NCBI GenBank assembly: GCA_934636825.1
Contig: CAKUBG010000001.1
Coordinates: 256,080-320,079, forward strand
DNA: 64,000 bases
Direction of reading: 5' to 3'
Source: an uncultured bacterium
GTDB taxonomy: Bacteria > Vulcanimicrobiota > Xenobia > Xenobiales > Xenobiaceae
Both the position numbers and the translations under genes were made by a program. Under the pieces are notes generated by a model. That model was not told the origin of the DNA, did no database searches, and was given only the letters and a program-made list of their open reading frames with translations. Shown piece by piece: positions 1-64,000 of this stretch (position 1 is its first letter; each line of letters opens with the position of its first letter).

Positions 1-217
1 AGAGCAGCAAACAGGAAGGCTACAGCAAAAAGGCATAAACCTAGCCAACGTCTGCTCCCCTTGTTGCGAGCAAGGGAATTTAACATGTATTAAGTTCCTC
101 CTGAACCCCTGGGAGTAAAAATACGATGGACAAAAATGCACACAAACAGCCCATCTTATCATAGATAATAGTTCAAAACTAAAAGTTAGTAAAGCTTTTT
201 TAATTGCCCTTTAAAAC

Positions 218-256
218 ACAAAAAAAGAGGAGACAGCCAGAGAAGCCGTCTCCTCT
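218..256 (-). terminator. Rho-independent terminator downstream of paralog 1
   Basis: Stem GAGGAGAC/GTCTCCTC at 227-255 with a 13-nt loop. A7 on the + strand gives a U-run on the - strand, just past the stop at 289. Confidence 0.6.
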
Positions 257-288
257 CTTGCTCCTACTTGCGGAGCATCACTTTATAT

Positions 289-2682
289 CTATTTGTTAGG
301 CATAATGAAGCCCATAATGCAAGCAGCATTTACATTGTAGGTCTTACGGCGCACAGAGTTGCTGCTGTTGCCTTCGATGGTAGTGACGGTGCCGCTGGCA
401 GCGTCGTAGCTCTCTACGATACCGACGTGGTCGGCGCTGCTGCGGGTGTTGTCCCAGTCGAACATAATCATATCACCAGCTTTAGGAGCGTAACCATTGC
501 CACCTTGCTGCCAAGTGTTCTGTCCTTTAGACCACTCAACCAAAGTGGGAGTGTAGTTTACGTTGGAGCACTTGCTGAAGTCCATGACACCATGCTTAGC
601 TAAGATACCGGTAGCAAAAGCGGCGCACCAAGGCTGCTGCTGACAATCGAGAGCCCAGCTCTGGTTCCAGTCCTTGGTAATGGCATTGATCTGAGAAGCA
701 TTGCCACTTTCGGTCATACCAACCATAGATCCGGCCTCACTGAGGGCTCCGTCTACGCCCTTGCCGCCCTTAGTCTCGGCACCTTTCAAGTGCTCAAGCA
801 TGTAAGCGCCTACCTGGTCGTGGTAAATACTGGTCACACCCTTGTGCCAATTCTGGTCGGTAGCCCAACCGGCTTTATTTACAGCAGAAGTTTGCTCAGC
901 AATGGAAGCATCGGCAGAAGAACCACCTTTAGAGCGCAAGTTGGCGAAAGTCCTAGCGCCAACATTGATTTGATTCTCTACGCCAGAGAACTTGGAGTTT
1001 CTGGTAGCGTTATTAGGATCGGAGTCGTAAGCGCCTACGCCCATCCAACCGTTGATACCAATACCAGTCTTACCCCACTGTGTTTCTTGACCAGCGATGG
1101 AGAGCAAGACCAACGGATCTACGTTGTTTTCTTTACCGGCTTTAACGAACATAGCGCCAGTACCTTCGGGAGCATCGGAGCCCTTGGAAGCCAAGAAGCC
1201 GTCGATAGCTTTAGCGATGTCGGCGTCGGAGCACTTAGAAAGGTCGATATCGCCAGCAGCGGTAGTTCTGGTAGCGGAACCAGTGCTACCAGTTCCCTGA
1301 GTTCCGCCGGTACCACCAGTACCGCCTACGCCACCAGTGCCGCCGGTGCCACCGCCACCATTATTGACAGCTCCGGTACCGCCATTGTTGCCACCACCAT
1401 TGGAGCCGTTGCTACCATTGGCGCCATTAGAGCCATTGGCTGCACCTTGAGCTCCGGCAGCTTCATCGGAACTTCCCTGAGCGCCCTGAGCTTGAGCAGC
1501 CTCTTCAGCGGGAGCGTTTTTAGCATCGATCTCGGCTTGTACCTTGTCGATATCCTTCTGAAGGTTTTGCTTCTGAGTTTGGATATCTTCAAGCTCGCCA
1601 TTGACGCGCTCTAAGTCTTCGTTGACGCCCTGAAGCTTGTTGGTGATCTCTTCAACCTTTTCCTGATCGCCAGCAGCTTTGGCAGCAGCCAACTCTTCTA
1701 CGAGCTCTTCTTGCTGCTTCTCCAGCTCTTCTTTTTCTTTAAGCTTAGCTTCTTCTTGCTTAGTAAGCTCATCCATATCTTTCTGGAGGTCTTCCATCTC
1801 CTCTTCGGGAGTGGGCTCTAACTCTTCGATCTCTTTATTGATCTTGTCGAGCTTGTCATTTACTTCAGAAAGTTCATCATTGATACCATCGAGCTTGTTG
1901 GTGAGCTCTTTAACTTTGGCCTGGTCGCCAGCAGCTTGAGCTTTTTCGAGCTCTTCGATAGTCTCGTCGCGCTGTTTCTCGAGCTCTTCTTGCTTCTTAG
2001 TCTGAGCTTCCTTCTCTTCGTTGAGCTTCTCGAGCTTCTTTTCCTTAACTTCTTCTTTCTTCTTCTCGACTTCTTCTTTTACCTTAGCTTTGTCGGCATC
2101 GGAAACTTCTTCACCGTCTTCGCCTCTGAGGTTGTCGACCATTTCTTCGAGATCATCGGAAAGACCATCCATACCGATCTTGTCAGCCAGTTTAGAAGCA
2201 CCTTCTAATCCATCGGCAACCTTGTCTTTAACATGATCAACAATCTTATCTTTGACGCCATTAACAAAATCGCCAAACTTTTCAAGAGGATTTTTTTCTT
2301 CAGTTTTGCCGCCAAATTTACCGCCTCCACCGCCGAAACCATTTATACTGTTACTGCTGCCGCTAAACTTCTCTCCTTTAACAGAGAAGCTACCGCTCTC
2401 GTCATCTAAAGAAGCAACTTTTACTCCTCTACCAGCTTTAGCGGCTTCGCTATCACTAACGCTAATCTTATCTTGCTCTTGAGCTTTTTGGGCTTCTTGA
2501 GCCTTGCGAGCTTCTTCAGCCTGCTTGGCTTGTTGAGCTTCTTGAGCCTTACGAGCTTCTTCAGCTTTGCGAGCCTCTTCCTGGCGGCGACGAGCTTCTT
2601 CGGCCTCGCGACGGCGGCGAGCCTCTTCGGCTTGCTGTTGTCTGATAGCGGCAGAATTATCGTAGCTGCTATTGATACTCAT
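289..2682 (-). CDS. Giant coiled-coil peptidoglycan hydrolase, paralog 1 (glucosaminidase-like + C-terminal CHAP domain)
   Basis: Strong GGAGG RBS before the internal ATG (MSINSS...), so the upstream 17 codons of the tracked ORF are probably not translated. ARKAEE-type charged repeats, Gly-rich segments, and a repeated 'ELEKAQAAGDQ.KV.ELTNKL.G.N.EL' coiled-coil module. C-terminus carries 'LLSIAGQETQWG' (glucosaminidase/FlgJ-like), then 'WCAAFATGILAKHG...DHVGIV...EGNS' (CHAP Cys/His). No signal peptide. Confidence 0.75.
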   Translation of the reverse strand: MSINSSYDNSAAIRQQQAEEARRRREAEEARRRQEEARKAEEARKAQEAQQAKQAEEARKAQEAQKAQEQDKISVSDSEAAKAGRGVKVASLDDESGSFSVKGEKFSGSSNSINGFGGGGGKFGGKTEEKNPLEKFGDFVNGVKDKIVDHVKDKVADGLEGASKLADKIGMDGLSDDLEEMVDNLRGEDGEEVSDADKAKVKEEVEKKKEEVKEKKLEKLNEEKEAQTKKQEELEKQRDETIEELEKAQAAGDQAKVKELTNKLDGINDELSEVNDKLDKINKEIEELEPTPEEEMEDLQKDMDELTKQEEAKLKEKEELEKQQEELVEELAAAKAAGDQEKVEEITNKLQGVNEDLERVNGELEDIQTQKQNLQKDIDKVQAEIDAKNAPAEEAAQAQGAQGSSDEAAGAQGAANGSNGANGSNGSNGGGNNGGTGAVNNGGGGTGGTGGVGGTGGTGGTQGTGSTGSATRTTAAGDIDLSKCSDADIAKAIDGFLASKGSDAPEGTGAMFVKAGKENNVDPLVLLSIAGQETQWGKTGIGINGWMGVGAYDSDPNNATRNSKFSGVENQINVGARTFANLRSKGGSSADASIAEQTSAVNKAGWATDQNWHKGVTSIYHDQVGAYMLEHLKGAETKGGKGVDGALSEAGSMVGMTESGNASQINAITKDWNQSWALDCQQQPWCAAFATGILAKHGVMDFSKCSNVNYTPTLVEWSKGQNTWQQGGNGYAPKAGDMIMFDWDNTRSSADHVGIVESYDAASGTVTTIEGNSSNSVRRKTYNVNAACIMGFIMPNK

Positions 2683-2749
2683 AGTAAAATCCCTCCTACC
2701 TTTGCGAGCACAAAAAGCGCTCGACCTGTACACAGGTACTGTTGTTTAT

Positions 2750-2809
2750 ATTATCAAGCGCTTGTTTACTTTATCTAGAATTTATCTACTGATTTAACAT
2801 TTATTTAAC
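2750..2809 (-). promoter_or_regulatory. Conserved promoter module of paralog 1 (GTTAAATAAATGTTAA box, TAGATAA x2, TGATAAT)
   Basis: In the - sense: GTTAAATAAATGTTAAA (2794-2809), TAGATAA at 2782-2788 and 2771-2777, TGATAAT at 2750-2756. The same ordered elements occur upstream of paralogs 2-4. Confidence 0.5.
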
Positions 2810-2844
2810 TTTTAATTTTTTTTACTTCATCTTGAAATATTGTA

Positions 2845-2884
2845 CAAAAAAAGCCCCTCGACCAAAATCGAGAGGCTTCTCGTT
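2845..2884 (-). terminator. Rho-independent terminator downstream of paralog 2
   Basis: - sense: GCCTCTCGA-loop-TCGAGGGGC followed by U8, immediately after the stop at 2902. Confidence 0.6.
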
Positions 2885-2901
2885 AGTTAGCTATATATTT
2901 C

Positions 2902-5900
2902 TTACTTGTTGGGTTCAATGTAACCCATAACGCAAGCTTGGTTGCGATCGTAAGTTTTGACTCTTACGGAGTTGCTGCTGTTACCTTCAACTGTAGTAAC
3001 TACACCGGTACCGGCGTCGTAACTGACTACCAAACCGACGTGATCGGCGCCGCTACGAGTGTTGTCCCAGTCAAACATAATCATATCACCGGCCTTGGGA
3101 GCGTAATCGCCACCGCCCTGGCGCCAAGTGCCCTGACCTTTGGCCCAATTGACCAAAGTGGGAGTATAGTTGACGTTGTCGCAAGCGCTGAAGTCCATAA
3201 CGCCGTGCTTAGCCAAAATACCGGTAGCGAAAGCAGCGCACCAAGGTTGAGACTGACAATCGAGAGCCCAACTCTGGTTCCAATCCTTGGTAATGGCATT
3301 GATCTGAGAAGCGTTGCCACTTTCGGTCATACCTTCCATGGAAAGAGCCTCATCGAGAGCACCTTCGATACCCTTACTACCCTTAAGTTCGGCGCCTTTT
3401 AAGTTTTCCAACATGTAAGCACCAACCTGATCGTGATATATCTTGGTAACGCCTTCATGCCACTTCTGGTCGGTAGCCCAACCGGCTTTGTTTACGGCCG
3501 AAGCCTGATCGGCAATAGAAGCATCGGAAGAAGAACCACCTTTTTCACGTAAGTTGTGGAAAGTTCTAGCACCAACATTGATCTGGTTCTCTACACCGGA
3601 AAACTTAGGATTACGGGTTGAGTTGTTGGGATCGGAGTCATAAGCGCCTACGCCCATCCAACCGTTGATACCTACGCTACCGGAAGCGGTACCCCAACGG
3701 GTTTCTTGACCGGCAATGGAAAGCAGAACCAGAGGATCTACATCATTTTCTTTACCGGCTTTAACAAAGAGAGCACCAGTGCCAGCAGGAGCGGGAGAAC
3801 CTTTTTCAGCTAAGAAACCGTCGATAGCCTTAGCAACATCTTCGTCGGAGCACTTGGAAATATCGATATCACCAGCCGCGCTGCTTCTCTTAACAGAAGA
3901 TCCGGAGCTGACGCTACCAGCGCCGCCGGAACCACCAACGCCACTGACGCCGCCGCCTCCGCCACCATAGTTGCCACCGCCGCCGGAACCGGAACCACCG
4001 TTATTGGCAGCAGCTTGCTGAGCGGCCAGCTGTTGACCAAGCTGGTTTAATTGTTTTTGCAAATCTTCATTGCTAATACCGACAGCTTTTTCAAAATCGC
4101 TCAAATTGTCATTGGACTGAGCAGCGCTTTCAGCAGCTTTAGATTCATCAACTTTAGCTTCGTCAGCTTTGGCTTTGTCGGCAGCAGCAATTTCTTCATC
4201 GCTCATCACTTTGCCGTCGGCGCCAATACGTTTGCCTTCTTCATTGACGAGGTTGCCCTTATTGTCAATCAGCTGGCCATCGCCATTTACCAACTTGCCA
4301 TCTTCATTGAGAGTGCTGCCTTCAGGAAGTTTCTTGCCATCTTCACTGTAAAGAGTGCCGTTCTTGTCCACGAAAACGCCGTCAGGAAGCTTCTCAGGAT
4401 CAACTTTAGCGCTGTCGGTAGCACTATCTTTGGTACCTTCAGTACCGGCGGCTTTAGCATCTTCACCCTGACCGGCGGCATTTTTAGCATCGTCGGCAGT
4501 ATCTTTGGCGCTATCGGCGGCAGCCTTATCGGAAGCGTTGGCGGCTTCAACAGTGCTTACGCCGTCTTGAGCTTTTTCGGCCTTGCCGTCAATTTGACCA
4601 GCAGTATTTTCGGCTTTGGACACCTTCTGATCGGCGCTATTAACTTGACCGGCGGCATCTTCGGCCTTGGTATCAGCTTCAGAAGCAGCAGTTTCGGCTT
4701 GTTCAGCTTTGGTAGCGTCATCGGTAGCTTTAGTTTCGGCTTGTTCAGAAGCGTTGGCTGCTTCAGTAGCGGCAGTTTCAGCTTGTTCGGACTTGCCTTC
4801 AGCGGCGCTGAGCTGGCTTTCCAACTCAGAGGCTTTGCTTTCGGCAGCGTCGGCGGCACTGTGAGCGGCGTCAGCTTTGGCCTGAGCGGAATCTAAAGCG
4901 GACTGAGCTGAAGCAATAGCTTCTTCATCGGGCACTTGCTCGGTGCTTCCGTCTTCGTTTTCGACAGTCTTGGTAGCAGACTTGGCAGCTTCCAAAGCGG
5001 ACTGAGCCTGAGCAACTTCAGAATCGGCCTGAGTAGCTTCAGCAGCTTTATTAGTAGCTTCGGTACGAGCTTCGGTAGCTTGAGACTTAAGCTGTTCCAT
5101 TTCAGCTTTGGCTTTGTCGGCCTTGGACTTGGAGTCTTGAGCTTCAGAAGCAGCTTTGGTTGCATCGCTCTGAGAAGTTTGAGCGGCGGAATTGGCTTCG
5201 GTAGCGGCATTGCCGGCCTCGCTAGCGGCTTGCTGCGCAGCTTGAGATTGCTCGTTGGCAGAAGTAGCTTTGGCTTGAGCTTGTTCTACGTTGGAAGCGG
5301 CATTCTGCTGAGCGGACTGAGCGCTATTTACTTTGTCTTGCTGAGCAGCAGCTTTGGCAGCATTTTCTTGCTCAAGCTGGTTGCGAGTAGAATCAATATT
5401 GTCACTTAAATTGGAAATGCGATTTTGCAAAGAGTTCATATCGTCTTGAGAAGAACTCAATTGCTGATTGACTTGATTCAGCTCTTGGCTCAGTTGCTCT
5501 ACTTTTTCCTGGTCGCCATCAGCTTGAGCTTCGGCTAAATCTTCTACTAACTGGGCTTGCTTTTGCTCTAAAGCTTCGCGCTCTTGGGCTTTCTTCTCTT
5601 GCTCTTTCTTGAGCTCTTCCATCTCGGCTTCTAAAGTGCCCAAAGTTTCGGCGGTATTGGCTTCTTTGCCCTCTTGCTCGCCTTCATTGATCACTTTTTC
5701 TAATTCGCTCTGAGCCGCTTCCAAATCGGTATTGGCTTCATCTACGTCGGCGTTGGCTGCAGCGGCAGTTTTAGCTTGTTCGGCTGCTTCAGTTTGAGTT
5801 TTGGCTTGAGTAGCGGCAGTTTCGGCAGCAGTTGCATCTTTCGCTTTGGCATCTTCGTTGGCTACAGCAGCTTTAGCGTCAGCATTTTCGCCTTCTTCTG

Positions 5901-6189
5901 AAGACTTGACAGCTTTATCGCCAGCTTCTTCAGTTTTTTCACCAGCTTTGGTGGCTTCAGCGGCAGCAGCTTCAGCACTTTCCGCACCTTCAGCGGCAGC
6001 AGCTTCGTCGTCTAAAGAAGCGACATTGAGAGAGCCGAAAGCGTTAATGGCTTCAGAACCAGACAAAGAGATAGAGTCATCGGCCGCAAAACCGAACGCA
6101 TTATTGCTAGACGCAGCAGCAGAAGTGCTGGGCATATTGGTGGAAATACCGGATATTCCTAAAAAGCTTGAAATCTTATCTAACGACAT
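2902..6189 (-). CDS. Giant coiled-coil peptidoglycan hydrolase, paralog 2 (1095 aa; glucosaminidase-like + CHAP)
   Basis: Conserved N-terminal module 'MSLDKISSFLGISGISTNMPS...SLDDE', an Ala/Glu/Gln-rich coiled-coil of about 700 aa, then a GGSGSGGGGNYGGGGGG linker. C-terminus carries 'FVKAGKENDVDPLVLLSIAGQETRWG' and the CHAP motif 'WCAAFATGILAKHG...DHVGLVVSYD...EGNSSNSV'. RBS GGAGAG before the ATG. Confidence 0.8.
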   Translation of the reverse strand: MSLDKISSFLGISGISTNMPSTSAAASSNNAFGFAADDSISLSGSEAINAFGSLNVASLDDEAAAAEGAESAEAAAAEATKAGEKTEEAGDKAVKSSEEGENADAKAAVANEDAKAKDATAAETAATQAKTQTEAAEQAKTAAAANADVDEANTDLEAAQSELEKVINEGEQEGKEANTAETLGTLEAEMEELKKEQEKKAQEREALEQKQAQLVEDLAEAQADGDQEKVEQLSQELNQVNQQLSSSQDDMNSLQNRISNLSDNIDSTRNQLEQENAAKAAAQQDKVNSAQSAQQNAASNVEQAQAKATSANEQSQAAQQAASEAGNAATEANSAAQTSQSDATKAASEAQDSKSKADKAKAEMEQLKSQATEARTEATNKAAEATQADSEVAQAQSALEAAKSATKTVENEDGSTEQVPDEEAIASAQSALDSAQAKADAAHSAADAAESKASELESQLSAAEGKSEQAETAATEAANASEQAETKATDDATKAEQAETAASEADTKAEDAAGQVNSADQKVSKAENTAGQIDGKAEKAQDGVSTVEAANASDKAAADSAKDTADDAKNAAGQGEDAKAAGTEGTKDSATDSAKVDPEKLPDGVFVDKNGTLYSEDGKKLPEGSTLNEDGKLVNGDGQLIDNKGNLVNEEGKRIGADGKVMSDEEIAAADKAKADEAKVDESKAAESAAQSNDNLSDFEKAVGISNEDLQKQLNQLGQQLAAQQAAANNGGSGSGGGGNYGGGGGGVSGVGGSGGAGSVSSGSSVKRSSAAGDIDISKCSDEDVAKAIDGFLAEKGSPAPAGTGALFVKAGKENDVDPLVLLSIAGQETRWGTASGSVGINGWMGVGAYDSDPNNSTRNPKFSGVENQINVGARTFHNLREKGGSSSDASIADQASAVNKAGWATDQKWHEGVTKIYHDQVGAYMLENLKGAELKGSKGIEGALDEALSMEGMTESGNASQINAITKDWNQSWALDCQSQPWCAAFATGILAKHGVMDFSACDNVNYTPTLVNWAKGQGTWRQGGGDYAPKAGDMIMFDWDNTRSGADHVGLVVSYDAGTGVVTTVEGNSSNSVRVKTYDRNQACVMGYIEPNK

Positions 6190-6207
6190 TCAGTAATCTC
6201 TCCTAAT
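4893..6207. repeat. Direct repeat copy A (100% identical to 8416-9730); 5' half of paralog 2 plus 18 nt of leader
   Basis: Three six-frame ORFs have identical translations in both copies at a constant offset of 3523 (4893-5210 and 8416-8733; 4936-5409 and 8459-8932; 5846-6196 and 9369-9719). Identity decays to about 90% between 4450 and 4890. Sequence diverges 18 nt upstream of the ATG. Confidence 0.85.
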
Positions 6208-6265
6208 TCCTCATAAACGAAAAGAGGCGGCACACTGCTGCGCCTTTTCCACTCGTATTCTCTTC

Positions 6266-6329
6266 ATTATCAATTATGACCAAAAATTTATCTACAATTT
6301 AAAAACTGTTTTAACATTTATTTAACATT
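6266..6329 (-). promoter_or_regulatory. Conserved promoter module of paralog 2
   Basis: - sense: GTTAAATAAATGTTAAA (6311-6329), TAGATAA (6288-6294), 15 nt, TGATAAT (6266-6272). The leader has the hairpin AGGCG-N11-CGCCU followed by a U-run. Confidence 0.5.
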
Positions 6330-6375
6330 AAAAATGATTTAACTATTTTTTACTATTTTGTCATGCTGAATTGAG

Positions 6376-6430
6376 CAAAAAAAACTCTCCCCCTTTGGCA
6401 AGTCTTTTACTCGACCAACGGGGAGAGCTC
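6376..6430 (-). terminator. Probable terminator downstream of paralog 3
   Basis: CTCTCCCC (6386-6393) pairs with GGGGAGAG (6420-6427). A8 on the + strand gives a U-run on the - strand. The 26-nt loop is long for a terminator. Confidence 0.45.
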
Positions 6431-6502
6431 TCGCGCTGTATAGGTAGTCCGACTCAAAAATCTAATTTTCGTGAATCAGACTCACCACATCTATGTATAT
6501 TG

Positions 6503-9500
6503 TTAGTCACCGATAGAAGTGTAACCTAATACGCAAGCGTCATTGCGATTGTAGGTTTTTACTCTTACAGAATTGCTGCTATTGCCCTCAACCGTGGTAA
6601 TAGTACCGCTGTCAGAGTCGTATTTTACTACCAGACCAACGTGATTGGGGCTGGTACGGGAGCCATCCCAATCAAAGAAGATCATATCGCCCTTCTTAGG
6701 TGAATAATCACTGCTGGCATGATTCCAAGTGCCTTCACTCTGTGACCAATCCACCAAATAGTTGGTAGAATTGACGTTTTGGCAGCCAGAGAAATCTTCC
6801 ACACCATTTTTAGCCAAGATGCCGCTAGCAAAAGCAGCACACCAAGGCCATTCTTGACAATCGAGAGCCCAACTCTGGTTCCAATCCTTGGTAATGGCAT
6901 TGATCTGAGCAGTATTGCCACTTGCGGTCATGCCTTCCATAGAGAGAGCCTCGTCAATAGCGGCATCAATGCCTTTGTTGCCACTGGAGGAAGAAGTGCC
7001 GGAAGCAGCAGAGGCAGCCTTTATTTCCTCCATCTTAGCTTGTACATAAGGGGCAACTTGATTTTGGTAAATGCTAGTTACGCCATTATGCCAATTTTGG
7101 TCACTGGCCCATCCGGCTTTGTTGACAGCAGAAGTCTGAGCGGCAATAGAGTCGGAAGAAGAGGATCCACCCTTTTCACGCAAATTGTGGAAGGTTCTGG
7201 CACCGACGTTGATCTGTTTTTCCACACCAGAGAACTTAGGATTGCGAGTTGAGTTGTTGGGGTCGGAGTCGTAAGCACCTACGCCCATCCAGCCATCGAT
7301 ACCAACGCTACCAGCAGCGGTACCCCAACGGGTTTCCTGACCAGCGATAGATAATAAAATAAGCGGATCGACATCATTTTCTTTACCAGCCTTGACAAAC
7401 AGAGCGCCAGTACCTTCAGGAGCGGGAGAGCCTTTTTCAGCTAAGAAGCAATCAATTGCTTTAGCCATAGCTTGCTCATTTTCGTCGGTAAGCTCTACTT
7501 TGCTAATCGAGCCAGCTTTGCTAGCTGAAGAGGTGGAACCAGTGCTGCCAGTACCGCCTACGCTACCGGAGCCACCTACACCGCCTCCGCCGCCGTAGTT
7601 GCCGCCACCGCCGGAACCAGAGCCGGAACCACCATTATTGCCAGCAGCTTGCTGAGCAGCACCTTGGTTGGCAATCTGTTGGCCGAGTTGTTCAATTTGC
7701 TTTTGCAAATCTTCATTGCTGATACCGGTAGCTTTTTCAAAGCCGCTCTTCTCTTCAGCAGCTTGACCAGCGCCTTCTTTGGCTTCATCAGTCTTAGCTT
7801 CATCGGCTTTGGCTTTGTCGGCTTTAGCAATATCTTCATCGCTCATCACTTTGCCATTTTCGTCGACACGCTTACCTTCAGCATTGACCTGATTGCCCTC
7901 AGCGTCAATCATTTTGCCATTCTTGTCTATCATAACGCCATCGGCCAGCTTGTCGGTATCGACTTTAGCTTCGCCTTTAGCGTCTTCACCTTGACCGGCG
8001 GCATTTTTAGCATCGTCGGCGGTATCTTTGGCACTATCGGCGGCAGCCTTATCAGAAGCGTTGGCGGCTTCAACAGTGCTCACGCCGTCTTGAGCTTTTT
8101 CAGCTTTGTCGTCAATTTGACCGGCAGTATTTTCGGCTTTGGACACCTTCTGATCGGCGCTATTAACTTGACCAGCAGCATCTTCAGCTTTGGTATCGGC
8201 TTCGGAAGCGGCTGTTTCGGCCTGCTCGGCTTTGGTAGCGTCATCGGTAGCTTTAGTTTCGGCTTGTTCAGAAGCGTTGGCTGCTTCAGTAGCGGCAGTT
8301 TCGGCTTGTTCGGATTTACCTTCGGCGGCGCTGAGCTGGCTTTCCAACTCAGAGGCTTTGCTTTCGGCAGCGTCGGCAGCGCTGTGAGCGGCGTCAGCTT
8401 TGGCCTGGGCGGAATCTAAAGCGGACTGAGCTGAAGCAATAGCTTCTTCATCGGGCACTTGCTCGGTGCTTCCGTCTTCGTTTTCGACAGTCTTGGTAGC
8501 AGACTTGGCAGCTTCCAAAGCGGACTGAGCCTGAGCAACTTCAGAATCGGCCTGAGTAGCTTCAGCAGCTTTATTAGTAGCTTCGGTACGAGCTTCGGTA
8601 GCTTGAGACTTAAGCTGTTCCATTTCAGCTTTGGCTTTGTCGGCCTTGGACTTGGAGTCTTGAGCTTCAGAAGCAGCTTTGGTTGCATCGCTCTGAGAAG
8701 TTTGAGCGGCGGAATTGGCTTCGGTAGCGGCATTGCCGGCCTCGCTAGCGGCTTGCTGCGCAGCTTGAGATTGCTCGTTGGCAGAAGTAGCTTTGGCTTG
8801 AGCTTGTTCTACGTTGGAAGCGGCATTCTGCTGAGCGGACTGAGCGCTATTTACTTTGTCTTGCTGAGCAGCAGCTTTGGCAGCATTTTCTTGCTCAAGC
8901 TGGTTGCGAGTAGAATCAATATTGTCACTTAAATTGGAAATGCGATTTTGCAAAGAGTTCATATCGTCTTGAGAAGAACTCAATTGCTGATTGACTTGAT
9001 TCAGCTCTTGGCTCAGTTGCTCTACTTTTTCCTGGTCGCCATCAGCTTGAGCTTCGGCTAAATCTTCTACTAACTGGGCTTGCTTTTGCTCTAAAGCTTC
9101 GCGCTCTTGGGCTTTCTTCTCTTGCTCTTTCTTGAGCTCTTCCATCTCGGCTTCTAAAGTGCCCAAAGTTTCGGCGGTATTGGCTTCTTTGCCCTCTTGC
9201 TCGCCTTCATTGATCACTTTTTCTAATTCGCTCTGAGCCGCTTCCAAATCGGTATTGGCTTCATCTACGTCGGCGTTGGCTGCAGCGGCAGTTTTAGCTT
9301 GTTCGGCTGCTTCAGTTTGAGTTTTGGCTTGAGTAGCGGCAGTTTCGGCAGCAGTTGCATCTTTCGCTTTGGCATCTTCGTTGGCTACAGCAGCTTTAGC
9401 GTCAGCATTTTCGCCTTCTTCTGAAGACTTGACAGCTTTATCGCCAGCTTCTTCAGTTTTTTCACCAGCTTTGGTGGCTTCAGCGGCAGCAGCTTCAGCA

Positions 9501-9712
9501 CTTTCCGCACCTTCAGCGGCAGCAGCTTCGTCGTCTAAAGAAGCGACATTGAGAGAGCCGAAAGCGTTAATGGCTTCAGAACCAGACAAAGAGATAGAGT
9601 CATCGGCCGCAAAACCGAACGCATTATTGCTAGACGCAGCAGCAGAAGTGCTGGGCATATTGGTGGAAATACCGGATATTCCTAAAAAGCTTGAAATCTT
9701 ATCTAACGACAT
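6503..9712 (-). CDS. Giant coiled-coil peptidoglycan hydrolase, paralog 3 (1069 aa; glucosaminidase-like + CHAP)
   Basis: The N-terminal ~430 aa are identical to paralog 2. The C-terminal hydrolase region is about 70% identical: 'LILLSIAGQETRWG', CHAP 'WCAAFASGILAKNG...NHVGLVVKYD'. Confidence 0.8.
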   Translation of the reverse strand: MSLDKISSFLGISGISTNMPSTSAAASSNNAFGFAADDSISLSGSEAINAFGSLNVASLDDEAAAAEGAESAEAAAAEATKAGEKTEEAGDKAVKSSEEGENADAKAAVANEDAKAKDATAAETAATQAKTQTEAAEQAKTAAAANADVDEANTDLEAAQSELEKVINEGEQEGKEANTAETLGTLEAEMEELKKEQEKKAQEREALEQKQAQLVEDLAEAQADGDQEKVEQLSQELNQVNQQLSSSQDDMNSLQNRISNLSDNIDSTRNQLEQENAAKAAAQQDKVNSAQSAQQNAASNVEQAQAKATSANEQSQAAQQAASEAGNAATEANSAAQTSQSDATKAASEAQDSKSKADKAKAEMEQLKSQATEARTEATNKAAEATQADSEVAQAQSALEAAKSATKTVENEDGSTEQVPDEEAIASAQSALDSAQAKADAAHSAADAAESKASELESQLSAAEGKSEQAETAATEAANASEQAETKATDDATKAEQAETAASEADTKAEDAAGQVNSADQKVSKAENTAGQIDDKAEKAQDGVSTVEAANASDKAAADSAKDTADDAKNAAGQGEDAKGEAKVDTDKLADGVMIDKNGKMIDAEGNQVNAEGKRVDENGKVMSDEDIAKADKAKADEAKTDEAKEGAGQAAEEKSGFEKATGISNEDLQKQIEQLGQQIANQGAAQQAAGNNGGSGSGSGGGGNYGGGGGVGGSGSVGGTGSTGSTSSASKAGSISKVELTDENEQAMAKAIDCFLAEKGSPAPEGTGALFVKAGKENDVDPLILLSIAGQETRWGTAAGSVGIDGWMGVGAYDSDPNNSTRNPKFSGVEKQINVGARTFHNLREKGGSSSSDSIAAQTSAVNKAGWASDQNWHNGVTSIYQNQVAPYVQAKMEEIKAASAASGTSSSSGNKGIDAAIDEALSMEGMTASGNTAQINAITKDWNQSWALDCQEWPWCAAFASGILAKNGVEDFSGCQNVNSTNYLVDWSQSEGTWNHASSDYSPKKGDMIFFDWDGSRTSPNHVGLVVKYDSDSGTITTVEGNSSNSVRVKTYNRNDACVLGYTSIGD

Positions 9713-9730
9713 TCAGTAATCTCTCCTAAC
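8416..9730. repeat. Direct repeat copy B (100% identical to 4893-6207)
   Basis: See copy A. Confidence 0.85.
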
Positions 9731-9797
9731 CTTTCAAAGCAAAAAAAGATGACTGACGCACTGCGCTAAGCGACCTTTTTCCGCCTTTATTATTTCT

Positions 9798-9859
9798 TTT
9801 ATCAACCATTATTTCCGCTTAATCTAGTGTAAAAGTCACGTTAACATTTATTTAACATT
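9798..9859 (-). promoter_or_regulatory. Conserved promoter module of paralog 3
   Basis: - sense: GTTAAATAAATGTTAAC (9841-9859), TAGATTA (9820-9826), 15 nt, TGATAAA (9798-9804). Leader hairpin followed by U7. Confidence 0.5.
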
Positions 9860-9865
9860 GTATAT

Positions 9866-9905
9866 AAAAAAAATAAGCAGCCTTCCAAGCATGGAGGCTG
9901 CTTAT
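9866..9905 (-). terminator. Rho-independent terminator downstream of paralog 4
   Basis: AAGCAGCC(t)TCCA pairs with TGGAGGCTGCTT. A9 on the + strand gives a U-run on the - strand after the stop at 9942. Confidence 0.6.
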
Positions 9906-9941
9906 AAAGTGTTTATTAAATATCAGAGCTGCAGTTGTACT

Positions 9942-12794
9942 CTATTTGTTAGGAGAAATGTAACCCATTACACAAGCTTGGTTACGATCATAAGTTTTTA
10001 CTCTGACAGCTCCGGGAGAGCCGCTGTTACCTTCAACCGTAGTGACAACTCCAGTTGAGTTATCGTAACTAACTACAATACCTACATGATCAGCACCAGA
10101 TCGAGTGTTGTCCCAGTCGAACATAATCATATCACCGGACTGAGGTTCATAATCGCCTCCAGCTTGGCTCCAAGTGCCTTCGCCCTTAGACCACTCCACC
10201 AAAGTGGGAGTATAGTTCACATTGGAGCAATTGCTAAAGTCCATGACGCCATTTTTAGCCAAGATACCGGTAGCGAAGGCGGCGCACCAAGGTTGAGACT
10301 GGCAGTCTAAAGCCCAACTCTGGTTACAATCTTTGGTAATAGCGTTAATTTCGGCAGCATTAGAGTTCTCGGTCATGCCTTCCATAGACAAAGCTTCATT
10401 AAGAGCAGCATCTATGCCCTCACCGCCCTTGGTAGAAGCACCTTCCAAATGCTCGAGCATATAAGAGCTGACCTGGTTTTGATAGATGCTAGTAACGCCG
10501 TTATGCCAGTTTTGATCAGTAGCCCAACCGGCTTCATTAACGGCAGCGGTTTGATCAGCTACTGAAGCATCGGCAGAGGATCCACCCTTTTCACGTAAGT
10601 TGGCAAAAGTTTTGGCTCCAACTTGTATCTGATTTTTTACACCAGCAAACGTAGAATTGGTAGTAGCATTAGTGGGGTTGGAATCGTAGGCGCCTACGCC
10701 CATCCAACCGTTGATGCCGATACCGGTTTTGCCCCATTGCGTCTCTTGACCGGCAATAGAAAGCAAGATCAAAGGATCGACATTATATTCTTTACCAGCT
10801 TCAACGAAGAGTTTGCCCGTGCCTTCGGGGGCTTCGGAGCCTTGCTCACTCAAGAAGCCATCAATAGCGCTAGCTATATCTTCATCTGAACAATTAGACA
10901 GATCTAAATCTCCGGCGGCACTGCTTCTCTTCACTGACGATCCTGAGCTTACACTACCGGAACTTCCTGAACTACCTACGCTCCCGCTGCTACCAACGCC
11001 GCCGTAACTGCCGCTACCTCCGGAGCTTCCCGTGCTACCGCTGCCAGAAGACTGATTAGCCGCTTGAGCTGCGGCCAGTTGCTCACCCAAAGCTTCAATT
11101 TGCTTTTGTAAGTCTTCGTTAGTTATGCCGACAGCTTCTTCAAAGCCATTGGTCTCTTCAGCTTCATTGGCTTTACCGTCAACTTCAGAAGCCGTCTCTT
11201 CAGTTTGTTCAGCATTTTCCGTAGCGCTGTCAGCTTGGCCAGCAGCTTCTTCGGCTTTACTATCGGCTTCAGAAGCAGCAGTTTCAGCATTTTCAGCTTG
11301 AGCAGCGTCTTCGTCGGCTTGATTTTGAGCTTGTTCGGAATTGTCAGCATCTTGAGTAGCTTCAGCTTCAGCATTTTCGGAAGTACCCTCGGCAGCACTG
11401 ACCATATCTTCTAATTGAGAAGCCTTATCTTCAGCTTCGTCGGCAGCTGTGTGGGCAGCTTCAGCTTTAGCTTGAGCAGATTCCAAAGCGGATTGAGCCG
11501 AAGCTATAGCTTCATCATCTTGCACTTCGGTAGTATTGCCATCTTCGTCTTCAACAGTCTTGGTGGCAGATTGAGCCTCTTCTAAAGCAGATTGAGCTTC
11601 AGATACTTCAGAATCGGCCTGATCGGCTTCTTCGGCTTTACTATTAGCTTCGGTACGAGCTTGCTCAGCGGCTGCTTTCAGTTCCTCTAAAGTGCTCTTG
11701 GCTTCTTCGGCTTTAGACTGAGATTGCTGAGCTTGATCAGCAGCTTGGGTAGCTTCACTCTGAGAAGCTTGAGCAGCCGAACTGGCTTCAGTAGCAGTTT
11801 CACCAGCTTGGCTGGCTTGTTGTTGGGCGCTCTGAGAATTGGCATTGGCAGTTTCAGCTTTAGCCTGAGCCTGCTCTAAATTGGAAGAAGCATTTTGCTG
11901 AGCACTCTGAGCAGCCTCAACTTTATCTTGCTGATTCTGAGCTTTGGTAGCATTTTCTTGTTCAAGCTGGTTCTTAGTAGAATCTATAGTGTCGCTCAAA
12001 CGAGAAATATCATTTTGCATTGAGCTTAAAGAATCTTGAGTGTTGCTTAAATCTTGATTTACTTGATTCAGTTCTTGGCTGAGCTGCTCAACTTTTTCCT
12101 GATCTCCATCAGCCTGAGCTTCAGCCAGCTCTTCTACCAACTGAGCCTGTTTTTGCTCCAAAGCCTCACGCTCTTGAATTTTCTCTTCTTGCTCTTTTTT
12201 GAGCTCTTCCATTTCGGCTTCTAAACTGCTTAAAGTTTCAGCCGTAGTCTCTTCTTTGCCCTCACGATCGCCTTCAGCAATCACATTCTCCAACTCACGC
12301 TGGGCAGCGTCTAAATCAGTATCGGCTTCGTCAACCTCAGAATTGGCTTCAGTAGCCGCAGCAGCCTGTTCGGAAGCCTCAGTTTGAGCCGTAGTTTGAG
12401 AAGCTGCCGCTTCCGCAGCTTCAGCATTTTTACTATCAGCCTCTTCTACAGCTTCTTCAGAAGCTATTTGATTATTTTCATTCTCTTCGAGAGCATTGGT
12501 CTCCTCATTGGCAGCAGTTTCAGACGCTTCTTCACTGTCTTGAGTTTGTTCGGTGGTTTGAGCTTCTTCTGAAGCTTGAGCTTCACCATCAGTCTCTTCA
12601 GAAGCTTTATCTTCATCTAAAGAAGCCACACTGAGATTACCAAAAGAGCTCAATACTTCCGAACCGGACAGAGATATAGAATCTTCGGTAGTTAAACTAA
12701 AGCCCGAAGCAGAAGAACTCGTTCCGGAAAGAGAAGGCATATTGCCGGAAATACCAGAGATACCCAAAAAGCTGGAAATTTGATCTAAAGCCAT
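9942..12794 (-). CDS. Giant coiled-coil peptidoglycan hydrolase, paralog 4 (950 aa; glucosaminidase-like + CHAP)
   Basis: N-terminus 'MALDQISSFLGISGISGNMPS' is a diverged form of the paralog 2/3 module. Acidic Glu/Gln-rich coiled-coil. 'FVEAGKEYNVDPLILLSIAGQETQWG', CHAP 'WCAAFATGILAKNG...DHVGIVVSYD'. Confidence 0.8.
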   Translation of the reverse strand: MALDQISSFLGISGISGNMPSLSGTSSSASGFSLTTEDSISLSGSEVLSSFGNLSVASLDEDKASEETDGEAQASEEAQTTEQTQDSEEASETAANEETNALEENENNQIASEEAVEEADSKNAEAAEAAASQTTAQTEASEQAAAATEANSEVDEADTDLDAAQRELENVIAEGDREGKEETTAETLSSLEAEMEELKKEQEEKIQEREALEQKQAQLVEELAEAQADGDQEKVEQLSQELNQVNQDLSNTQDSLSSMQNDISRLSDTIDSTKNQLEQENATKAQNQQDKVEAAQSAQQNASSNLEQAQAKAETANANSQSAQQQASQAGETATEASSAAQASQSEATQAADQAQQSQSKAEEAKSTLEELKAAAEQARTEANSKAEEADQADSEVSEAQSALEEAQSATKTVEDEDGNTTEVQDDEAIASAQSALESAQAKAEAAHTAADEAEDKASQLEDMVSAAEGTSENAEAEATQDADNSEQAQNQADEDAAQAENAETAASEADSKAEEAAGQADSATENAEQTEETASEVDGKANEAEETNGFEEAVGITNEDLQKQIEALGEQLAAAQAANQSSGSGSTGSSGGSGSYGGVGSSGSVGSSGSSGSVSSGSSVKRSSAAGDLDLSNCSDEDIASAIDGFLSEQGSEAPEGTGKLFVEAGKEYNVDPLILLSIAGQETQWGKTGIGINGWMGVGAYDSNPTNATTNSTFAGVKNQIQVGAKTFANLREKGGSSADASVADQTAAVNEAGWATDQNWHNGVTSIYQNQVSSYMLEHLEGASTKGGEGIDAALNEALSMEGMTENSNAAEINAITKDCNQSWALDCQSQPWCAAFATGILAKNGVMDFSNCSNVNYTPTLVEWSKGEGTWSQAGGDYEPQSGDMIMFDWDNTRSGADHVGIVVSYDNSTGVVTTVEGNSGSPGAVRVKTYDRNQACVMGYISPNK

Positions 12795-12847
12795 AAGTTT
12801 CTCCTCAATTTTTAGGTCATACTTTCTTAATATACGACCTATACTTA

Positions 12848-12882
12848 CTGATAATTATCAGAGAAAACATCGGCATTATCTA
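12848..12882 (-). promoter_or_regulatory. Conserved promoter module of paralog 4, including the perfect palindrome CTGATAATTATCAG
   Basis: - sense: TAGATAA (12876-12882), 15 nt, TGATAAT (12854-12860). TGATAAT lies inside the 14-bp perfect palindrome at 12848-12861. The GTTAAATAAATGTTAA box is absent here. Confidence 0.45.
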
Positions 12883-13004
12883 GTAAAAAAAAGCTCGTAA
12901 AATTCGGCTTTTATTATAATTAAATATAAGAAAAATAAATAAGCAAAAAATGATAATAAATTAAAGGAAAGCTAAGGGAAGAGGAATTAGGACTAACAGC
13001 TTAT

Positions 13005-13712
13005 TTGCGTAAAAAAACGCTAATGGCAGGATTGACTTGGCCAGGAGCAAACTTGGCGGCCATGTTAGAAATTTGGTTGGTTCGCCACGGCAGTACCGAT
13101 TGGAATAAAGTCAGACGCTGGCAAGGTCATAGCGACGTTCCCCTTAACGAATTGGGAAAGAGTCAAGCCAGAGCCTTGGCGAACAATTTAAAAGATGTCC
13201 CCTTTACTCAGGTTTGGAGCTCAGATTTGCACCGCTGCATAGAGACAGCCCGCTTGGCCCTTCCTAATTTAGATCCTCAGGAGATACGTTTAGATCGGCG
13301 TTTGCGCGAGATTCCTATGGGTATCGTAGAAGGACGCACTTGGGATGAACTTACCAAAGAAGAGCAAGATAAAGTAACCGCTTGGTGGAAAGATCCTTAC
13401 AAAACTTACTTTCCGGGAGCCACCGAAACTTTGCAAGACGTAGCCGACCGAGCTGAAGCTTGGAGACGCGATTTACCCAAAGACGGACGCGTGATAGCTT
13501 TCAGCCACGGCGGAATTATCCGAACCATACTTTGGGGAATCGTCGGCCCCCCCAAGGGACAGTACCAATGGTCTATGGAGTTGGGAAATACCGGAGTAGT
13601 TCGCTTGCGCTATCACGAAGATTTCCCTTGCTTGCTGTCATTTAACGATATGTCGCATATCAAAGACGCTTGGGCTTTACCACCGGCTCAAAACGTACCC
13701 GGTTCTCCCTAA
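13005..13712 (+). CDS. Histidine phosphatase family protein (phosphoglycerate-mutase-like)
   Basis: 'LVRHGSTDWN' is the RHG catalytic motif. The true start may be the internal Met at 'MLEIWLVRHG'. Confidence 0.65.
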   Translation: MRKKTLMAGLTWPGANLAAMLEIWLVRHGSTDWNKVRRWQGHSDVPLNELGKSQARALANNLKDVPFTQVWSSDLHRCIETARLALPNLDPQEIRLDRRLREIPMGIVEGRTWDELTKEEQDKVTAWWKDPYKTYFPGATETLQDVADRAEAWRRDLPKDGRVIAFSHGGIIRTILWGIVGPPKGQYQWSMELGNTGVVRLRYHEDFPCLLSFNDMSHIKDAWALPPAQNVPGSP

Positions 13713-13749
13713 CAGCCCACTAAAGAAAGGAACGGCCTACTTAAATAAA

Positions 13750-14484
13750 ATGAACAAATTCTTTACCAAAAGCCTCATTGTTTCCTTAGCTCTAATTGGT
13801 TGTGCTTGCTGGCCCGCTTCAGCTTTAGCCGAAGAACCAACCCCAACGAAACCTAACACCAGCATTGAGCAAAATCTTTTGGCTGCCAAACCGGAGACCA
13901 CTTCCAAATACAGACACCTCAAGCCATTTTATGACAACGCTCCTGCTCTTACAGAAGTTGTAAAAGTACGCTTCAAAACCAGTGCAGGCAATATTGAGAT
14001 GGAAATTTATCCTCAAGCTGCTCCTAATGCCGCCAAGCGTTTTGTAGAGTTGGTCAAAGCCGGTTATTACGACAATACTCCCATCTTCCGTGTAGTAAAG
14101 AATCCTCGTCCCTTTGTAGCCCAATTCGGCATCAACTGGCGAGATGGCCAGCGTCAATGGAACGAAAAAAGATTCAATGATGATCCAAGTCTCTTCCACT
14201 TGGAAGCCGGAACTTTAGCTTTTGCCAAAGCCGGCCCCAACACCAACTCCACTCAAGTATTTATAAATTACGCCAATAACGATTTCTTGCGTGGACAAAC
14301 TTTTTCGACTTTCGGCATTATTACCAAAGGTTTGGAAATTGCCAATAATTTTAAGCAAGTAGGCGATCCCAATATGGGCTTAAATCAGGGCATGCTTTCC
14401 ACCAATGGAGACGCTTATTTAAAGCAACTTCCTGCTAATCAGCAACCTACCATGATTATCAAAGCCGAAGTTATTAAAGACTAG
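13750..14484 (+). CDS. Cyclophilin-type peptidyl-prolyl cis-trans isomerase, secreted
   Basis: N-terminal signal peptide (..SALAEEP). 'FKTSAGNIEMEIYPQAAPNAAKRFVELVKAGYYD...FRVVKN...FVAQFG' is a cyclophilin fold signature. Confidence 0.75.
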   Translation: MNKFFTKSLIVSLALIGCACWPASALAEEPTPTKPNTSIEQNLLAAKPETTSKYRHLKPFYDNAPALTEVVKVRFKTSAGNIEMEIYPQAAPNAAKRFVELVKAGYYDNTPIFRVVKNPRPFVAQFGINWRDGQRQWNEKRFNDDPSLFHLEAGTLAFAKAGPNTNSTQVFINYANNDFLRGQTFSTFGIITKGLEIANNFKQVGDPNMGLNQGMLSTNGDAYLKQLPANQQPTMIIKAEVIKD

Positions 14485-14538
14485 ATTTCAACTGGAGGGC
14501 TAAGCACTTTTTATGTGGCCCTTTTTTAGGAGAAAAAA

Positions 14539-15279
14539 ATGAATAAATACGCCATATCTGCGCTAGCTACCGTTGTATTGCTGGCCAGCGTGCAATTTGG
14601 TTGCACTAAGCAAGAGACGACTTCAGAAAATCAGTCAGATGTTCAAACTCAGAGCAATACGACTGAGTCTCAACAACAAGAAAAGGAGAGCCCTATGTCA
14701 GCTCAATATCGTTCCCTCACCCCCTTCGGTTCCAATGCTCCGGCTATTACCGAATATACCTTAGTTCGCTTCGAAACTACCGACGGCGACGTGGATATGG
14801 AAATTTATCCTCAAGCTGCTCCCAATGCCGCTAAGCGTTTTGTAGAATTGGTTGAACTTGGATATTATAACGACACCCCTATTTTCCGCGTAGTCAAGAA
14901 CCCCCAGCCTTTCGTAGCCCAATTCGGTATCAACTGGCGCAAAGGTATGATCGATTGGAGAGACAAGAATTTCAACGATGATCCCAGTCTTTTCCACTTA
15001 GATCGCGGCACCTTGGCCTTTGCCAAAGCCGGTCCCAATACCAACTCCACTCAAGTTTTCATCAACTATGGCAACAACGATTTCCTCCAGTCCCAGAATT
15101 TCACCACTTTTGGTAAAGTTGTCAAAGGCATTGAAGTAGCTGATCAGTTTAAGTCCGTAGGCAGCCCCGACATGGGACTCGATCAGGGTATGCTTTGGTA
15201 CAATGGCGAAGCTTATTTGAAAAGCTTACCTGCCAACCAGCAGCCTACTATGATCAAAAAAGCTTACGTAGTTAAATAG
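14539..15279 (+). CDS. Cyclophilin-type peptidyl-prolyl isomerase, tandem paralog
   Basis: About 65% identical to the upstream gene across the cyclophilin domain. Signal peptide present. Confidence 0.75.
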   Translation: MNKYAISALATVVLLASVQFGCTKQETTSENQSDVQTQSNTTESQQQEKESPMSAQYRSLTPFGSNAPAITEYTLVRFETTDGDVDMEIYPQAAPNAAKRFVELVELGYYNDTPIFRVVKNPQPFVAQFGINWRKGMIDWRDKNFNDDPSLFHLDRGTLAFAKAGPNTNSTQVFINYGNNDFLQSQNFTTFGKVVKGIEVADQFKSVGSPDMGLDQGMLWYNGEAYLKSLPANQQPTMIKKAYVVK

Positions 15280-15302
15280 TTATAACGCATTATTGCTACA
15301 AA

Positions 15303-15360
15303 AAAGCCATTTTCTCTAAGTCTGTTCTGCAAAAGTCAGATGACGAGAAAATGGCTTTTT
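15303..15360. terminator. Bidirectional terminator between convergent genes
   Basis: 13-bp stem AAGCCATTTTCTC/GAGAAAATGGCTT, with A6 upstream and T5 downstream. Confidence 0.6.
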
Positions 15361-15391
15361 GGGTACTGAGCGATCAATAAAAGACGATGTT

Positions 15392-16513
15392 CTACTGAGC
15401 GGCTCTCACATAACCGGCCTTTTCTAAATTGCGCCGCAATAAATCAGCAAATCGTGAAGGAAATTCTGCACTGGAGCAAACTTGCATTCCCGAACCGGCA
15501 GCTCTGTGATATCCGGCTTCACCACTTAAAAATACCAAGAAACAATTATCTTGTTCAAAGCCAAAATGGGCCGAAAAAGTATCGTAAGCAGAAATGCTGT
15601 CAATATAATTATCTCCGGACTTGCATTCCAGCCAATAATATTGATTGGCACAACTTACCAAAATATCTCTTTCGCGAGGAGTTCCTTGGCACATAAGTTT
15701 GGCATTGCGAATAATTTCAAACTCATTTTCGTCCAAGTTGAATTCACGACGTACATTCTTTATTACCGCTGCCGTCTTTTGAGCCACATAACGCTCAAAC
15801 CAAAAACCGCTAAAGAAATTGTGAGCAATGCCTATCGTAGAAGCTCGCGCCTGAACTTTGAAGTCAGGGTAGCCTAAATAGCGATATTCATCTAAAAAGG
15901 CAATTTCATAAAGTGCGCGACAGAGCTTGTCAATTACTTTCGCCGACGAAGCCGAGCAAGAGGCAAAATCCAAAGAGAAATTAAAACCGGTACGCAAGTT
16001 AGCTTTTATAGCCAACAACAGAGGACAAATATCCGAGTAGCGGTTTCCCATATAAAGAGCGATTTCTTCCAATCTGTCGTCAAGAGACTCAGGCACCAGC
16101 GGAGAAAATACATCACAAATCGTTATGCCTCTAGTTTCCAAAAACTCAGACAAGCAAGGATAACGCTTGGCGAAATCTTCTTTAACGTGGCTGCTGGGCA
16201 ACTCAAAAATAAGCTCTTCAGCTTCATCTCCAGATAAAGGAAGTTCTCCAGTAGTATCACCATTATCGGGCTTAACAAGCTTGTTTTCTGGCTCTTGTTC
16301 CGGTTCTTCTGTATCTGTGTGTTCAATCACAGATACAGTTTTTGAGGGAAGCGGTTGTTGAACGATTTGCTGCCCCAACTCTTGGCTTGTCTTTATCAAA
16401 TCGGCCGCAGCAGATAAATTATCCCCGGAGAGAACGGCGCCTCGCTCTATGGCAGCAGCGATACGCTCCAAAGCACCGGCTATTCGCTCTAAAGCATTTC
16501 CAATCTTATCCAT
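15392..16513 (-). CDS. Hypothetical protein (N-terminal ALERIA repeats; C-terminal D..ExK-like motif)
   Basis: ORF only. 'DILVSCANQYYWLECK' resembles a PD-(D/E)xK signature, but that is not conclusive. Confidence 0.4.
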   Translation of the reverse strand: MDKIGNALERIAGALERIAAAIERGAVLSGDNLSAAADLIKTSQELGQQIVQQPLPSKTVSVIEHTDTEEPEQEPENKLVKPDNGDTTGELPLSGDEAEELIFELPSSHVKEDFAKRYPCLSEFLETRGITICDVFSPLVPESLDDRLEEIALYMGNRYSDICPLLLAIKANLRTGFNFSLDFASCSASSAKVIDKLCRALYEIAFLDEYRYLGYPDFKVQARASTIGIAHNFFSGFWFERYVAQKTAAVIKNVRREFNLDENEFEIIRNAKLMCQGTPRERDILVSCANQYYWLECKSGDNYIDSISAYDTFSAHFGFEQDNCFLVFLSGEAGYHRAAGSGMQVCSSAEFPSRFADLLRRNLEKAGYVRAAQ

Positions 16514-16566
16514 AAGTTTTCATCTTTCTTTGGCTGTACGAACTTATAACTTAATAGGCGCTTTGC

Positions 16567-19500
16567 TCAGCGACGCTTTCCTTTGGTTCTGGCAGCTATT
16601 CTCTTAAGATATTTGGCCTTTTTCTCTAAAGAAGCACTATTATCTTTAACTTCTTCAACACTCTCGACCTCGACGATTTCACTGCCAACAACAATTTGCG
16701 GATCTTCATTTTTTGCTTCTGAAGCTTGCATCTTTTCTGCCCTGACAGTTTGCCAAGTATCGGCAGAAGCAACACAGAATGGAATAGCATGAGCTGTGGC
16801 ATAAGACTCGGCAGCAGAACCCTGAGGAGCGTAAATAGTAAGCTTCTGAGAGACATCAAAGAGTTTTTCTTCCAAATGGGTTAAACTCTCGGGAATAAAA
16901 ATGCTTTCTAAGTTGCGACAACCGAAGAAAGCTTTACTACCTACCTCTTTGAGGCCTTCGGGAAGCTCTAAGCTTTGTAAAGAACGACAATCAGCAAAAA
17001 CAGCTTCTCCAAGCTTTATTAAATTCGCAGGCAATTTCACATTGCGAAGATGAATGCAAGCACAAAAAACTCGATTGCCTAATTCTTTGACACTATCAGG
17101 AAGGCTAATTTCAGTAAGTCGCTCACAACTGCGCCAGGCACCGTCTTTGATAGTCTGTAAACCATTTGCGGCCATATTAACAATGCGTAAGCGACTGCAA
17201 CTCCTGAAAGCATCTAAACCAATGGTCTTCAAAGACGGCCCTAAGTTTATCTCCTCGACAATATCGTTGCCCTTCATGAAATTGTCACTGAGAGCTTCAA
17301 CAAAGCGCCCTTTCAATTCGTTGGGGACGTCAACTTTGGATACAGACAAACCAGGCACTTTAGCCAAAACGATTCCTTCGCTGGCAGTCTCAGAAGCTGC
17401 ACTTGGAGTAGAAACTTTTTTCAGCATTTCCAATTTTTGAGGACTCAATAAGTCCGATACCGGGGCACTTAAAGAAGTGTGCTGCTGGACTTTAACTCTG
17501 TTGTCTTCTTTAAGGTGAGCAGCCTGAACATCTTTCTTTTCGGTTGGGTTGGAAAGCGAATGACTTTCTTCACTATTACTCGCTCTTATTCCGCTTAGCG
17601 CCAGAGCCCCCTTATAGTAACGCTCCAATTCCAAATTGATTTTAGTTGTCAGCGAAGGAGAACTGTGATTCAACGCTCCAACAGCGGCAACAACCGATAA
17701 TTTAGAAGGAACTTCTATAGAAGAATTGCGATCTGAAGCGGACAATTGAGAAAGAATATGCGTAGGCCGTTTTTCACTTAAAGCCAATGGACCCTCAGCA
17801 AGCTTTGTTTTGAGCGAAGTTACAGCAACCGCAGATTGCTTTGCAACGGCATCAGTTGCGTTGGCGCCTGGAGAGAGTACCTCTGCAATTTTCTGTGTAG
17901 GAAGCTCTTGTTCATCGCTTACAAGAGTTTTTTCAGCAATCTTTTTATGTAAACGACAAGCTTTATTTTGCTCTTTTATACCAAACTGATGGAACCAGCC
18001 TATTTTTTCCATACGGTCCAGAACATCGCAAGCGGCCCTCAGAATGTCTTCAGGCTTAATTTCTTTGGGCTGTTCATTGTTAGCGTCAGTAGTGTCTTTG
18101 ACAAGAATATCTTTAATAGGCGATATGTCTTCTATAGAAGAGAACATGCGCGAAGAATTAAGTATTCTTTTGGCACTGGAAGAGGTAACTCTGTACCAAG
18201 CTTTTATATAACCGGCTAAGTCAACCAGCTCATAAGCCCCTTGGAGAATAGAGAATACTTTGGCTTGGGATAAACCGGCACAATTGTCCGGATTTAAAAT
18301 ACTACGTTCAGAAGCTATTACTTTATCAGCTTCTGACTTAATTAAGCGCACCACAGGCCTGGGGATACTATGTCCAGCTTTGACACTAAAGGCTTGAGTG
18401 CATCTGGAAAGACTGTCGGAAACTCCCAAACCGCAAAGCATGTAGTCTCCACCTTTGGTGATCAGTTCATTGGCTACGCAACCGTCTTCAAAATTAATCA
18501 ACTCATACTTTATGCCAAATTGCATAGCGTATTCATGGGCGGCCGAGTCTTTTTGGCAAACAATAATAATTTGCTCTGTATCTTTAGCCTTTTCCTCAGT
18601 TTCAGAAGCGCCGTCCAAAGTACAACCACTGCCAAAAATAGGGCTGAATTTACACATTTCCGGGCCGAATTGTTTTACAGAAGGAGGTATAACTACGCGA
18701 CGTAGAGACTGGCAGCCGAAAAATACTCCCACGCCAAGCGAACGCGTGCCGGAAGGGATAACGATATTGACTAAGCTTGAGCAATAAGCAAAGACATAAT
18801 CTCCCAGCGAAACCAAATAAGAAGGCAAATGTATACTCTCTATACCGGAACACCCTAAAAAGGCCCAATTATCTATAAATTGCAAGGAATCGGGGAAGTC
18901 TAAACTTTTTAAAGAATTGCAGCCCCAGAAAGCACTTTTGTCGATAAAACTTAAACGACTGGACCAGCGCACTTTTTGCAATAAATTGCACCCCCAAAAA
19001 GCGGCTTTGCCTATAGAAACCAAATTGTCGGAGCAATCGAGAAAAACTACATTGCGGTTGCAAAACGCTCTGTTGCCTATATGATTTATGCCTTCTAAAT
19101 GAACAGCAACTGGAACATTGGAACGAGCGTCGGCTTTTTTCTCAAAAGCTTTGTGACGAATAACAATCCAATCGCCCTTTGAAGTAATGGCTTTATAAGA
19201 AGAAGGATTTACCCTCAAACCGAACACTTGACGACGGACAGTTTTATTGCCGGGTATTACAACTTCTGCTTCTTCCTCTTCAGGAGTAAGATCTTCGTCG
19301 GAAGTATCTTCGGAGGTGTCATTATCTTCAAGTTCCTCATCTTCTTCGACACCATCTTCTTTTATTTCGTGAAGCAAAGGATCATAAAACTTTATGCGAT
19401 GCAAACGAGCATAATTTTCAGCGCTGCTACTTGGCGTACCATAAATGACCAGCTCGTCGGCTTCGCTGCTAAAGATAGTCCCTTCTTTGCCAAACACAAT

Positions 19501-21096
19501 TAAGGAAGCAGGCAAATCGACCCGACGTAAAGCGTTACATCCTTTAAAAGCTTCAGAGCCAAGCCGACGTAATTCTTGGCCACAGTTTACTTCCAAGAGT
19601 CCGGAGCAATTCAGAAAAGCCCGCTCACGAATAATTTGCAACTTTTCAGGCAATTCAAGCTTAGTCAAAGAACGACAATTGGCAAAAGCACAAACTCCTA
19701 TTTCCGGAGTATCACTGTGGAAGCGAACAGAGGTAAGCTGAGCACAATCAGAGCAAAACCCCTCGGGAATGGCAATAGGAACAGAAGAAAGATCTATTTC
19801 ATTCAGCTTACGGCAGTTTTCGAAACAACGTTCGCCCAAAGATACAACTTCTCCGGGAATTTCCACAGCATACAAATCGCTGCACCCTTTAAAGCAAGCT
19901 TTGTAAATTTCGCGTAAGCAAAAAGGTAAATAAACCTCGTGCAATCCGCTGCAACCGCTAAATACTTCTTGCTCTAAAACGGATAATTTGCAACGGCTTA
20001 AATCAATTTTTTTCAAATTGACACAATCGCAAAAAGCTCGCACTCCCATGGCGGAGAGAGAAGCGGGAAAAGAAAATTCTTCCAGAGCGGAACATCCACT
20101 AAAAGCACCGCAGCCGACTTCTTGCAAACCAGAACTCAATTTTACGGAACGCAATTTAGAACAATTGCTAAAGATACCGCCTTCCAGAGTAACAAGATTT
20201 TCCGGCAACTCGGCTGTTTCTAAAGAAGAACATTCTGCGAAGGCAAATTCGGCCACCGATTTAAGTTCTGAAGATATATCTACCGATTTTAAGCGAGTGC
20301 AACCACGAAAAGCGGAATAGCCAATTTTTGCCAAAGAAGTGGGCAAGTTGAGAGTATCTATCCCTGTGCAAGCTCGGAAAGCTTCTTCTTTTATATCTTG
20401 CAAAGCCTCCGGCCATTTTATTTCGCGCAAACTTTCGCACTCAAAAAAGCACAGCGGTGGAATTTCTGTCAGAGCAGAGCCTGAAGCGAAAATGGCTTTT
20501 TTGAGCAAAGTGCATTCGCTGAAGGCCGATTTGCCCAATCGTTCCAAGGCAGCTCCAAAAGATATGCTTTTTAAAGAAACGCAACCTTTAAAAGCTTCAT
20601 CACCAATACTTTTCAAAGTGCTTGGCAAAATTACGCTACCAAGACTGCTACAATTAAGAAAAGCCCCCTTGCCTATGGTGACAATGCCTTCCGGTATAAC
20701 TACTTTGGCCAAGTCGGCAAAATCGGCAAAAGCTCCCTCGGCCACAGAAGTGACTCTTACGCCCGAAGGAGAAACAGTCGGCAGCTCTATGCTGCGCTGT
20801 TTTTTAGTTCCTTTCCATTTTATTAAAATGCTCTCATCATAAGCATCAAACTCGAAGTTGTCCGGTAAATTGGAACCGTTATTTAAATGAGGGGTCTTTT
20901 CTTTTGTATTTTCATTTTGTTTATGATTGTTTTTTTCTTGTTTTTTATCATTTTCTACAGAGGAAGCTTCTTTTTCTGCTCTTATCATCGCATCATTAAA
21001 TGTTTTTACTAACGAATAAGGGCCAGGAAAGCCCCTCCTAGCTGAACCACGACAGCGGTTCATATATAACCAGCCTTTGTTCTTGAAAAAATCCAC
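16567..21096 (-). CDS. BspA-type leucine-rich-repeat giant protein (1509 aa)
   Basis: Many ~23-aa repeats of the form 'L..I...AF..C..L..I.LP..L..IG..AF'. Acidic linker. No clear signal peptide. Confidence 0.6.
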   Translation of the reverse strand: MDFFKNKGWLYMNRCRGSARRGFPGPYSLVKTFNDAMIRAEKEASSVENDKKQEKNNHKQNENTKEKTPHLNNGSNLPDNFEFDAYDESILIKWKGTKKQRSIELPTVSPSGVRVTSVAEGAFADFADLAKVVIPEGIVTIGKGAFLNCSSLGSVILPSTLKSIGDEAFKGCVSLKSISFGAALERLGKSAFSECTLLKKAIFASGSALTEIPPLCFFECESLREIKWPEALQDIKEEAFRACTGIDTLNLPTSLAKIGYSAFRGCTRLKSVDISSELKSVAEFAFAECSSLETAELPENLVTLEGGIFSNCSKLRSVKLSSGLQEVGCGAFSGCSALEEFSFPASLSAMGVRAFCDCVNLKKIDLSRCKLSVLEQEVFSGCSGLHEVYLPFCLREIYKACFKGCSDLYAVEIPGEVVSLGERCFENCRKLNEIDLSSVPIAIPEGFCSDCAQLTSVRFHSDTPEIGVCAFANCRSLTKLELPEKLQIIRERAFLNCSGLLEVNCGQELRRLGSEAFKGCNALRRVDLPASLIVFGKEGTIFSSEADELVIYGTPSSSAENYARLHRIKFYDPLLHEIKEDGVEEDEELEDNDTSEDTSDEDLTPEEEEAEVVIPGNKTVRRQVFGLRVNPSSYKAITSKGDWIVIRHKAFEKKADARSNVPVAVHLEGINHIGNRAFCNRNVVFLDCSDNLVSIGKAAFWGCNLLQKVRWSSRLSFIDKSAFWGCNSLKSLDFPDSLQFIDNWAFLGCSGIESIHLPSYLVSLGDYVFAYCSSLVNIVIPSGTRSLGVGVFFGCQSLRRVVIPPSVKQFGPEMCKFSPIFGSGCTLDGASETEEKAKDTEQIIIVCQKDSAAHEYAMQFGIKYELINFEDGCVANELITKGGDYMLCGLGVSDSLSRCTQAFSVKAGHSIPRPVVRLIKSEADKVIASERSILNPDNCAGLSQAKVFSILQGAYELVDLAGYIKAWYRVTSSSAKRILNSSRMFSSIEDISPIKDILVKDTTDANNEQPKEIKPEDILRAACDVLDRMEKIGWFHQFGIKEQNKACRLHKKIAEKTLVSDEQELPTQKIAEVLSPGANATDAVAKQSAVAVTSLKTKLAEGPLALSEKRPTHILSQLSASDRNSSIEVPSKLSVVAAVGALNHSSPSLTTKINLELERYYKGALALSGIRASNSEESHSLSNPTEKKDVQAAHLKEDNRVKVQQHTSLSAPVSDLLSPQKLEMLKKVSTPSAASETASEGIVLAKVPGLSVSKVDVPNELKGRFVEALSDNFMKGNDIVEEINLGPSLKTIGLDAFRSCSRLRIVNMAANGLQTIKDGAWRSCERLTEISLPDSVKELGNRVFCACIHLRNVKLPANLIKLGEAVFADCRSLQSLELPEGLKEVGSKAFFGCRNLESIFIPESLTHLEEKLFDVSQKLTIYAPQGSAAESYATAHAIPFCVASADTWQTVRAEKMQASEAKNEDPQIVVGSEIVEVESVEEVKDNSASLEKKAKYLKRIAARTKGKRR

Positions 21097-21213
21097 GTCT
21101 ATACCCTTCCTTGCTGTATAAAGTTATAACTTTTTGTTGTAAAATTCTCGATTTCAGGCAGAAGCGCCTTTTCTTTCTGTATTTTAGAATACAGCTCGGA
21201 AGAAATATTTAGC

Positions 21214-24200
21214 TTAGAATTCCCAAAAACCTTGGAACCAAGGACGCACTTCTCCGTCTTGATCAAAGCCTAGACGGAAGAGCATATTATTCTTAAAGCG
21301 CCATTCTATGCCATACACACTTTCGTCTTGGCCTGTTTGAGTATTCAAACTACGCGTCAAGGTAAACAAGAAGCGATCTTTTGAATCAATCGATTTAGCT
21401 ATTTTGAAAGAATAACCGTGCGGAGAGGTTATATCTACCGAGAAGTCGGACAAAAACAGCATACGACTGATTTCTTGAGTCAGAGGTGAAGAAATAATCT
21501 TCGAAAGCATAGAAATACCAGACGTACTCAGATTTAAATCAGTACTTACAGCCTGACTTCCGGTAGTATTTCCGGGAGCGTGAACCATTTGAGCTCCGGA
21601 ATTAGAAGGAGTATATTTGGCGAACCCCCCTAAAGCCAATAGATTTTGAATTTCCTTCTCAGCCAAAGGAGGATTGGAAACAAATTCCACTTTGATGTTC
21701 GGGTAAGCGCCGCTCACAAAAGCCGTAACTTCGTAGTCGTCTACTTGGGCATCGGCTGTCACGTCTCGCAATTCAGGCATTTGACTATGATTAAAGACAG
21801 CTTTACCGCTACGTACTTTAAATTTTAAATCATATAAAGGAATAGCCAAAAGGCCGCGAGACAAGTCTACTTCGCCATCGATAACCGGTTTGCCAGTAGC
21901 TTTATCGGGCACAACGGCCAACTCTCCAGCAGCTCTAATACGGCACCCCAAGGCATGCATCCACACATCTTCACCTATATTGACATCAATGCGATAGTCA
22001 ACTGGGAGTTTACTCCAATCAAAACTAACTCCGGAAGTGCTAGTTAGCGTACTGACATCAACACTGACATCACCTCTGGGTACAGAGATCTTGCCGGAAA
22101 GGTAGTACATTTTGGGAATGGGTATTACCTGAGCTTTTGAGGTTGCAGAATATATACCAAACTTAGGACGAGCTGCAGCTCTAGTGCGCAAACTCTCTTT
22201 CCATGAAGCCAACTCCTGACCGCTCACTTCAGCTTTGCTCAAATGCAAATCCACATCGGCTCTGCCTTCAAAGAGACTGCCCCAGCGCAAAGGAAGTTGC
22301 TCACCACTCAAAGACAGATCCACATCCATAGGAGTAAAGCCATCCATATCAGCTCGTCCCTGCACTACAAAAGGCTTGTCTCCGAGCATGCCAGTAAATT
22401 TGCGCAACTCAAAGCGATTAAAGCGAGCATCACTAAAATCAAGAGGCTCAAATTTTCCCTTTTCTGCGCTCTGTTTTTCTTTCGAGTCAGTATTTTTAGG
22501 CTCTATTTCAGAATTTTGCACTTGACCATTTTCTTGAGCTTTTCGGCTAAGATGCTCGGCTAAAACGGCTCCGAAGCCATGCTCTGCTATATAATTGTGT
22601 TTTTTCTGTTCGATATATTTGTTTTTTAATTCAGAATCGAGAATTTCGCTAAAATTGGCTTCAATATTCAAACTGGAAATAGTACCGGCCTTTTTATGGT
22701 TAACTTGACCGTCAATAACTTTCAATTCACCAATTATTTCCGGACGCATCAAAGTGCCGCCGATGTGCAAATTGCCTAACATATTGCCGGCACTGTCGGC
22801 AACATCACTAACAACACTTGAAAGCAAACCTAAATCTTTATCTTTAAGATCGGCATCAATATCAATATCACCATCTAAAGACACGCTGGTTCCTTCCCAG
22901 AAAGGCACCAAAGATCCGTTGTTTTTGGGTCTCACTCTAGTAACTTCATAAGGCAGAGTACCGGAAATACTGAAGACACGATCATTTTTCTTTTCCTTAC
23001 CGAAGTAAATTTTAATACCGTCGGTATAATCTTCAGACTGGCTCAGTTCTTGCAAGCCTTGGCTGACGATATTTTTTATTCGCTCATTCCTGAAAGTATT
23101 TTCGGAAGTGCCAAGTTTTACTTGGTAAACTTTGCTTTGTGGATCGCGACGACCGCTAACAGCACCGGTAATAGAAGCCAAGTCTAAGTTGCCAGCTTTG
23201 CCATTAGTAACATTAAATAACATGTTAAAAACGGGTGAATAGATAGGGCCGGAAGCGTTCAATACAAAATTTTCTACGAAACCGCTATTCAAACTGGGGA
23301 AAAGGAAAGATCCCAACTCAGAAATGGGCACTTGACTTATGTTTAAATGAAGCTCATTGGCATCTATAGAAGCAGTAGTTTTATTGTTGGAGTCAGCTTT
23401 ATTTTTGCTCTCAGAAGATACGCCGGTTGACGAACGCCAAGGTAAACGAGTAAGAGCCAGATTGGCACTGCCGCTGACACTGCCAGAAGCAGCTTCTTCG
23501 TCGTCTTTACCTTCCGGGCCAAAAGTATGTCTTTCAGGTACAAATTCAAAAGGCTCTATAATAAAACGGCCGGCCTTTTCTTCTCTACTGTAGCCACCTT
23601 TTAGATTCTGTTTAAGAGTAAGTCCACGCCATAAAACGCGATGGGGCTGTTTTTTTTCAGTTTCCTCTTGCTTTTCTCCGCTCTTCTCAATATTTTCTGT
23701 TTCGTCAACGGTGACACTGCCAAAGGCTAATTGCGAAATGTTAAAGTTGTAGCACAAAGAACCAGCCGGAGCTTCAACCAAATGGCCTCGGTACCACTGG
23801 CCTTTTAATCCCAACTCTCCGCTAAAACTAAAGCGACGCTGACTCATGGGCAAACCCAAAGCAGCTCTGGCCATATTGCCTTGGAAGTTCTGCAAACTGA
23901 AAGTTAATGGCTGTTTATCATTTCCAAAATCAGGACCATCAGGACCTAAGAACCAATTTCCTCCTTCGGAACCTAAGGACGGAGAAAAATTGAAATCGCC
24001 AGATATAGCAAACGATACAGGATCTTTGTCTAAACGAGCGCCAATGATATTTCCTTCATTGTCCAAAGCCGGATGAGGACGGAATCCTTTTTGATTTTCA
24101 TCTTCAGGCTCCGTCAAGCGATCAGCTACTTCCTTAGGAAGTAAAGCTTTCTCAAAAAATCTGTATGCGCTAAATTTAACAGCTTCAGAGGGGATGTTTA

Positions 24201-27200
24201 CATAAATGCGCCCGTCTCTATAGTCGGCCGTTACGCCCAATCCCTTGGCCGTATACAACTGGCCATTTTCTCCACTCTTAACTGTGCCCATTCTAAAATC
24301 AGGGAAGTAAAGACTTACGGGAACTGATCCCCAAGTAACGTCCTTACCCTCCATGGCAAAAATCGCTTGTACTGCTTTAAAAGACGGATCATCAGATTCA
24401 ACGCATAAAGCTAAATCGACATTGCCATGTAAATCCGAAAGAGCGGGATCGAAGTAGGAGAGAGAATCTAAAGCGATATCTTTGGCATAAAGTTTGCTCT
24501 CCAAACGGCCTGAAGAACTGCGCCAGCCGAATCCTTGGACAAGAAAGTTGCCAGAAAGCAAGTTCAAATCCGAAAAAATCAACTTGTTGCTGTCCCTACT
24601 GACTTTAGCGGAAAGTCTATCAATAGGAATCAAACTATTGGCTAAGAGCAAATTACCATCATGGAAATACATGGAACCTTCCATAGACAAGGTATCCAAA
24701 AGACCACGCTTGGCGTCAAAAGAGACATCAAGTTCATCGGTACCTAACCAACCGCTAAGCCTTTGCCTTTGTCCCTCCAAACTTGGCAACAAAGCCATAA
24801 CGTGGTTACTATTCCAATCATTAGCTTTAATATTTAGGGTTACTTGGCCATCATTGATGCGTCCTTTAGCTTGCAATAAACCTGAAGGCACAGCCTCAGA
24901 ATCATAATTTGCCAAATGGCCGTCAGCTTGGAAAAGACGCTCGTCTCTAGGTGAAGACGACACTAAAAGGCGCTCAAAATTAATCGCTCCCATAGCAGCT
25001 TTGCCTTTAGCTTTAGGATCAAAAGCTACTTCCGAAGATAAAGAAGCCGCTCCAGAGAAAACGCGACTATTATCGGCACTACCCGCAGTAAACCAAGGAA
25101 TATAGGCCCAAGTGCCGGGTAAAATTTTCGGCACTCCGTGTTCGGAACCGATCTTAGCATAAAGCTTAGCTTGGCCGCCGGTAATATTGGCCTTATCTAA
25201 CAAATCGGCTGCCTGAGCCAGCCAGTTTTGTTCGTGTAACCAAGCGATATCTATATCTGTAGCTTCGGCTGCTAGCTGGTAACTGAGAGGAGTACCCAAC
25301 ATAATGTCGCCTTCTATTTTTACCAGACCTATTTTAGGCAACCAGGAATAAAGCAAGCCATTTTGTTGCAATGGGCGAGCCATATCCGGCCCCAAGAAGG
25401 CATAGGCGCTTCCCTCCAAGTGAGGAATAGCTTCCCAACCGGAACGGGGCCAATAATTCCATGCCAAAAGGTTGTCATGCAAACTCAGACAACCGTTTTT
25501 TAAAGCTCCGCTACCGGCCAGCCATAAAGTGTGCTGATCGACAAATTTGACCGGCGAACCGCTTATAGCTGTAAAGTAGCTAAAGGCCAAATCTTTAGGC
25601 TGCCCCCAAGCTCCGAAACGGCCAGTCAAACGCCCCTCTAGCGCCAAATCTTGAGTGAGGCGGCGGCCATCTAAAGCTAAATCTCTGGCCCAGCCGACAA
25701 AGCCAAGTCCTTGTTGGCCCACGAAGCCTTGCGCAGCAGCGGCATAAGTACTGGGATCTTCGAAGGGACTGAACCCGGGAGCTACAGTGTAAGCCAAACC
25801 CAATCTTTGCATAACTGCCTGAGAGTCGGCTTCGTTGGCTTTAATTGATAAATTTAAATCATCAATTTTTTCTGCAGCCACACCAGCCGAAGAAGCCAAA
25901 AGCGTGTTGTTTTGCTTGGCCAACGGCGCAAGCGCAGGCACAGGTGTAGGCTCCGGACTAATTTCCACACCCACTTGAGATGAATTGGCACAGGAAGCAC
26001 TATTTTCAACAGCAATATTTTCCGTAGCCTCAGTAGCTGCCACAGCCGTTGTGTTGGCCGCCACCTCTTGTAGTGAAGCTTGGGGGCCAGTTTGTCCTTC
26101 GACGTAAAGGCTAATCCAATTGTTACGATCGGCTCCGTTGGCAAACCAGCTAGCTCCCATATCCCCTACCCCATTAAGCTTCAAAGGAATATCATATTTG
26201 ACAATATCAGCGAAAGGAGCAATATTTACATCTCGGGCCAGCATGCTTACACTGGAAGTGCCACCTTTTAAACCGATCCAACCGCTGGCAAAAATATTGC
26301 CTCCAGCCGCCTGTCCAGTCATTTGGGGGAGATAAACATTTAAGCGATCTAAGCCAATTGCCCCATGCAAATTGTTTATTTGTAAGGAGCCTAAATTTAA
26401 ATTGGTAGATTGACTGTAAGCACAAACGCTTAAACTGTTTAAATCGGTGGGTACGCCCATAACCTGAGCGCTACCGCTGACGGTTCCGTTAACTGAGCCT
26501 ATGGAGGGCACATTTATGGAGGGCAAAGACAAATTGTCAGTTTGCACAGAAGCGTACAAATAAGGGTGTTTGTAATTATAGCTGGCATAAGGCACACTGG
26601 CTTGGCCTAAATTCGTATAAGCTCTGACATTATTTAGACTTACGGTATCTCCCAACATCATAAATTGAGCCGAAGCCGATTCTAACATGGAAGCAGCACC
26701 GGAGAAGCCGCCTACTCCGGAACCCTCACCGTAAACAAATGGTGCGTCGGCAGTACCGACCATAGATACTTTAAACTGATCGATATGGCCACCAACTGGA
26801 CTAATACCTTGCAAAGAAAGTCCTTGACCGTCGAGATTAAAAACCAATTGAGGCTTAGCTCCTTCAAAAAGGGCATAACCGTGACCTTGAATATTCCCGC
26901 TAGCGGCCTGAGCTTTTAAATTTTCGATAGTGAGAAGCTTGTCTTTCCAGCTTATATCTATGTTAAGCTGACGTATCTCTTGATCGGCGTAAGCCAATTT
27001 TGCCGATTTTATACTACCCTTGGCTTCGGGATTGCGCAAAGCTCCGTCTACATTTAATTCAGTGCTAATCTTGCCGCTTATTGGAAATTTTAATCCCAAA
27101 GCTTTGCTCAATCTACGCAATTGCAATTCGGGGACGGTAGCGTCTAATTTAACTCGTCCTTGCCAATCTTTTATTTGGCCTGAAGGGCTCCAAATATAAA

Positions 27201-28218
27201 CTTTTCCACCGGCAGAAAGTAAAGCATCGGCAAATTGAGCCTTCAAATTTTTTATAGAAGCCAAACCGGAAATGAGATCGGCCTCCAAAACAATATTGTC
27301 GATAGGTTCTTGGCAATGCGTAACCATAAGAGAGCCGTGGTTTAGTTTTACGTAGCCTCCATAGTTGAGCTTTTCTAAAGTTTTATTCCAAGTTGAAGCC
27401 TTACAATTGACCCAAAGTTTGCTATTAAGCTGTGCTCCCAGCAAGCGAATAGTTTGAGGTAAGTGATAATATTCGCTCCAACGTGCCAAATCAATATTAG
27501 TTAAATTGAGAGCAGCATCGAAATCTGGAGCCATGTCCAGACGGATTTTACCTGCCAATTCGACTTTGCCATTTTCCGGTGCCCAAGAATTGGCTTTTTG
27601 AAGAGGCACAAAGCTGAGAATGAACTCTGCTTTATGAGTAGGTCGAGCAATAATACGAAGATTTAATTTATCTAATTGAGCGCAAAAATCACCTCGGCTC
27701 CAATCTCGGAAAAAAGCCGAGCCGTTGTCTAAACTGACAGTTCCTTCATAGCGACAAAAATATTGCTCCCAAGGCCAACGCTCCTTGTCTTTTTTTGGCT
27801 TAGTTGACTTTAGCTGAGCAAAATTAAAATAGCCGTTTTTATCTATTTCCGGGGCTAAACTTAAATTGTGCAAACGTAAGTCGCCCAAAACAGCCATGTA
27901 ATCCAAACGTCCTAAGCCTCTAAGCCAATGGAAATCAAGTTCTGCTCTTTCCAAATCGGCTAGAGACTCTCCATCGTCAGATTTTAAAGAAACCCCCTCC
28001 AAAACTAAAGACTTTCTACTAAATTCGGCTCTTTTCAGTTTGACTTGCCCGGTAAAACTATCATTAAGGATACTAAGACCATATTGAGCCAAAGAATCAG
28101 TCGATTGAGAAAGACACAAATAAAAAAAGACTGCCAGACATAGCAAAAAAGCGGCTAAAGCAGCCGCAACCACGCCCCCGACTTTTAATATATGGCTTGT
28201 TAGAGAAAGCTTAGTCAA
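21214..28218 (-). CDS. tamB: TamB/AsmA-like translocation and assembly module protein (2334 aa)
   Basis: N-terminal signal anchor, a huge beta-rich body, and a DUF490-like C-terminus ending '...RLGFDQDGEVRPWFQGFWEF'. Confidence 0.55.
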   Translation of the reverse strand: MTKLSLTSHILKVGGVVAAALAAFLLCLAVFFYLCLSQSTDSLAQYGLSILNDSFTGQVKLKRAEFSRKSLVLEGVSLKSDDGESLADLERAELDFHWLRGLGRLDYMAVLGDLRLHNLSLAPEIDKNGYFNFAQLKSTKPKKDKERWPWEQYFCRYEGTVSLDNGSAFFRDWSRGDFCAQLDKLNLRIIARPTHKAEFILSFVPLQKANSWAPENGKVELAGKIRLDMAPDFDAALNLTNIDLARWSEYYHLPQTIRLLGAQLNSKLWVNCKASTWNKTLEKLNYGGYVKLNHGSLMVTHCQEPIDNIVLEADLISGLASIKNLKAQFADALLSAGGKVYIWSPSGQIKDWQGRVKLDATVPELQLRRLSKALGLKFPISGKISTELNVDGALRNPEAKGSIKSAKLAYADQEIRQLNIDISWKDKLLTIENLKAQAASGNIQGHGYALFEGAKPQLVFNLDGQGLSLQGISPVGGHIDQFKVSMVGTADAPFVYGEGSGVGGFSGAASMLESASAQFMMLGDTVSLNNVRAYTNLGQASVPYASYNYKHPYLYASVQTDNLSLPSINVPSIGSVNGTVSGSAQVMGVPTDLNSLSVCAYSQSTNLNLGSLQINNLHGAIGLDRLNVYLPQMTGQAAGGNIFASGWIGLKGGTSSVSMLARDVNIAPFADIVKYDIPLKLNGVGDMGASWFANGADRNNWISLYVEGQTGPQASLQEVAANTTAVAATEATENIAVENSASCANSSQVGVEISPEPTPVPALAPLAKQNNTLLASSAGVAAEKIDDLNLSIKANEADSQAVMQRLGLAYTVAPGFSPFEDPSTYAAAAQGFVGQQGLGFVGWARDLALDGRRLTQDLALEGRLTGRFGAWGQPKDLAFSYFTAISGSPVKFVDQHTLWLAGSGALKNGCLSLHDNLLAWNYWPRSGWEAIPHLEGSAYAFLGPDMARPLQQNGLLYSWLPKIGLVKIEGDIMLGTPLSYQLAAEATDIDIAWLHEQNWLAQAADLLDKANITGGQAKLYAKIGSEHGVPKILPGTWAYIPWFTAGSADNSRVFSGAASLSSEVAFDPKAKGKAAMGAINFERLLVSSSPRDERLFQADGHLANYDSEAVPSGLLQAKGRINDGQVTLNIKANDWNSNHVMALLPSLEGQRQRLSGWLGTDELDVSFDAKRGLLDTLSMEGSMYFHDGNLLLANSLIPIDRLSAKVSRDSNKLIFSDLNLLSGNFLVQGFGWRSSSGRLESKLYAKDIALDSLSYFDPALSDLHGNVDLALCVESDDPSFKAVQAIFAMEGKDVTWGSVPVSLYFPDFRMGTVKSGENGQLYTAKGLGVTADYRDGRIYVNIPSEAVKFSAYRFFEKALLPKEVADRLTEPEDENQKGFRPHPALDNEGNIIGARLDKDPVSFAISGDFNFSPSLGSEGGNWFLGPDGPDFGNDKQPLTFSLQNFQGNMARAALGLPMSQRRFSFSGELGLKGQWYRGHLVEAPAGSLCYNFNISQLAFGSVTVDETENIEKSGEKQEETEKKQPHRVLWRGLTLKQNLKGGYSREEKAGRFIIEPFEFVPERHTFGPEGKDDEEAASGSVSGSANLALTRLPWRSSTGVSSESKNKADSNNKTTASIDANELHLNISQVPISELGSFLFPSLNSGFVENFVLNASGPIYSPVFNMLFNVTNGKAGNLDLASITGAVSGRRDPQSKVYQVKLGTSENTFRNERIKNIVSQGLQELSQSEDYTDGIKIYFGKEKKNDRVFSISGTLPYEVTRVRPKNNGSLVPFWEGTSVSLDGDIDIDADLKDKDLGLLSSVVSDVADSAGNMLGNLHIGGTLMRPEIIGELKVIDGQVNHKKAGTISSLNIEANFSEILDSELKNKYIEQKKHNYIAEHGFGAVLAEHLSRKAQENGQVQNSEIEPKNTDSKEKQSAEKGKFEPLDFSDARFNRFELRKFTGMLGDKPFVVQGRADMDGFTPMDVDLSLSGEQLPLRWGSLFEGRADVDLHLSKAEVSGQELASWKESLRTRAAARPKFGIYSATSKAQVIPIPKMYYLSGKISVPRGDVSVDVSTLTSTSGVSFDWSKLPVDYRIDVNIGEDVWMHALGCRIRAAGELAVVPDKATGKPVIDGEVDLSRGLLAIPLYDLKFKVRSGKAVFNHSQMPELRDVTADAQVDDYEVTAFVSGAYPNIKVEFVSNPPLAEKEIQNLLALGGFAKYTPSNSGAQMVHAPGNTTGSQAVSTDLNLSTSGISMLSKIISSPLTQEISRMLFLSDFSVDITSPHGYSFKIAKSIDSKDRFLFTLTRSLNTQTGQDESVYGIEWRFKNNMLFRLGFDQDGEVRPWFQGFWEF

Positions 28219-28221
28219 GGT

Positions 28222-29208
28222 TTATCCCCCGGTTTTGACTTTTTCTATTTGTGCCACTTCGACCGAACTGCATCCTAAAACAGAACAATATTGAGGATTA
28301 TCAGCTACTTTTACCGGAATGGAAAAATAATCTTGCAAGAATTTATCTATTCCAGCAGTTTGCGTTCCACCGCCCACTAAAAGAATACCGCTGTCAACCA
28401 AATCGGCAGAGAGCTCACAGGGAGTCTCCAACATAACATCTTGGATAGCCCTGACTATATCATTTAAGGGGCGAGCTAAGCAAGAATTGATAACAGAAGA
28501 AGAAACCAAACGCTCGCAAGGCAAACCGCTTACCAAATCAAAGCCGTTAATTTTCATTTCCTTGGGAACTTCCAAAGGTATAGCCGAAGCGAGGCTCTTC
28601 TTTAACGTCTCTACCACACTTTCGGAGACAGAAACATTGTATTGACGACGTAAAACTCGAGCTATTTCCGCTGAGAAATCGCCACTTCCCACATTGGCTG
28701 TAGCCGAAACGATAATTTCATTGGCACTTAGTACCGAGACTTCAGTCTTGCCATCACCAATATCGACAAGCAAAATACCACCGGGCAAGTCCATATCAGC
28801 ACCAGCTCCTAACGCGGCAGCCAAAGGAGAAGGAACAAAATTGCAAGAGACAGCTCCTAAACAATCAAAAAGCTGCTGCCAACAAATTTTATCCACACTG
28901 CCAACCGAAGCAGGCAAAGTTACGCGAGCTTTTATACGACGCGCTTTGGAAAGTTTGCGCAAATGAAAGCGTAATAAAGCTTCGGCTAAGGAGAAATCAC
29001 GTATGCGACCGCGCTTGATGGGATAGACGCTAGACAAAGCCGCAAGAGGTTTGTCTGCTAAGTCCAAAGCAGCGCGGCCAACCGCTTTTATATGACCAGA
29101 GTTGCAATCTACAGCAACTAAAGAAGGCTCGTCGACAATAACTTTGCCGTCAATACTTAAGCGTAAATTAGCGCTGCCAAAATCCAAATTAACGTGCAAA
29201 AAAAACAA
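28222..29208 (-). CDS. MreB/Mbl-like actin-family ATPase
   Basis: 'DFGSANLR' and 'LLVDIGDGKTEVSV' (phosphate-binding motifs), and 'ILLVGGGTQTAGIDKFL...PVKVADNPQYCSVLG' (MreB C-terminal signature). Ends 3 nt before the tamB-like start. Confidence 0.6.
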   Translation of the reverse strand: MFFLHVNLDFGSANLRLSIDGKVIVDEPSLVAVDCNSGHIKAVGRAALDLADKPLAALSSVYPIKRGRIRDFSLAEALLRFHLRKLSKARRIKARVTLPASVGSVDKICWQQLFDCLGAVSCNFVPSPLAAALGAGADMDLPGGILLVDIGDGKTEVSVLSANEIIVSATANVGSGDFSAEIARVLRRQYNVSVSESVVETLKKSLASAIPLEVPKEMKINGFDLVSGLPCERLVSSSVINSCLARPLNDIVRAIQDVMLETPCELSADLVDSGILLVGGGTQTAGIDKFLQDYFSIPVKVADNPQYCSVLGCSSVEVAQIEKVKTGG

Positions 29209-29300
29209 AGCCGACGAGCCCCTGCGATATAAAAAGCTAAATTAAAAGAAGAGAATTAGACGAACGTACCCCAAATGCCATCATATAAAAAGTGCTGGCT

Positions 29301-30590
29301 TTACGATACTTGCGGTACTTGCGGCAATGGTCCTTCAACTCTTTCTATTTGAGCTCCCAAAGCGGTAAGCTTTTGTTCGAGATGCTGATAACCGCGATCA
29401 ATATATTTGACACCGCGTATAATAGTCTCACCTTCGGCCGCTAAACCGGCCAAAACCAAAGCGCCACCGGCTCTAATATCTGGAGCATCCACGGGAGCAC
29501 CAACCAATTTTTCCACACCGCGAATACGTACATGTTTGCCAGAAGCCAGTAGATCAGCACCTAAACGCACTAATTCCATAACATACATAAAGCGACTGTC
29601 AAAAATAGTTTCAGATAAAGCACTCACGCCTTTAGCTAAAGTAAGAGCAGCTACTATTTGCGGATGCAAATCGGTAGGGAAACCTGGATAAGGAGCGGTG
29701 GCTATTTCCAAAGGCAAAATAGGACGACGTCCTTTTACACGCACGAAATGATCGCCAACAATAACTTCCTGGCCGGCTTTTTCCAATTGAGCCAAGAGAG
29801 CGCCACTATATTCGGCGTCAAACTTCTCTATCGTAACATCGCCGCCGGTAATAACAGCACCTAAAAGATAGGTACAACCTTCGATACGATCGGCAATAAT
29901 AGAATGTTTGGCACCGTGCAACTTCTTAACGCCTTCAATTTGTAAAGTCTGAGTACCAATGCCACTAATTTTGGCTCCCATTTTGATAAGAAATTCAGCC
30001 AAGTCGGAAATTTCCGGTTCTCTGGCGCAACCTTCCAAAATGGTAGTACCTTCAGCCATAGTGGCGGCCATCATGGCATTTTTGGTAGCTCCGACACTGA
30101 CAGATTGGAAGAGGATATGAGCTCCTTTCAATCCTTTGGCCTTAGCTTTAACAAATCCACCTTCAACGGTTACTTCAGCGCCTAATTTTTTAAAGGCTTC
30201 AATATGGAAGTTGACAGGACGAGGGCCCAAGCGGCATCCGCCGGGCATACTGACTTCACCTTCTCCGCAACGAGCCAACAAGGGCCCCATTACATCGAAA
30301 GAAGCGTTCATCTTGCGCACCAACTCTTCAGGAGCACGAGTAGTTTTCAAATGTGAAGAGTCAAGATACATACGACCGAGAGCAGCATCGAAATCTACTT
30401 TTACGCCAATTTCACGCAAAATATCGGCCATAACCCTAACATCAGAGATATTGGGAACTCGCTCTAACTCAACTACACCTTGGGCTAAGATAGAAGCTGC
30501 CATAATTGGCAAACAAGCATTCTTAGCTCCGCTGGCCTCCAAAGATCCGACTAAGGGCCTTCCTCCCTTAATAACCAGTCTGCTGGCCAT
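29301..30590 (-). CDS. murA: UDP-N-acetylglucosamine 1-carboxyvinyltransferase
   Basis: 'MASRLVIKGG.PL.G....GAKNA.LPI' and a full-length EPT fold. Starts 3 nt after the atpC stop. Confidence 0.85.
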   Translation of the reverse strand: MASRLVIKGGRPLVGSLEASGAKNACLPIMAASILAQGVVELERVPNISDVRVMADILREIGVKVDFDAALGRMYLDSSHLKTTRAPEELVRKMNASFDVMGPLLARCGEGEVSMPGGCRLGPRPVNFHIEAFKKLGAEVTVEGGFVKAKAKGLKGAHILFQSVSVGATKNAMMAATMAEGTTILEGCAREPEISDLAEFLIKMGAKISGIGTQTLQIEGVKKLHGAKHSIIADRIEGCTYLLGAVITGGDVTIEKFDAEYSGALLAQLEKAGQEVIVGDHFVRVKGRRPILPLEIATAPYPGFPTDLHPQIVAALTLAKGVSALSETIFDSRFMYVMELVRLGADLLASGKHVRIRGVEKLVGAPVDAPDIRAGGALVLAGLAAEGETIIRGVKYIDRGYQHLEQKLTALGAQIERVEGPLPQVPQVS

Positions 30591-30593
30591 AAT

Positions 30594-30965
30594 TTAAACA
30601 CTCGCTTTCAACTTAACTTTGGCCGCATAAAGCAACTCAGCTTCATATCTCTCGTCCAGATCGGCAGGCTTTTCATCCATGCTCAGATCGTCAGGCAAGT
30701 CTTCTTCTCTCCAAACTCTGTCCACTAAAACGCTGACATTATTGTCTTGAACTTGTACGAAGCCACCAGTCGCCGCCAACATTTGCTCATTACCATCTGT
30801 TTTAAAGACGATAAGACCTGGTTGAAGGAGAGCCAAAAGGGGCGCGTGATTAGCCAAAATACACATTTGCCCCTTAACGCCAGCCAAAGAAACTTGGCTA
30901 ACTTCTCCGCTAAAAATACGACTGCTCGGGGTGACAATTTCTAAATGGAATAACAAATCGCTCAT
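30594..30965 (-). CDS. atpC: F1 ATP synthase epsilon subunit
   Basis: Length, position and 'LEIVTP...FSGEV' match epsilon. Confidence 0.8.
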   Translation of the reverse strand: MSDLLFHLEIVTPSSRIFSGEVSQVSLAGVKGQMCILANHAPLLALLQPGLIVFKTDGNEQMLAATGGFVQVQDNNVSVLVDRVWREEDLPDDLSMDEKPADLDERYEAELLYAAKVKLKASV

Positions 30966-30988
30966 AATGGCCTCCCGCCAAAAAGATC

Positions 30989-32452
<1,464 letters not shown>

Positions 32453-32498
32453 CTACAAAGGCGGCCTTCAGCCACCGCGATGCTGCCTAAAAAGCCTA

Positions 32499-33416
32499 CT
32501 AATTGTTAAGCGCTTCAGCACCGCTAGAGATCTCAATAATCTCGGTAGTAATATTATTCTGACGTACACGGTAATACTTCAAGGTGAGCTCTGAAGCCAA
32601 CTTATCGGCATTTTCCGTAGCGTTAGTCATAGCCCTCAAGCGTGAACCGAATTCGGAAGTTTTAGATTCAAAAAGCATTTGAGAAACGATTGCCCGCAAA
32701 TACATGGGGACGACTTTCTCTAGAGCCGAATGGCAATCAGGTTCGAAAGTATAATCGGCGAAACTAGAATTTCGCTTAGTTTCAGTTTTGCTCGAATCAG
32801 CTTTCTTGCCAGAGCCTTTTTTTTCATTGCCCTTTTCTTGAGAGTTGAGAGCGGCCATAGGCAGAAGGAGTTGTTTGGTGGGCTCACACACCAAAGTGCT
32901 TACCGCCTTAGTATAGACTCCCCAAACCTCATCTACTTCGCCATCTAAAAACCACTTAGTTATCATATCTGATAACTCGGCAGCCAAGTCAAAACCGGCT
33001 TCCCACTTCAAATAAGTTTTATTTGGCTCGTAGCCGCCTCTGACCACACCGCGAGCTGCTTTGCCACCTAAGCAAATAAGCTTAGTCGGGCGAAAGGGAA
33101 GCTCGCCGAGCGTCTTGAGCGCAATTTTATTCAGGCTGGAATTATAGCCGCCGCACAGACCATTATCAGCACCGACAACTATTACACCTATATTTTTAAC
33201 TTCACGACTCTCTAACAAAGGATGCTTAGAATCTTGAATTTGCTGCGAAAGCTCACCAATGACCTCTCGCAACTTATCGGCGTAAGGACGGCCCTCGATA
33301 GCCTGAGATTCGACTTTGCGAATCTGCGAACTGGCCACCATCTTCATGGCATTGGTAATTTGACCGATGCTTTTGACGGAGCGAATACGCTGTTTTAATT
33401 CTCTGTCGCTAGCCAT
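32499..33416 (-). CDS. atpG: F1 ATP synthase gamma subunit
   Basis: 'IRSVKSIGQITNAMKMVASS' N-terminal gamma helix. Confidence 0.85.
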   Translation of the reverse strand: MASDRELKQRIRSVKSIGQITNAMKMVASSQIRKVESQAIEGRPYADKLREVIGELSQQIQDSKHPLLESREVKNIGVIVVGADNGLCGGYNSSLNKIALKTLGELPFRPTKLICLGGKAARGVVRGGYEPNKTYLKWEAGFDLAAELSDMITKWFLDGEVDEVWGVYTKAVSTLVCEPTKQLLLPMAALNSQEKGNEKKGSGKKADSSKTETKRNSSFADYTFEPDCHSALEKVVPMYLRAIVSQMLFESKTSEFGSRLRAMTNATENADKLASELTLKYYRVRQNNITTEIIEISSGAEALNN

Positions 33417-33444
33417 GATTCTCCTTGAAAAAAGTTAACTGCGA

Positions 33445-34977
33445 CTACTTAGCCGAAGGTGTGAATCCTTGTTTGAACTCTTTGATGGCTTCAACAAGCT
33501 TATCGGAAGTAGCATCTTCCAGCTTGCCGGTTTCTTTAATAGCGCCCAAAATATCTTTATGGGACGCTTTCATAAACTTCAAAAATTCACTTTCGAAGCG
33601 AGAGACATCAACTAATTCAATATCATCAAGGTATCCCTTAGTTACGGCAAAGATGATTGCCACTTGTAACTCCGCACTCATAGGCACATACTGCCTCTGA
33701 TTGAGAACGGCTGTAACCCTGTCACCTCGAGCCAATTGAGCGCGGCTGACAGCATCAAGTTCGTCGGCACTAAGCTTCGCGTAGGCAGCCAAAGCATGAT
33801 ACTGAGCTAAGTCCATACGCAGAGGGCCGGCTACTTGCTTAACGGCTTTCATTTGAGCAGCGCCACCTACACGAGATACCGAAAGACCCACATCTACAGC
33901 CGGACGAGTACCGGAATAGAACAAATCGGAGTTAAGATAAATCTGACCGTCGGTAATGGAAATTACGTTTGTAGGAATATAAGCAGAAACGTCACCCAAC
34001 TGAGTTTCGATAATAGGCAAAGCAGTCATAGAACCGCCACCCAATTCATCGGATAATTTAGCAGCTCTCTCTAAAAGACGAGAGTGCAAATAGAAGACGT
34101 CGCCGGGATAAGCTTCACGCCCCGGAGGACGACGCAAAAGCAAAGATATTTCGCGGTATGCCTTAGCATGTTTAGAAAGATCATCATAGATGATCAGTAC
34201 ATGCTTGCCGTTATACATCATGTGCTCACCGATAGCGCAACCAGTATAAGGAGCCAAATAAAGCAATGAAGGGGATTCGTTGGCATTAGCCACTACCACA
34301 GCGCACTTATGCATAACGCCTTCGCGCTTTAAAGTTTCCACCAAAGTAGCCACAGAGTTGGCTTTTTGGCCGATAGCTACGTAAATGCAGTAAATATCGG
34401 AATCTTTTTGGTTGATCATAGCGTCGACAGCGATAGCGGTTTTACCTAACTGACGGTCACCAATAATCAATTCGCGTTGTCCACGGCCTACTGGCACCAA
34501 AGCGTCGATAGCTTTTAATCCGGTTTGCATGGGCTCGCCTACAGAGCGGCGCTCAATTACGGTAGGAGCGGTAAACTCGATAGTGCGTTTCTCGGTAGAG
34601 GCGATGGGCCCCAAACCGTCGATAGGCTGTCCTAAGGCGTTTACCACACGACCGAACATGCATTCACCAACTGGAACCTCAGCAATACGATCGGTACGCT
34701 CTACGCGGTCGCCTTCACGGATTTCATCGTCAGGCCCCATGACGATACAGCCGATGCAATCCTCTTCGAGGTTCATGATCATACCGTAAAGACCGTTCGG
34801 GAAGCGCAACAACTCACCGGCGCGGGCATCTTTAAGGCCATATACTGTAGCGATATTGTCGCCTACTTGGATAACAGTTCCGTATGAAGTTTCTTCTACT
34901 TCAGGATTGTATCCGTCTATCTGCTGGCGCAGAATTTCAGATATTTCGTCTGAACGAATTGCCATATTTTCCTCCAA
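33445..34977 (-). CDS. atpA: F1 ATP synthase alpha subunit
   Basis: 'GDRQLGKTA' P-loop; 510 aa. Confidence 0.95.
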
Positions 34978-34998
34978 AGAGTTGTGAAAAGCGGAACC

Positions 34999-35544
34999 TT
35001 AGGAACGCTTAGGGGCCATAAGGTTATGAATGTTGCCGAGATGGCGCTTTATGCTGCCGTCATAGAGACATCCGCCGTATTTCACGACCAAACCGCCGAT
35101 AAGCTCAGGGCGAACAACTGTTTGCATCTTAATCTTTTTGCCTGTAATTTTGTTAAGGTGAGTTTCAATGAAGATGCAAAGCTGCATATCCAGCTCGGAA
35201 GCAGACTCAACAGTCACTTCAACTATGCCATTCTCTTCGCAGAATTGCCTTTTAAAACACTCGATAATGTCGTTAAGGCAAGCTTCGCGCCCCTTATCTA
35301 TAAGCACGAATAAGAAATTGAAAGCGCGGACGGAAATTTTATCAGCAAAAACAGCCTGTATAATTTTTTTCTTTATGGGACGAGCTACAGCCGGAGAAAC
35401 CAGACACTGATTCAGTTGAGCGTGTTCAGACAGCTCTTTTTGAATAATGCGCAGCTCTTTAAGCTGCTCTCTTTGCTGCTTCTTGGCACTGGCAGAAGCG
35501 TAAAGGGCAGCGGCGTAGCGTTTGGCCAATGATTCATCAAGCAT
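34999..35544 (-). CDS. atpH: ATP synthase delta (OSCP) subunit
   Basis: 'YAAALYASA' OSCP N-terminus; size and position. Confidence 0.75.
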   Translation of the reverse strand: MLDESLAKRYAAALYASASAKKQQREQLKELRIIQKELSEHAQLNQCLVSPAVARPIKKKIIQAVFADKISVRAFNFLFVLIDKGREACLNDIIECFKRQFCEENGIVEVTVESASELDMQLCIFIETHLNKITGKKIKMQTVVRPELIGGLVVKYGGCLYDGSIKRHLGNIHNLMAPKRS

Positions 35545-36022
35545 GCTCAGCCCTCATCTTTGTCAAGAAATTTTCAATTATGTTCTGAGAGACAGACTCG
35601 TCTAAAGAAGCGCGAATAATCGATTCGGCACGTTCTGTAATTTTGTCGGCCATATGCGACTGGAGCTCGTCTTGTACTTTAGAGCGCAAAGAGGAAGCCT
35701 CATCGTGAGCACTCGACAAAACGGCAGCAGCCTCTTCTTCGGCATGCTCTTGACCTTCGCTGATTATTTGCTCGGCATCAAGCTTAGCTTTAGCTTCAAT
35801 TTCTTCCAACTCAACAGGAAGATTTTGCAACTTAGCATTCCATTCGGCAGCCTGTTTTTGAGCCTGGCATAAAATATCTTCAGCTTCAGATATACGATCT
35901 TGAGCTGATTTGGCGCGATCTTTGGCTACTTGGGCCAAAGTATCGTAAAGTACAAATTTTAAGCCGTAAAGGAGGATGCAAAAGCTCAAAAGACCGGCAA
36001 AGAAATCAAATGAGTTGGTCAT
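35537..36022 (-). CDS. atpF: ATP synthase Fo subunit b
   Basis: Single N-terminal TM helix plus a charged helical tail. Overlaps delta by 8 nt. Confidence 0.7.
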   Translation of the reverse strand: MTNSFDFFAGLLSFCILLYGLKFVLYDTLAQVAKDRAKSAQDRISEAEDILCQAQKQAAEWNAKLQNLPVELEEIEAKAKLDAEQIISEGQEHAEEEAAAVLSSAHDEASSLRSKVQDELQSHMADKITERAESIIRASLDESVSQNIIENFLTKMRAEHA

Positions 36023-36519
36023 TTCACGCTCTCCTTTACAAATTTTTCGACACGCTCGCGCTCGCGACCGCTAGTAAGACCAGAAAGTATGCGCCAAGCA
36101 GCTTCCGAAGCTAACTTGGACACAACCGAATCGAGCTCAGCTTCGACGCGGCAACGCTCTTCTTTAACCGAAGTTTTAGCTTCTTCGATAATAGTCTCGG
36201 ATTCAGCTTTAGCTTTGGTCAAGCGTTCCTGACGAAGATTTTCAGCTTCTTTCTGGGCTGCTTGTACTTGCTCAAGAGCTTTTTTTCTGGCCAGACGGAC
36301 TTTTTCTTCATATTCAGTCTTAGCCTTGATCGTCGTTTCATTCAATTCCTGAGCCCGGCTTACCTTATCAGCAGTTTGCACTTTACGCTCGCGACGAGCT
36401 GCCAACATAGGTTTGTAAAGAATCTGACTCATCAACAGATGGAAAACGTAGAAAAGGAACACCTGAACAACTATCATTAGCGGCTCAGAGCCCATATTCT
36501 TCAACAAGGCGAGGATTAT
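36019..36519 (-). CDS. atpF2: ATP synthase Fo subunit b'
   Basis: A second b-like protein, as in cyanobacterial-type operons. AGGAGG lies 7 nt before the ATG of 'MDIILALL'; the tracked GTG start at 36531 overlaps that RBS. Confidence 0.65.
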   Translation of the reverse strand: MILALLKNMGSEPLMIVVQVFLFYVFHLLMSQILYKPMLAARRERKVQTADKVSRAQELNETTIKAKTEYEEKVRLARKKALEQVQAAQKEAENLRQERLTKAKAESETIIEEAKTSVKEERCRVEAELDSVVSKLASEAAWRILSGLTSGRERERVEKFVKESVK

Positions 36520-36540
36520 GTCCATCGACACCTCCTAAGT

Positions 36541-36705
36541 GAACGCACTCCCGCCTATATAGAGGTGGGGGCTTCCTGCTTCTGCGAAAACGGCGCTGCA
36601 GCTCAAAAGAGCTGCAGCGACTTACGCTCTCTCCACAGGCGTAGATTCCCGTGCGACCCACGGTATTTTCCCGAAATAGGTTCGTCACGCCCGCCTCTAT
36701 CTTCA
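36541..36705 (-). repeat. Conserved ~170-nt structured element, copy A (in the atpE-atpF' spacer)
   Basis: Shares with copy B the cores GTGAACG(C/T)ACTCCCG and TTCCCGTGCGACCCACGGTAT(T/C)TTCC(C/T)GAA. The hairpins show compensatory changes between the copies. Its end abuts the atpF' RBS. Confidence 0.55.
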
Positions 36706-36858
36706 ATGCCCCAAAGCATAGAAGATTTTCAGCGAGATTAGGCTAAAAAGTTTCGAATTGATTGACAGTTTCCAGCATCAAATAAGAATGGAACTTTTTG
36801 CTTTCGCAATGGCGACAATCTATTCAAAAATTCTCACCTTCAAAGGGAACAAAAAAGC

Positions 36859-37224
36859 TTACTTGTTGATAAGCAACAAAGCGATAACCAAAGCATAAAT
36901 GCTTAAGGATTCGATGAAGGCCAAGCTCAAAAGGCACAAGCTCTGAATTTTACCGGAAGCTTCAGGGTTACGAGCTACACCTTCTACGGCCTTGGCGGCA
37001 GCATTGGCCTGACCAAAGCTACCAGCTACAGCGGCTAAGCCCAAAACGAGAGCAGCTGATAAAGCGTAGATAGCGCTGGTGCTCAAGAAATAGGATTCAT
37101 TGCCAGTAGCAGCGGCCGCAGCAGCGGTCTCAGCAGCTTCCTGAGCCAAAGCGGGCATAGAGCAGAAAACTCCCATGGCAAGCATAGATAAAATGCCAAA
37201 CAATTTTCCAACTTTAGAGTACAT
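36859..37224 (-). CDS. atpE: ATP synthase Fo subunit c with a ~35-aa signal-peptide-like N-terminal extension
   Basis: GGAGGT RBS 5 nt before the ATG. C-terminal 80 aa: '[19 protein letters not shown]...[16 protein letters not shown]', a hairpin with the ion-binding Glu. Confidence 0.85.
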
Positions 37225-37427
37225 TTTTTACCTCCGAAACAACTTAGAGACAATTTCCTAAATTTCTTCGCACACTTTAACCAGTGCCAGCAAAGCCACA
37301 ACTGGCAGTCCAAAGAATACGATCGCCAACATTTTTCGCAAAAAACGGTGGCGTCCTCTATTGTACCGCTGTTTGAAGAACAGTATAAGTGCGAGCTGCC
37401 TCTAAAAGCTTACCTTTTTATAGACTC

Positions 37428-38444
37428 CTAATGTTCGTCAGCTACTAAGTGGCTGATATAAGACAAAGTCAAGATACAAAATACAAAAGCCTGGATAAAA
37501 CCAGCCAAAGCGCCGATACAAGTAACGAAAAGGGAAACACCCCACATAGTGAAGCTCAAAATTGCGCCTTTAAACTTCACAGCCATACTGGCATCAGCGG
37601 CAAAAATAGAGCGGAAAAACTCTCCACCGACTCCGAGCAAATTGCTCTTAACTTCATGTTCTCCGTGGATATTTCCATAAAGACGGAAAGAGAGCGACAG
37701 CAAACGAGCAACTTCTTCAATGATATTTAAGCCGCAAAAGAGTACAGCCAAAGCGGGAACCAACACATAGCGCATTACTCCGCTAAACTGCTTCCATAAT
37801 TCCGGCACAGGCCCTAAATAGTGTTGCAACCAAACAAAAAAGCCCACAAACAATCCGCGTCCCTCTTCAAAATGAGGAGTAGCGGCCTTTTCTTTGGAAT
37901 CACTATCAGATGCCAAAGCAGACTTCTTTTGAGCAATCTTTTCGGCTTCAAGACGTTCTTGAAGAGGATCACCACAAATTTTTTGCTTCAGACCGTAATA
38001 GGTGAAAGCTATACAGGAGACGATAGCTAAAGCCAAAGTCGTATTGTAAGAGGCGGTGGGAGCCTCAAAAATAAGATGGGAGTGCCCTTCTTCTCCGCCA
38101 AAAAGCACGGCAGGCACAGGCAAAAGGCCGGACCAGTTGCACAAAAGAACGAATAAAAATATGGACATGGCAAAAGGAGCATAACGCTCACCGCGCTCTC
38201 CCATGAAAGAAGAGGCCATATCGTTAACAAATTCGTAGACGTGCTCAAATACAGCTCCCATACCTGTGGAAACAACACCAAGCTGCCGACGTCCTATAAC
38301 AGCTAAAATCAGAGCCGCAACTATTACTAAAATTGTAGAAGCGATTAAAATCTGGTTGCCAAGACTGGCAAATCCAGCAGCCTCAATGGGCGCTGAGGCT
38401 AAAAAAGCGCTCGCTGCAACTCCCCCCAAACAACTCCAGCCCAT
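37428..38444 (-). CDS. atpB: ATP synthase Fo subunit a
   Basis: 'LSLSFRLYGNIHGEH' carries the conserved Arg; multi-TM; 338 aa with an N-terminal extension. Confidence 0.85.
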   Translation of the reverse strand: MGWSCLGGVAASAFLASAPIEAAGFASLGNQILIASTILVIVAALILAVIGRRQLGVVSTGMGAVFEHVYEFVNDMASSFMGERGERYAPFAMSIFLFVLLCNWSGLLPVPAVLFGGEEGHSHLIFEAPTASYNTTLALAIVSCIAFTYYGLKQKICGDPLQERLEAEKIAQKKSALASDSDSKEKAATPHFEEGRGLFVGFFVWLQHYLGPVPELWKQFSGVMRYVLVPALAVLFCGLNIIEEVARLLSLSFRLYGNIHGEHEVKSNLLGVGGEFFRSIFAADASMAVKFKGAILSFTMWGVSLFVTCIGALAGFIQAFVFCILTLSYISHLVADEH

Positions 38445-38491
38445 AATTATTTTTCCTCCTTAGCCCGCCGCGATCCGGTTTGCTTCTGCCT

Positions 38492-38806
38492 TTAAATGAA
38501 AAGGACCACAAAGATAAGCCCAATCGAAACAGCAGTCACGATGCCCAAGCATACGGGCAATACGGGAAATGAAAGGAGCTTAAAGGCTCCATACACGCCT
38601 CCTATAACAACCAGCCAAGGTAAAAAGAACTGTGTTTTGAGGAATGCGCCGTCCATCTTCCCCCAGGAATTATTTAATTCCTTGTCAATCAAAGATTGAA
38701 AAAACTTATTTGACCACCAATACCAAGCTATCCAGTGCAAAATACCGATTACAGAGCCGCCAAGGAAAGCTTTTATATTAAGTGCAGATAAAGTATCCAT
38801 TATCAC
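38492..38806 (-). CDS. atpI: AtpI-like small membrane protein
   Basis: 104 aa, 3-4 TM helices, located immediately upstream of atpB. Confidence 0.45.
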   Translation of the reverse strand: MIMDTLSALNIKAFLGGSVIGILHWIAWYWWSNKFFQSLIDKELNNSWGKMDGAFLKTQFFLPWLVVIGGVYGAFKLLSFPVLPVCLGIVTAVSIGLIFVVLFI

Positions 38807-39666
38807 TTCTGGCCTTTGCTGCCGTCAGCAGGCGATGCTTTAGAGTCACTATTCTCGACTGTTGCCACCGACTGAGTAGCTTGAGTTTTGTCCTTGGCAA
38901 GCGGAACTACCGGCAAAGCTCCCTTAAGGAAGGGCTTCAATACTAACGCTCCTGAGTATAGTCCTAATATAACTCCAAAAATAATAAATGGGTAAGTCAA
39001 CCAAGCTAAACCACTATATTCAACAGCTCGCTGTCCCAACCACCAAAAAGCTAGAATAACAGCGGCCACAGTAAAACCGAAAGAAAAGACTATCCCCAAA
39101 GACTGAGCCATAAGGTTTTTCTCTTTGGGGCGCTCTTGGTAAGCTTTTATACGCTCACGCAAGGCTTCCGGAGAATCAGGCTCCGGACCAGCCACTTCGT
39201 CATTTTGCTTCTGTACAAGCGAAACAGCCTGTATTTCGGCTTTTTTCTCTGGAGCTGCAGCAAAGGTACTCACTTCATATTCATTTTTAGAAGTGCGACG
39301 AGCAGCAATCTCGGAAGCTCCGGAAGCCATCAGATCAAGTTGGGATCTTAAAGACTCTCCAAGTTGTTTATTTTGGATACCGGATAAACTTATGCTGTTC
39401 GGAGCCTTTGTTTCTGTAGTTGCCGCTTGATTGTTTTTAGGCTCTGCTGCTGTCAGCGACTCTGTGGAGCTAAGAGAGCTCGACAATAAAGATTCGCTTT
39501 TATGCTCAGTTTTTTTCAAAGCACTTTGAACCAAACGAGCCAATTCTTCTCGGTCAACTTCAGAATCGAGAGAATCGGCCAAAGAAGGGCCAGAGAAAAT
39601 AGCCTCCAGCTCTTCGACTGACAGTTCTTGATCGTTTAAGCGATTCTTATTTTCATCCATGGCCAC
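38803..39666 (-). CDS. AtpZ-like two-TM protein with a ~190-aa acidic/Ser-rich N-terminal extension
   Basis: C-terminal 'GIVFSFGFTVAAVILAFWWLGQ...GVILGLYSGALVL' resembles the AtpZ/ATPase_gene1 family. It is the first gene of the atp operon. Confidence 0.35.
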   Translation of the reverse strand: MAMDENKNRLNDQELSVEELEAIFSGPSLADSLDSEVDREELARLVQSALKKTEHKSESLLSSSLSSTESLTAAEPKNNQAATTETKAPNSISLSGIQNKQLGESLRSQLDLMASGASEIAARRTSKNEYEVSTFAAAPEKKAEIQAVSLVQKQNDEVAGPEPDSPEALRERIKAYQERPKEKNLMAQSLGIVFSFGFTVAAVILAFWWLGQRAVEYSGLAWLTYPFIIFGVILGLYSGALVLKPFLKGALPVVPLAKDKTQATQSVATVENSDSKASPADGSKGQK

Positions 39667-39678
39667 TATTTTAGCTTT

Positions 39679-40872
39679 TTATTTAGCAGCAAACGGTTCC
39701 GGAGCAGCGAACTCGTTGGGATAGAACTTATGCAAAATAGCTTCAGCAATGCGTTTAGAAGCCAAACCATCACCATAGGGGCTAGAAGTTTTGGCCATGC
39801 GCTCGTGCACATCGTCGTGTTCCAAAATGTCAGAAGCTAAAGCAAAAACTTTATCTTCATCACAACCAGCCAAAACGGCATTCCCCGATTCGATACCTTC
39901 CGGACGCTCGGTAGTTTCTCTCAATACAACTACAGGCACACCTAAGGAAGGAGCTTCTTCTTGAATGCCTCCAGAATCGGTCATAATTAAGTATGCCGAA
40001 CGCATTAAACGCAATAAATTTGTATAGGGCATAGGTTCTAAAAGGTGGACTCTAGGCAAACCTTGTAAAGCAGGGCAAACAACTTCACGCACTTTAGGAT
40101 TGGGGTGAACACTGAAAACTAACTCAATATCATCGAATTTTTCAGTTAAACGACGTAAGGCGCGGCAAATCTGGGCCATAGGCTGCCCCAAGTTTTCTCT
40201 TCTGTGAGTTTCGACTAAGACCATACGTCTACCAGAATTGGCTACAAAGTCCAAAGGATCGACTTTAGCCGCACTCACTTCCTCTTTGCAGGAAGCCACG
40301 GATTTCAAATCGGTGGGCACTCCCTCCGGCAAACCGGCAACAATAAGTTTAAGGGCGTCGGCTACAGTATTTCCAGTAATATAAGTATCCTTAAAAACCA
40401 AACCCTCTTGAGCTAAGTTATTGTAAGCCCACTTTGTGGGAGGAAATTGCATTTCAGCTAAACGAGAAAGCAAACGCCTATTCATTTCCTCAGGGAAGGG
40501 ATCATAAATTTTATCTGTACGCAAGCCAGCTTCAATGTGGCCAACGGGAATTTTCTGATAAAAAGCAGCCAAACCAGCTACAAAAGCGGTAGAAGTGTCG
40601 CCTTGCACTAAAACAATATCGGGGCGTTTCTCAAGTAAAACTGGCTCTAAACCTTGCAAAACACGTACGGTAATGCCAGTCAGAGTCTGATTGGCCTTCA
40701 TAGTATTTAAATCTACATCAGGTTCAATGTGGAAAAGATCCAAAACTTGATCCAAAATTTCTCGGTGCTGAGCGGTAACTACGGTAGTAACCTTAAACTT
40801 GGGATTAGCTTTAAGCTCTAAAACTACCGGAGCCATCTTGATAGCTTCCGGGCGAGTGCCGAAAACAACCAT
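39679..40872 (-). CDS. wecB: UDP-N-acetylglucosamine 2-epimerase (non-hydrolysing)
   Basis: 'VVFGTRPEAIKMAPV', 'HIEAGLRT', 'DSGGIQEEAPSLGVPVVVLR'. Start taken at the internal Met (MVVFGTRPE), which avoids the 43-nt overlap. Confidence 0.85.
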   Translation of the reverse strand: MVVFGTRPEAIKMAPVVLELKANPKFKVTTVVTAQHREILDQVLDLFHIEPDVDLNTMKANQTLTGITVRVLQGLEPVLLEKRPDIVLVQGDTSTAFVAGLAAFYQKIPVGHIEAGLRTDKIYDPFPEEMNRRLLSRLAEMQFPPTKWAYNNLAQEGLVFKDTYITGNTVADALKLIVAGLPEGVPTDLKSVASCKEEVSAAKVDPLDFVANSGRRMVLVETHRRENLGQPMAQICRALRRLTEKFDDIELVFSVHPNPKVREVVCPALQGLPRVHLLEPMPYTNLLRLMRSAYLIMTDSGGIQEEAPSLGVPVVVLRETTERPEGIESGNAVLAGCDEDKVFALASDILEHDDVHERMAKTSSPYGDGLASKRIAEAILHKFYPNEFAAPEPFAAK

Positions 40873-40898
40873 AACGTGAATTAAATTTTGCACTTTAA

Positions 40899-41882
40899 TT
40901 ACTCTCCTCTGCAAGTCAAATAGAACAAGGCCAAACCACAAAGTCCAAAGGCCGTGTTAATGGCATAGATAATCAAAACAACTTGACGCTGATTTAAACC
41001 GAGACTCAACAAACGATGATGCAAATGGCCTTTATCAGCTTGGAAAATAGGCTTATGAGCCAGCAAACGACGTAAAATTGCAAAAGTAGTATCGAAAATA
41101 GGCACAGCCATTAAGAATATAGGCAACAAGAAAGCAAAAGTAGCAGTGCTCTTAAGTAAACCGATTATAGACCAGCCTGCAAACATAAGGCCGAAGAACA
41201 AGCTACCTGTGTCCCCCATGAAGATTTGCGCCGGGTTGAAATTATAACGCAAAAATCCCAAAGAGCAGCCAGCTAAACAAGCCATAACCAGAGCAATTAC
41301 GAACTGTCCCTTAAGCAAGCTGACGACAAAAAATACGGAAGCGACCGTTAAAGAAACGCCGGCCAAAAGACCGTCTAATCCGTCAATTAAATTCAATGCA
41401 TTAGTGATACCGGCTATCCAAAAAAGCGTAACCAAGATACTTTGCCAAGTGCTTAAAAAGATAACTCCATACCAGGGCACGGTAATATAGTCGATTTTGA
41501 TACCGAAATAAAACATTACTAAACCGGTAACAAGTTGCAAAGCTAATTTGACTTTTGCAGGCATGCCATAGCGATCGTCAACCATACCTACAACTAAGAT
41601 AATTAAACCGCCCAGAGTCATACCGGTAAGCTGTGAAATTATGGCCGGAGTAACTGCTTCTCTAAATGATTGGGATAAACAAATAACACTGGCTGTAGCT
41701 AAAAAATAGCCACCGGCAACACCTAAACCGCCCCATAAAGGGATGGGCTGATGGTGCACCTTACGAGCATTGGGTTTATCCAGGGCGCCACAATAAACGG
41801 CTAAACGCTTTACCAGAGGCACCAAAAGCAAAGTATAAATAAACCCTAGCAAAAAAACTGCCAATTGGGCACGGACGGACAT
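40899..41882 (-). CDS. Glycosyltransferase family 4 (WecA/TagO-like UDP-GlcNAc:undecaprenyl-P GlcNAc-1-P transferase)
   Basis: 10-11 TM helices; 'NALNLIDGLDGLLAG' and 'MGDTGSLFFG' are MraY/WecA motifs. Confidence 0.75.
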   Translation of the reverse strand: MSVRAQLAVFLLGFIYTLLLVPLVKRLAVYCGALDKPNARKVHHQPIPLWGGLGVAGGYFLATASVICLSQSFREAVTPAIISQLTGMTLGGLIILVVGMVDDRYGMPAKVKLALQLVTGLVMFYFGIKIDYITVPWYGVIFLSTWQSILVTLFWIAGITNALNLIDGLDGLLAGVSLTVASVFFVVSLLKGQFVIALVMACLAGCSLGFLRYNFNPAQIFMGDTGSLFFGLMFAGWSIIGLLKSTATFAFLLPIFLMAVPIFDTTFAILRRLLAHKPIFQADKGHLHHRLLSLGLNQRQVVLIIYAINTAFGLCGLALFYLTCRGE

Positions 41883-42041
41883 CTTTCAGGCTCCTAATTC
41901 AGACAAAAAGTCAAACAGTCCAAAATGGTCGTTCTGCGCATATACGACGAATGTTAATTTCTGCCTTTGCAACGCAAAAAATAATCGGCGCGGAGAAGTG
42001 TAGCTTATCACGCGCCGATTGATAAAGGCATCATGCTGAGA

Positions 42042-43236
42042 TTACATTAAACTTATGCCCCAGCCTCCACCTTTACTGTCTTCATAATCTTTAACAAAGC
42101 GCTTTATTAGAGCATCTATTTTTTGCTCCCAACCGGGATTGAGCGGGTTGACGCTGTCGAGTAAAACAGGAGATAAAATACCTTGTTTTTCGTAAAATTG
42201 CACACACATTTCGTCTAAATTTTTTACTACTCGAAGAGAAAATGGAGTAGAACAAGCCAGAGTAAACTCAAAAAAATCTAAATTTTGTGGCAAATACGAA
42301 GTATGACATTCGTTAGCATATTTTTGAATAAGATCATTGAGATAGAAATACAATCTATCACGTAATTTAACTACAGCATTTTCAAATTGTTCAGCTTGTC
42401 CATTTTCCGGCAAACTGACAAAAACTCCAGGCAAGCTCTTTAAATCGTTATACATAGCTTCAGCACTAGCATAGCGATCTTCCGGCCAAGTACCCAGAGA
42501 GTTCCAGATAATTTGTTGCAAATCTTCAGGAACTTTAACACCAAAGTCTTCAAAAGCTGGGAAGTCCCAATCTTTGGGTTTGCGACCGGTAAGCAATTCA
42601 TGCATTGTCGCTCCTAAAGCATAAAGATCGCTGCTGGGCTCAGGCTGTCCTTGCTGTTGCTCAGCAGGAGCGTAACCAGGAGTGCCAATCCAATAGCCAT
42701 CTGCGGGGTTGGTTACTCTGGAGATACCAAAGTCAATCAGCATTAAACGCTGATCGCGACTGCGTACTAAAAGGTTGGAAGGTTTTATATCGCGGTGAGT
42801 AATAGCAGGATTGCGACTGTGCAAATACTTTAAAGCATCTAAAGTTTGTAAAGCCCAACCAACCACAGATTGTACTGGTAAGCCAGGGTTGCCTTCTTCT
42901 TTGAGAATAGTAGCCAAGTCTTTGCCTTCTATGTATTCCATAGCAAAGAAGAAAGAATTGTCGCAAATAAAAGAGCTGTAAATTTTGGGAATGCCAGGAT
43001 GGTTTAAAGTTTGCATGACTTGCACTTCGGAAAGGAAGCGATCTATTGCCGCCTGACGTTCGGCAGAGCGAGCTGAAGAATCGAGCATTTGCTTTAAAGC
43101 GCAAAGCCGATCGTTGACCATACGATCTTTAACTTCATAGACAGCGCCCATACCGCCTGCCTTGATCGGCTTCACAACATAGAAACGACCGTCCAGTAAA
43201 GTGCCGGGTTCTAAAGTAAAATCACCTGTATGCATT
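42042..43236 (-). CDS. Hanks-type Ser/Thr protein kinase with a unique C-terminal domain
   Basis: 'VYEVKD...LCALK', 'HRDIKPSNLLV', 'DFGIS', 'GTPGYAPAE'. The ATG (MHTGDF) is preferred over the tracked TTG at 43323. Confidence 0.8.
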
Positions 43237-43338
43237 GCTTTGGATATTAACCGCCCTTTGCTGCTCGCGCCAATATACTCATCTCTTACCCATAATGGCA
43301 CGAGACAAACACATCGGATATACAAACCTTATTTTGGT

Positions 43339-43520
43339 GAACGTACTCCCGTCTACAGAGACGGAAGCTTCCTGATCACGCGCAAGCTATCTTGTACTTT
43401 GCCAAAAAGGCAACAACTTGCGCTTTATTCACAGGCCTAAATTTCCGTGCGACCCACGGTATCTTCCTGAAGTAACTTCGCCACTTCCACCTTTATCCCC
43501 CACCTGTGAAGCGGGGGACT
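43339..43520 (-). repeat. Conserved ~170-nt structured element, copy B (kinase 5' region, downstream of mce)
   Basis: See copy A. Identical 18-mer CCGTGCGACCCACGGTAT. Flanked by 'ccttatttt' and 'aaataagg'. Confidence 0.55.
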
Positions 43521-43535
43521 TAAGGCGAAATAAGG

Positions 43536-45017
43536 TTAGAAGCGTTTACCGGCACCTATAACCGGAGCACTGTTATGTTTATCAGTAACATCACGTACAC
43601 CGCCGTAAATATACCAGTCGGCAGGCAAAACAACTTTGCCCAAAACGTCAACTTTTATATCACGCGGATCATATACATCCAACGACGTTTCCAAACGCTT
43701 ATCAAAGAACCAAGCATCGGCGCCCACACCAACTTTGGAGCGTACAATACCACCGCGCAGCCGCCAATTATCCCAGGCTTTGCCAGCTTGCAAATTGAGC
43801 AAATTCTCATTACCTATGGAATCGAGACCGACTCTGAAAGTAAGCGGCCCACCGTAAGGGAAGAGCCAAGCATTGGCGTTGGTAGAAAGTTGGCCATTGC
43901 TCATGTTGAGCTCTTCAGCTACATCACCTTGGAAGAGAGGACGATCTCCTTTGCTTAAGCCAGCGGGGAATTTATCAACGGCACCCTCCACCTTTTGAGT
44001 TACGCGCTTAACCGATCCAGAAGCTTCGCGGACGTTGTGTACAGTTTCGCGCAAATCTTCTTGAACTTGAGGATCGCCGGTTACTGTGCGAATATCTCCA
44101 GCAATTCCGGCCACTTCTTCACTGACTTTGCGGATATTAGCTGCAATAGCCAAAATATCGCCGCGCATTTGCGGATCGTCGGCAACATTTTCTAACGCTG
44201 AAGCGGTATTTTTCAAGCTGGAAGACATCTGACGCAAGTTCATAACAATAGCATTCAAGTTGGAAGCATTGCCCTGAACCAAATTATTTACTGTAGAAGT
44301 GGTATTTCTAACATTGTTGCCTATTTCAGCAGCATCGGAACGAAGCTGGGCTACGGTAGCAGAAGCGTTATCTATCACGTTTTCCATCGTACCGGCAATA
44401 TTAGCCATGCGCACACGCAATTCGCTCATTAACTGACGAGCGTCACCGCTGGCATCTTTTAAATTGGTAGAAATATCTCTGATATTGTTAACGGTAACTT
44501 TTACGTCTTTCTTAAAGGTGTCGTCACCGACTATTTCATTTAAAGCAGCGATGGAGCCGCGCAATTCTTCCATCAGTTGACTGCCCTCTTGAGCCAATTG
44601 TTCAAGAGAAATAGGAGTAGTTCCGATAACTACTTCATCAGCCGCAATAGGCTCAACTCCTTCAGGCACGGCGCCAGGCTTAATATCTAACCACTTATCA
44701 CCCAAAATGTTGGAAGCTATAGTGTAGACAAAATAATCGGAGCTAAAAAGTTTGGCTCCATCGCGAGTAACTACGATAGTTACATCAACGCGATTTTGAG
44801 AGTTAAGCTCGATATCAGAAACGTAGCCGATGCGTACACCGGAAAGATGTACCGACGAGCGGACTTGCAAGCCTTGAACATCATCAAACATGACGTGATA
44901 TTTTTCACCCACATCAGGCCCGACTTTACCAATTTGCAAGAAGACAAGGCCAAGCAGAATAAAGGCCACTACTGTCATCATGCCTACTCTTGCCGCAGGA
45001 CTAAGCCCCATTTTCAC
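43536..45017 (-). CDS. MCE/MlaD-family substrate-binding protein (493 aa)
   Basis: N-terminal TM, an MCE domain ('GLQVRSSVHLSGVRIGYV...VDVTIVV') and a long helical C-terminus. Confidence 0.75.
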   Translation of the reverse strand: MKMGLSPAARVGMMTVVAFILLGLVFLQIGKVGPDVGEKYHVMFDDVQGLQVRSSVHLSGVRIGYVSDIELNSQNRVDVTIVVTRDGAKLFSSDYFVYTIASNILGDKWLDIKPGAVPEGVEPIAADEVVIGTTPISLEQLAQEGSQLMEELRGSIAALNEIVGDDTFKKDVKVTVNNIRDISTNLKDASGDARQLMSELRVRMANIAGTMENVIDNASATVAQLRSDAAEIGNNVRNTTSTVNNLVQGNASNLNAIVMNLRQMSSSLKNTASALENVADDPQMRGDILAIAANIRKVSEEVAGIAGDIRTVTGDPQVQEDLRETVHNVREASGSVKRVTQKVEGAVDKFPAGLSKGDRPLFQGDVAEELNMSNGQLSTNANAWLFPYGGPLTFRVGLDSIGNENLLNLQAGKAWDNWRLRGGIVRSKVGVGADAWFFDKRLETSLDVYDPRDIKVDVLGKVVLPADWYIYGGVRDVTDKHNSAPVIGAGKRF

Positions 45018-45053
45018 CCTCCATCGTTCTAGTTAAACGAAATAGTTCCATTA

Positions 45054-45905
45054 TTACTGTACCCTAATAGGCCCTTGTACACGGCCTTCACGGAATTGAA
45101 CAACAAAGGGATCGTTAGTAGATTGGAACTCTTCTGGAGTACCCATCCAAATAAACTCACCTTTATTGAGCATAGCTATCTGATGAGCGACCATTAAAGC
45201 GCCACGGATATCGTGAGTAACCACCACCGAAGTAGCTTTTAAACGGCGTTGCAAATCGCAAATAAGTTCATTGATAACCATCGATAAAATTGGATCCAAC
45301 CCGGTAGTAGGCTCATCATACAAAATGACATCCGGATCGGTAGCAATAGTTCTGGCTAGACTGGCTCTCTTTTGCATACCTCCAGAAAGTTGATTTGGAT
45401 AAAGATGAGCCATTCCCTGAAGATCGACAATAGCCAACTTTTCGGCCACAATGCGTTGAATTTCTTGTTCGGAAAGACGTGTATGTTCGCGCAAACCAAA
45501 AGCCACATTTTCACCGATACTAAGTGAATCAAATAGAGCGGGCATTTGGAAAACCATACCTATGCGCTTGCGAAGCTTATCAAATTCTTTAGGTTCGAGT
45601 TTTAAAACATTCTGACCGTCTATGTATATTTCACCTTCATCAGGTTTTTGCAAACCGACTAGGCAGCGCAAAGTTGTACTTTTACCTACACCTGACAATC
45701 CCATAATGGCCAAAGTATGGCCTCGCGGCACATCAAAGCTGACATTGCGTAAAATAGCCCGACCACCAAAAGAAACGGAAACATTGCGCACAGAAATGGC
45801 CGGATCAGACATAGGACGACGCGGCCCCAGAACGCTATTCTCCATAGCAGGCTCGTTGGCAGTAGCCTGACTTTTTCCCGTACTGTTTTTTGCTAGATCT
45901 ACCAT
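45054..45905 (-). CDS. ABC transporter ATP-binding protein, MlaF-like
   Basis: Walker A 'GLSGVGKST', 'LSGGMQKR', Walker B 'ILYDEPTTGLD'. Confidence 0.85.
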   Translation of the reverse strand: MVDLAKNSTGKSQATANEPAMENSVLGPRRPMSDPAISVRNVSVSFGGRAILRNVSFDVPRGHTLAIMGLSGVGKSTTLRCLVGLQKPDEGEIYIDGQNVLKLEPKEFDKLRKRIGMVFQMPALFDSLSIGENVAFGLREHTRLSEQEIQRIVAEKLAIVDLQGMAHLYPNQLSGGMQKRASLARTIATDPDVILYDEPTTGLDPILSMVINELICDLQRRLKATSVVVTHDIRGALMVAHQIAMLNKGEFIWMGTPEEFQSTNDPFVVQFREGRVQGPIRVQ

Positions 45906-45930
45906 ACTAATTTTTCTTTCCCGATAATTG

Positions 45931-46767
45931 TTAGCTCACAGGGAAGAGCCACAACGACATAAGGTAGTTGCTTATGAAAATAAATATAGTGGCATAAACC
46001 ACACTAGAAGTAGTAGAAGCGCCTACTCCCGCTGCCCCTCGGCCGGTATTAAGCCCTTGATAACAAGCAATCAGCGCTACCTCAAATCCAAAAACTACGC
46101 CTTTAAGTAAGCCATAACTCACGTCGGAAAGAACCAGAAGGCGTTGAATGGAGTCCCAAAACACTTCGTAAGGGATATTAGCCGATTGATAAGCAATTAC
46201 AGCCCCACCCAAAGTTCCAAAAGTTAAAGAGAAAAGTGTAAGGATAGGCATCATAGTCACTAAAGCGATAAGCCTAGGCACAACTAAATAGCGAATAGGA
46301 CTGACAGCCATACACTTTAAAGCGGAAATTTGCTCGGTAACTTTCATAGTGCCTATCTCAGCCGCAATAGCCGAACCGGCCCGACCGGCCACAACCACAG
46401 CGGTGAGCATGGGAGCAAGCTCACGAGCCATAGCAATAGCTACACCGCCGCCAACTACGCTGACAACTCCGTATTGCACAGCGATATGAGCTAATTGCAA
46501 AGAGATAACCATACCGGCTGAAGTAGTAGTTAAAATTACAATAACTAAGGAATCTACTCCCAGGAAAGCCATCTGCTGCACAGCAAGTCCAAACCTAACA
46601 GCTCCCTTGGCTATGCCGGACAAGCATTCCATCAGCAGCATAAATAAGGCCCCGAGATAATCTAAAACTCCCAGAACCGTTCTGCCAATGTACTCAAAAA
46701 ATAATACCATCGTCACTTTCCCAATTGACGCAGTCGGGCGCCGTAGGTGACAAGAACAACGCAACAC
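45931..46767 (-). CDS. ABC transporter permease, MlaE-like
   Basis: 278 aa with 5-6 TM helices, adjacent to mlaF/mce. Confidence 0.75.
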   Translation of the reverse strand: MLRCSCHLRRPTASIGKVTMVLFFEYIGRTVLGVLDYLGALFMLLMECLSGIAKGAVRFGLAVQQMAFLGVDSLVIVILTTTSAGMVISLQLAHIAVQYGVVSVVGGGVAIAMARELAPMLTAVVVAGRAGSAIAAEIGTMKVTEQISALKCMAVSPIRYLVVPRLIALVTMMPILTLFSLTFGTLGGAVIAYQSANIPYEVFWDSIQRLLVLSDVSYGLLKGVVFGFEVALIACYQGLNTGRGAAGVGASTTSSVVYATIFIFISNYLMSLWLFPVS

Positions 46768-46953
46768 CCGCCTAATTTCAAACGCCTTCCTGTTTCACAG
46801 CCTAAGGCCTTCTCCCTGCCGAATTTTTGGCCATAGACCGTTTTTGAGAAATAGAAGAATAAGATACTGTCACTCACGATAAAAAAAAGGGCCAATGCGT
46901 AGAAACGAACACACTGACCCTCTTATGAAATTTTTTCTGACAATCGTTACTTT

Positions 46954-48018
46954 TTACTTAGCCGGACAGAGCAAATCTAACCCTTTAAGTTGCTCTGGAG
47001 TAAGCTTCTCTGGCAATTTCACCATAAGGCGAGCCAAAATATTACCGGCTTCTCCTCTAGGGTTGGGTAATCCCAAACCGGTCATACGTAACGTCTTGCC
47101 ATTGGGAGTATTGGGAGCCACTTTTATAGATATAGACTTACCATTAGGCAACTTCAAGTCGGCACTCCCTCCCAAAAAAGCCTCTCTAAGCGACACCCAC
47201 AAATCGCAACGCAAATCGCGTCCCTCTACCTTATAAGTAGAATCCGGAGCTATGCTGATCTTAAACATAATGTCGCCGCAAATACCACCGCTGTTCTCAC
47301 CACGCACTCTCACTTTAGAGCCGTTGGTTACGCCGGCAGGTACTTTCACGTCTAACGTGTGCGTCGCATTTACTTTACCGGTACCTCCACACATAGTACA
47401 TGGAGCGCCGTTAAAAACTCCGCTTCCGGAACATGAAGCGCACGCAGCCGGCTTGGAGATAGTTACAGACTTGGTTGTACCATTATAAGCTTCAGCTAAA
47501 CTGATAGTAAGCTCAGTTTCCAGAGGCTTGCTCGCCGCTGAGCTGCGACGAGAGCCACCACCGAAGCCACCAAACCCGGCACTACTGCTACTGCGACGGG
47601 AGCCTCCGGAAGTGCCCATATTGTTGAAGAGCATTTCAAAGAACGGAGAATAACCCGAGCCGCCAAAAGAGGAACTAAAGTGAGCGCCGCCTCCCTGACT
47701 GCCCTGGGAAAATTGAGAGAATATATCTGAGAAATCGAAACCGCCTTGTTGGTAGCCACCAGCTCCATAAGGAGGCGTCTTACCATCTTTGACATATTTC
47801 CATTGAGCACCGAACTGATCGTATTTAGAACGCTTATCAGGGTCGCCCAATACTTCGTAAGCTTCATTTACATCACGATATTTTAGCTCGGCATTTTTAT
47901 CACCATGGTTCAAATCTGGATGATATTTTTTGGTAAGCTTACGGTAAGCTGATTTTATGTCTTTTTGACTGGCAGAACGATCTACGCCTAAAATTTCATA
48001 ATAATCTTTATAATCCAT
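46954..48018 (-). CDS. dnaJ: Chaperone DnaJ
   Basis: J domain 'DYYEILGV...KYHPD', G/F region, and CxxCxGxG zinc fingers. Confidence 0.9.
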
Positions 48019-48080
48019 AGCTTTAACCCCTCAATCTAAGGATGCGGAAAAGCTGTATCCACTATAAAAAAGTTCACCCA

Positions 48081-48695
48081 CTACTTAGTGTTGCGAGCTA
48101 CGCAAACCATGCTGGGACGCAAAACTCTATCGCCTATTTTGTAGCCTTTTTTAAACTCGTTTGATACCGTTTCATCGGGAAGTTCATCTGATTCTTCCAT
48201 CATAACAGCTTCATGACAGGCCGGATCGAAAGCTTTACCTTTAGCCTCAATAGGAACAACAGCATAGCTCTCCATCATCTTGACGGCATCTTTAAGAACT
48301 AACTCTACGCCCTGGCAAAGAGACTCAACCGTACCGCCTTTGCGGGAAGCCTCGATAGCCATCTCCAAATGATCGATAATAGGCAAAAGCTTGCGGAAGA
48401 TGTCCTCTTTGGCACTGTCAACGCGGCGTTCGAAGTTGGCATCCATACGCTTGCGATAATTTTCAGTATCTGCAGTAACACGCTTAAGTTGCTCTTGTAA
48501 GCGATTTATCTCTTGATCTTTGGCTTCCAAAAGCTCTTGAGTGCTATGCTCTTGGTTTAATTCTTCATTTTTGGGTTGCTCGGCCTTCTCTTCAGCCTTA
48601 GCGGAAGCTCCCTCAACCTCTGCTTTGCTATCTTGCTCAGCAGCGTTGTGATTGTGTTTATGCTCTTTAGAAGACATGATACAGCTCTCCCACAC
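48081..48695 (-). CDS. grpE: Nucleotide exchange factor GrpE
   Basis: 'LRLQAEFENYRKR'-like 'RVTADTENYRKR'; size. Confidence 0.85.
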   Translation of the reverse strand: MWESCIMSSKEHKHNHNAAEQDSKAEVEGASAKAEEKAEQPKNEELNQEHSTQELLEAKDQEINRLQEQLKRVTADTENYRKRMDANFERRVDSAKEDIFRKLLPIIDHLEMAIEASRKGGTVESLCQGVELVLKDAVKMMESYAVVPIEAKGKAFDPACHEAVMMEESDELPDETVSNEFKKGYKIGDRVLRPSMVCVARNTK

Positions 48696-48893
48696 TATAA
48701 TCTTATGTAAATCTTAATCCCCCGCCTATCAATTTACCTTTTTAAAATGTTTAGTTCAAGTGAAAAAGAGAAACATATCTTCAATTCTAACGTAAATCAT
48801 ATGGTGAGGAAACGCAGAGCAATTAAAAGTCAAAATGAATAAAAAAAAGAAGCTGTCACAAAATTTGCGGCAGCTTCTTTTCAAGGAAAATGT

Positions 48894-49946
48894 CTAGAAC
48901 TTCAAAGTAGCTCTCTCAGTAAGGATATCTTCCAAAACTAAAGTTACCTTACTATCGGCTAAACAGCGGCCAGAAGCATCATATTTGGAGAAATAGATAT
49001 TGCCTTCAGTTTCTTGTCCTGGAGTTAAAGTTCTGTCTAAGATTTGATCATAACGCTCAGCTTTTAACCTGTTGCCTTGTCCATCCAGCAAATAGGCATG
49101 CCAATGGAAAGGCTCAACTTGTACGTTAGCTTTACCTGTATTTTTCATTTTGATATGAAAAACCAAAAATTTGTCGGCGCCGCGCTGAGAATAAAGACCG
49201 TTGCGCATAGCAAGACGCTGCTCCATGCTAGTGCGTCCTTCTTTGAAAGCGATCATATCAGAATAAGCGTCTAAAAGATTGTCGCTCCACCAAGTGACCT
49301 CCACATCGAGGCTGCAATACTTACTCTGATTTTTCATGGTAGCGTTGTAAGCTACTTCGCCGGGAATAGTCGTAGCAGCATTTTGCCAGATAATGCCTCC
49401 GCCATGAGAAGTAGTAAAGCCGCTAAACATATTGTAAGCCATCATGGGGTTTATTGAAGTTCTTCTTTGCTTATTCATACCGCCGGAGAAGTTGGCTTTT
49501 TTAGTGGAAGAAGATAAGGTTTTCTTATAGCGACCTTCTGTACTTTCAGCAGTTTCTTCTTTGACTCGACGAGTAGTTTTGAAACGGGGATCGAGCTGGT
49601 TCTTGGGGATATTGCTCTCTATATTTTTAGCAGTCTCTTTCTTTTCTTTGGGAGCAGCAGCAAAAGGTTTGGTAGTAATTTTATCACCAACCGATACTCC
49701 GCTTCCGGAAACTACCCTAACCGTGGTTGTATAATTATCAACTAAAACGGCCTCTACTTCAGCTTTGGGAGAGCCATTTCTATATATATACCAGCGAGTT
49801 CCCGGGGTGACATTGTCGGCGATACCGCGATTAACGGTAATTTCACCGCTTTGAGCCACATTGACAACCATGCCCTCTAAGTCGGCAAGCACAGGGAGGG
49901 CCAAGGCAAAAAATAACAAAATTATAAAACCTGTGAAGCGGTTCAT
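48894..49946 (-). CDS. Secreted hypothetical protein (DUF4352-like C-terminal region?)
   Basis: Signal peptide 'MNRFTGFIILLFFALALPVLA'. The C-terminal beta-rich region is only weakly family-like. Confidence 0.45.
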   Translation of the reverse strand: MNRFTGFIILLFFALALPVLADLEGMVVNVAQSGEITVNRGIADNVTPGTRWYIYRNGSPKAEVEAVLVDNYTTTVRVVSGSGVSVGDKITTKPFAAAPKEKKETAKNIESNIPKNQLDPRFKTTRRVKEETAESTEGRYKKTLSSSTKKANFSGGMNKQRRTSINPMMAYNMFSGFTTSHGGGIIWQNAATTIPGEVAYNATMKNQSKYCSLDVEVTWWSDNLLDAYSDMIAFKEGRTSMEQRLAMRNGLYSQRGADKFLVFHIKMKNTGKANVQVEPFHWHAYLLDGQGNRLKAERYDQILDRTLTPGQETEGNIYFSKYDASGRCLADSKVTLVLEDILTERATLKF

Positions 49947-50082
49947 AAATTTTTCTCCCTTGCAGGAACAGCAAAAGGGCAAGCCGTTCGCTCCCTGCTC
50001 AATATTAGATTGAAATGATTTCGTTGAGATACTTCAATCTTGCTAAGTTAAAGTTAGACATACTAATTGTGTTTCAAAAAAT

Positions 50083-50844
50083 GTGGAAACAGCAAAAAAG
50101 CACCTCTTCGCGATTGTACAACAAGAAAAGGAATGTTTCAAACTAACGCCCAATAAGTGCACAATAACAAGCAGTGAAATAGTGCGCGGTCACACCGAGT
50201 CTAAGCTGCGAACGGAGTCTTTTTTAATAACAATGAGTAATCAAGAATCAATAGGAGAAGTGACAAATATTATGTCTGATCCCAAAACGGTTGGACTAAG
50301 CAACACGGCAACTCCGATAGCCAGAGTGCGCAAGAGCAGCCGCCACCTTCAGGACAGCAAAGCAGATGCTAAATTGGTTATGGTCGTTTTAGCTTGTCTG
50401 TTCGTTGCTTTTATGGTTTTCGTTCGCTATTCCATCGTTTCACGCGCCGGCGCGGTGGGCAACGAGGCCAATCAATCTTCAGACGGTCTTTACTACACCA
50501 TGAAAATATCTGACCGTGAAAAAGATGGCATATATTTGACTATGTCCATTACCAACACTACCGGCTTACCCAAAACATTGGATTTTTCCAAAGATTCTAA
50601 AGTAGACTTTGTAGTACAACAGCAAGTAAACGTATTTTTTGATAAAGTACCTATTGAAATTTGGCGTTATTCCAAGGCCAATAAAAATTTCAGTAATCAA
50701 AAGGTATTGACTATTCTGCCCAATGAGGAGCGCGTCTTCTCTGTAAAGTGGGATCAAACCGACAATAGCGGCGAAAAAGTAAATGGAGGTCGCTATATAG
50801 TAACCGGTGAGATCGTTACCGGCGAAAAGAATTCCGAAGTCTAA
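50083..50844 (+). CDS. Membrane-anchored BsuPI-like (intracellular proteinase inhibitor) domain protein
   Basis: TM 'LVMVVLACLFVAFMVFV'. C-terminal 'TLDFSKDSKVDFVV...IWRYS...LPNEER.FSVKWDQTDNSGEKVNGGRYIVTGEI' follows the BsuPI pattern (TFSSGQ.YDF...WRWS...L.PGE...W...GEY). Confidence 0.45.
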   Translation: METAKKHLFAIVQQEKECFKLTPNKCTITSSEIVRGHTESKLRTESFLITMSNQESIGEVTNIMSDPKTVGLSNTATPIARVRKSSRHLQDSKADAKLVMVVLACLFVAFMVFVRYSIVSRAGAVGNEANQSSDGLYYTMKISDREKDGIYLTMSITNTTGLPKTLDFSKDSKVDFVVQQQVNVFFDKVPIEIWRYSKANKNFSNQKVLTILPNEERVFSVKWDQTDNSGEKVNGGRYIVTGEIVTGEKNSEV

Positions 50845-51037
50845 AAGCACAAATTATCGGAGCTATAGCGATTATATTAAGCGCTTGAAATTCTTGCGAT
50901 TTCGAGCGCTTTTTTATTTAGCGAAAAGGTATGTTTAGGACAAATAAGCAAAGAGCTCAACCTAGGTTATATGCTGCTCGCGGCAGGAAGTAAAACAAAA
51001 AGAAGGAACTCAGGCGCAGAGTTTGTAGAATTGGAGT

Positions 51038-51420
51038 TTGACGTGAGACGGGCAGCTGCGGGAGTTTTTATAGAGCTCCTGAGGAAAGTCCGGGCTCCCT
51101 AGGGCAGGGTGCTGGATAACGTCCAGTAGGGGCAACCTTCAGGAAAGTGCCACAGAAATGTTAGACCGCCTGACTTTCGGTAGAAAATTCAGGTAAGGGT
51201 GCAACGGCGGGGTAAGAGCCCACCGGCAGTGCGGAGACGTGCTGGCCAGGTAAACCCCACTTGGAGCAAGATCAGCAGAAGGAGCGTCTTAAGCGCCCGG
51301 CGGCCCGTCGGATCCCTTCTCAAAAGATCGCTAGAGGAACATGGCAACATGTTTCACAGATAAATGGCTGCCATTTGCTTTATGAGCAAATACAGAACCC
51401 GGCTTATAGTCTCACGTCCT
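51038..51420 (+). ncRNA. rnpB: RNase P RNA, bacterial type A
   Basis: P4 halves GAGGAAAGUCCGGGCUCC and ACAGAACCCGGCUUA. 'GGUAAACCCCACUUGGAGCAA'. P1 pairs GACGUGAGAC (51040-51049) with GUCUCACGUC (51409-51418). Confidence 0.9.
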
Positions 51421-51548
51421 TCTCCTTCATAATTCTAACCTAACGTATATACATAGCGCTGCGCCATTGAAGCGGTAAACTCTGGTCAGGCGGGTTTTTC
51501 TTCTGTGCTGATGGTCGCAGACCTCAAATTAAGGAGACAACTCTAATA

Positions 51549-53096
51549 ATGCGAGTAACGGAAAAATTACTTTTAGGTATCGCCTGTTCGGCGCTGTGCT
51601 TAACCATGGCCGGCTGTTCTGATGACGACAACTGGTCCCCCACCGATAATTTAACAAAAAGATATGAGTTGGGCACAGTCACAGCCTCTGATAGTGCTAC
51701 TTTGCTTGTCAGCAATGGCCAAAGTGAAAAAGGGTTTACCGACGATATTTATATCACTAGTTCTGCTCGTCCGGGCACAGCTTCTTCCACCGAAGCCAAG
51801 CTTGAAGCCGAAGAAGGTGCCGATCCTCACGGTTTAACCCATAAGCTCATTAAAGAAGCCAACGAGCTTTTAAAAGCTAAGGCTACCGAAGTCAAAGTCT
51901 TGGGAAAAGAGTCTTTCACTCCCAATACCATCTATACCAATACTGCCAAAGATGAAGATGTCGAAATCAACGCCGATTTCAATTTCAGCGGCACCACTAC
52001 AAAAGCTACCTTCCGTAAGATACTTGCTAACGACGAGACAAAATCCGTTTTAGTTTTCGCCGAAGTCGATCCGGAAACCGACGAAGCTTGCATTGACGAA
52101 GACAAAGCTTTAGCTATAGACAAGATTTTTGGCGAAGCTAACAGCTACGATGACGAAGGCAAAGCTATTGGCGAACGCGTTCGCAGCGTCTTTGGACAAG
52201 AATGGCGCAAAGACGGCGGTCGCGATGGCGAAGAAAAAGTCATCATTATGATGTGCAGCAGCATGAAAAAAAATCTTTACGGTTACTTTGATCCTAAAGA
52301 TGCTTTTTCCAAAAAGGACTCTCAGTACAGCAATGAGGGTGAGATCCTTTATCTGAACAACAATTGCACCGACGCCGACTTGTATTCCACTATTGCTCAC
52401 GAGTTCCAGCATATGTGCGACTTCAACCAGAAAGTATGCTTGGACGGCGAGTTCTCTGGCGAATACGAAGATACGACTATCAACGAAGGTAAGTCTACTT
52501 TAGCGGAAGATTTCTGCGGTTTCAGAATGAGAACTGAAGACGAAGAGACTGAAGCTCCCAGCAACTCTTATCTTTTCAACACAACCAGCGCTTATCTCGC
52601 CAATCCTGGTAAAGTATCTTTGTTGTCTTTCAATAACGCTTTAGGAGAGTATGGTCAAGCCTATCTCTTAATGAGATATATCACCGATCGCTATGGCAAT
52701 GATACCATTAAAGAGATTGCCACTTCTCCTAATGTCAGCTTTGACAATATTGAAGACGTAACCGGCACAACTTTCAGTCAGCTTTATTACGACTTCGGTA
52801 TGACCAATATGCTGAGCAACAGAGACAACACCTCTGCTATTTACAACTACAAGAGCATTGATTTAACTAAAAACTACTTGCACGATACTGATGAAGCCAG
52901 TCCTTTGGGCAGAGCTGTTCCCACTGTAATCACTTCTAAGAGTAATCAGTACAAGATCAAATCTATGTCCAACAACTACTACAGTATCAACTACTCTGCT
53001 CCTGAAGATGACGTCATTGTAGGTTTGGTAACTCCCACTACCAGCAAGTACAGCTTGTCCTTCTTCAGAAACGGTTTACTTACAAAGATCTTTTAA
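51549..53096 (+). CDS. Lipoprotein with an HExxH zinc-metallopeptidase motif (515 aa)
   Basis: Lipobox-like 'LTMAGC'; 'TIAHEFQHMCDF' (HExxH). Confidence 0.5.
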   Translation: MRVTEKLLLGIACSALCLTMAGCSDDDNWSPTDNLTKRYELGTVTASDSATLLVSNGQSEKGFTDDIYITSSARPGTASSTEAKLEAEEGADPHGLTHKLIKEANELLKAKATEVKVLGKESFTPNTIYTNTAKDEDVEINADFNFSGTTTKATFRKILANDETKSVLVFAEVDPETDEACIDEDKALAIDKIFGEANSYDDEGKAIGERVRSVFGQEWRKDGGRDGEEKVIIMMCSSMKKNLYGYFDPKDAFSKKDSQYSNEGEILYLNNNCTDADLYSTIAHEFQHMCDFNQKVCLDGEFSGEYEDTTINEGKSTLAEDFCGFRMRTEDEETEAPSNSYLFNTTSAYLANPGKVSLLSFNNALGEYGQAYLLMRYITDRYGNDTIKEIATSPNVSFDNIEDVTGTTFSQLYYDFGMTNMLSNRDNTSAIYNYKSIDLTKNYLHDTDEASPLGRAVPTVITSKSNQYKIKSMSNNYYSINYSAPEDDVIVGLVTPTTSKYSLSFFRNGLLTKIF

Positions 53097-53118
53097 GCAG
53101 ATTCTGACTGACATATAA

Positions 53119-53166
53119 AAAGAAGCTCGCTTCCTGATCATGGGGGCGAGCTTCTTTATTTATTTT
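53119..53166 (+). terminator. Rho-independent terminator
   Basis: GAAGCTCGC (53122-53130) pairs with GCGAGCTTC (53146-53154), followed by a T-rich run. Confidence 0.65.
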
Positions 53167-53261
53167 ACGTTGTCAACTAGCGTCAGACAATCAGTCCATG
53201 TCCGACACAATGTCAGTAAAAATGTCTGACTTGTCTTACTGACATAATGTCACAAAAAGAA

Positions 53262-54434
53262 CTAAACTTGCGGAGCTGCGGGTAAATCAGTTGCAACCTG
53301 ACCTGAAGTCAGAAAATACTGTATATCCGCAGCTAAATAATCGGCTATATCAGGACCGCTGACTCTCATAGAGACAACTAAATTGTCACTAGCAAAGACA
53401 ACACAATCTTGACTGTCAGTCTTACGTGTCAGTATTTCTTCCAAATTGTCCAAAATAAAGCTTCTGGTGTAATAAGCCAGTCCCCAAAGTTCTTTGTGAA
53501 TATTAATTCTTTGCTCGCTAATTTCTATAACGCTCTTGTAGCCAAATTCGACAATACAAAGCACAATTATTAGAACGGCTGCCCCAATAAAGAATGACCA
53601 ATCACCAGTCGTCATAGATTCACTAAAAAACGAAACGTAATGGTTTTTGATTTTCCAAAAAGGAGTGATTCCCACAGCAATTACAATAAAAATCAGCCAA
53701 ATAAGTTCTGTAGGAATACCCGAAGCCATAAGTCCCCAGCTATAGCGCCTTCCCAAGCCAAAATTAACATCTTCAACTTTTATGGGGCAGCCTTCAGGGC
53801 GTCTAGGATGAGGAGAAGCTAAAATAGGATATTTTTTCACACGCAAGCAGTAAGGCAAGTCGACATCAGTATAAGGTATGGTAACTGAACGAACTGCGTC
53901 AAACACTACCAATAAATCGCAGCGCATTGATTTTGCCAAAAATTCAGCTAAGGCTTTACTCTCTTGCAAGCGTCCCACTCTAAGATCGAGCAAAAATTGG
54001 CAACGCCCGTCCATGAGAGTTATTTCCCAACTATCCAGAGCTATTTTTCCATTATTTACCTCAGAAACACTAAGTCTTATTTTCGGAGCTTCTCCGTAGG
54101 TGTAAGTTATTTCTTGAGCTAACAAACCATCCTTAATAGAAATGCTGCCTCCCTTGCCATTATTAAAAACTTTAACTTGCTTGTGAGAAAAGAAAATGGC
54201 AAAAATACCGACAGCAACTATAAGTAAAGAAAAAATCAAACCCGGAAATAAATTAGGCTTACCTATTCGCAACACCAGAGCGCTGAACATATAATAAAGC
54301 GGAACGCCGCCTATTAAGCCGGTAAAAATCAAAAAGGCTCCAATATTATAGCCGGAAGTACTGTTTATAATAAAAACATCGGCTTGTGAGTCGACAGTCT
54401 TCGCTATAGTTCTATAAGTTTTTCTCTCTGACAC
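53262..54434 (-). CDS. Hypothetical polytopic membrane protein
   Basis: ORF with multiple hydrophobic helices; no recognisable motif. Confidence 0.4.
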   Translation of the reverse strand: MSERKTYRTIAKTVDSQADVFIINSTSGYNIGAFLIFTGLIGGVPLYYMFSALVLRIGKPNLFPGLIFSLLIVAVGIFAIFFSHKQVKVFNNGKGGSISIKDGLLAQEITYTYGEAPKIRLSVSEVNNGKIALDSWEITLMDGRCQFLLDLRVGRLQESKALAEFLAKSMRCDLLVVFDAVRSVTIPYTDVDLPYCLRVKKYPILASPHPRRPEGCPIKVEDVNFGLGRRYSWGLMASGIPTELIWLIFIVIAVGITPFWKIKNHYVSFFSESMTTGDWSFFIGAAVLIIVLCIVEFGYKSVIEISEQRINIHKELWGLAYYTRSFILDNLEEILTRKTDSQDCVVFASDNLVVSMRVSGPDIADYLAADIQYFLTSGQVATDLPAAPQV

Positions 54435-54650
54435 AACGCTGCTCCTAACTGCAGAAACGTCTAAGCGGTGAAAAAATCATGTGTTCTTTGGCAGAACTCC
54501 AAAAGTTAAGGAACTATTAAATTAAAACCTTCTCAATTTTTTAAAAGATACAACATTGCTTCAGCTGCAACAACCACTTGGCGCTGCCGCTTGCTTCAGT
54601 CCTAATAAAGGCAGGACAGAATTTACACTTAGCAGAAAAGGAGGGCCATT

Positions 54651-55685
54651 ATGGCGTTATCTATTGGCATTACCGGTCTGTCTCAATCCGGTAAATCAAC
54701 TTTATTCAAATCACTCACTTGTCTATCCGAGTCCGACGTTTCGGGACGTAAGCAACCTTTAGCCAGGGCAGCTGTACCAGACGAAAGGTTGCAGAGGCTG
54801 TCTGACATTTTCAAGCCGAAGAAAACTACTCCGGCTACAGTAGACTTTTTGGATATGCCCGGCGGCGGAAGTTCCGGATTAGGTTCCCAGGCAGTAGCGG
54901 AAATTCGTACCTCCACCTTGTTACTGGAAGTAGTGCGGTGCTTCAACCATCCTTATTTGGAAGGCGTAGATCCTTTGGCAGATGTCGACTCTTTCGAGAC
55001 AGAACTTCTCTTAGCCGACCTTAAAGTAGTTGAAGGCAAACTGGAGCGAGCCAAAAAACTCGATCCCAAAGAGCGTGCCTTGTTGGAATCTTTGGCTAAA
55101 CCCTTAAACGACGGTGATATTTCTGCTGTGCCTCAGTTTGACGAAGAAGAGAAAAAGATTCTCTCCGGCTTAGGTTTACTTTGCATCAAACCTCGTATTG
55201 TCGTTGCCAACATCTCCGAAAATGATATAGAAGACGGCGGCCCCCACTATAAAGCCCTTAAAGAGCTTTGCGATAAACAAGGAACCCCTTGTTTAGCCAT
55301 ATGCGCCGAGATCGAAGCTCAACTGGCCGATCTTTCTGCAGATGAGCGCGTTGAGTTTATGGCCGATTTGGGCATAAACGAAAGTGGCTTGGACAGATTG
55401 ATAAGTATTTGCTACAAGAAACTCGGTTTACAAACTTTCTTTACTGCTGGCGAAGACGAATGTCGTGCCTGGACTACTAAAGTAGGTGCCAAAGCTCCAG
55501 AAGCAGCCGGAGAGATTCATAGCGATTTACAAAGAGGCTTTATCAGAGCCGAAGTTATCGACTATCCCACCTTTATTGAATGCGGCTCGCTTAATGTAGC
55601 CAAAGAAAAAGGCTTACTGCGAGTAGAAGGCAAAGACTACGTCGTAAAAGATGGCGATATTTTGAATATTCGTTTCAATGTTTAG
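54651..55685 (+). CDS. ychF: YchF/Obg-family ribosome-binding ATPase (divergent)
   Basis: 'GITGLSQSGKSTLFKSLT' P-loop. C-terminal TGS-like 'GFIRAEVIDYPTF'. Confidence 0.65.
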   Translation: MALSIGITGLSQSGKSTLFKSLTCLSESDVSGRKQPLARAAVPDERLQRLSDIFKPKKTTPATVDFLDMPGGGSSGLGSQAVAEIRTSTLLLEVVRCFNHPYLEGVDPLADVDSFETELLLADLKVVEGKLERAKKLDPKERALLESLAKPLNDGDISAVPQFDEEEKKILSGLGLLCIKPRIVVANISENDIEDGGPHYKALKELCDKQGTPCLAICAEIEAQLADLSADERVEFMADLGINESGLDRLISICYKKLGLQTFFTAGEDECRAWTTKVGAKAPEAAGEIHSDLQRGFIRAEVIDYPTFIECGSLNVAKEKGLLRVEGKDYVVKDGDILNIRFNV

Positions 55686-55866
55686 TTTTTGTTCCCGATA
55701 ACAAGCACAACCACAACTTTTTATTGTAAGGTTTTTAAGCTTTAAGGCTACATTTACGAAAAGAGCAGTCTATGCAGACTGCTCTTTTCGTATACCTTGA
55801 AGTGAATCCACAACCAGGCTTTTACGCCAGGAAATTTCAGCTAAATTGCTAACCTAGAACAAATTT

Positions 55867-58047
55867 TTGCAAAAAAATAAAACGTTAGGATCCGTTATTA
55901 TGAGTATGCCCTATGACATTCGTCCTGGAGAAAGGTACCCTTTAGGAGCAACCTGGACAGGCGAAGGCGTCAATTTTGCCGTTTATTCAGAGAATGCCAC
56001 TATGGTTGTTTTGTGCCTTTTCGACAAAGATGGCAACGAACTCAAACCTAATATCCATATGAACCAAGGAGAAGGTGTTTGGCATTGTTTCTTGCCTCAA
56101 GCCAAACCTGGACTTCGCTATGGATATAGGGCTCACGGCTCTTTCGATCCTAATCACGGTTTATATTTTAATCCCGATAAACTTCTCTTAGATCCCTATG
56201 CCAAAGCTGTCAGCGGCCAACTTATCAATTGTGATGCCCTTTACGGATACGAAAAATATTCTCAAAGCAAGCAAAATTCTTTGCGTAAGACTAACTTGCT
56301 CAGCCGCGACGTACGCAATAGCGCTCCTTATATGCTCAAAGGTATAGTAGTAGATGACAAAGCCTTTGACTGGGAAGGGGATCAGCCTTTACGCAGACCT
56401 CTAAATGAAACCATCATTTATGAAGTTCATGTAAAAGGGTTCACTAAGCTTAAAACTTCACTTCCTGAAAACATACGTGGAACTTATGCCGGCTTAGCTC
56501 ATCCGGAATCTATAAAATACCTTCAAGATCTGGGCATTACAGCTGTAGAACTATTACCTATCCATTTATCTGCCAGCGAAGGACGCTTGGACGGAATGGG
56601 ATTAAGTAATTATTGGGGATACAATAGCCTGGGCTTTTTCTGTCCAGATCCGCGTTACAGCTCCGATCCTGACGCCGTAACCGAATTTAAGTCTATGGTA
56701 AAAGCTTTGCATAAAGCCGGCATTGAAGTTATCCTAGATGTGGTTTACAACCATACAGCCGAGCAAGGCAACGACGGCCCTCAGCTCTCTATGCGCGGTT
56801 TGGATAACCCTACTTATTATCGTCTGGAACCTACTTGCCAGCACAACTATTGCAATTTTAGCGGTTGCGGCAATAGTTTGGATACTAGAAATCCCCGCAC
56901 CCTTCAATTAGTGGCCGATAGTTTGCGTTATTGGGTGCAAGAAATGCACGTTGACGGTTTCCGTTTTGATTTGGCTACAACTTTAGCTCGCACAGCTTCC
57001 GGCAACAATTACCGCACCCACTCCAGTTTTCTGGGAGTCTTAGCTCAAGATCCCGTTTTAAATCGCACTAAACTTATTGCCGAACCTTGGGATTGCGGCC
57101 CAGATGGTTATCAAGTAGGCAAATTCCCTAAAGGCTGGAGCGAATGGAACGGCGACTGGCGCGATACGGTGCGTCGTTTTTGGAAAGGAGACGGAGGTCT
57201 TTTAGGCAAAATGGCCTCCAAATTGAGCGGATCTAGCGATTTATATTGGAACAGAAGTCCTTTAGCCAGCGTAAACTTTGTAACAGCTCATGACGGTTTT
57301 ACTTTGCATGATTTAGTTACTTACCAACAAAAGCGCAATCAAGCCAACGGTGAAGGCAATCGAGACGGTACCAACGACAATTACAACTGGAATTGCGGCT
57401 ACGAGGGGCCTACTACCAATGAAGGCGTCATGAATTTGCGCTGGCGCCAAATGCGCAACTTTATTTTGACCATTTTGCTCAGCCAAGGCATCCCTATGCT
57501 CTTAGGTGGTGACGAAATTGCTCGTACCCAAAATGGAAACAATAACGCTTATTGCCAAGATAACGAAATATCCTATTACAACTGGAACATAAGTCCAAAA
57601 CAACAGCAGCTTTTCAATTTTACTAAGTCTGTAATTAAATTGCGTCAAAAACATCCCTCTTTTAGACGTTCTACCTTCTTCCGCGGCCAAACTGAAAGCG
57701 GCGCCAAAGATGTGGTTTGGCTCAATTTAAACGGCAAGGAAATGCATGGCTCTGACTGGGATCAGCAAAGCTGCGGCGCTTTCGGTATGTATATCGACGG
57801 CGATTGGCTCGATGATTTGGACGAAAAATGTAATAAATTGAAAGATAGCTCTTTCTTATTACTTTTCAATAATGACATGTGTCCTCGAGAGTTTATTTTG
57901 CCTCAACCTAAACCATGGGCCCAATGGCAAGTAGTGATAAATACTTACAGTGATCCCAGTGTATACAAAGTAAATAAGTATTGTACTTTACCTCCCCATT
58001 CAGCCGCTGTCCTTGAGGAATGCCCCAGAACAGGCAATTTAGCATAA
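55867..58047 (+). CDS. glgX: Glycogen debranching enzyme (isoamylase, GH13)
   Basis: 'YPLGATW...GVNFAVYS', 'GFRFDLA', 'EPWD', 'NHD'-region motifs. Possible alternative start at 55900 (MSMPYD). Confidence 0.85.
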   Translation: MQKNKTLGSVIMSMPYDIRPGERYPLGATWTGEGVNFAVYSENATMVVLCLFDKDGNELKPNIHMNQGEGVWHCFLPQAKPGLRYGYRAHGSFDPNHGLYFNPDKLLLDPYAKAVSGQLINCDALYGYEKYSQSKQNSLRKTNLLSRDVRNSAPYMLKGIVVDDKAFDWEGDQPLRRPLNETIIYEVHVKGFTKLKTSLPENIRGTYAGLAHPESIKYLQDLGITAVELLPIHLSASEGRLDGMGLSNYWGYNSLGFFCPDPRYSSDPDAVTEFKSMVKALHKAGIEVILDVVYNHTAEQGNDGPQLSMRGLDNPTYYRLEPTCQHNYCNFSGCGNSLDTRNPRTLQLVADSLRYWVQEMHVDGFRFDLATTLARTASGNNYRTHSSFLGVLAQDPVLNRTKLIAEPWDCGPDGYQVGKFPKGWSEWNGDWRDTVRRFWKGDGGLLGKMASKLSGSSDLYWNRSPLASVNFVTAHDGFTLHDLVTYQQKRNQANGEGNRDGTNDNYNWNCGYEGPTTNEGVMNLRWRQMRNFILTILLSQGIPMLLGGDEIARTQNGNNNAYCQDNEISYYNWNISPKQQQLFNFTKSVIKLRQKHPSFRRSTFFRGQTESGAKDVVWLNLNGKEMHGSDWDQQSCGAFGMYIDGDWLDDLDEKCNKLKDSSFLLLFNNDMCPREFILPQPKPWAQWQVVINTYSDPSVYKVNKYCTLPPHSAAVLEECPRTGNLA

Positions 58048-58084
58048 AAAAAATAAGACTGATAAGTCTAAAATATCGGAAAAA

Positions 58085-58129
58085 AACGTAGTTTCAATGT
58101 CTTAAAAAGACAAAACTACGTTTTTTTTA
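58085..58129 (+). terminator. Rho-independent terminator of glgX
   Basis: 10-bp stem AACGTAGTTT/AAACTACGTT followed by T8. Confidence 0.75.
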
Positions 58130-58214
58130 TCGATGTGATCTCTTGCCCACAACAGGAAGGCTGCGATGTGATTATTCCTCTACCTTTAGTGCAATAAGTT
58201 AGGCAATCCAGTAG

Positions 58215-58252
58215 CAAAAATCTCCGGCAGCAATTATTGCCGGAGATTTTTC
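58215..58252. terminator. Second bidirectional terminator-like hairpin
   Basis: 10-bp stem ATCTCCGGCA/TGCCGGAGAT, flanked by A5 and T5. Confidence 0.55.
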
Positions 58253-58608
58253 TTATTTTAGCAACAAATATATATAAAAAAATGCGTAAGCTAAAAATAA
58301 ACAGAGCACTTGCTAAAGCACAATAATCCGACTCTATCCCCTACCCCAACATATTTGGATTATAAGTTCAAAATTTTTGCCATAATGTTAGACTACCTAT
58401 ATATAAAAAATTTAGATAAACATAACAACTAGTAGTGAATAACTCACAGACAGACTTTATAACCACCAGCTAAATATTAAACCAGCAAGCCTTCGGTATG
58501 TCATAAATGTGGATATATAGCAGCCACATAAAATAAAGAAAATACTATATATTGTATATATATAAACAATAAAACTAATTAAAGTTAACTAATTAAATTT
58601 AGTTCAAT

Positions 58609-58624
58609 TGTTTCACGTGAAACA
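58609..58624. promoter_or_regulatory. parS: parS centromere site (perfect 16-bp palindrome TGTTTCACGTGAAACA)
   Basis: Exact match to the ParB-binding parS consensus; parB lies 2.6 kb away. Confidence 0.85.
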
Positions 58625-58640
58625 TACCCCATATATTTTA

Positions 58641-58656
58641 TGTTTCACGTGAAACA
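58641..58656. promoter_or_regulatory. parS: parS centromere site, second copy
   Basis: Identical 16-mer, 32 bp from the first. Confidence 0.85.
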
Positions 58657-58767
58657 TAAATATAAAAATGAGTATTATAGGCAACTTTTCTACACATTTA
58701 ACATTGTGTGTAAATCTTAAAATAATAAACTAATCAGTGTTGTAACTACTATTTATAAACAATAATA

Positions 58768-58803
58768 AAAAAAGAGCTCCGTTCATAACAAACAGAGCTC
58801 CTA
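58768..58803 (-). terminator. Terminator downstream of the DUF362 gene
   Basis: GAGCTC arms. A7 on the + strand gives a U-run on the - strand. Confidence 0.5.
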
Positions 58804-58827
58804 GCCCAAAAGATATATGTCTAAACT

Positions 58828-59952
58828 TTAGTTGACTTTAATCAACTCATAATCCATAGAGCCTATGCCAATTTTTTGAGCATGCTCGACACAACTGCGC
58901 CAATTGGTTACTGGAGCTGTTTTATAAAAGTGATCGCCACCTTCAACTTTGCTTTCAGCCAAAACGCTTCCCGGAATAGGTTGCTGTTTATTGACCATAT
59001 CTGCGCAAGCTACATCTATAGCCACAGGGTCAGCAGAGGCAAACATACCTACATTAGGAACAATAGGTAAAGGATTGTCAGCGTGACAGTCACAAGTGGG
59101 AGTAATATCTACTGCCAAAGAAATATGGAAGTGAGGTCGTTTATCAATAACCGCTTTGCTATATTCAGCAATCTTGCGATTCATAATATCACTGGAATCG
59201 TAGCCATTAGCTTCAATAGCGTCGCGAGGGCAAATAGCCAAACAGCGACCGCAACCGACACACTTGTCATGGTCAATAAACATAACTTTGCCTTTGAGGG
59301 TCGGAGCATTGTGAGCACAAATTTTCTGACAGCGACGGCACCCAACACATAAACTCTCATTTACAGTAGGTTTGCCGGCACAATGCATATCCATTTTGCC
59401 AGCTCTGGAGCCTGAGCCCATGCCGATATTTTTCAGGGCGCCACCGAAACCAGCCATTTCATGTCCCTTAAAGTGGCTTAAGGAAATAAAAACGTCGGCA
59501 TCCATAATAGCGCGGCCAATTTTAGCCTTTTTAATATATTCTCCGCCTTCTACCGGAACTTCAACTTCATCATTACCTTTGAGACCATCGGCTATAATAT
59601 TATGTACTCCGGTAGTAATAACGCTATATCCGTTAAAATTGGCCGTATCCAAATGATCGAGTGCATTTTTGCGTCCACCAACATATAAAGTGTTGCAATC
59701 AGTCAAAAAAGGACGTCCGCCCAATTCTTTAATATAATCACATAAAACTCTGGCATAGTTGGGACGCAGAGCCGCTAAATTTCCGAACTCACCAAAGTGA
59801 GTTTTTATAGCTACAAAATGATCTTTTAAAGGAAGATCTTTTAAGCCTGATTTCTCTAAAAGGTGACGGAATTTTACCAATAAAGGTCTTTCCATACTGA
59901 CAGACATGTCAGTAAAATAAACTTTAGATTTAGCCACAGTAACAATCCTCAC
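58828..59952 (-). CDS. DUF362-domain protein with a 4Fe-4S dicluster ferredoxin motif
   Basis: 'KVYFTDM' N-terminus; 'CVGCRRCQKIC' and 'CVGCGRCLAICP'. Confidence 0.7.
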   Translation of the reverse strand: MRIVTVAKSKVYFTDMSVSMERPLLVKFRHLLEKSGLKDLPLKDHFVAIKTHFGEFGNLAALRPNYARVLCDYIKELGGRPFLTDCNTLYVGGRKNALDHLDTANFNGYSVITTGVHNIIADGLKGNDEVEVPVEGGEYIKKAKIGRAIMDADVFISLSHFKGHEMAGFGGALKNIGMGSGSRAGKMDMHCAGKPTVNESLCVGCRRCQKICAHNAPTLKGKVMFIDHDKCVGCGRCLAICPRDAIEANGYDSSDIMNRKIAEYSKAVIDKRPHFHISLAVDITPTCDCHADNPLPIVPNVGMFASADPVAIDVACADMVNKQQPIPGSVLAESKVEGGDHFYKTAPVTNWRSCVEHAQKIGIGSMDYELIKVN

Positions 59953-60466
59953 TAAAGTGTAATTTTTATAGAAGTGAATCCACCTATTTAATACAATTTG
60001 GTAAAAGATAATTCTTTCCCTTGATAAGATTGTCCATATTTTGCCAATCGGAGCAAAAAAAGTTCTATTTATTCACAATATTCACAAGTTTTACACAGGC
60101 AGTGCATATATATTTTTATATTTATCTGAGTAGTGCACTTTTCCACAACTTTATACACATTTTTAGGTAATTATCTGTAGAAAATTTACCATACAAAAAT
60201 TTTTTAGTTAAAAATAGCACAGTATAATTAGAATGTTTTTAGACTTATAAACGCTATAATAAGTATATATATAGAAAATTTATGGATATTTTATGTTATT
60301 TGTCAATATTTAGGATTGTGCACTTTAAAAATAGCCAAAGTTTATTACATTATTTTTGTAAGTTATCAACAATGTTAACAGTTTTTCCACAATACATTGC
60401 ACTATTTTTGACAAAAAAAAGCACAGCCATTAACTTTGGCTGTGCTTACTGTGGAAAAAGTTGTCT
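59953..60466. promoter_or_regulatory. AT-rich region with DnaA-box-like 9-mers (candidate oriC)
   Basis: TTTTCCACA at 60139-60147 and 60384-60392; TGTGGAAAA (reverse complement) at 60451-60459; TTATTCACA at 60069-60077. Flanked by rsmG/parB, with parS 1.3 kb away. Confidence 0.45.
60412..60448 (-). terminator. Rho-independent terminator of rsmG
   Basis: 10-bp stem AAGCACAGCC/GGCTGTGCTT. A8 on the + strand gives a U-run on the - strand. Confidence 0.7.
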
Positions 60467-61189
60467 TTAAAGTGGACTATGTTGAGGGATTCCCACTCGT
60501 CTGGGATAAGATTTTGGCGTAGGCTTAATTTTTCTTATAACACATATATGGCGCTCACGTCCGTAAAGTGTATAAGAAAATACTTCATCAACTTTGGCAT
60601 GAAGCTTATCTAAAGCGTTAGCCGATTGCTCAATCTCTTCTTGAAATTTAACGCCTTTATAAGCTAAAAGACAACCATTCACTTTTAAAAGCGGAACGGC
60701 CAATTCAATCAAAGAAGGCAAGGCGGAAAGAGCTTTAGCAGTAACAAAATCAAGTTTACCACGCCAGTTATCACTGTGAGCAACATCTTCTATGCGCATA
60801 GGCAGAGCGTGAGCTTTGGCCTGAATGCCTAAATTAAGGATCTGTTCTTCAATCCAGGCTGACTTTCTGTTCTGAGACTCAACCATAATGAAAAATGATT
60901 CAGGACGTACTATAGCTAAAGGTATACCAGGCACACCAGCGCCGGAACCGATATCAGCAATACGCTGTTCTTCGCCTATATAAGGCATAGCTCCTAAGGA
61001 ATCAACTATCAGCTCCCTAACTATATCTTCAGGACTTGTTAAAGCCGTAAGTCCCCTCTCGCTGCCATGCTCAAGCAAATTTTGTGCGAATTCGGCTAAG
61101 CGATCAAGCTCCTCTTCAGTAGCTTTTATTAAGGGATTATCTATAGACTGTATGCCCTGTCGGATAAGCTCTTTCATTAAAATCTCCAT
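60467..61189 (-). CDS. rsmG: 16S rRNA (guanine527-N7)-methyltransferase
   Basis: 'DIGSGAGVPGIPLAI' SAM motif and GidB-like N-terminus. Confidence 0.85.
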   Translation of the reverse strand: MEILMKELIRQGIQSIDNPLIKATEEELDRLAEFAQNLLEHGSERGLTALTSPEDIVRELIVDSLGAMPYIGEEQRIADIGSGAGVPGIPLAIVRPESFFIMVESQNRKSAWIEEQILNLGIQAKAHALPMRIEDVAHSDNWRGKLDFVTAKALSALPSLIELAVPLLKVNGCLLAYKGVKFQEEIEQSANALDKLHAKVDEVFSYTLYGRERHICVIRKIKPTPKSYPRRVGIPQHSPL

Positions 61190-61249
61190 AAATCCAACTA
61201 ACTGTGGCTAACTACGGCTGCAGGAAGCCCCCAAAGACCAAATTGCGAT

Positions 61250-62164
61250 CTAAGATTTCATCAGGTAAATAAAGCATTCGACAATTCTTTCCAGTTCTTC
61301 CTGATTTTTAAAGTGAAATTCCAATTTGCCTTTACCATCAGAACGGGAATTTAAACGTATGTCAGCGCCAAAGCTATAGCGAAGTTTCTCTAAAAGATCT
61401 CTCCATTCAGGAGAAAGAGGCTCTTTGACGGTGACAGTTTTCTTGTCAGAATGACTTTCTGCCGACTCTCCAGCGTCATTGCCAAGCCCTTTGAGCGTAT
61501 TTACATACTCTTCAGTTTTGCGTACCGAAAGCTGCTCAGCTTTAGCATGTTCCCACGCTTCTATCTGGCGAACTTCGTCTTCAAGTGACAAAATAGCCCT
61601 GGCATGGCCGCTGGAAAGTATATTATTTTGCAAATCTTCCTTTATGGGAGTCGGCAAACTTAAAAGACGCAAAGAATTAGTAATATAAGGACGGCTTTTG
61701 CCAATGCGCTCAGCTAATTTATAATGAGAGAACTTAAATTCTCCAATCAAAAAAGAAAGTGCCTGAGCCTCTTCAATGGGATTTAAGTCCTGGCGTTGCA
61801 AATTTTCAACTAAAGCCAGCTCCAACATATCTTTATTAGTTAAATTGCGTACTATAGCCGGAATAGTTTTACGACCAATCATTTTGGCCGCCCTAAATCT
61901 GCGTTCACCTACAACAAGGCGATATCCCTCAGGCAACTTGGTAACAATGACAGGCTGAATAATACCATTAGCCTTTATAGAATCAGCTAACTCTTGCAAA
62001 GCGGATTCTTCAAAAACACGCCTTGGTTGCAGCGGATTTTGCAAAATATCGTCTATAGAAATTTCCTTAACTTCTAAATCCAAATCATTTTGCGAAGAAG
62101 AATCGACTTCTGCCTGGCGTTCAGCAGTCAATTTTGCGGAAGTAGAATTGTCCAAACCAATCAA
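61250..62164 (-). CDS. parB: Chromosome partitioning protein ParB/Spo0J
   Basis: 'GERRFRAAKMIG' ParB box; 'IQPVIV'; HTH region. Confidence 0.85.
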   Translation of the reverse strand: MIGLDNSTSAKLTAERQAEVDSSSQNDLDLEVKEISIDDILQNPLQPRRVFEESALQELADSIKANGIIQPVIVTKLPEGYRLVVGERRFRAAKMIGRKTIPAIVRNLTNKDMLELALVENLQRQDLNPIEEAQALSFLIGEFKFSHYKLAERIGKSRPYITNSLRLLSLPTPIKEDLQNNILSSGHARAILSLEDEVRQIEAWEHAKAEQLSVRKTEEYVNTLKGLGNDAGESAESHSDKKTVTVKEPLSPEWRDLLEKLRYSFGADIRLNSRSDGKGKLEFHFKNQEELERIVECFIYLMKS

Positions 62165-62618
62165 GGACCTTTCGTCTGCTAAAAACTGAACTAACCACGA
62201 CTTAAAAGTCGTAAGTTTCCCGATAAAAAAGTCTATTAAGACACAACATTACCAGGCTATCCCCGCAGTTCTTGCGGTTCCAAAATTCCTCTTGCATTCT
62301 TCCCTCTGTTTTTATTACCTGCCCAAGCTAAAAGAGTGAATAGATGAATGCATCCAAAGCTTATACCTATTGCCAGAGCTTCTAATTACGCATTTAAACT
62401 ATATTAATTATTACATTTTTATATACAAAATTAATTATATTCACTCGATAATTGGCTATAACCAGTATTAAATCAAAAAAATAGACAATTCTAAATAACT
62501 ACATAATAGTAAAATACAATGTCTAATTTTAATAAAAACTAACTTAGTGAAAGTAAATCCAATAACAGTTAGTTCTAACTTGCCTACTTATCGTATTTTT
62601 TTAACCTTATCAAGCCTA

Positions 62619-62906
62619 TTTGACATGACTGACACAATGTCAGACATGCATATAATATTACTGACAAGAAAAATAAAATAGCTAGTGTACATTATATTGT
62701 ATATTATTAAAAATAATAAACTATATATATTATTATCATTATAATGTCAGATATATTGTCAGTAATAATATGTATTCATACTGACATTTCATCGGACATT
62801 ACTGACTATAAAATTTTACATTACAGACACATTACTGACTAAAGATAAAAAATGTCAGTACCATGTCTGTAATGCTCCTCCCCTACCCTACACAATGTCT
62901 GACATT
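62619..62906. repeat. Dense array of CTGACA/TGTCAG-core motifs (~13 copies, both orientations)
   Basis: Examples: CATGACTGACACAATGTCAGACATG (near-palindrome), ACATTACTGACTA x2, TGTCAGatatatTGTCAG. It lies in the parB/lipoprotein divergent region. Confidence 0.7.
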
Positions 62907-63021
62907 ATAAATGATATTGCTTAAATCCAAAGCAAACCACAAAAGCCCATTTGAAAGGGATCTAATCAAAGGCTCATGAAAGTTTGGGTTCGTTAAATTT
63001 TATTCGAGGTTAGAAACTTTC

Positions 63022-63888
63022 ATGTCCTTAAAAAGAACTTTTTTCTTGTCAGCGACAGCCCTCTTGTGTCTGTCTTTAAACGCTTGCGGCCCCAACAATA
63101 TGTCTGACACAAAAACTCCTCAAAACGAAACTTCACCGATAGCTCAAAGCACTCCTGAGCAAGCTCCGGCTGAAAAGGCAAAAGTGGATGAAAAATTATC
63201 TAAAGCTATAGCCCATCAACCCAATGCTGACAAAAAAGAATTGACAAAGTCAGGTTATTACCGACATCAAGGTCAGAAAATTACTGAAGGTGTCAGTAAT
63301 GGTGACGAATGGCAATATATTGTCATGAATGATGACGCTTATAGAACTTTTGTCAATAATAATCCCAGCTGGTTCTCCCAAGACTTTAACTCTAAAGCTT
63401 GGGGAATTAGGCAAGCTCCCATGGGAAATATCATAAAAACGAGCAATTCTGAACTCGATCCTGCTACTCAAATCAGTTGGAATGACAATAGCAACAACTT
63501 GCTTTTGCGTCGTGTCTTCAATGTCAATGACCCGACCCTTTACAAAAACACGACCATGAATGTTTTTTATAACAATGACATGGATGTATATGTCAACAAT
63601 ATATTGGTCTATTCCGACAAAGGCAAAACTAAAAAAGCTACTGACACTTATACATCTGTCAAATTTGACAAAGCTCCTATTATTGTTAAGGGTGACAATA
63701 TAATTTCTATTCACCTTAGAGGTACTGACAAAAATAAAGAATTTGACATGTCACTTACAAAAGCTGAGCCCCAAAAAGTTCAACCTGGCCCACCTAGCAA
63801 AGATGACAAAAATTCAAAAGATCAAAAGGCCCAAGTAAACACAAAGTCTAAAGAGACAACTCCTGACAAGAGTGCAACTAAGAAATAG
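63022..63888 (+). CDS. Putative D/K/T-rich lipoprotein
   Basis: Signal plus 'LSLNAC' lipobox-like. No recognisable domain. The ORF contains an unusual density of TGACA. Confidence 0.5.
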   Translation: MSLKRTFFLSATALLCLSLNACGPNNMSDTKTPQNETSPIAQSTPEQAPAEKAKVDEKLSKAIAHQPNADKKELTKSGYYRHQGQKITEGVSNGDEWQYIVMNDDAYRTFVNNNPSWFSQDFNSKAWGIRQAPMGNIIKTSNSELDPATQISWNDNSNNLLLRRVFNVNDPTLYKNTTMNVFYNNDMDVYVNNILVYSDKGKTKKATDTYTSVKFDKAPIIVKGDNIISIHLRGTDKNKEFDMSLTKAEPQKVQPGPPSKDDKNSKDQKAQVNTKSKETTPDKSATKK

Positions 63889-63907
63889 TCATTGTTGTTA
63901 CTGACAT

Positions 63908-63978
63908 AAAAAATCCGGCCTTATTGATATGCATTCAAAATTATGAGTACATATCAGGGCCGGATTTTTTATTTAACA
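63908..63978 (+). terminator. Two-tier hairpin terminator
   Basis: Outer stem ATCCGGCC/GGCCGGAT and inner stem TGATATG/CATATCA, followed by T6. Confidence 0.55.
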
Positions 63979-64000
63979 TTATACTGACACATACGCTGTC

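Follow-up and report, generated by a model that had tools for sequence, protein, structure and literature searches.

A helically phased array of a previously undescribed 11-bp dyad motif in the gap from parB to a lipoprotein gene of an uncultured gut bacterium (class Xenobia)

Results

The window, by which we mean the whole 64-kb stretch of DNA that was analysed, comes from an uncultured gut bacterium of Xenobia, a gut-associated class of the Vulcanimicrobiota (formerly Eremiobacterota/UBP9). Its locus is labelled W and the loci of relatives carry L-numbers; W inside a motif string is the IUPAC symbol. An array of about 280 bp lies between parB (61250-62164, minus strand, and then rsmG at 60467-61189) and a gene on the plus strand (63022-63888) that codes for a lipoprotein with a signal peptide and the lipobox LSLNAC. 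The leader and promoter region of parB (62165-62600) is conserved, holds no sites and separates parB from the array, and the coding sequences of parB and rsmG are free of sites as well. The lipoprotein gene starts 122 bp past the last array site and has seven CTGACA cores within it. Its product, which belongs to no Pfam or NCBIfam family, was found only in Xenobia; a look-up of the exact sequence from the window returned no record, and the predicted structure is of low confidence (pLDDT 51). The idea that the gene sits on a xenogeneic island was dropped because its GC content is 0.38, like that of its neighbours.

The window also holds an origin region, which the first-pass annotation of this DNA had overlooked. 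Two perfect canonical parS sites (TGTTTCACGTGAAACA) are at 58609-58624 and 58641-58656 and are also found in relatives, and six 9-mers with at most one mismatch to TTATCCACA form a DnaA-box cluster at 60069-60458, between the DUF362 gene and rsmG. Neither is part of the motif system described below, and no motif site overlaps parS or DnaA boxes. When parS was considered as the array motif, its 16-bp palindrome TGTTNCACGTGAAACA matched only at 58609 and 58641 and nowhere in the array. The relatives have the same DnaA-box cluster and a second one upstream of dnaA. In the lineage of the window, dnaA is about 7 kb beyond the window end, where GC skew places oriC; across the array the skew has one sign, and it does not flatten before dnaA is reached. 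The DnaA protein of the lineage carries RDHTTV, which we take to be the canonical DnaA recognition motif. No candidate regulator gene was found in the 64 kb or the examined flanks, where ParB was the sole DNA-binding protein found, no parA or parM was found in the 64 kb, and no methyltransferase gene was found near the array. The ParB proteins of W, Bruticola and L281 are without the N-terminal LG(R/K)GL ParA-activating motif and have no adjacent parA, while relatives with parA keep this motif in ParB; the lineage appears to have lost ParA. A reading of the array as Noc sites was rejected because ParB scores below the NCBIfam cut-off for Noc, and its helix-turn-helix is presumably parS-type and not Noc-type, judging by the published specificity residues.

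Eight exact copies of CTGACA/TGTCAG were found in 62619-62906, at 62629, 62638, 62661, 62745, 62757, 62781, 62853, and 62899. The first-pass annotation had counted about 13 copies, a number that is reached only when one-mismatch variants are included, namely, CTGACT and CAGACA, each twice, and the loose half-sites TTGACAT and GGACAT; its estimate of fewer than 0.2 copies by chance holds, since the computed expectation is about 0.1. Dyad sites were defined by a central W and halves GACA/GACA or GACA/GTAA with at most one mismatch, and their coordinates were converted from the reverse complement. Against the same expectation of about 0.1 for 62619-62906, the array has 12 dyad sites, with centres at 62630, 62642, 62662, 62749, 62761, 62782, 62803, 62825, 62836, 62857, 62868, and 62900. 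Their consensus is ATGTC-W-GACAT, in which ATTAC is frequent as one half, and the position matrix from 77 oriented sites of five genomes reads A-T-[G/T]-[T/A]-C-W-G-A-C-A-T, GACA being followed by T in 40, A in 21, C in 14, and G in 2 of them. A full-text literature search with the motif strings returned no paper, and this 11-bp site is previously undescribed.

The array is built of two blocks. Block 1 (62620-62667) has dyads centred at 62630 (ATGACTGACAC), 62642 (ATGTCAGACAT, a perfect 11-bp palindrome) and 62662 (ATTACTGACAA), and the loose half-site TTGACAT at 62620-62626. It includes the 15-bp element TGACACAATGTCAGA (62630-62644), a palindrome of the form TGACA-N3-TGTCA, and the 25-bp near-palindrome CATGACTGACACAATGTCAGACATG reported earlier was found at 62624-62648. 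A sigma-70-like promoter match, CTGACA-N16-TATAAT (11 of 12 positions; 62629-62656, plus strand), points at the lipoprotein gene, with the perfect dyad in its spacer and the next site over the predicted start. Between the blocks is an AT-rich spacer of 76 bp (62668-62743), and the site centres that flank it are 87 bp apart, about eight helical turns. Block 2 (62744-62906) has nine dyads with centres from 62749 to 62900 and successive spacings of 12, 21, 21, 22, 11, 21, 11, and 32 bp. A C-rich block, CTCCTCCCCTACC (62876-62888), between the last two sites consists of invariant alignment columns; it was found in L282 and is degenerate in L281. The sites are phased, as had been proposed, but the 12-bp interval then proposed is one member of an 11/21/32 series. 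The repeated unit is a dyad of 11 bp, and the lattice has a step of 10.8 bp: centres are spaced by 11-12, 20-22 or 32 bp, and the phasing in W has R=0.95-0.96 at 10.8 bp (Monte-Carlo P<0.0005). The 10.8-bp period places the sites on one face of the helix. Pairs in the same and in opposite orientation share one lattice only when they are referred to the central W, which argues for a dyad-centred binding unit. This 10.8-bp period recurs in four relatives, among them L002, L004 and L005 (P=0.017-0.029 over all periods, 0.0004-0.0014 at 10.8 bp); L001 and L282 have only weak global phasing, and L281 has none.

Other kinds of feature were sought in the gap between parB and the lipoprotein gene. Rfam gave nothing at the gathering threshold, and the permissive matches were to plant and animal microRNA families and are produced by the palindromes. 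The array region folds far better than shuffled controls on the two strands (z = -7.3 and -6.5), but folding on both strands is a trivial effect of the inverted motif and there is no covariation, and an RNA-structure reading was therefore rejected. No conserved small ORF was found when a ribbon-helix-helix-type binder was sought in the gap: the reading frame of a 31-codon ORF in the leader of parB is broken in L001 and L004, and W has no counterpart of a 48-aa ORF called in L282.

Away from the main array, the clusters that the first pass had reported were found again at 53105-53252, 53407-53445 and 63898-63990. The first is a satellite array between convergent genes, with one site (53109) before a terminator hairpin and five to six after it (53185, ~53203, 53215, 53227, 53240, and ~53250); its palindrome TGACATAATGTCA (53240-53252) is a second copy of the TGACA-N3-TGTCA type. 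Equivalent arrays are at the same position in L201, L002, L005 and the distant L319/L320, and since they are syntenic while their sequences do not align, turnover of sites is indicated. The two cores at 53407-53445 are within the 3' end of a gene for a 390-aa membrane protein, and a one-mismatch site at 54429 overlaps the start of this divergent gene. The lipoprotein gene converges with mnmG, which was identified in relatives, and the gap between the two has a long hairpin (63913-63965), a bidirectional terminator, with the two sites of 63898-63990 on either side of it (centres 63902 and 63985). Single elements lie in coding sequences: an isolated perfect dyad, CTGTCTGACAT (54798-54808), is inside ychF about 150 bp from its start, and an inverted pair, ATACTGACAGACATGTCAGTAA (59894-59915), falls within the DUF362 gene (codons 13-20), some 150 bp away from the DnaA-box cluster. 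The DUF362 coding sequence has four cores against 1.06 expected (P=0.008), and relatives have one to three relaxed sites in the kilobase corresponding to the pair. The lipoprotein gene, where an excess of the core had been noticed, has seven against 1.06 after synonymous-codon shuffling (P<0.002), and this excess was repeated in L002, L281 and L282. With codon-preserving shuffles the core is enriched 5-8 fold in the coding sequences of three adjacent genes (lipoprotein, mnmG and mnmE) in three lineages. Intragenic cores are conserved two to three times more often than other hexamers, and copies turn over while their density is maintained. Purifying selection acts on the copies within genes.

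Window-wide counts are 62 for the hexamer (21.9 ± 4.2 expected) and 34 for TTACTGACA with at most one mismatch (11.9 ± 3.2 expected). The first-pass annotation had named uniform abundance of the hexamer as the mark of a compositional quirk; the distribution in the window is strongly non-uniform. Strict sites, T(GT|TA)CWGACA, number 13 where 2.1 are expected window-wide, and all 13 are at or beyond 53215, in the last ~11 kb; none is in the first 53 kb, and no cluster was found in 1-53000. The 29 genes of 289-49982 together have 27 cores, which agrees with the expected 22.4 ± 4.1, and 75 loci from other phyla have 0.014 strict sites per kb. Site density is about 40 per kb upstream of the lipoprotein gene, 8-10 within it, 4-5 in mnmG and mnmE and 0-1 beyond, so that the lipoprotein gene is the centre of the site cloud.

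The array is in the same place in L001-L005, L201, L282-L285 and the divergent L281. In a three-way alignment of W, L282 and L281, whose lipoprotein is only 41% identical, the 15-bp element is invariant and is the most conserved sequence of the intergenic region. Its 13-bp core, TGACACAATGTCA, is identical in W, L001, L002, L201, L281 and L282-L285, but not in L004 or L005, and the other array sites turn over between lineages. A weaker form of the promoter match, CTGACA-N17-TAAATA, is present in L001 and L282; L002 lacks the -10 element and has lost the AT-rich spacer by deletion. From the array end to the lipoprotein start codon there are 84-122 bp in the three lineages measured (W, L002 and L281), and the array is at least 430 bp from parB. 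L322, which has the canonical order mnmG-rsmG-parA-parB, has neither the lipoprotein gene nor the array. The motif is likewise missing from the relatives L315/L316 and L324, and Bruticola has it, as do the window, L281 and L319. In the distant L319, arrays of the same motif occupy three intergenic gaps by envelope genes (for an HExxH lipoprotein, a membrane protein and SLT), and no parS and no DnaA-box cluster were found in the 21.6 kb covered. Since L319 has the arrays and its ParB retains the ParA motif, the motif system predates, and is independent of, the loss of ParA. All lineages share only CWGACAT, an element that is short and asymmetric. A metagenome scan with ParB returned one further close relative only, L201. 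In viral contigs, the matches listed for TGTCWGACA pairs included unrelated phage tandem iterons (L131, L185 and L125), and the 16-mer CTGACACAATGTCAGA gave 29 chance matches, the two densest of which (L312 and L291) look like phage coding repeats; these scans show that motif-pair patterns are too unspecific for metagenome scanning.

Discussion

The non-uniform distribution, the helical phasing, the conservation across lineages with turnover of sites and the purifying selection on intragenic copies argue for a site-specific array of some factor and against a compositional quirk. This much was common to the three options of the first-pass annotation, an iteron-like array, a nucleoid-organising array and the operator set of an uncharacterised factor, and it stands, but the reading as replication iterons does not. 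Our leading proposal, which we make tentatively, is that the array may well be a cooperative operator/silencer platform of a putative lineage-specific dimeric protein that would control the adjacent lipoprotein gene and use auxiliary sites for looping. The binder would dock with dyad symmetry, probably as a dimer, about the W of TCWGA; it would have one strong half-site, GACAT, and tolerate change in the other half, which reads ATGTC or ATTAC in the lineage of the window and is down to ..TC in a distant relative. With centres on the 10.8-bp lattice at one, two or three turns, whatever the orientation of the sites, bound units would be on one face of the DNA and could touch each other, and a cooperative filament or wrapped complex over about 280 bp may result, in which TGACACAATGTCAGA would be the nucleating element of highest affinity. 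The most likely job of such a complex would be transcriptional repression or silencing of the lipoprotein gene, whose promoter must then fall within the array or at its edge, and the sparser sites in the body of this gene, in mnmG and mnmE and in nearby convergent gaps would be auxiliary sites for looping or bridging.

The operator proposal is supported by the near-consensus promoter match that overlaps the invariant element and faces the lipoprotein gene, by the position of the array close to the start of this gene and far from parB, by the site cloud with this gene at its centre, by L322, which is without both gene and array, and by the distant L319, whose arrays adjoin envelope genes. It is weakened because two conserved clusters are between convergent genes, where no promoter is expected, and because the core is enriched in the housekeeping genes mnmG and mnmE, up to 4.5 kb off, which an ordinary operator does not need. 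In addition, no regulator gene was found in the 64 kb or the flanks, the promoter match is not kept in L002, and the phasing fades in L001, L282 and L281.

Several known systems resemble the array in part. Multi-operator repressors such as those of the DeoR/GlpR type and the CI wheel of coliphage 186 have phased as well as distant or intragenic operators. The Xenobia array likewise has phased dyads at a predicted promoter with auxiliary sites hundreds of bp off, some of them intragenic, and wrapping or looping is implied. The half-site TGTCAGAA of L281 resembles the E. coli DeoR operator half-site, TGTTAGAA, which is a lead only. The Xenobia sites, however, are far more numerous (12 and about 30 auxiliary), also cluster in convergent gaps and have no cognate regulator gene that we could find. 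The centromere or operator arrays of plasmids are bound by small dimeric proteins, as in parC-ParR of R1 (ten iterons of 11 bp, in two blocks on either side of a promoter), the omega heptads of pSM19035 and the tetramer boxes of ParG of TP228. Phased short repeats in blocks, the mark of this type, are what was found here: many short repeats, direct and inverted, at about one turn or less, in two blocks around an AT-rich core with a promoter-like element, with a geometry that implies cooperative coating of one face and an array that would double as a likely operator. However, the Xenobia array is chromosomal, its motif is unrelated and its sites reach into neighbouring coding sequences, and the gene content that defines such systems, an adjacent ribbon-helix-helix gene and a ParM or ParA motor, is absent. 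Pho boxes, bound by PhoB, are CTGTCAT direct repeats with 11-bp spacing in groups of two to six sites. TGTCA with about six AT-rich bp every 11 bp is also seen here, for example in TGTCAGTAATATGTCTGTAAT of L002 and TGTCAGTAATGTGTCTGTAAT of W, but the Xenobia array has twelve sites in both orientations, perfect palindromes and a dyad-centred lattice and not head-to-tail monomers. WhiA and EbfC/YbaB, conserved nucleoid-associated regulators of Gram-positive-type lineages, have short targets that contain GACA or are odd-length palindromes. The WhiA core is GACAC/GAYACRCY (PMC11701221, PMC3781837), and WhiA regulates partition and division genes in Streptomyces. EbfC/YbaB targets GTnAC (PMC2665219), and EbfC acts at operators of Borrelia lipoprotein genes. 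Since C follows GACA in only 14 of the 77 sites and T or A in 61, the sites do not have the WhiA core, and GTnAC is absent from TGTCWGACA.

That all strict sites seen in the lineage lie within about 14 kb together with parS, parB and a DnaA-box cluster would be explained equally well or better by a role at the level of the chromosome. The array could be part of an origin-domain organiser or a secondary centromere-like mark, in which a putative protein on about 40-50 sites of the origin-proximal 14 kb would form a higher-order complex that could serve to anchor the origin region, to compact it, or to delimit the ParB-parS domain; we consider this possible but unlikely. Sliding ParB could meet a roadblock on either side of parS, since one dense array is at about -5.3 kb and the other at +4.0 kb, and the zone that holds every strict site shares the parS pair, a DnaA-box cluster and parB, with dnaA and its own boxes about 7 kb on. 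Turnover of the coding-sequence copies at maintained, 5-8 fold enriched density is the pattern expected if regional density is selected. Arrays are also found in convergent gaps that have no promoter, and the ParB of W, Bruticola and L281 is of the kind that has neither the ParA-activating motif nor an adjacent parA. RacA of Bacillus subtilis is a precedent: its origin-proximal anchoring sites, ram, are GC-rich 14-bp palindromes over hundreds of kb. Here too there is a short palindromic origin-proximal motif distinct from parS and DnaA boxes, with many intragenic copies and a binder that would be encoded elsewhere, but the Xenobia site is an AT-flanked 11-bp dyad and the arrays are packed into about 14 kb. 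Against an origin-domain role, L319 has arrays without nearby origin features and a ParB that keeps the ParA motif, no site overlaps parS or DnaA boxes, parB and rsmG are site-free, and the restriction to the origin region is that seen in about 75 kb of one replichore. In its most specific form, which is more doubtful, ParA-less gut Xenobia may use a separate sequence-specific protein that coats some 40-50 CWGACAT sites around the origin, with the phased arrays on either side of the parS pair as boundaries or anchors of the ParB-parS/oriC domain, as a second, ParA-independent organising layer.

We think it very unlikely that the array is an epigenetic switch or sequestration device in which CWGAC(A) would be a methyltransferase target whose clustered, phased copies are read by a methylation-sensitive protein. 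Precedents are SeqA, which requires pairs of sites spaced by one to three helical turns and acts on clustered GATC in E. coli, in oriC and in the promoter of dnaA, and the phase-variation switches of surface proteins by Dam with Lrp or OxyR. The dense cluster of a short motif near the origin has same-face pairs at just this spacing, the only element in all lineages is short and asymmetric, and the product of the neighbouring gene is a surface lipoprotein, and such proteins of gut bacteria are often phase-variable. On the other hand, conservation spans 11 bp including the outer A/T positions, which exceeds a typical methyltransferase target, the motif is asymmetric in many copies, the clusters are clear of DnaA boxes and no methyltransferase gene is nearby.

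A role in initiation of replication, with the sites as variant DnaA boxes or the iterons of a second initiator and the AT-rich spacer as unwinding element, is already largely refuted and we give it next to no credence. The neighbourhood of mnmG and parB is that of a classical oriC, the sites are short, asymmetric, in two orientations and about 11 bp apart next to an AT-rich stretch of 76 bp, and TTACTGACA matches TTATCCACA at six of nine positions; but no 9-mer within one mismatch of TTATCCACA is in 62165-63021, in all relatives the clusters of canonical boxes are those of 60069-60458 and of the region upstream of dnaA, DnaA has the canonical RDHTTV and there is no Rep-type gene, the spacer is deleted in L002 and GC skew shows no switch of sign at the array. 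A family of dispersed repeats (REP/BIME-like or left over from a mobile element), or a quirk of composition or codon use, would fit the copies in extragenic gaps in both orientations, often by terminators of convergent genes, and the strong folding, but this is scarcely credible because 53 kb of the window have no strict sites, the units are 11 bp on a helical lattice and not palindromes of at least 20 nt, the enrichment survives codon-preserving shuffles, the 75 loci from other phyla have 0.014 strict sites per kb, the folding is trivial, and synteny of the arrays across lineages at 39-41% protein identity argues against mobility.

Conclusions

To our knowledge, nothing is known of gene regulation or chromosome biology in Xenobia. 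The invariant 15-mer and the 280-bp phased array are a defined DNA bait for fishing out a new DNA-binding factor. If this factor is a repressor, it would identify the control of a lineage-specific surface lipoprotein in the gut, and an organiser of the origin region would be a new component of chromosome maintenance beside a ParB that has apparently lost ParA. Under either reading the origin region of these genomes is fixed by parS, two DnaA-box clusters and dnaA.

The array and its repeat unit

The array at 62619-62906 lies in the gap between parB and the lipoprotein gene (63022-63888, plus strand). The first-pass annotation had counted about 13 copies of the core CTGACA/TGTCAG in it; the array is present, but there are only 8 exact cores and about 13 is reached only with one-mismatch variants. 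The 25-bp near-palindrome that it described is at 62624-62648, and the remaining clusters that it named were all found. The hexamer has 62 copies in the window as a whole, where 21.9 +/- 4.2 would be expected. From k-mer counts, and from a position matrix built on 77 oriented copies from five orthologous arrays, the consensus is A-T-[G/T]-[T/A]-C-W-G-A-C-A-T, that is, an 11-bp dyad, ATGTC-W-GACAT, with ATTAC frequent as one half. Twelve dyad sites are in the array, centred at 62630, 62642, 62662, 62749, 62761, 62782, 62803, 62825, 62836, 62857, 62868, and 62900. The matrix does not match the sites of WhiA (GACAC/GAYACRCY) or EbfC (GTnAC), and the motif strings had no match in a literature search. 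The array matches no known RNA family, and the strong folding of both its single strands is a necessary outcome of an inverted motif.

The strict site, T(GT|TA)CWGACA, occurs at 13 distinct places in the window as against 2.1 expected under a third-order Markov model. All 13 are at or beyond 53215, and in other phyla (75 ParB loci) there are 0.014 per kb. Since strict sites are regional and rare in other phyla, the motif does not have, in the window, the uniform abundance that had been named as evidence for a compositional quirk. Separately, TGTCTGACA or GTCAGACA was found within long tandem iteron arrays, with units of 11 to ~30 bp, of unrelated phage contigs (L131, 1-160; L125, 12290-12550; L185, 1-350), close to or at the ends of the viral stretches read; the 9-mer is therefore also a recurrent iteron core of mobile elements.

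Phasing of the sites

The steps from one site centre to the next are 12, 20, 87, 12, 21, 21, 22, 11, 21, 11, and 32 bp, each a multiple of ~10.8 bp. Compared with random non-overlapping placement, this phasing is strong in the window (R=0.95, P<0.0005). The arrays of three relatives, L002, L004, and L005, have their maximum at this period too (P=0.017-0.029 with all periods considered, 0.0004-0.0014 at 10.8 bp), those of L001 and L282 are weakly phased (P ~0.03, at 10.8 bp only), and global phase is absent in the divergent L281; all these arrays are related by descent and are not independent trials. Distances between cores in the same and in opposite orientation share one lattice only when they are referred to the central W, and thus the bound unit would be centred on W, that is, dyad-symmetric.

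Conservation among relatives

The nearest relatives of the window's ParB are in gut MAGs named UBP9 and Candidatus Bruticola, which are Vulcanimicrobiota, class Xenobia. An array occupies the parB-lipoprotein gap in all relatives found with such a gene order: L001 and L201 (ParB 95% identical to that of the window), L002-L004 (92%), L005, a Bruticola (75%), L282-285 (lipoprotein 75%), and L281 (lipoprotein 41%, ParB 56%). Between lineages most sites in the array cannot be aligned. The window, L282, and L281 align without a single difference over a 15-bp element, TGACACAATGTCAGA, at 62630-62644; its 13-bp core, TGACACAATGTCA, is shared unchanged by the window, L001, L002, L201, L281, and L282-L285. 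The L281 consensus is reduced to T-CTGACA-T, the second half not being fixed. A C-rich block, CTCCTCCCCTACC, between the last two sites (62876-62888) is invariant in close relatives and recognisable in L281.

A satellite array at 53105-53252 is flanked by convergent genes for an HExxH lipoprotein and a 390-aa membrane protein. It is also present in L201, L002, L005, and the distant L319/L320 (lipoprotein 39% identical), and the satellite sequences of different lineages cannot be aligned. In L319 (17400-17700) one motif array adjoins a hydrophobic ORF of 30 codons that has a strong ribosome-binding site and GC-rich hairpins on either side. The ORF is possibly a toxin-like gene or one for a small membrane peptide.

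The origin region

At its right end the window takes in the origin region of the chromosome. In relatives that reach beyond the window end the order is lipoprotein gene, mnmG, mnmE, jag, yidC, yidD, rnpA, a gap with canonical DnaA boxes, and dnaA. GC skew has a single sign over the entire window and flattens only at dnaA, in relatives, and the genes at 289-49982 are nearly all on the minus strand. Thus oriC is most probably in the dnaA-rnpA gap, ~7 kb past the window end. Canonical DnaA boxes form two distinct clusters ~9 kb apart (window 59930-60458; L002 2520-2748; L201 2310-2598), one upstream of dnaA, outside the window, and one downstream of rsmG, with six 9-mers at 60069-60458. By GC skew the dnaA-side cluster is the better candidate for oriC; the rsmG-side cluster may be a second half of the origin, or a site that titrates DnaA or has a regulatory role. 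The array itself is neither a DnaA-box cluster, as 62165-63021 has no 9-mer with one mismatch or fewer, nor parS. Two perfect canonical parS copies, TGTTTCACGTGAAACA, are at 58609-58624 and 58641-58656, their starts 32 bp apart, in an AT-rich 780-bp gap between glgX and a DUF362 gene, and relatives have one or two copies at the equivalent position.

The minus strand carries parB (61250-62164) and, after it, rsmG (60467-61189); no parA is adjacent in this lineage. The ParB profile score is that of a generic ParB, under the Noc cut-off. The N-terminal ParA-activating motif LG(R/K)GL is absent from ParB of the window, Bruticola, and L281 (61250-62164; P0051, P0053). Both the motif and a parA-parB pair are present in more distant relatives (P0058, P0062, P0074), where the pair follows mnmG-rsmG or precedes dnaX-ybaB-recR. 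These comparisons suggest loss of ParA with local rearrangement in the clade of the window. The parB leader (62165-62345, minus strand) is strongly conserved, with an invariant GGTAATAAAAAC(A/G)GAGGGAAGAATGCA. It has two hairpins plus one hairpin followed by a T-run, and RNAalifold predicted 38 pairs, of which 4 show compensatory changes. Rfam had no match for the leader, which may be an attenuator or small RNA.

Copies inside genes

The density of relaxed sites has one and the same profile in every relative, at 0-2 per kb from dnaA to jag, 4-9 in mnmE, mnmG, and the lipoprotein gene, 11-17 in the gap with the array, 0 in parB and rsmG, ~3 at the 5' end of the DUF362 gene, and 2-5 in the satellite array. 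The excess of cores reported earlier in the lipoprotein ORF held under synonymous-codon shuffling (7 against 1.06 expected, P<0.002). In codon-preserving shuffles the core is 5-8 fold enriched in the lipoprotein gene, mnmG, and mnmE, with P from <0.002 to 0.03 in L002, L005, L282, and L281, and is not enriched in dnaA, yidC, jag, rsmG, parB, glgX, or 29 genes leftward. Regional restriction in the DNA read, rarity in other phyla, and this excess make a dispersed repeat family or codon artefact very unlikely. Motif hexamers in the three enriched genes are conserved between lineages 2-3 times as often as other hexamers (for example, 68% vs 32%, P=0.0005; 60% vs 19%, P=0.005), and toward L281 most intragenic positions have changed while density is retained. 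Selection at the DNA level thus acts on the intragenic copies, apparently more on their density than on their position.

An Mla-type operon has five cores, all CTGACA on the plus strand, within its ABC and MlaE genes or shortly beyond them (45692-46937; P ~0.03 for each gene by codon shuffle), and in the distant L319 (2208-4561) an MlaD gene contains 5 cores where 0.88 would be expected. This second envelope locus may carry a weak conserved site cloud. Elsewhere in the window, four tandem paralogous giant proteins of 814-1095 aa (289-12794) end in cell-wall hydrolase domains of the CHAP and/or glucosaminidase type; their long N-terminal regions belong to no family. A 1509-aa BspA-type leucine-rich-repeat protein adjoins a 2334-aa TamB/DUF748-like protein (16567-28218), a pair consistent with a diderm envelope.

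Possible function of the array

The array is likely to be a platform for specific binding by a protein, whatever its role. No DNA-binding protein besides ParB is encoded in the 64-kb window and the parB-lipoprotein gap has no conserved small ORF. In architecture the array is analogous to ParR-parC, omega, ParG, RacA-ram, SeqA, DeoR/GlpR, 186 CI, and Pho boxes, a likeness that does not imply membership.

Of the two functions that remain, an operator or silencer of the lipoprotein gene ranks first, as a tentative choice, and an organiser of the origin domain ranks second and is rather unlikely. For the organiser, the motif is confined to ~14 kb around parS, parB, and DnaA boxes in the DNA read (~75 kb of one replichore, along with stretches of 11-21 kb from relatives), parS is flanked by the two dense arrays, arrays are also in convergent gaps without promoters, density is selected within unrelated housekeeping genes, and ParA has apparently been lost. 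For the operator or silencer, the distant L319 lineage has arrays of the same motif next to envelope genes in a 21.6-kb stretch devoid of origin features, and a relative with the canonical mnmG-rsmG-parA-parB order is missing both the lipoprotein gene and the array. The site cloud is centred on the lipoprotein gene, and parB is at least 430 bp from the array, its own conserved leader without sites lying between.

The array ends 84-122 bp from the lipoprotein start in the window, L002, and L281, and since it abuts this gene the lipoprotein promoter would be in the array or at its edge. A near-consensus predicted promoter oriented to the gene overlaps the invariant element, but its conservation does not extend to L002. 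At 62976-62996, 46 nt upstream of the lipoprotein ATG, is a short ORF or alternative start (ATGAAAG..., with AAAGG before it); its surroundings are conserved and it is called as the gene start in L282. The lipoprotein is of no known family, is found in Xenobia only, and its predicted structure is of low confidence. Because it has a signal peptide and lipobox it is exported.
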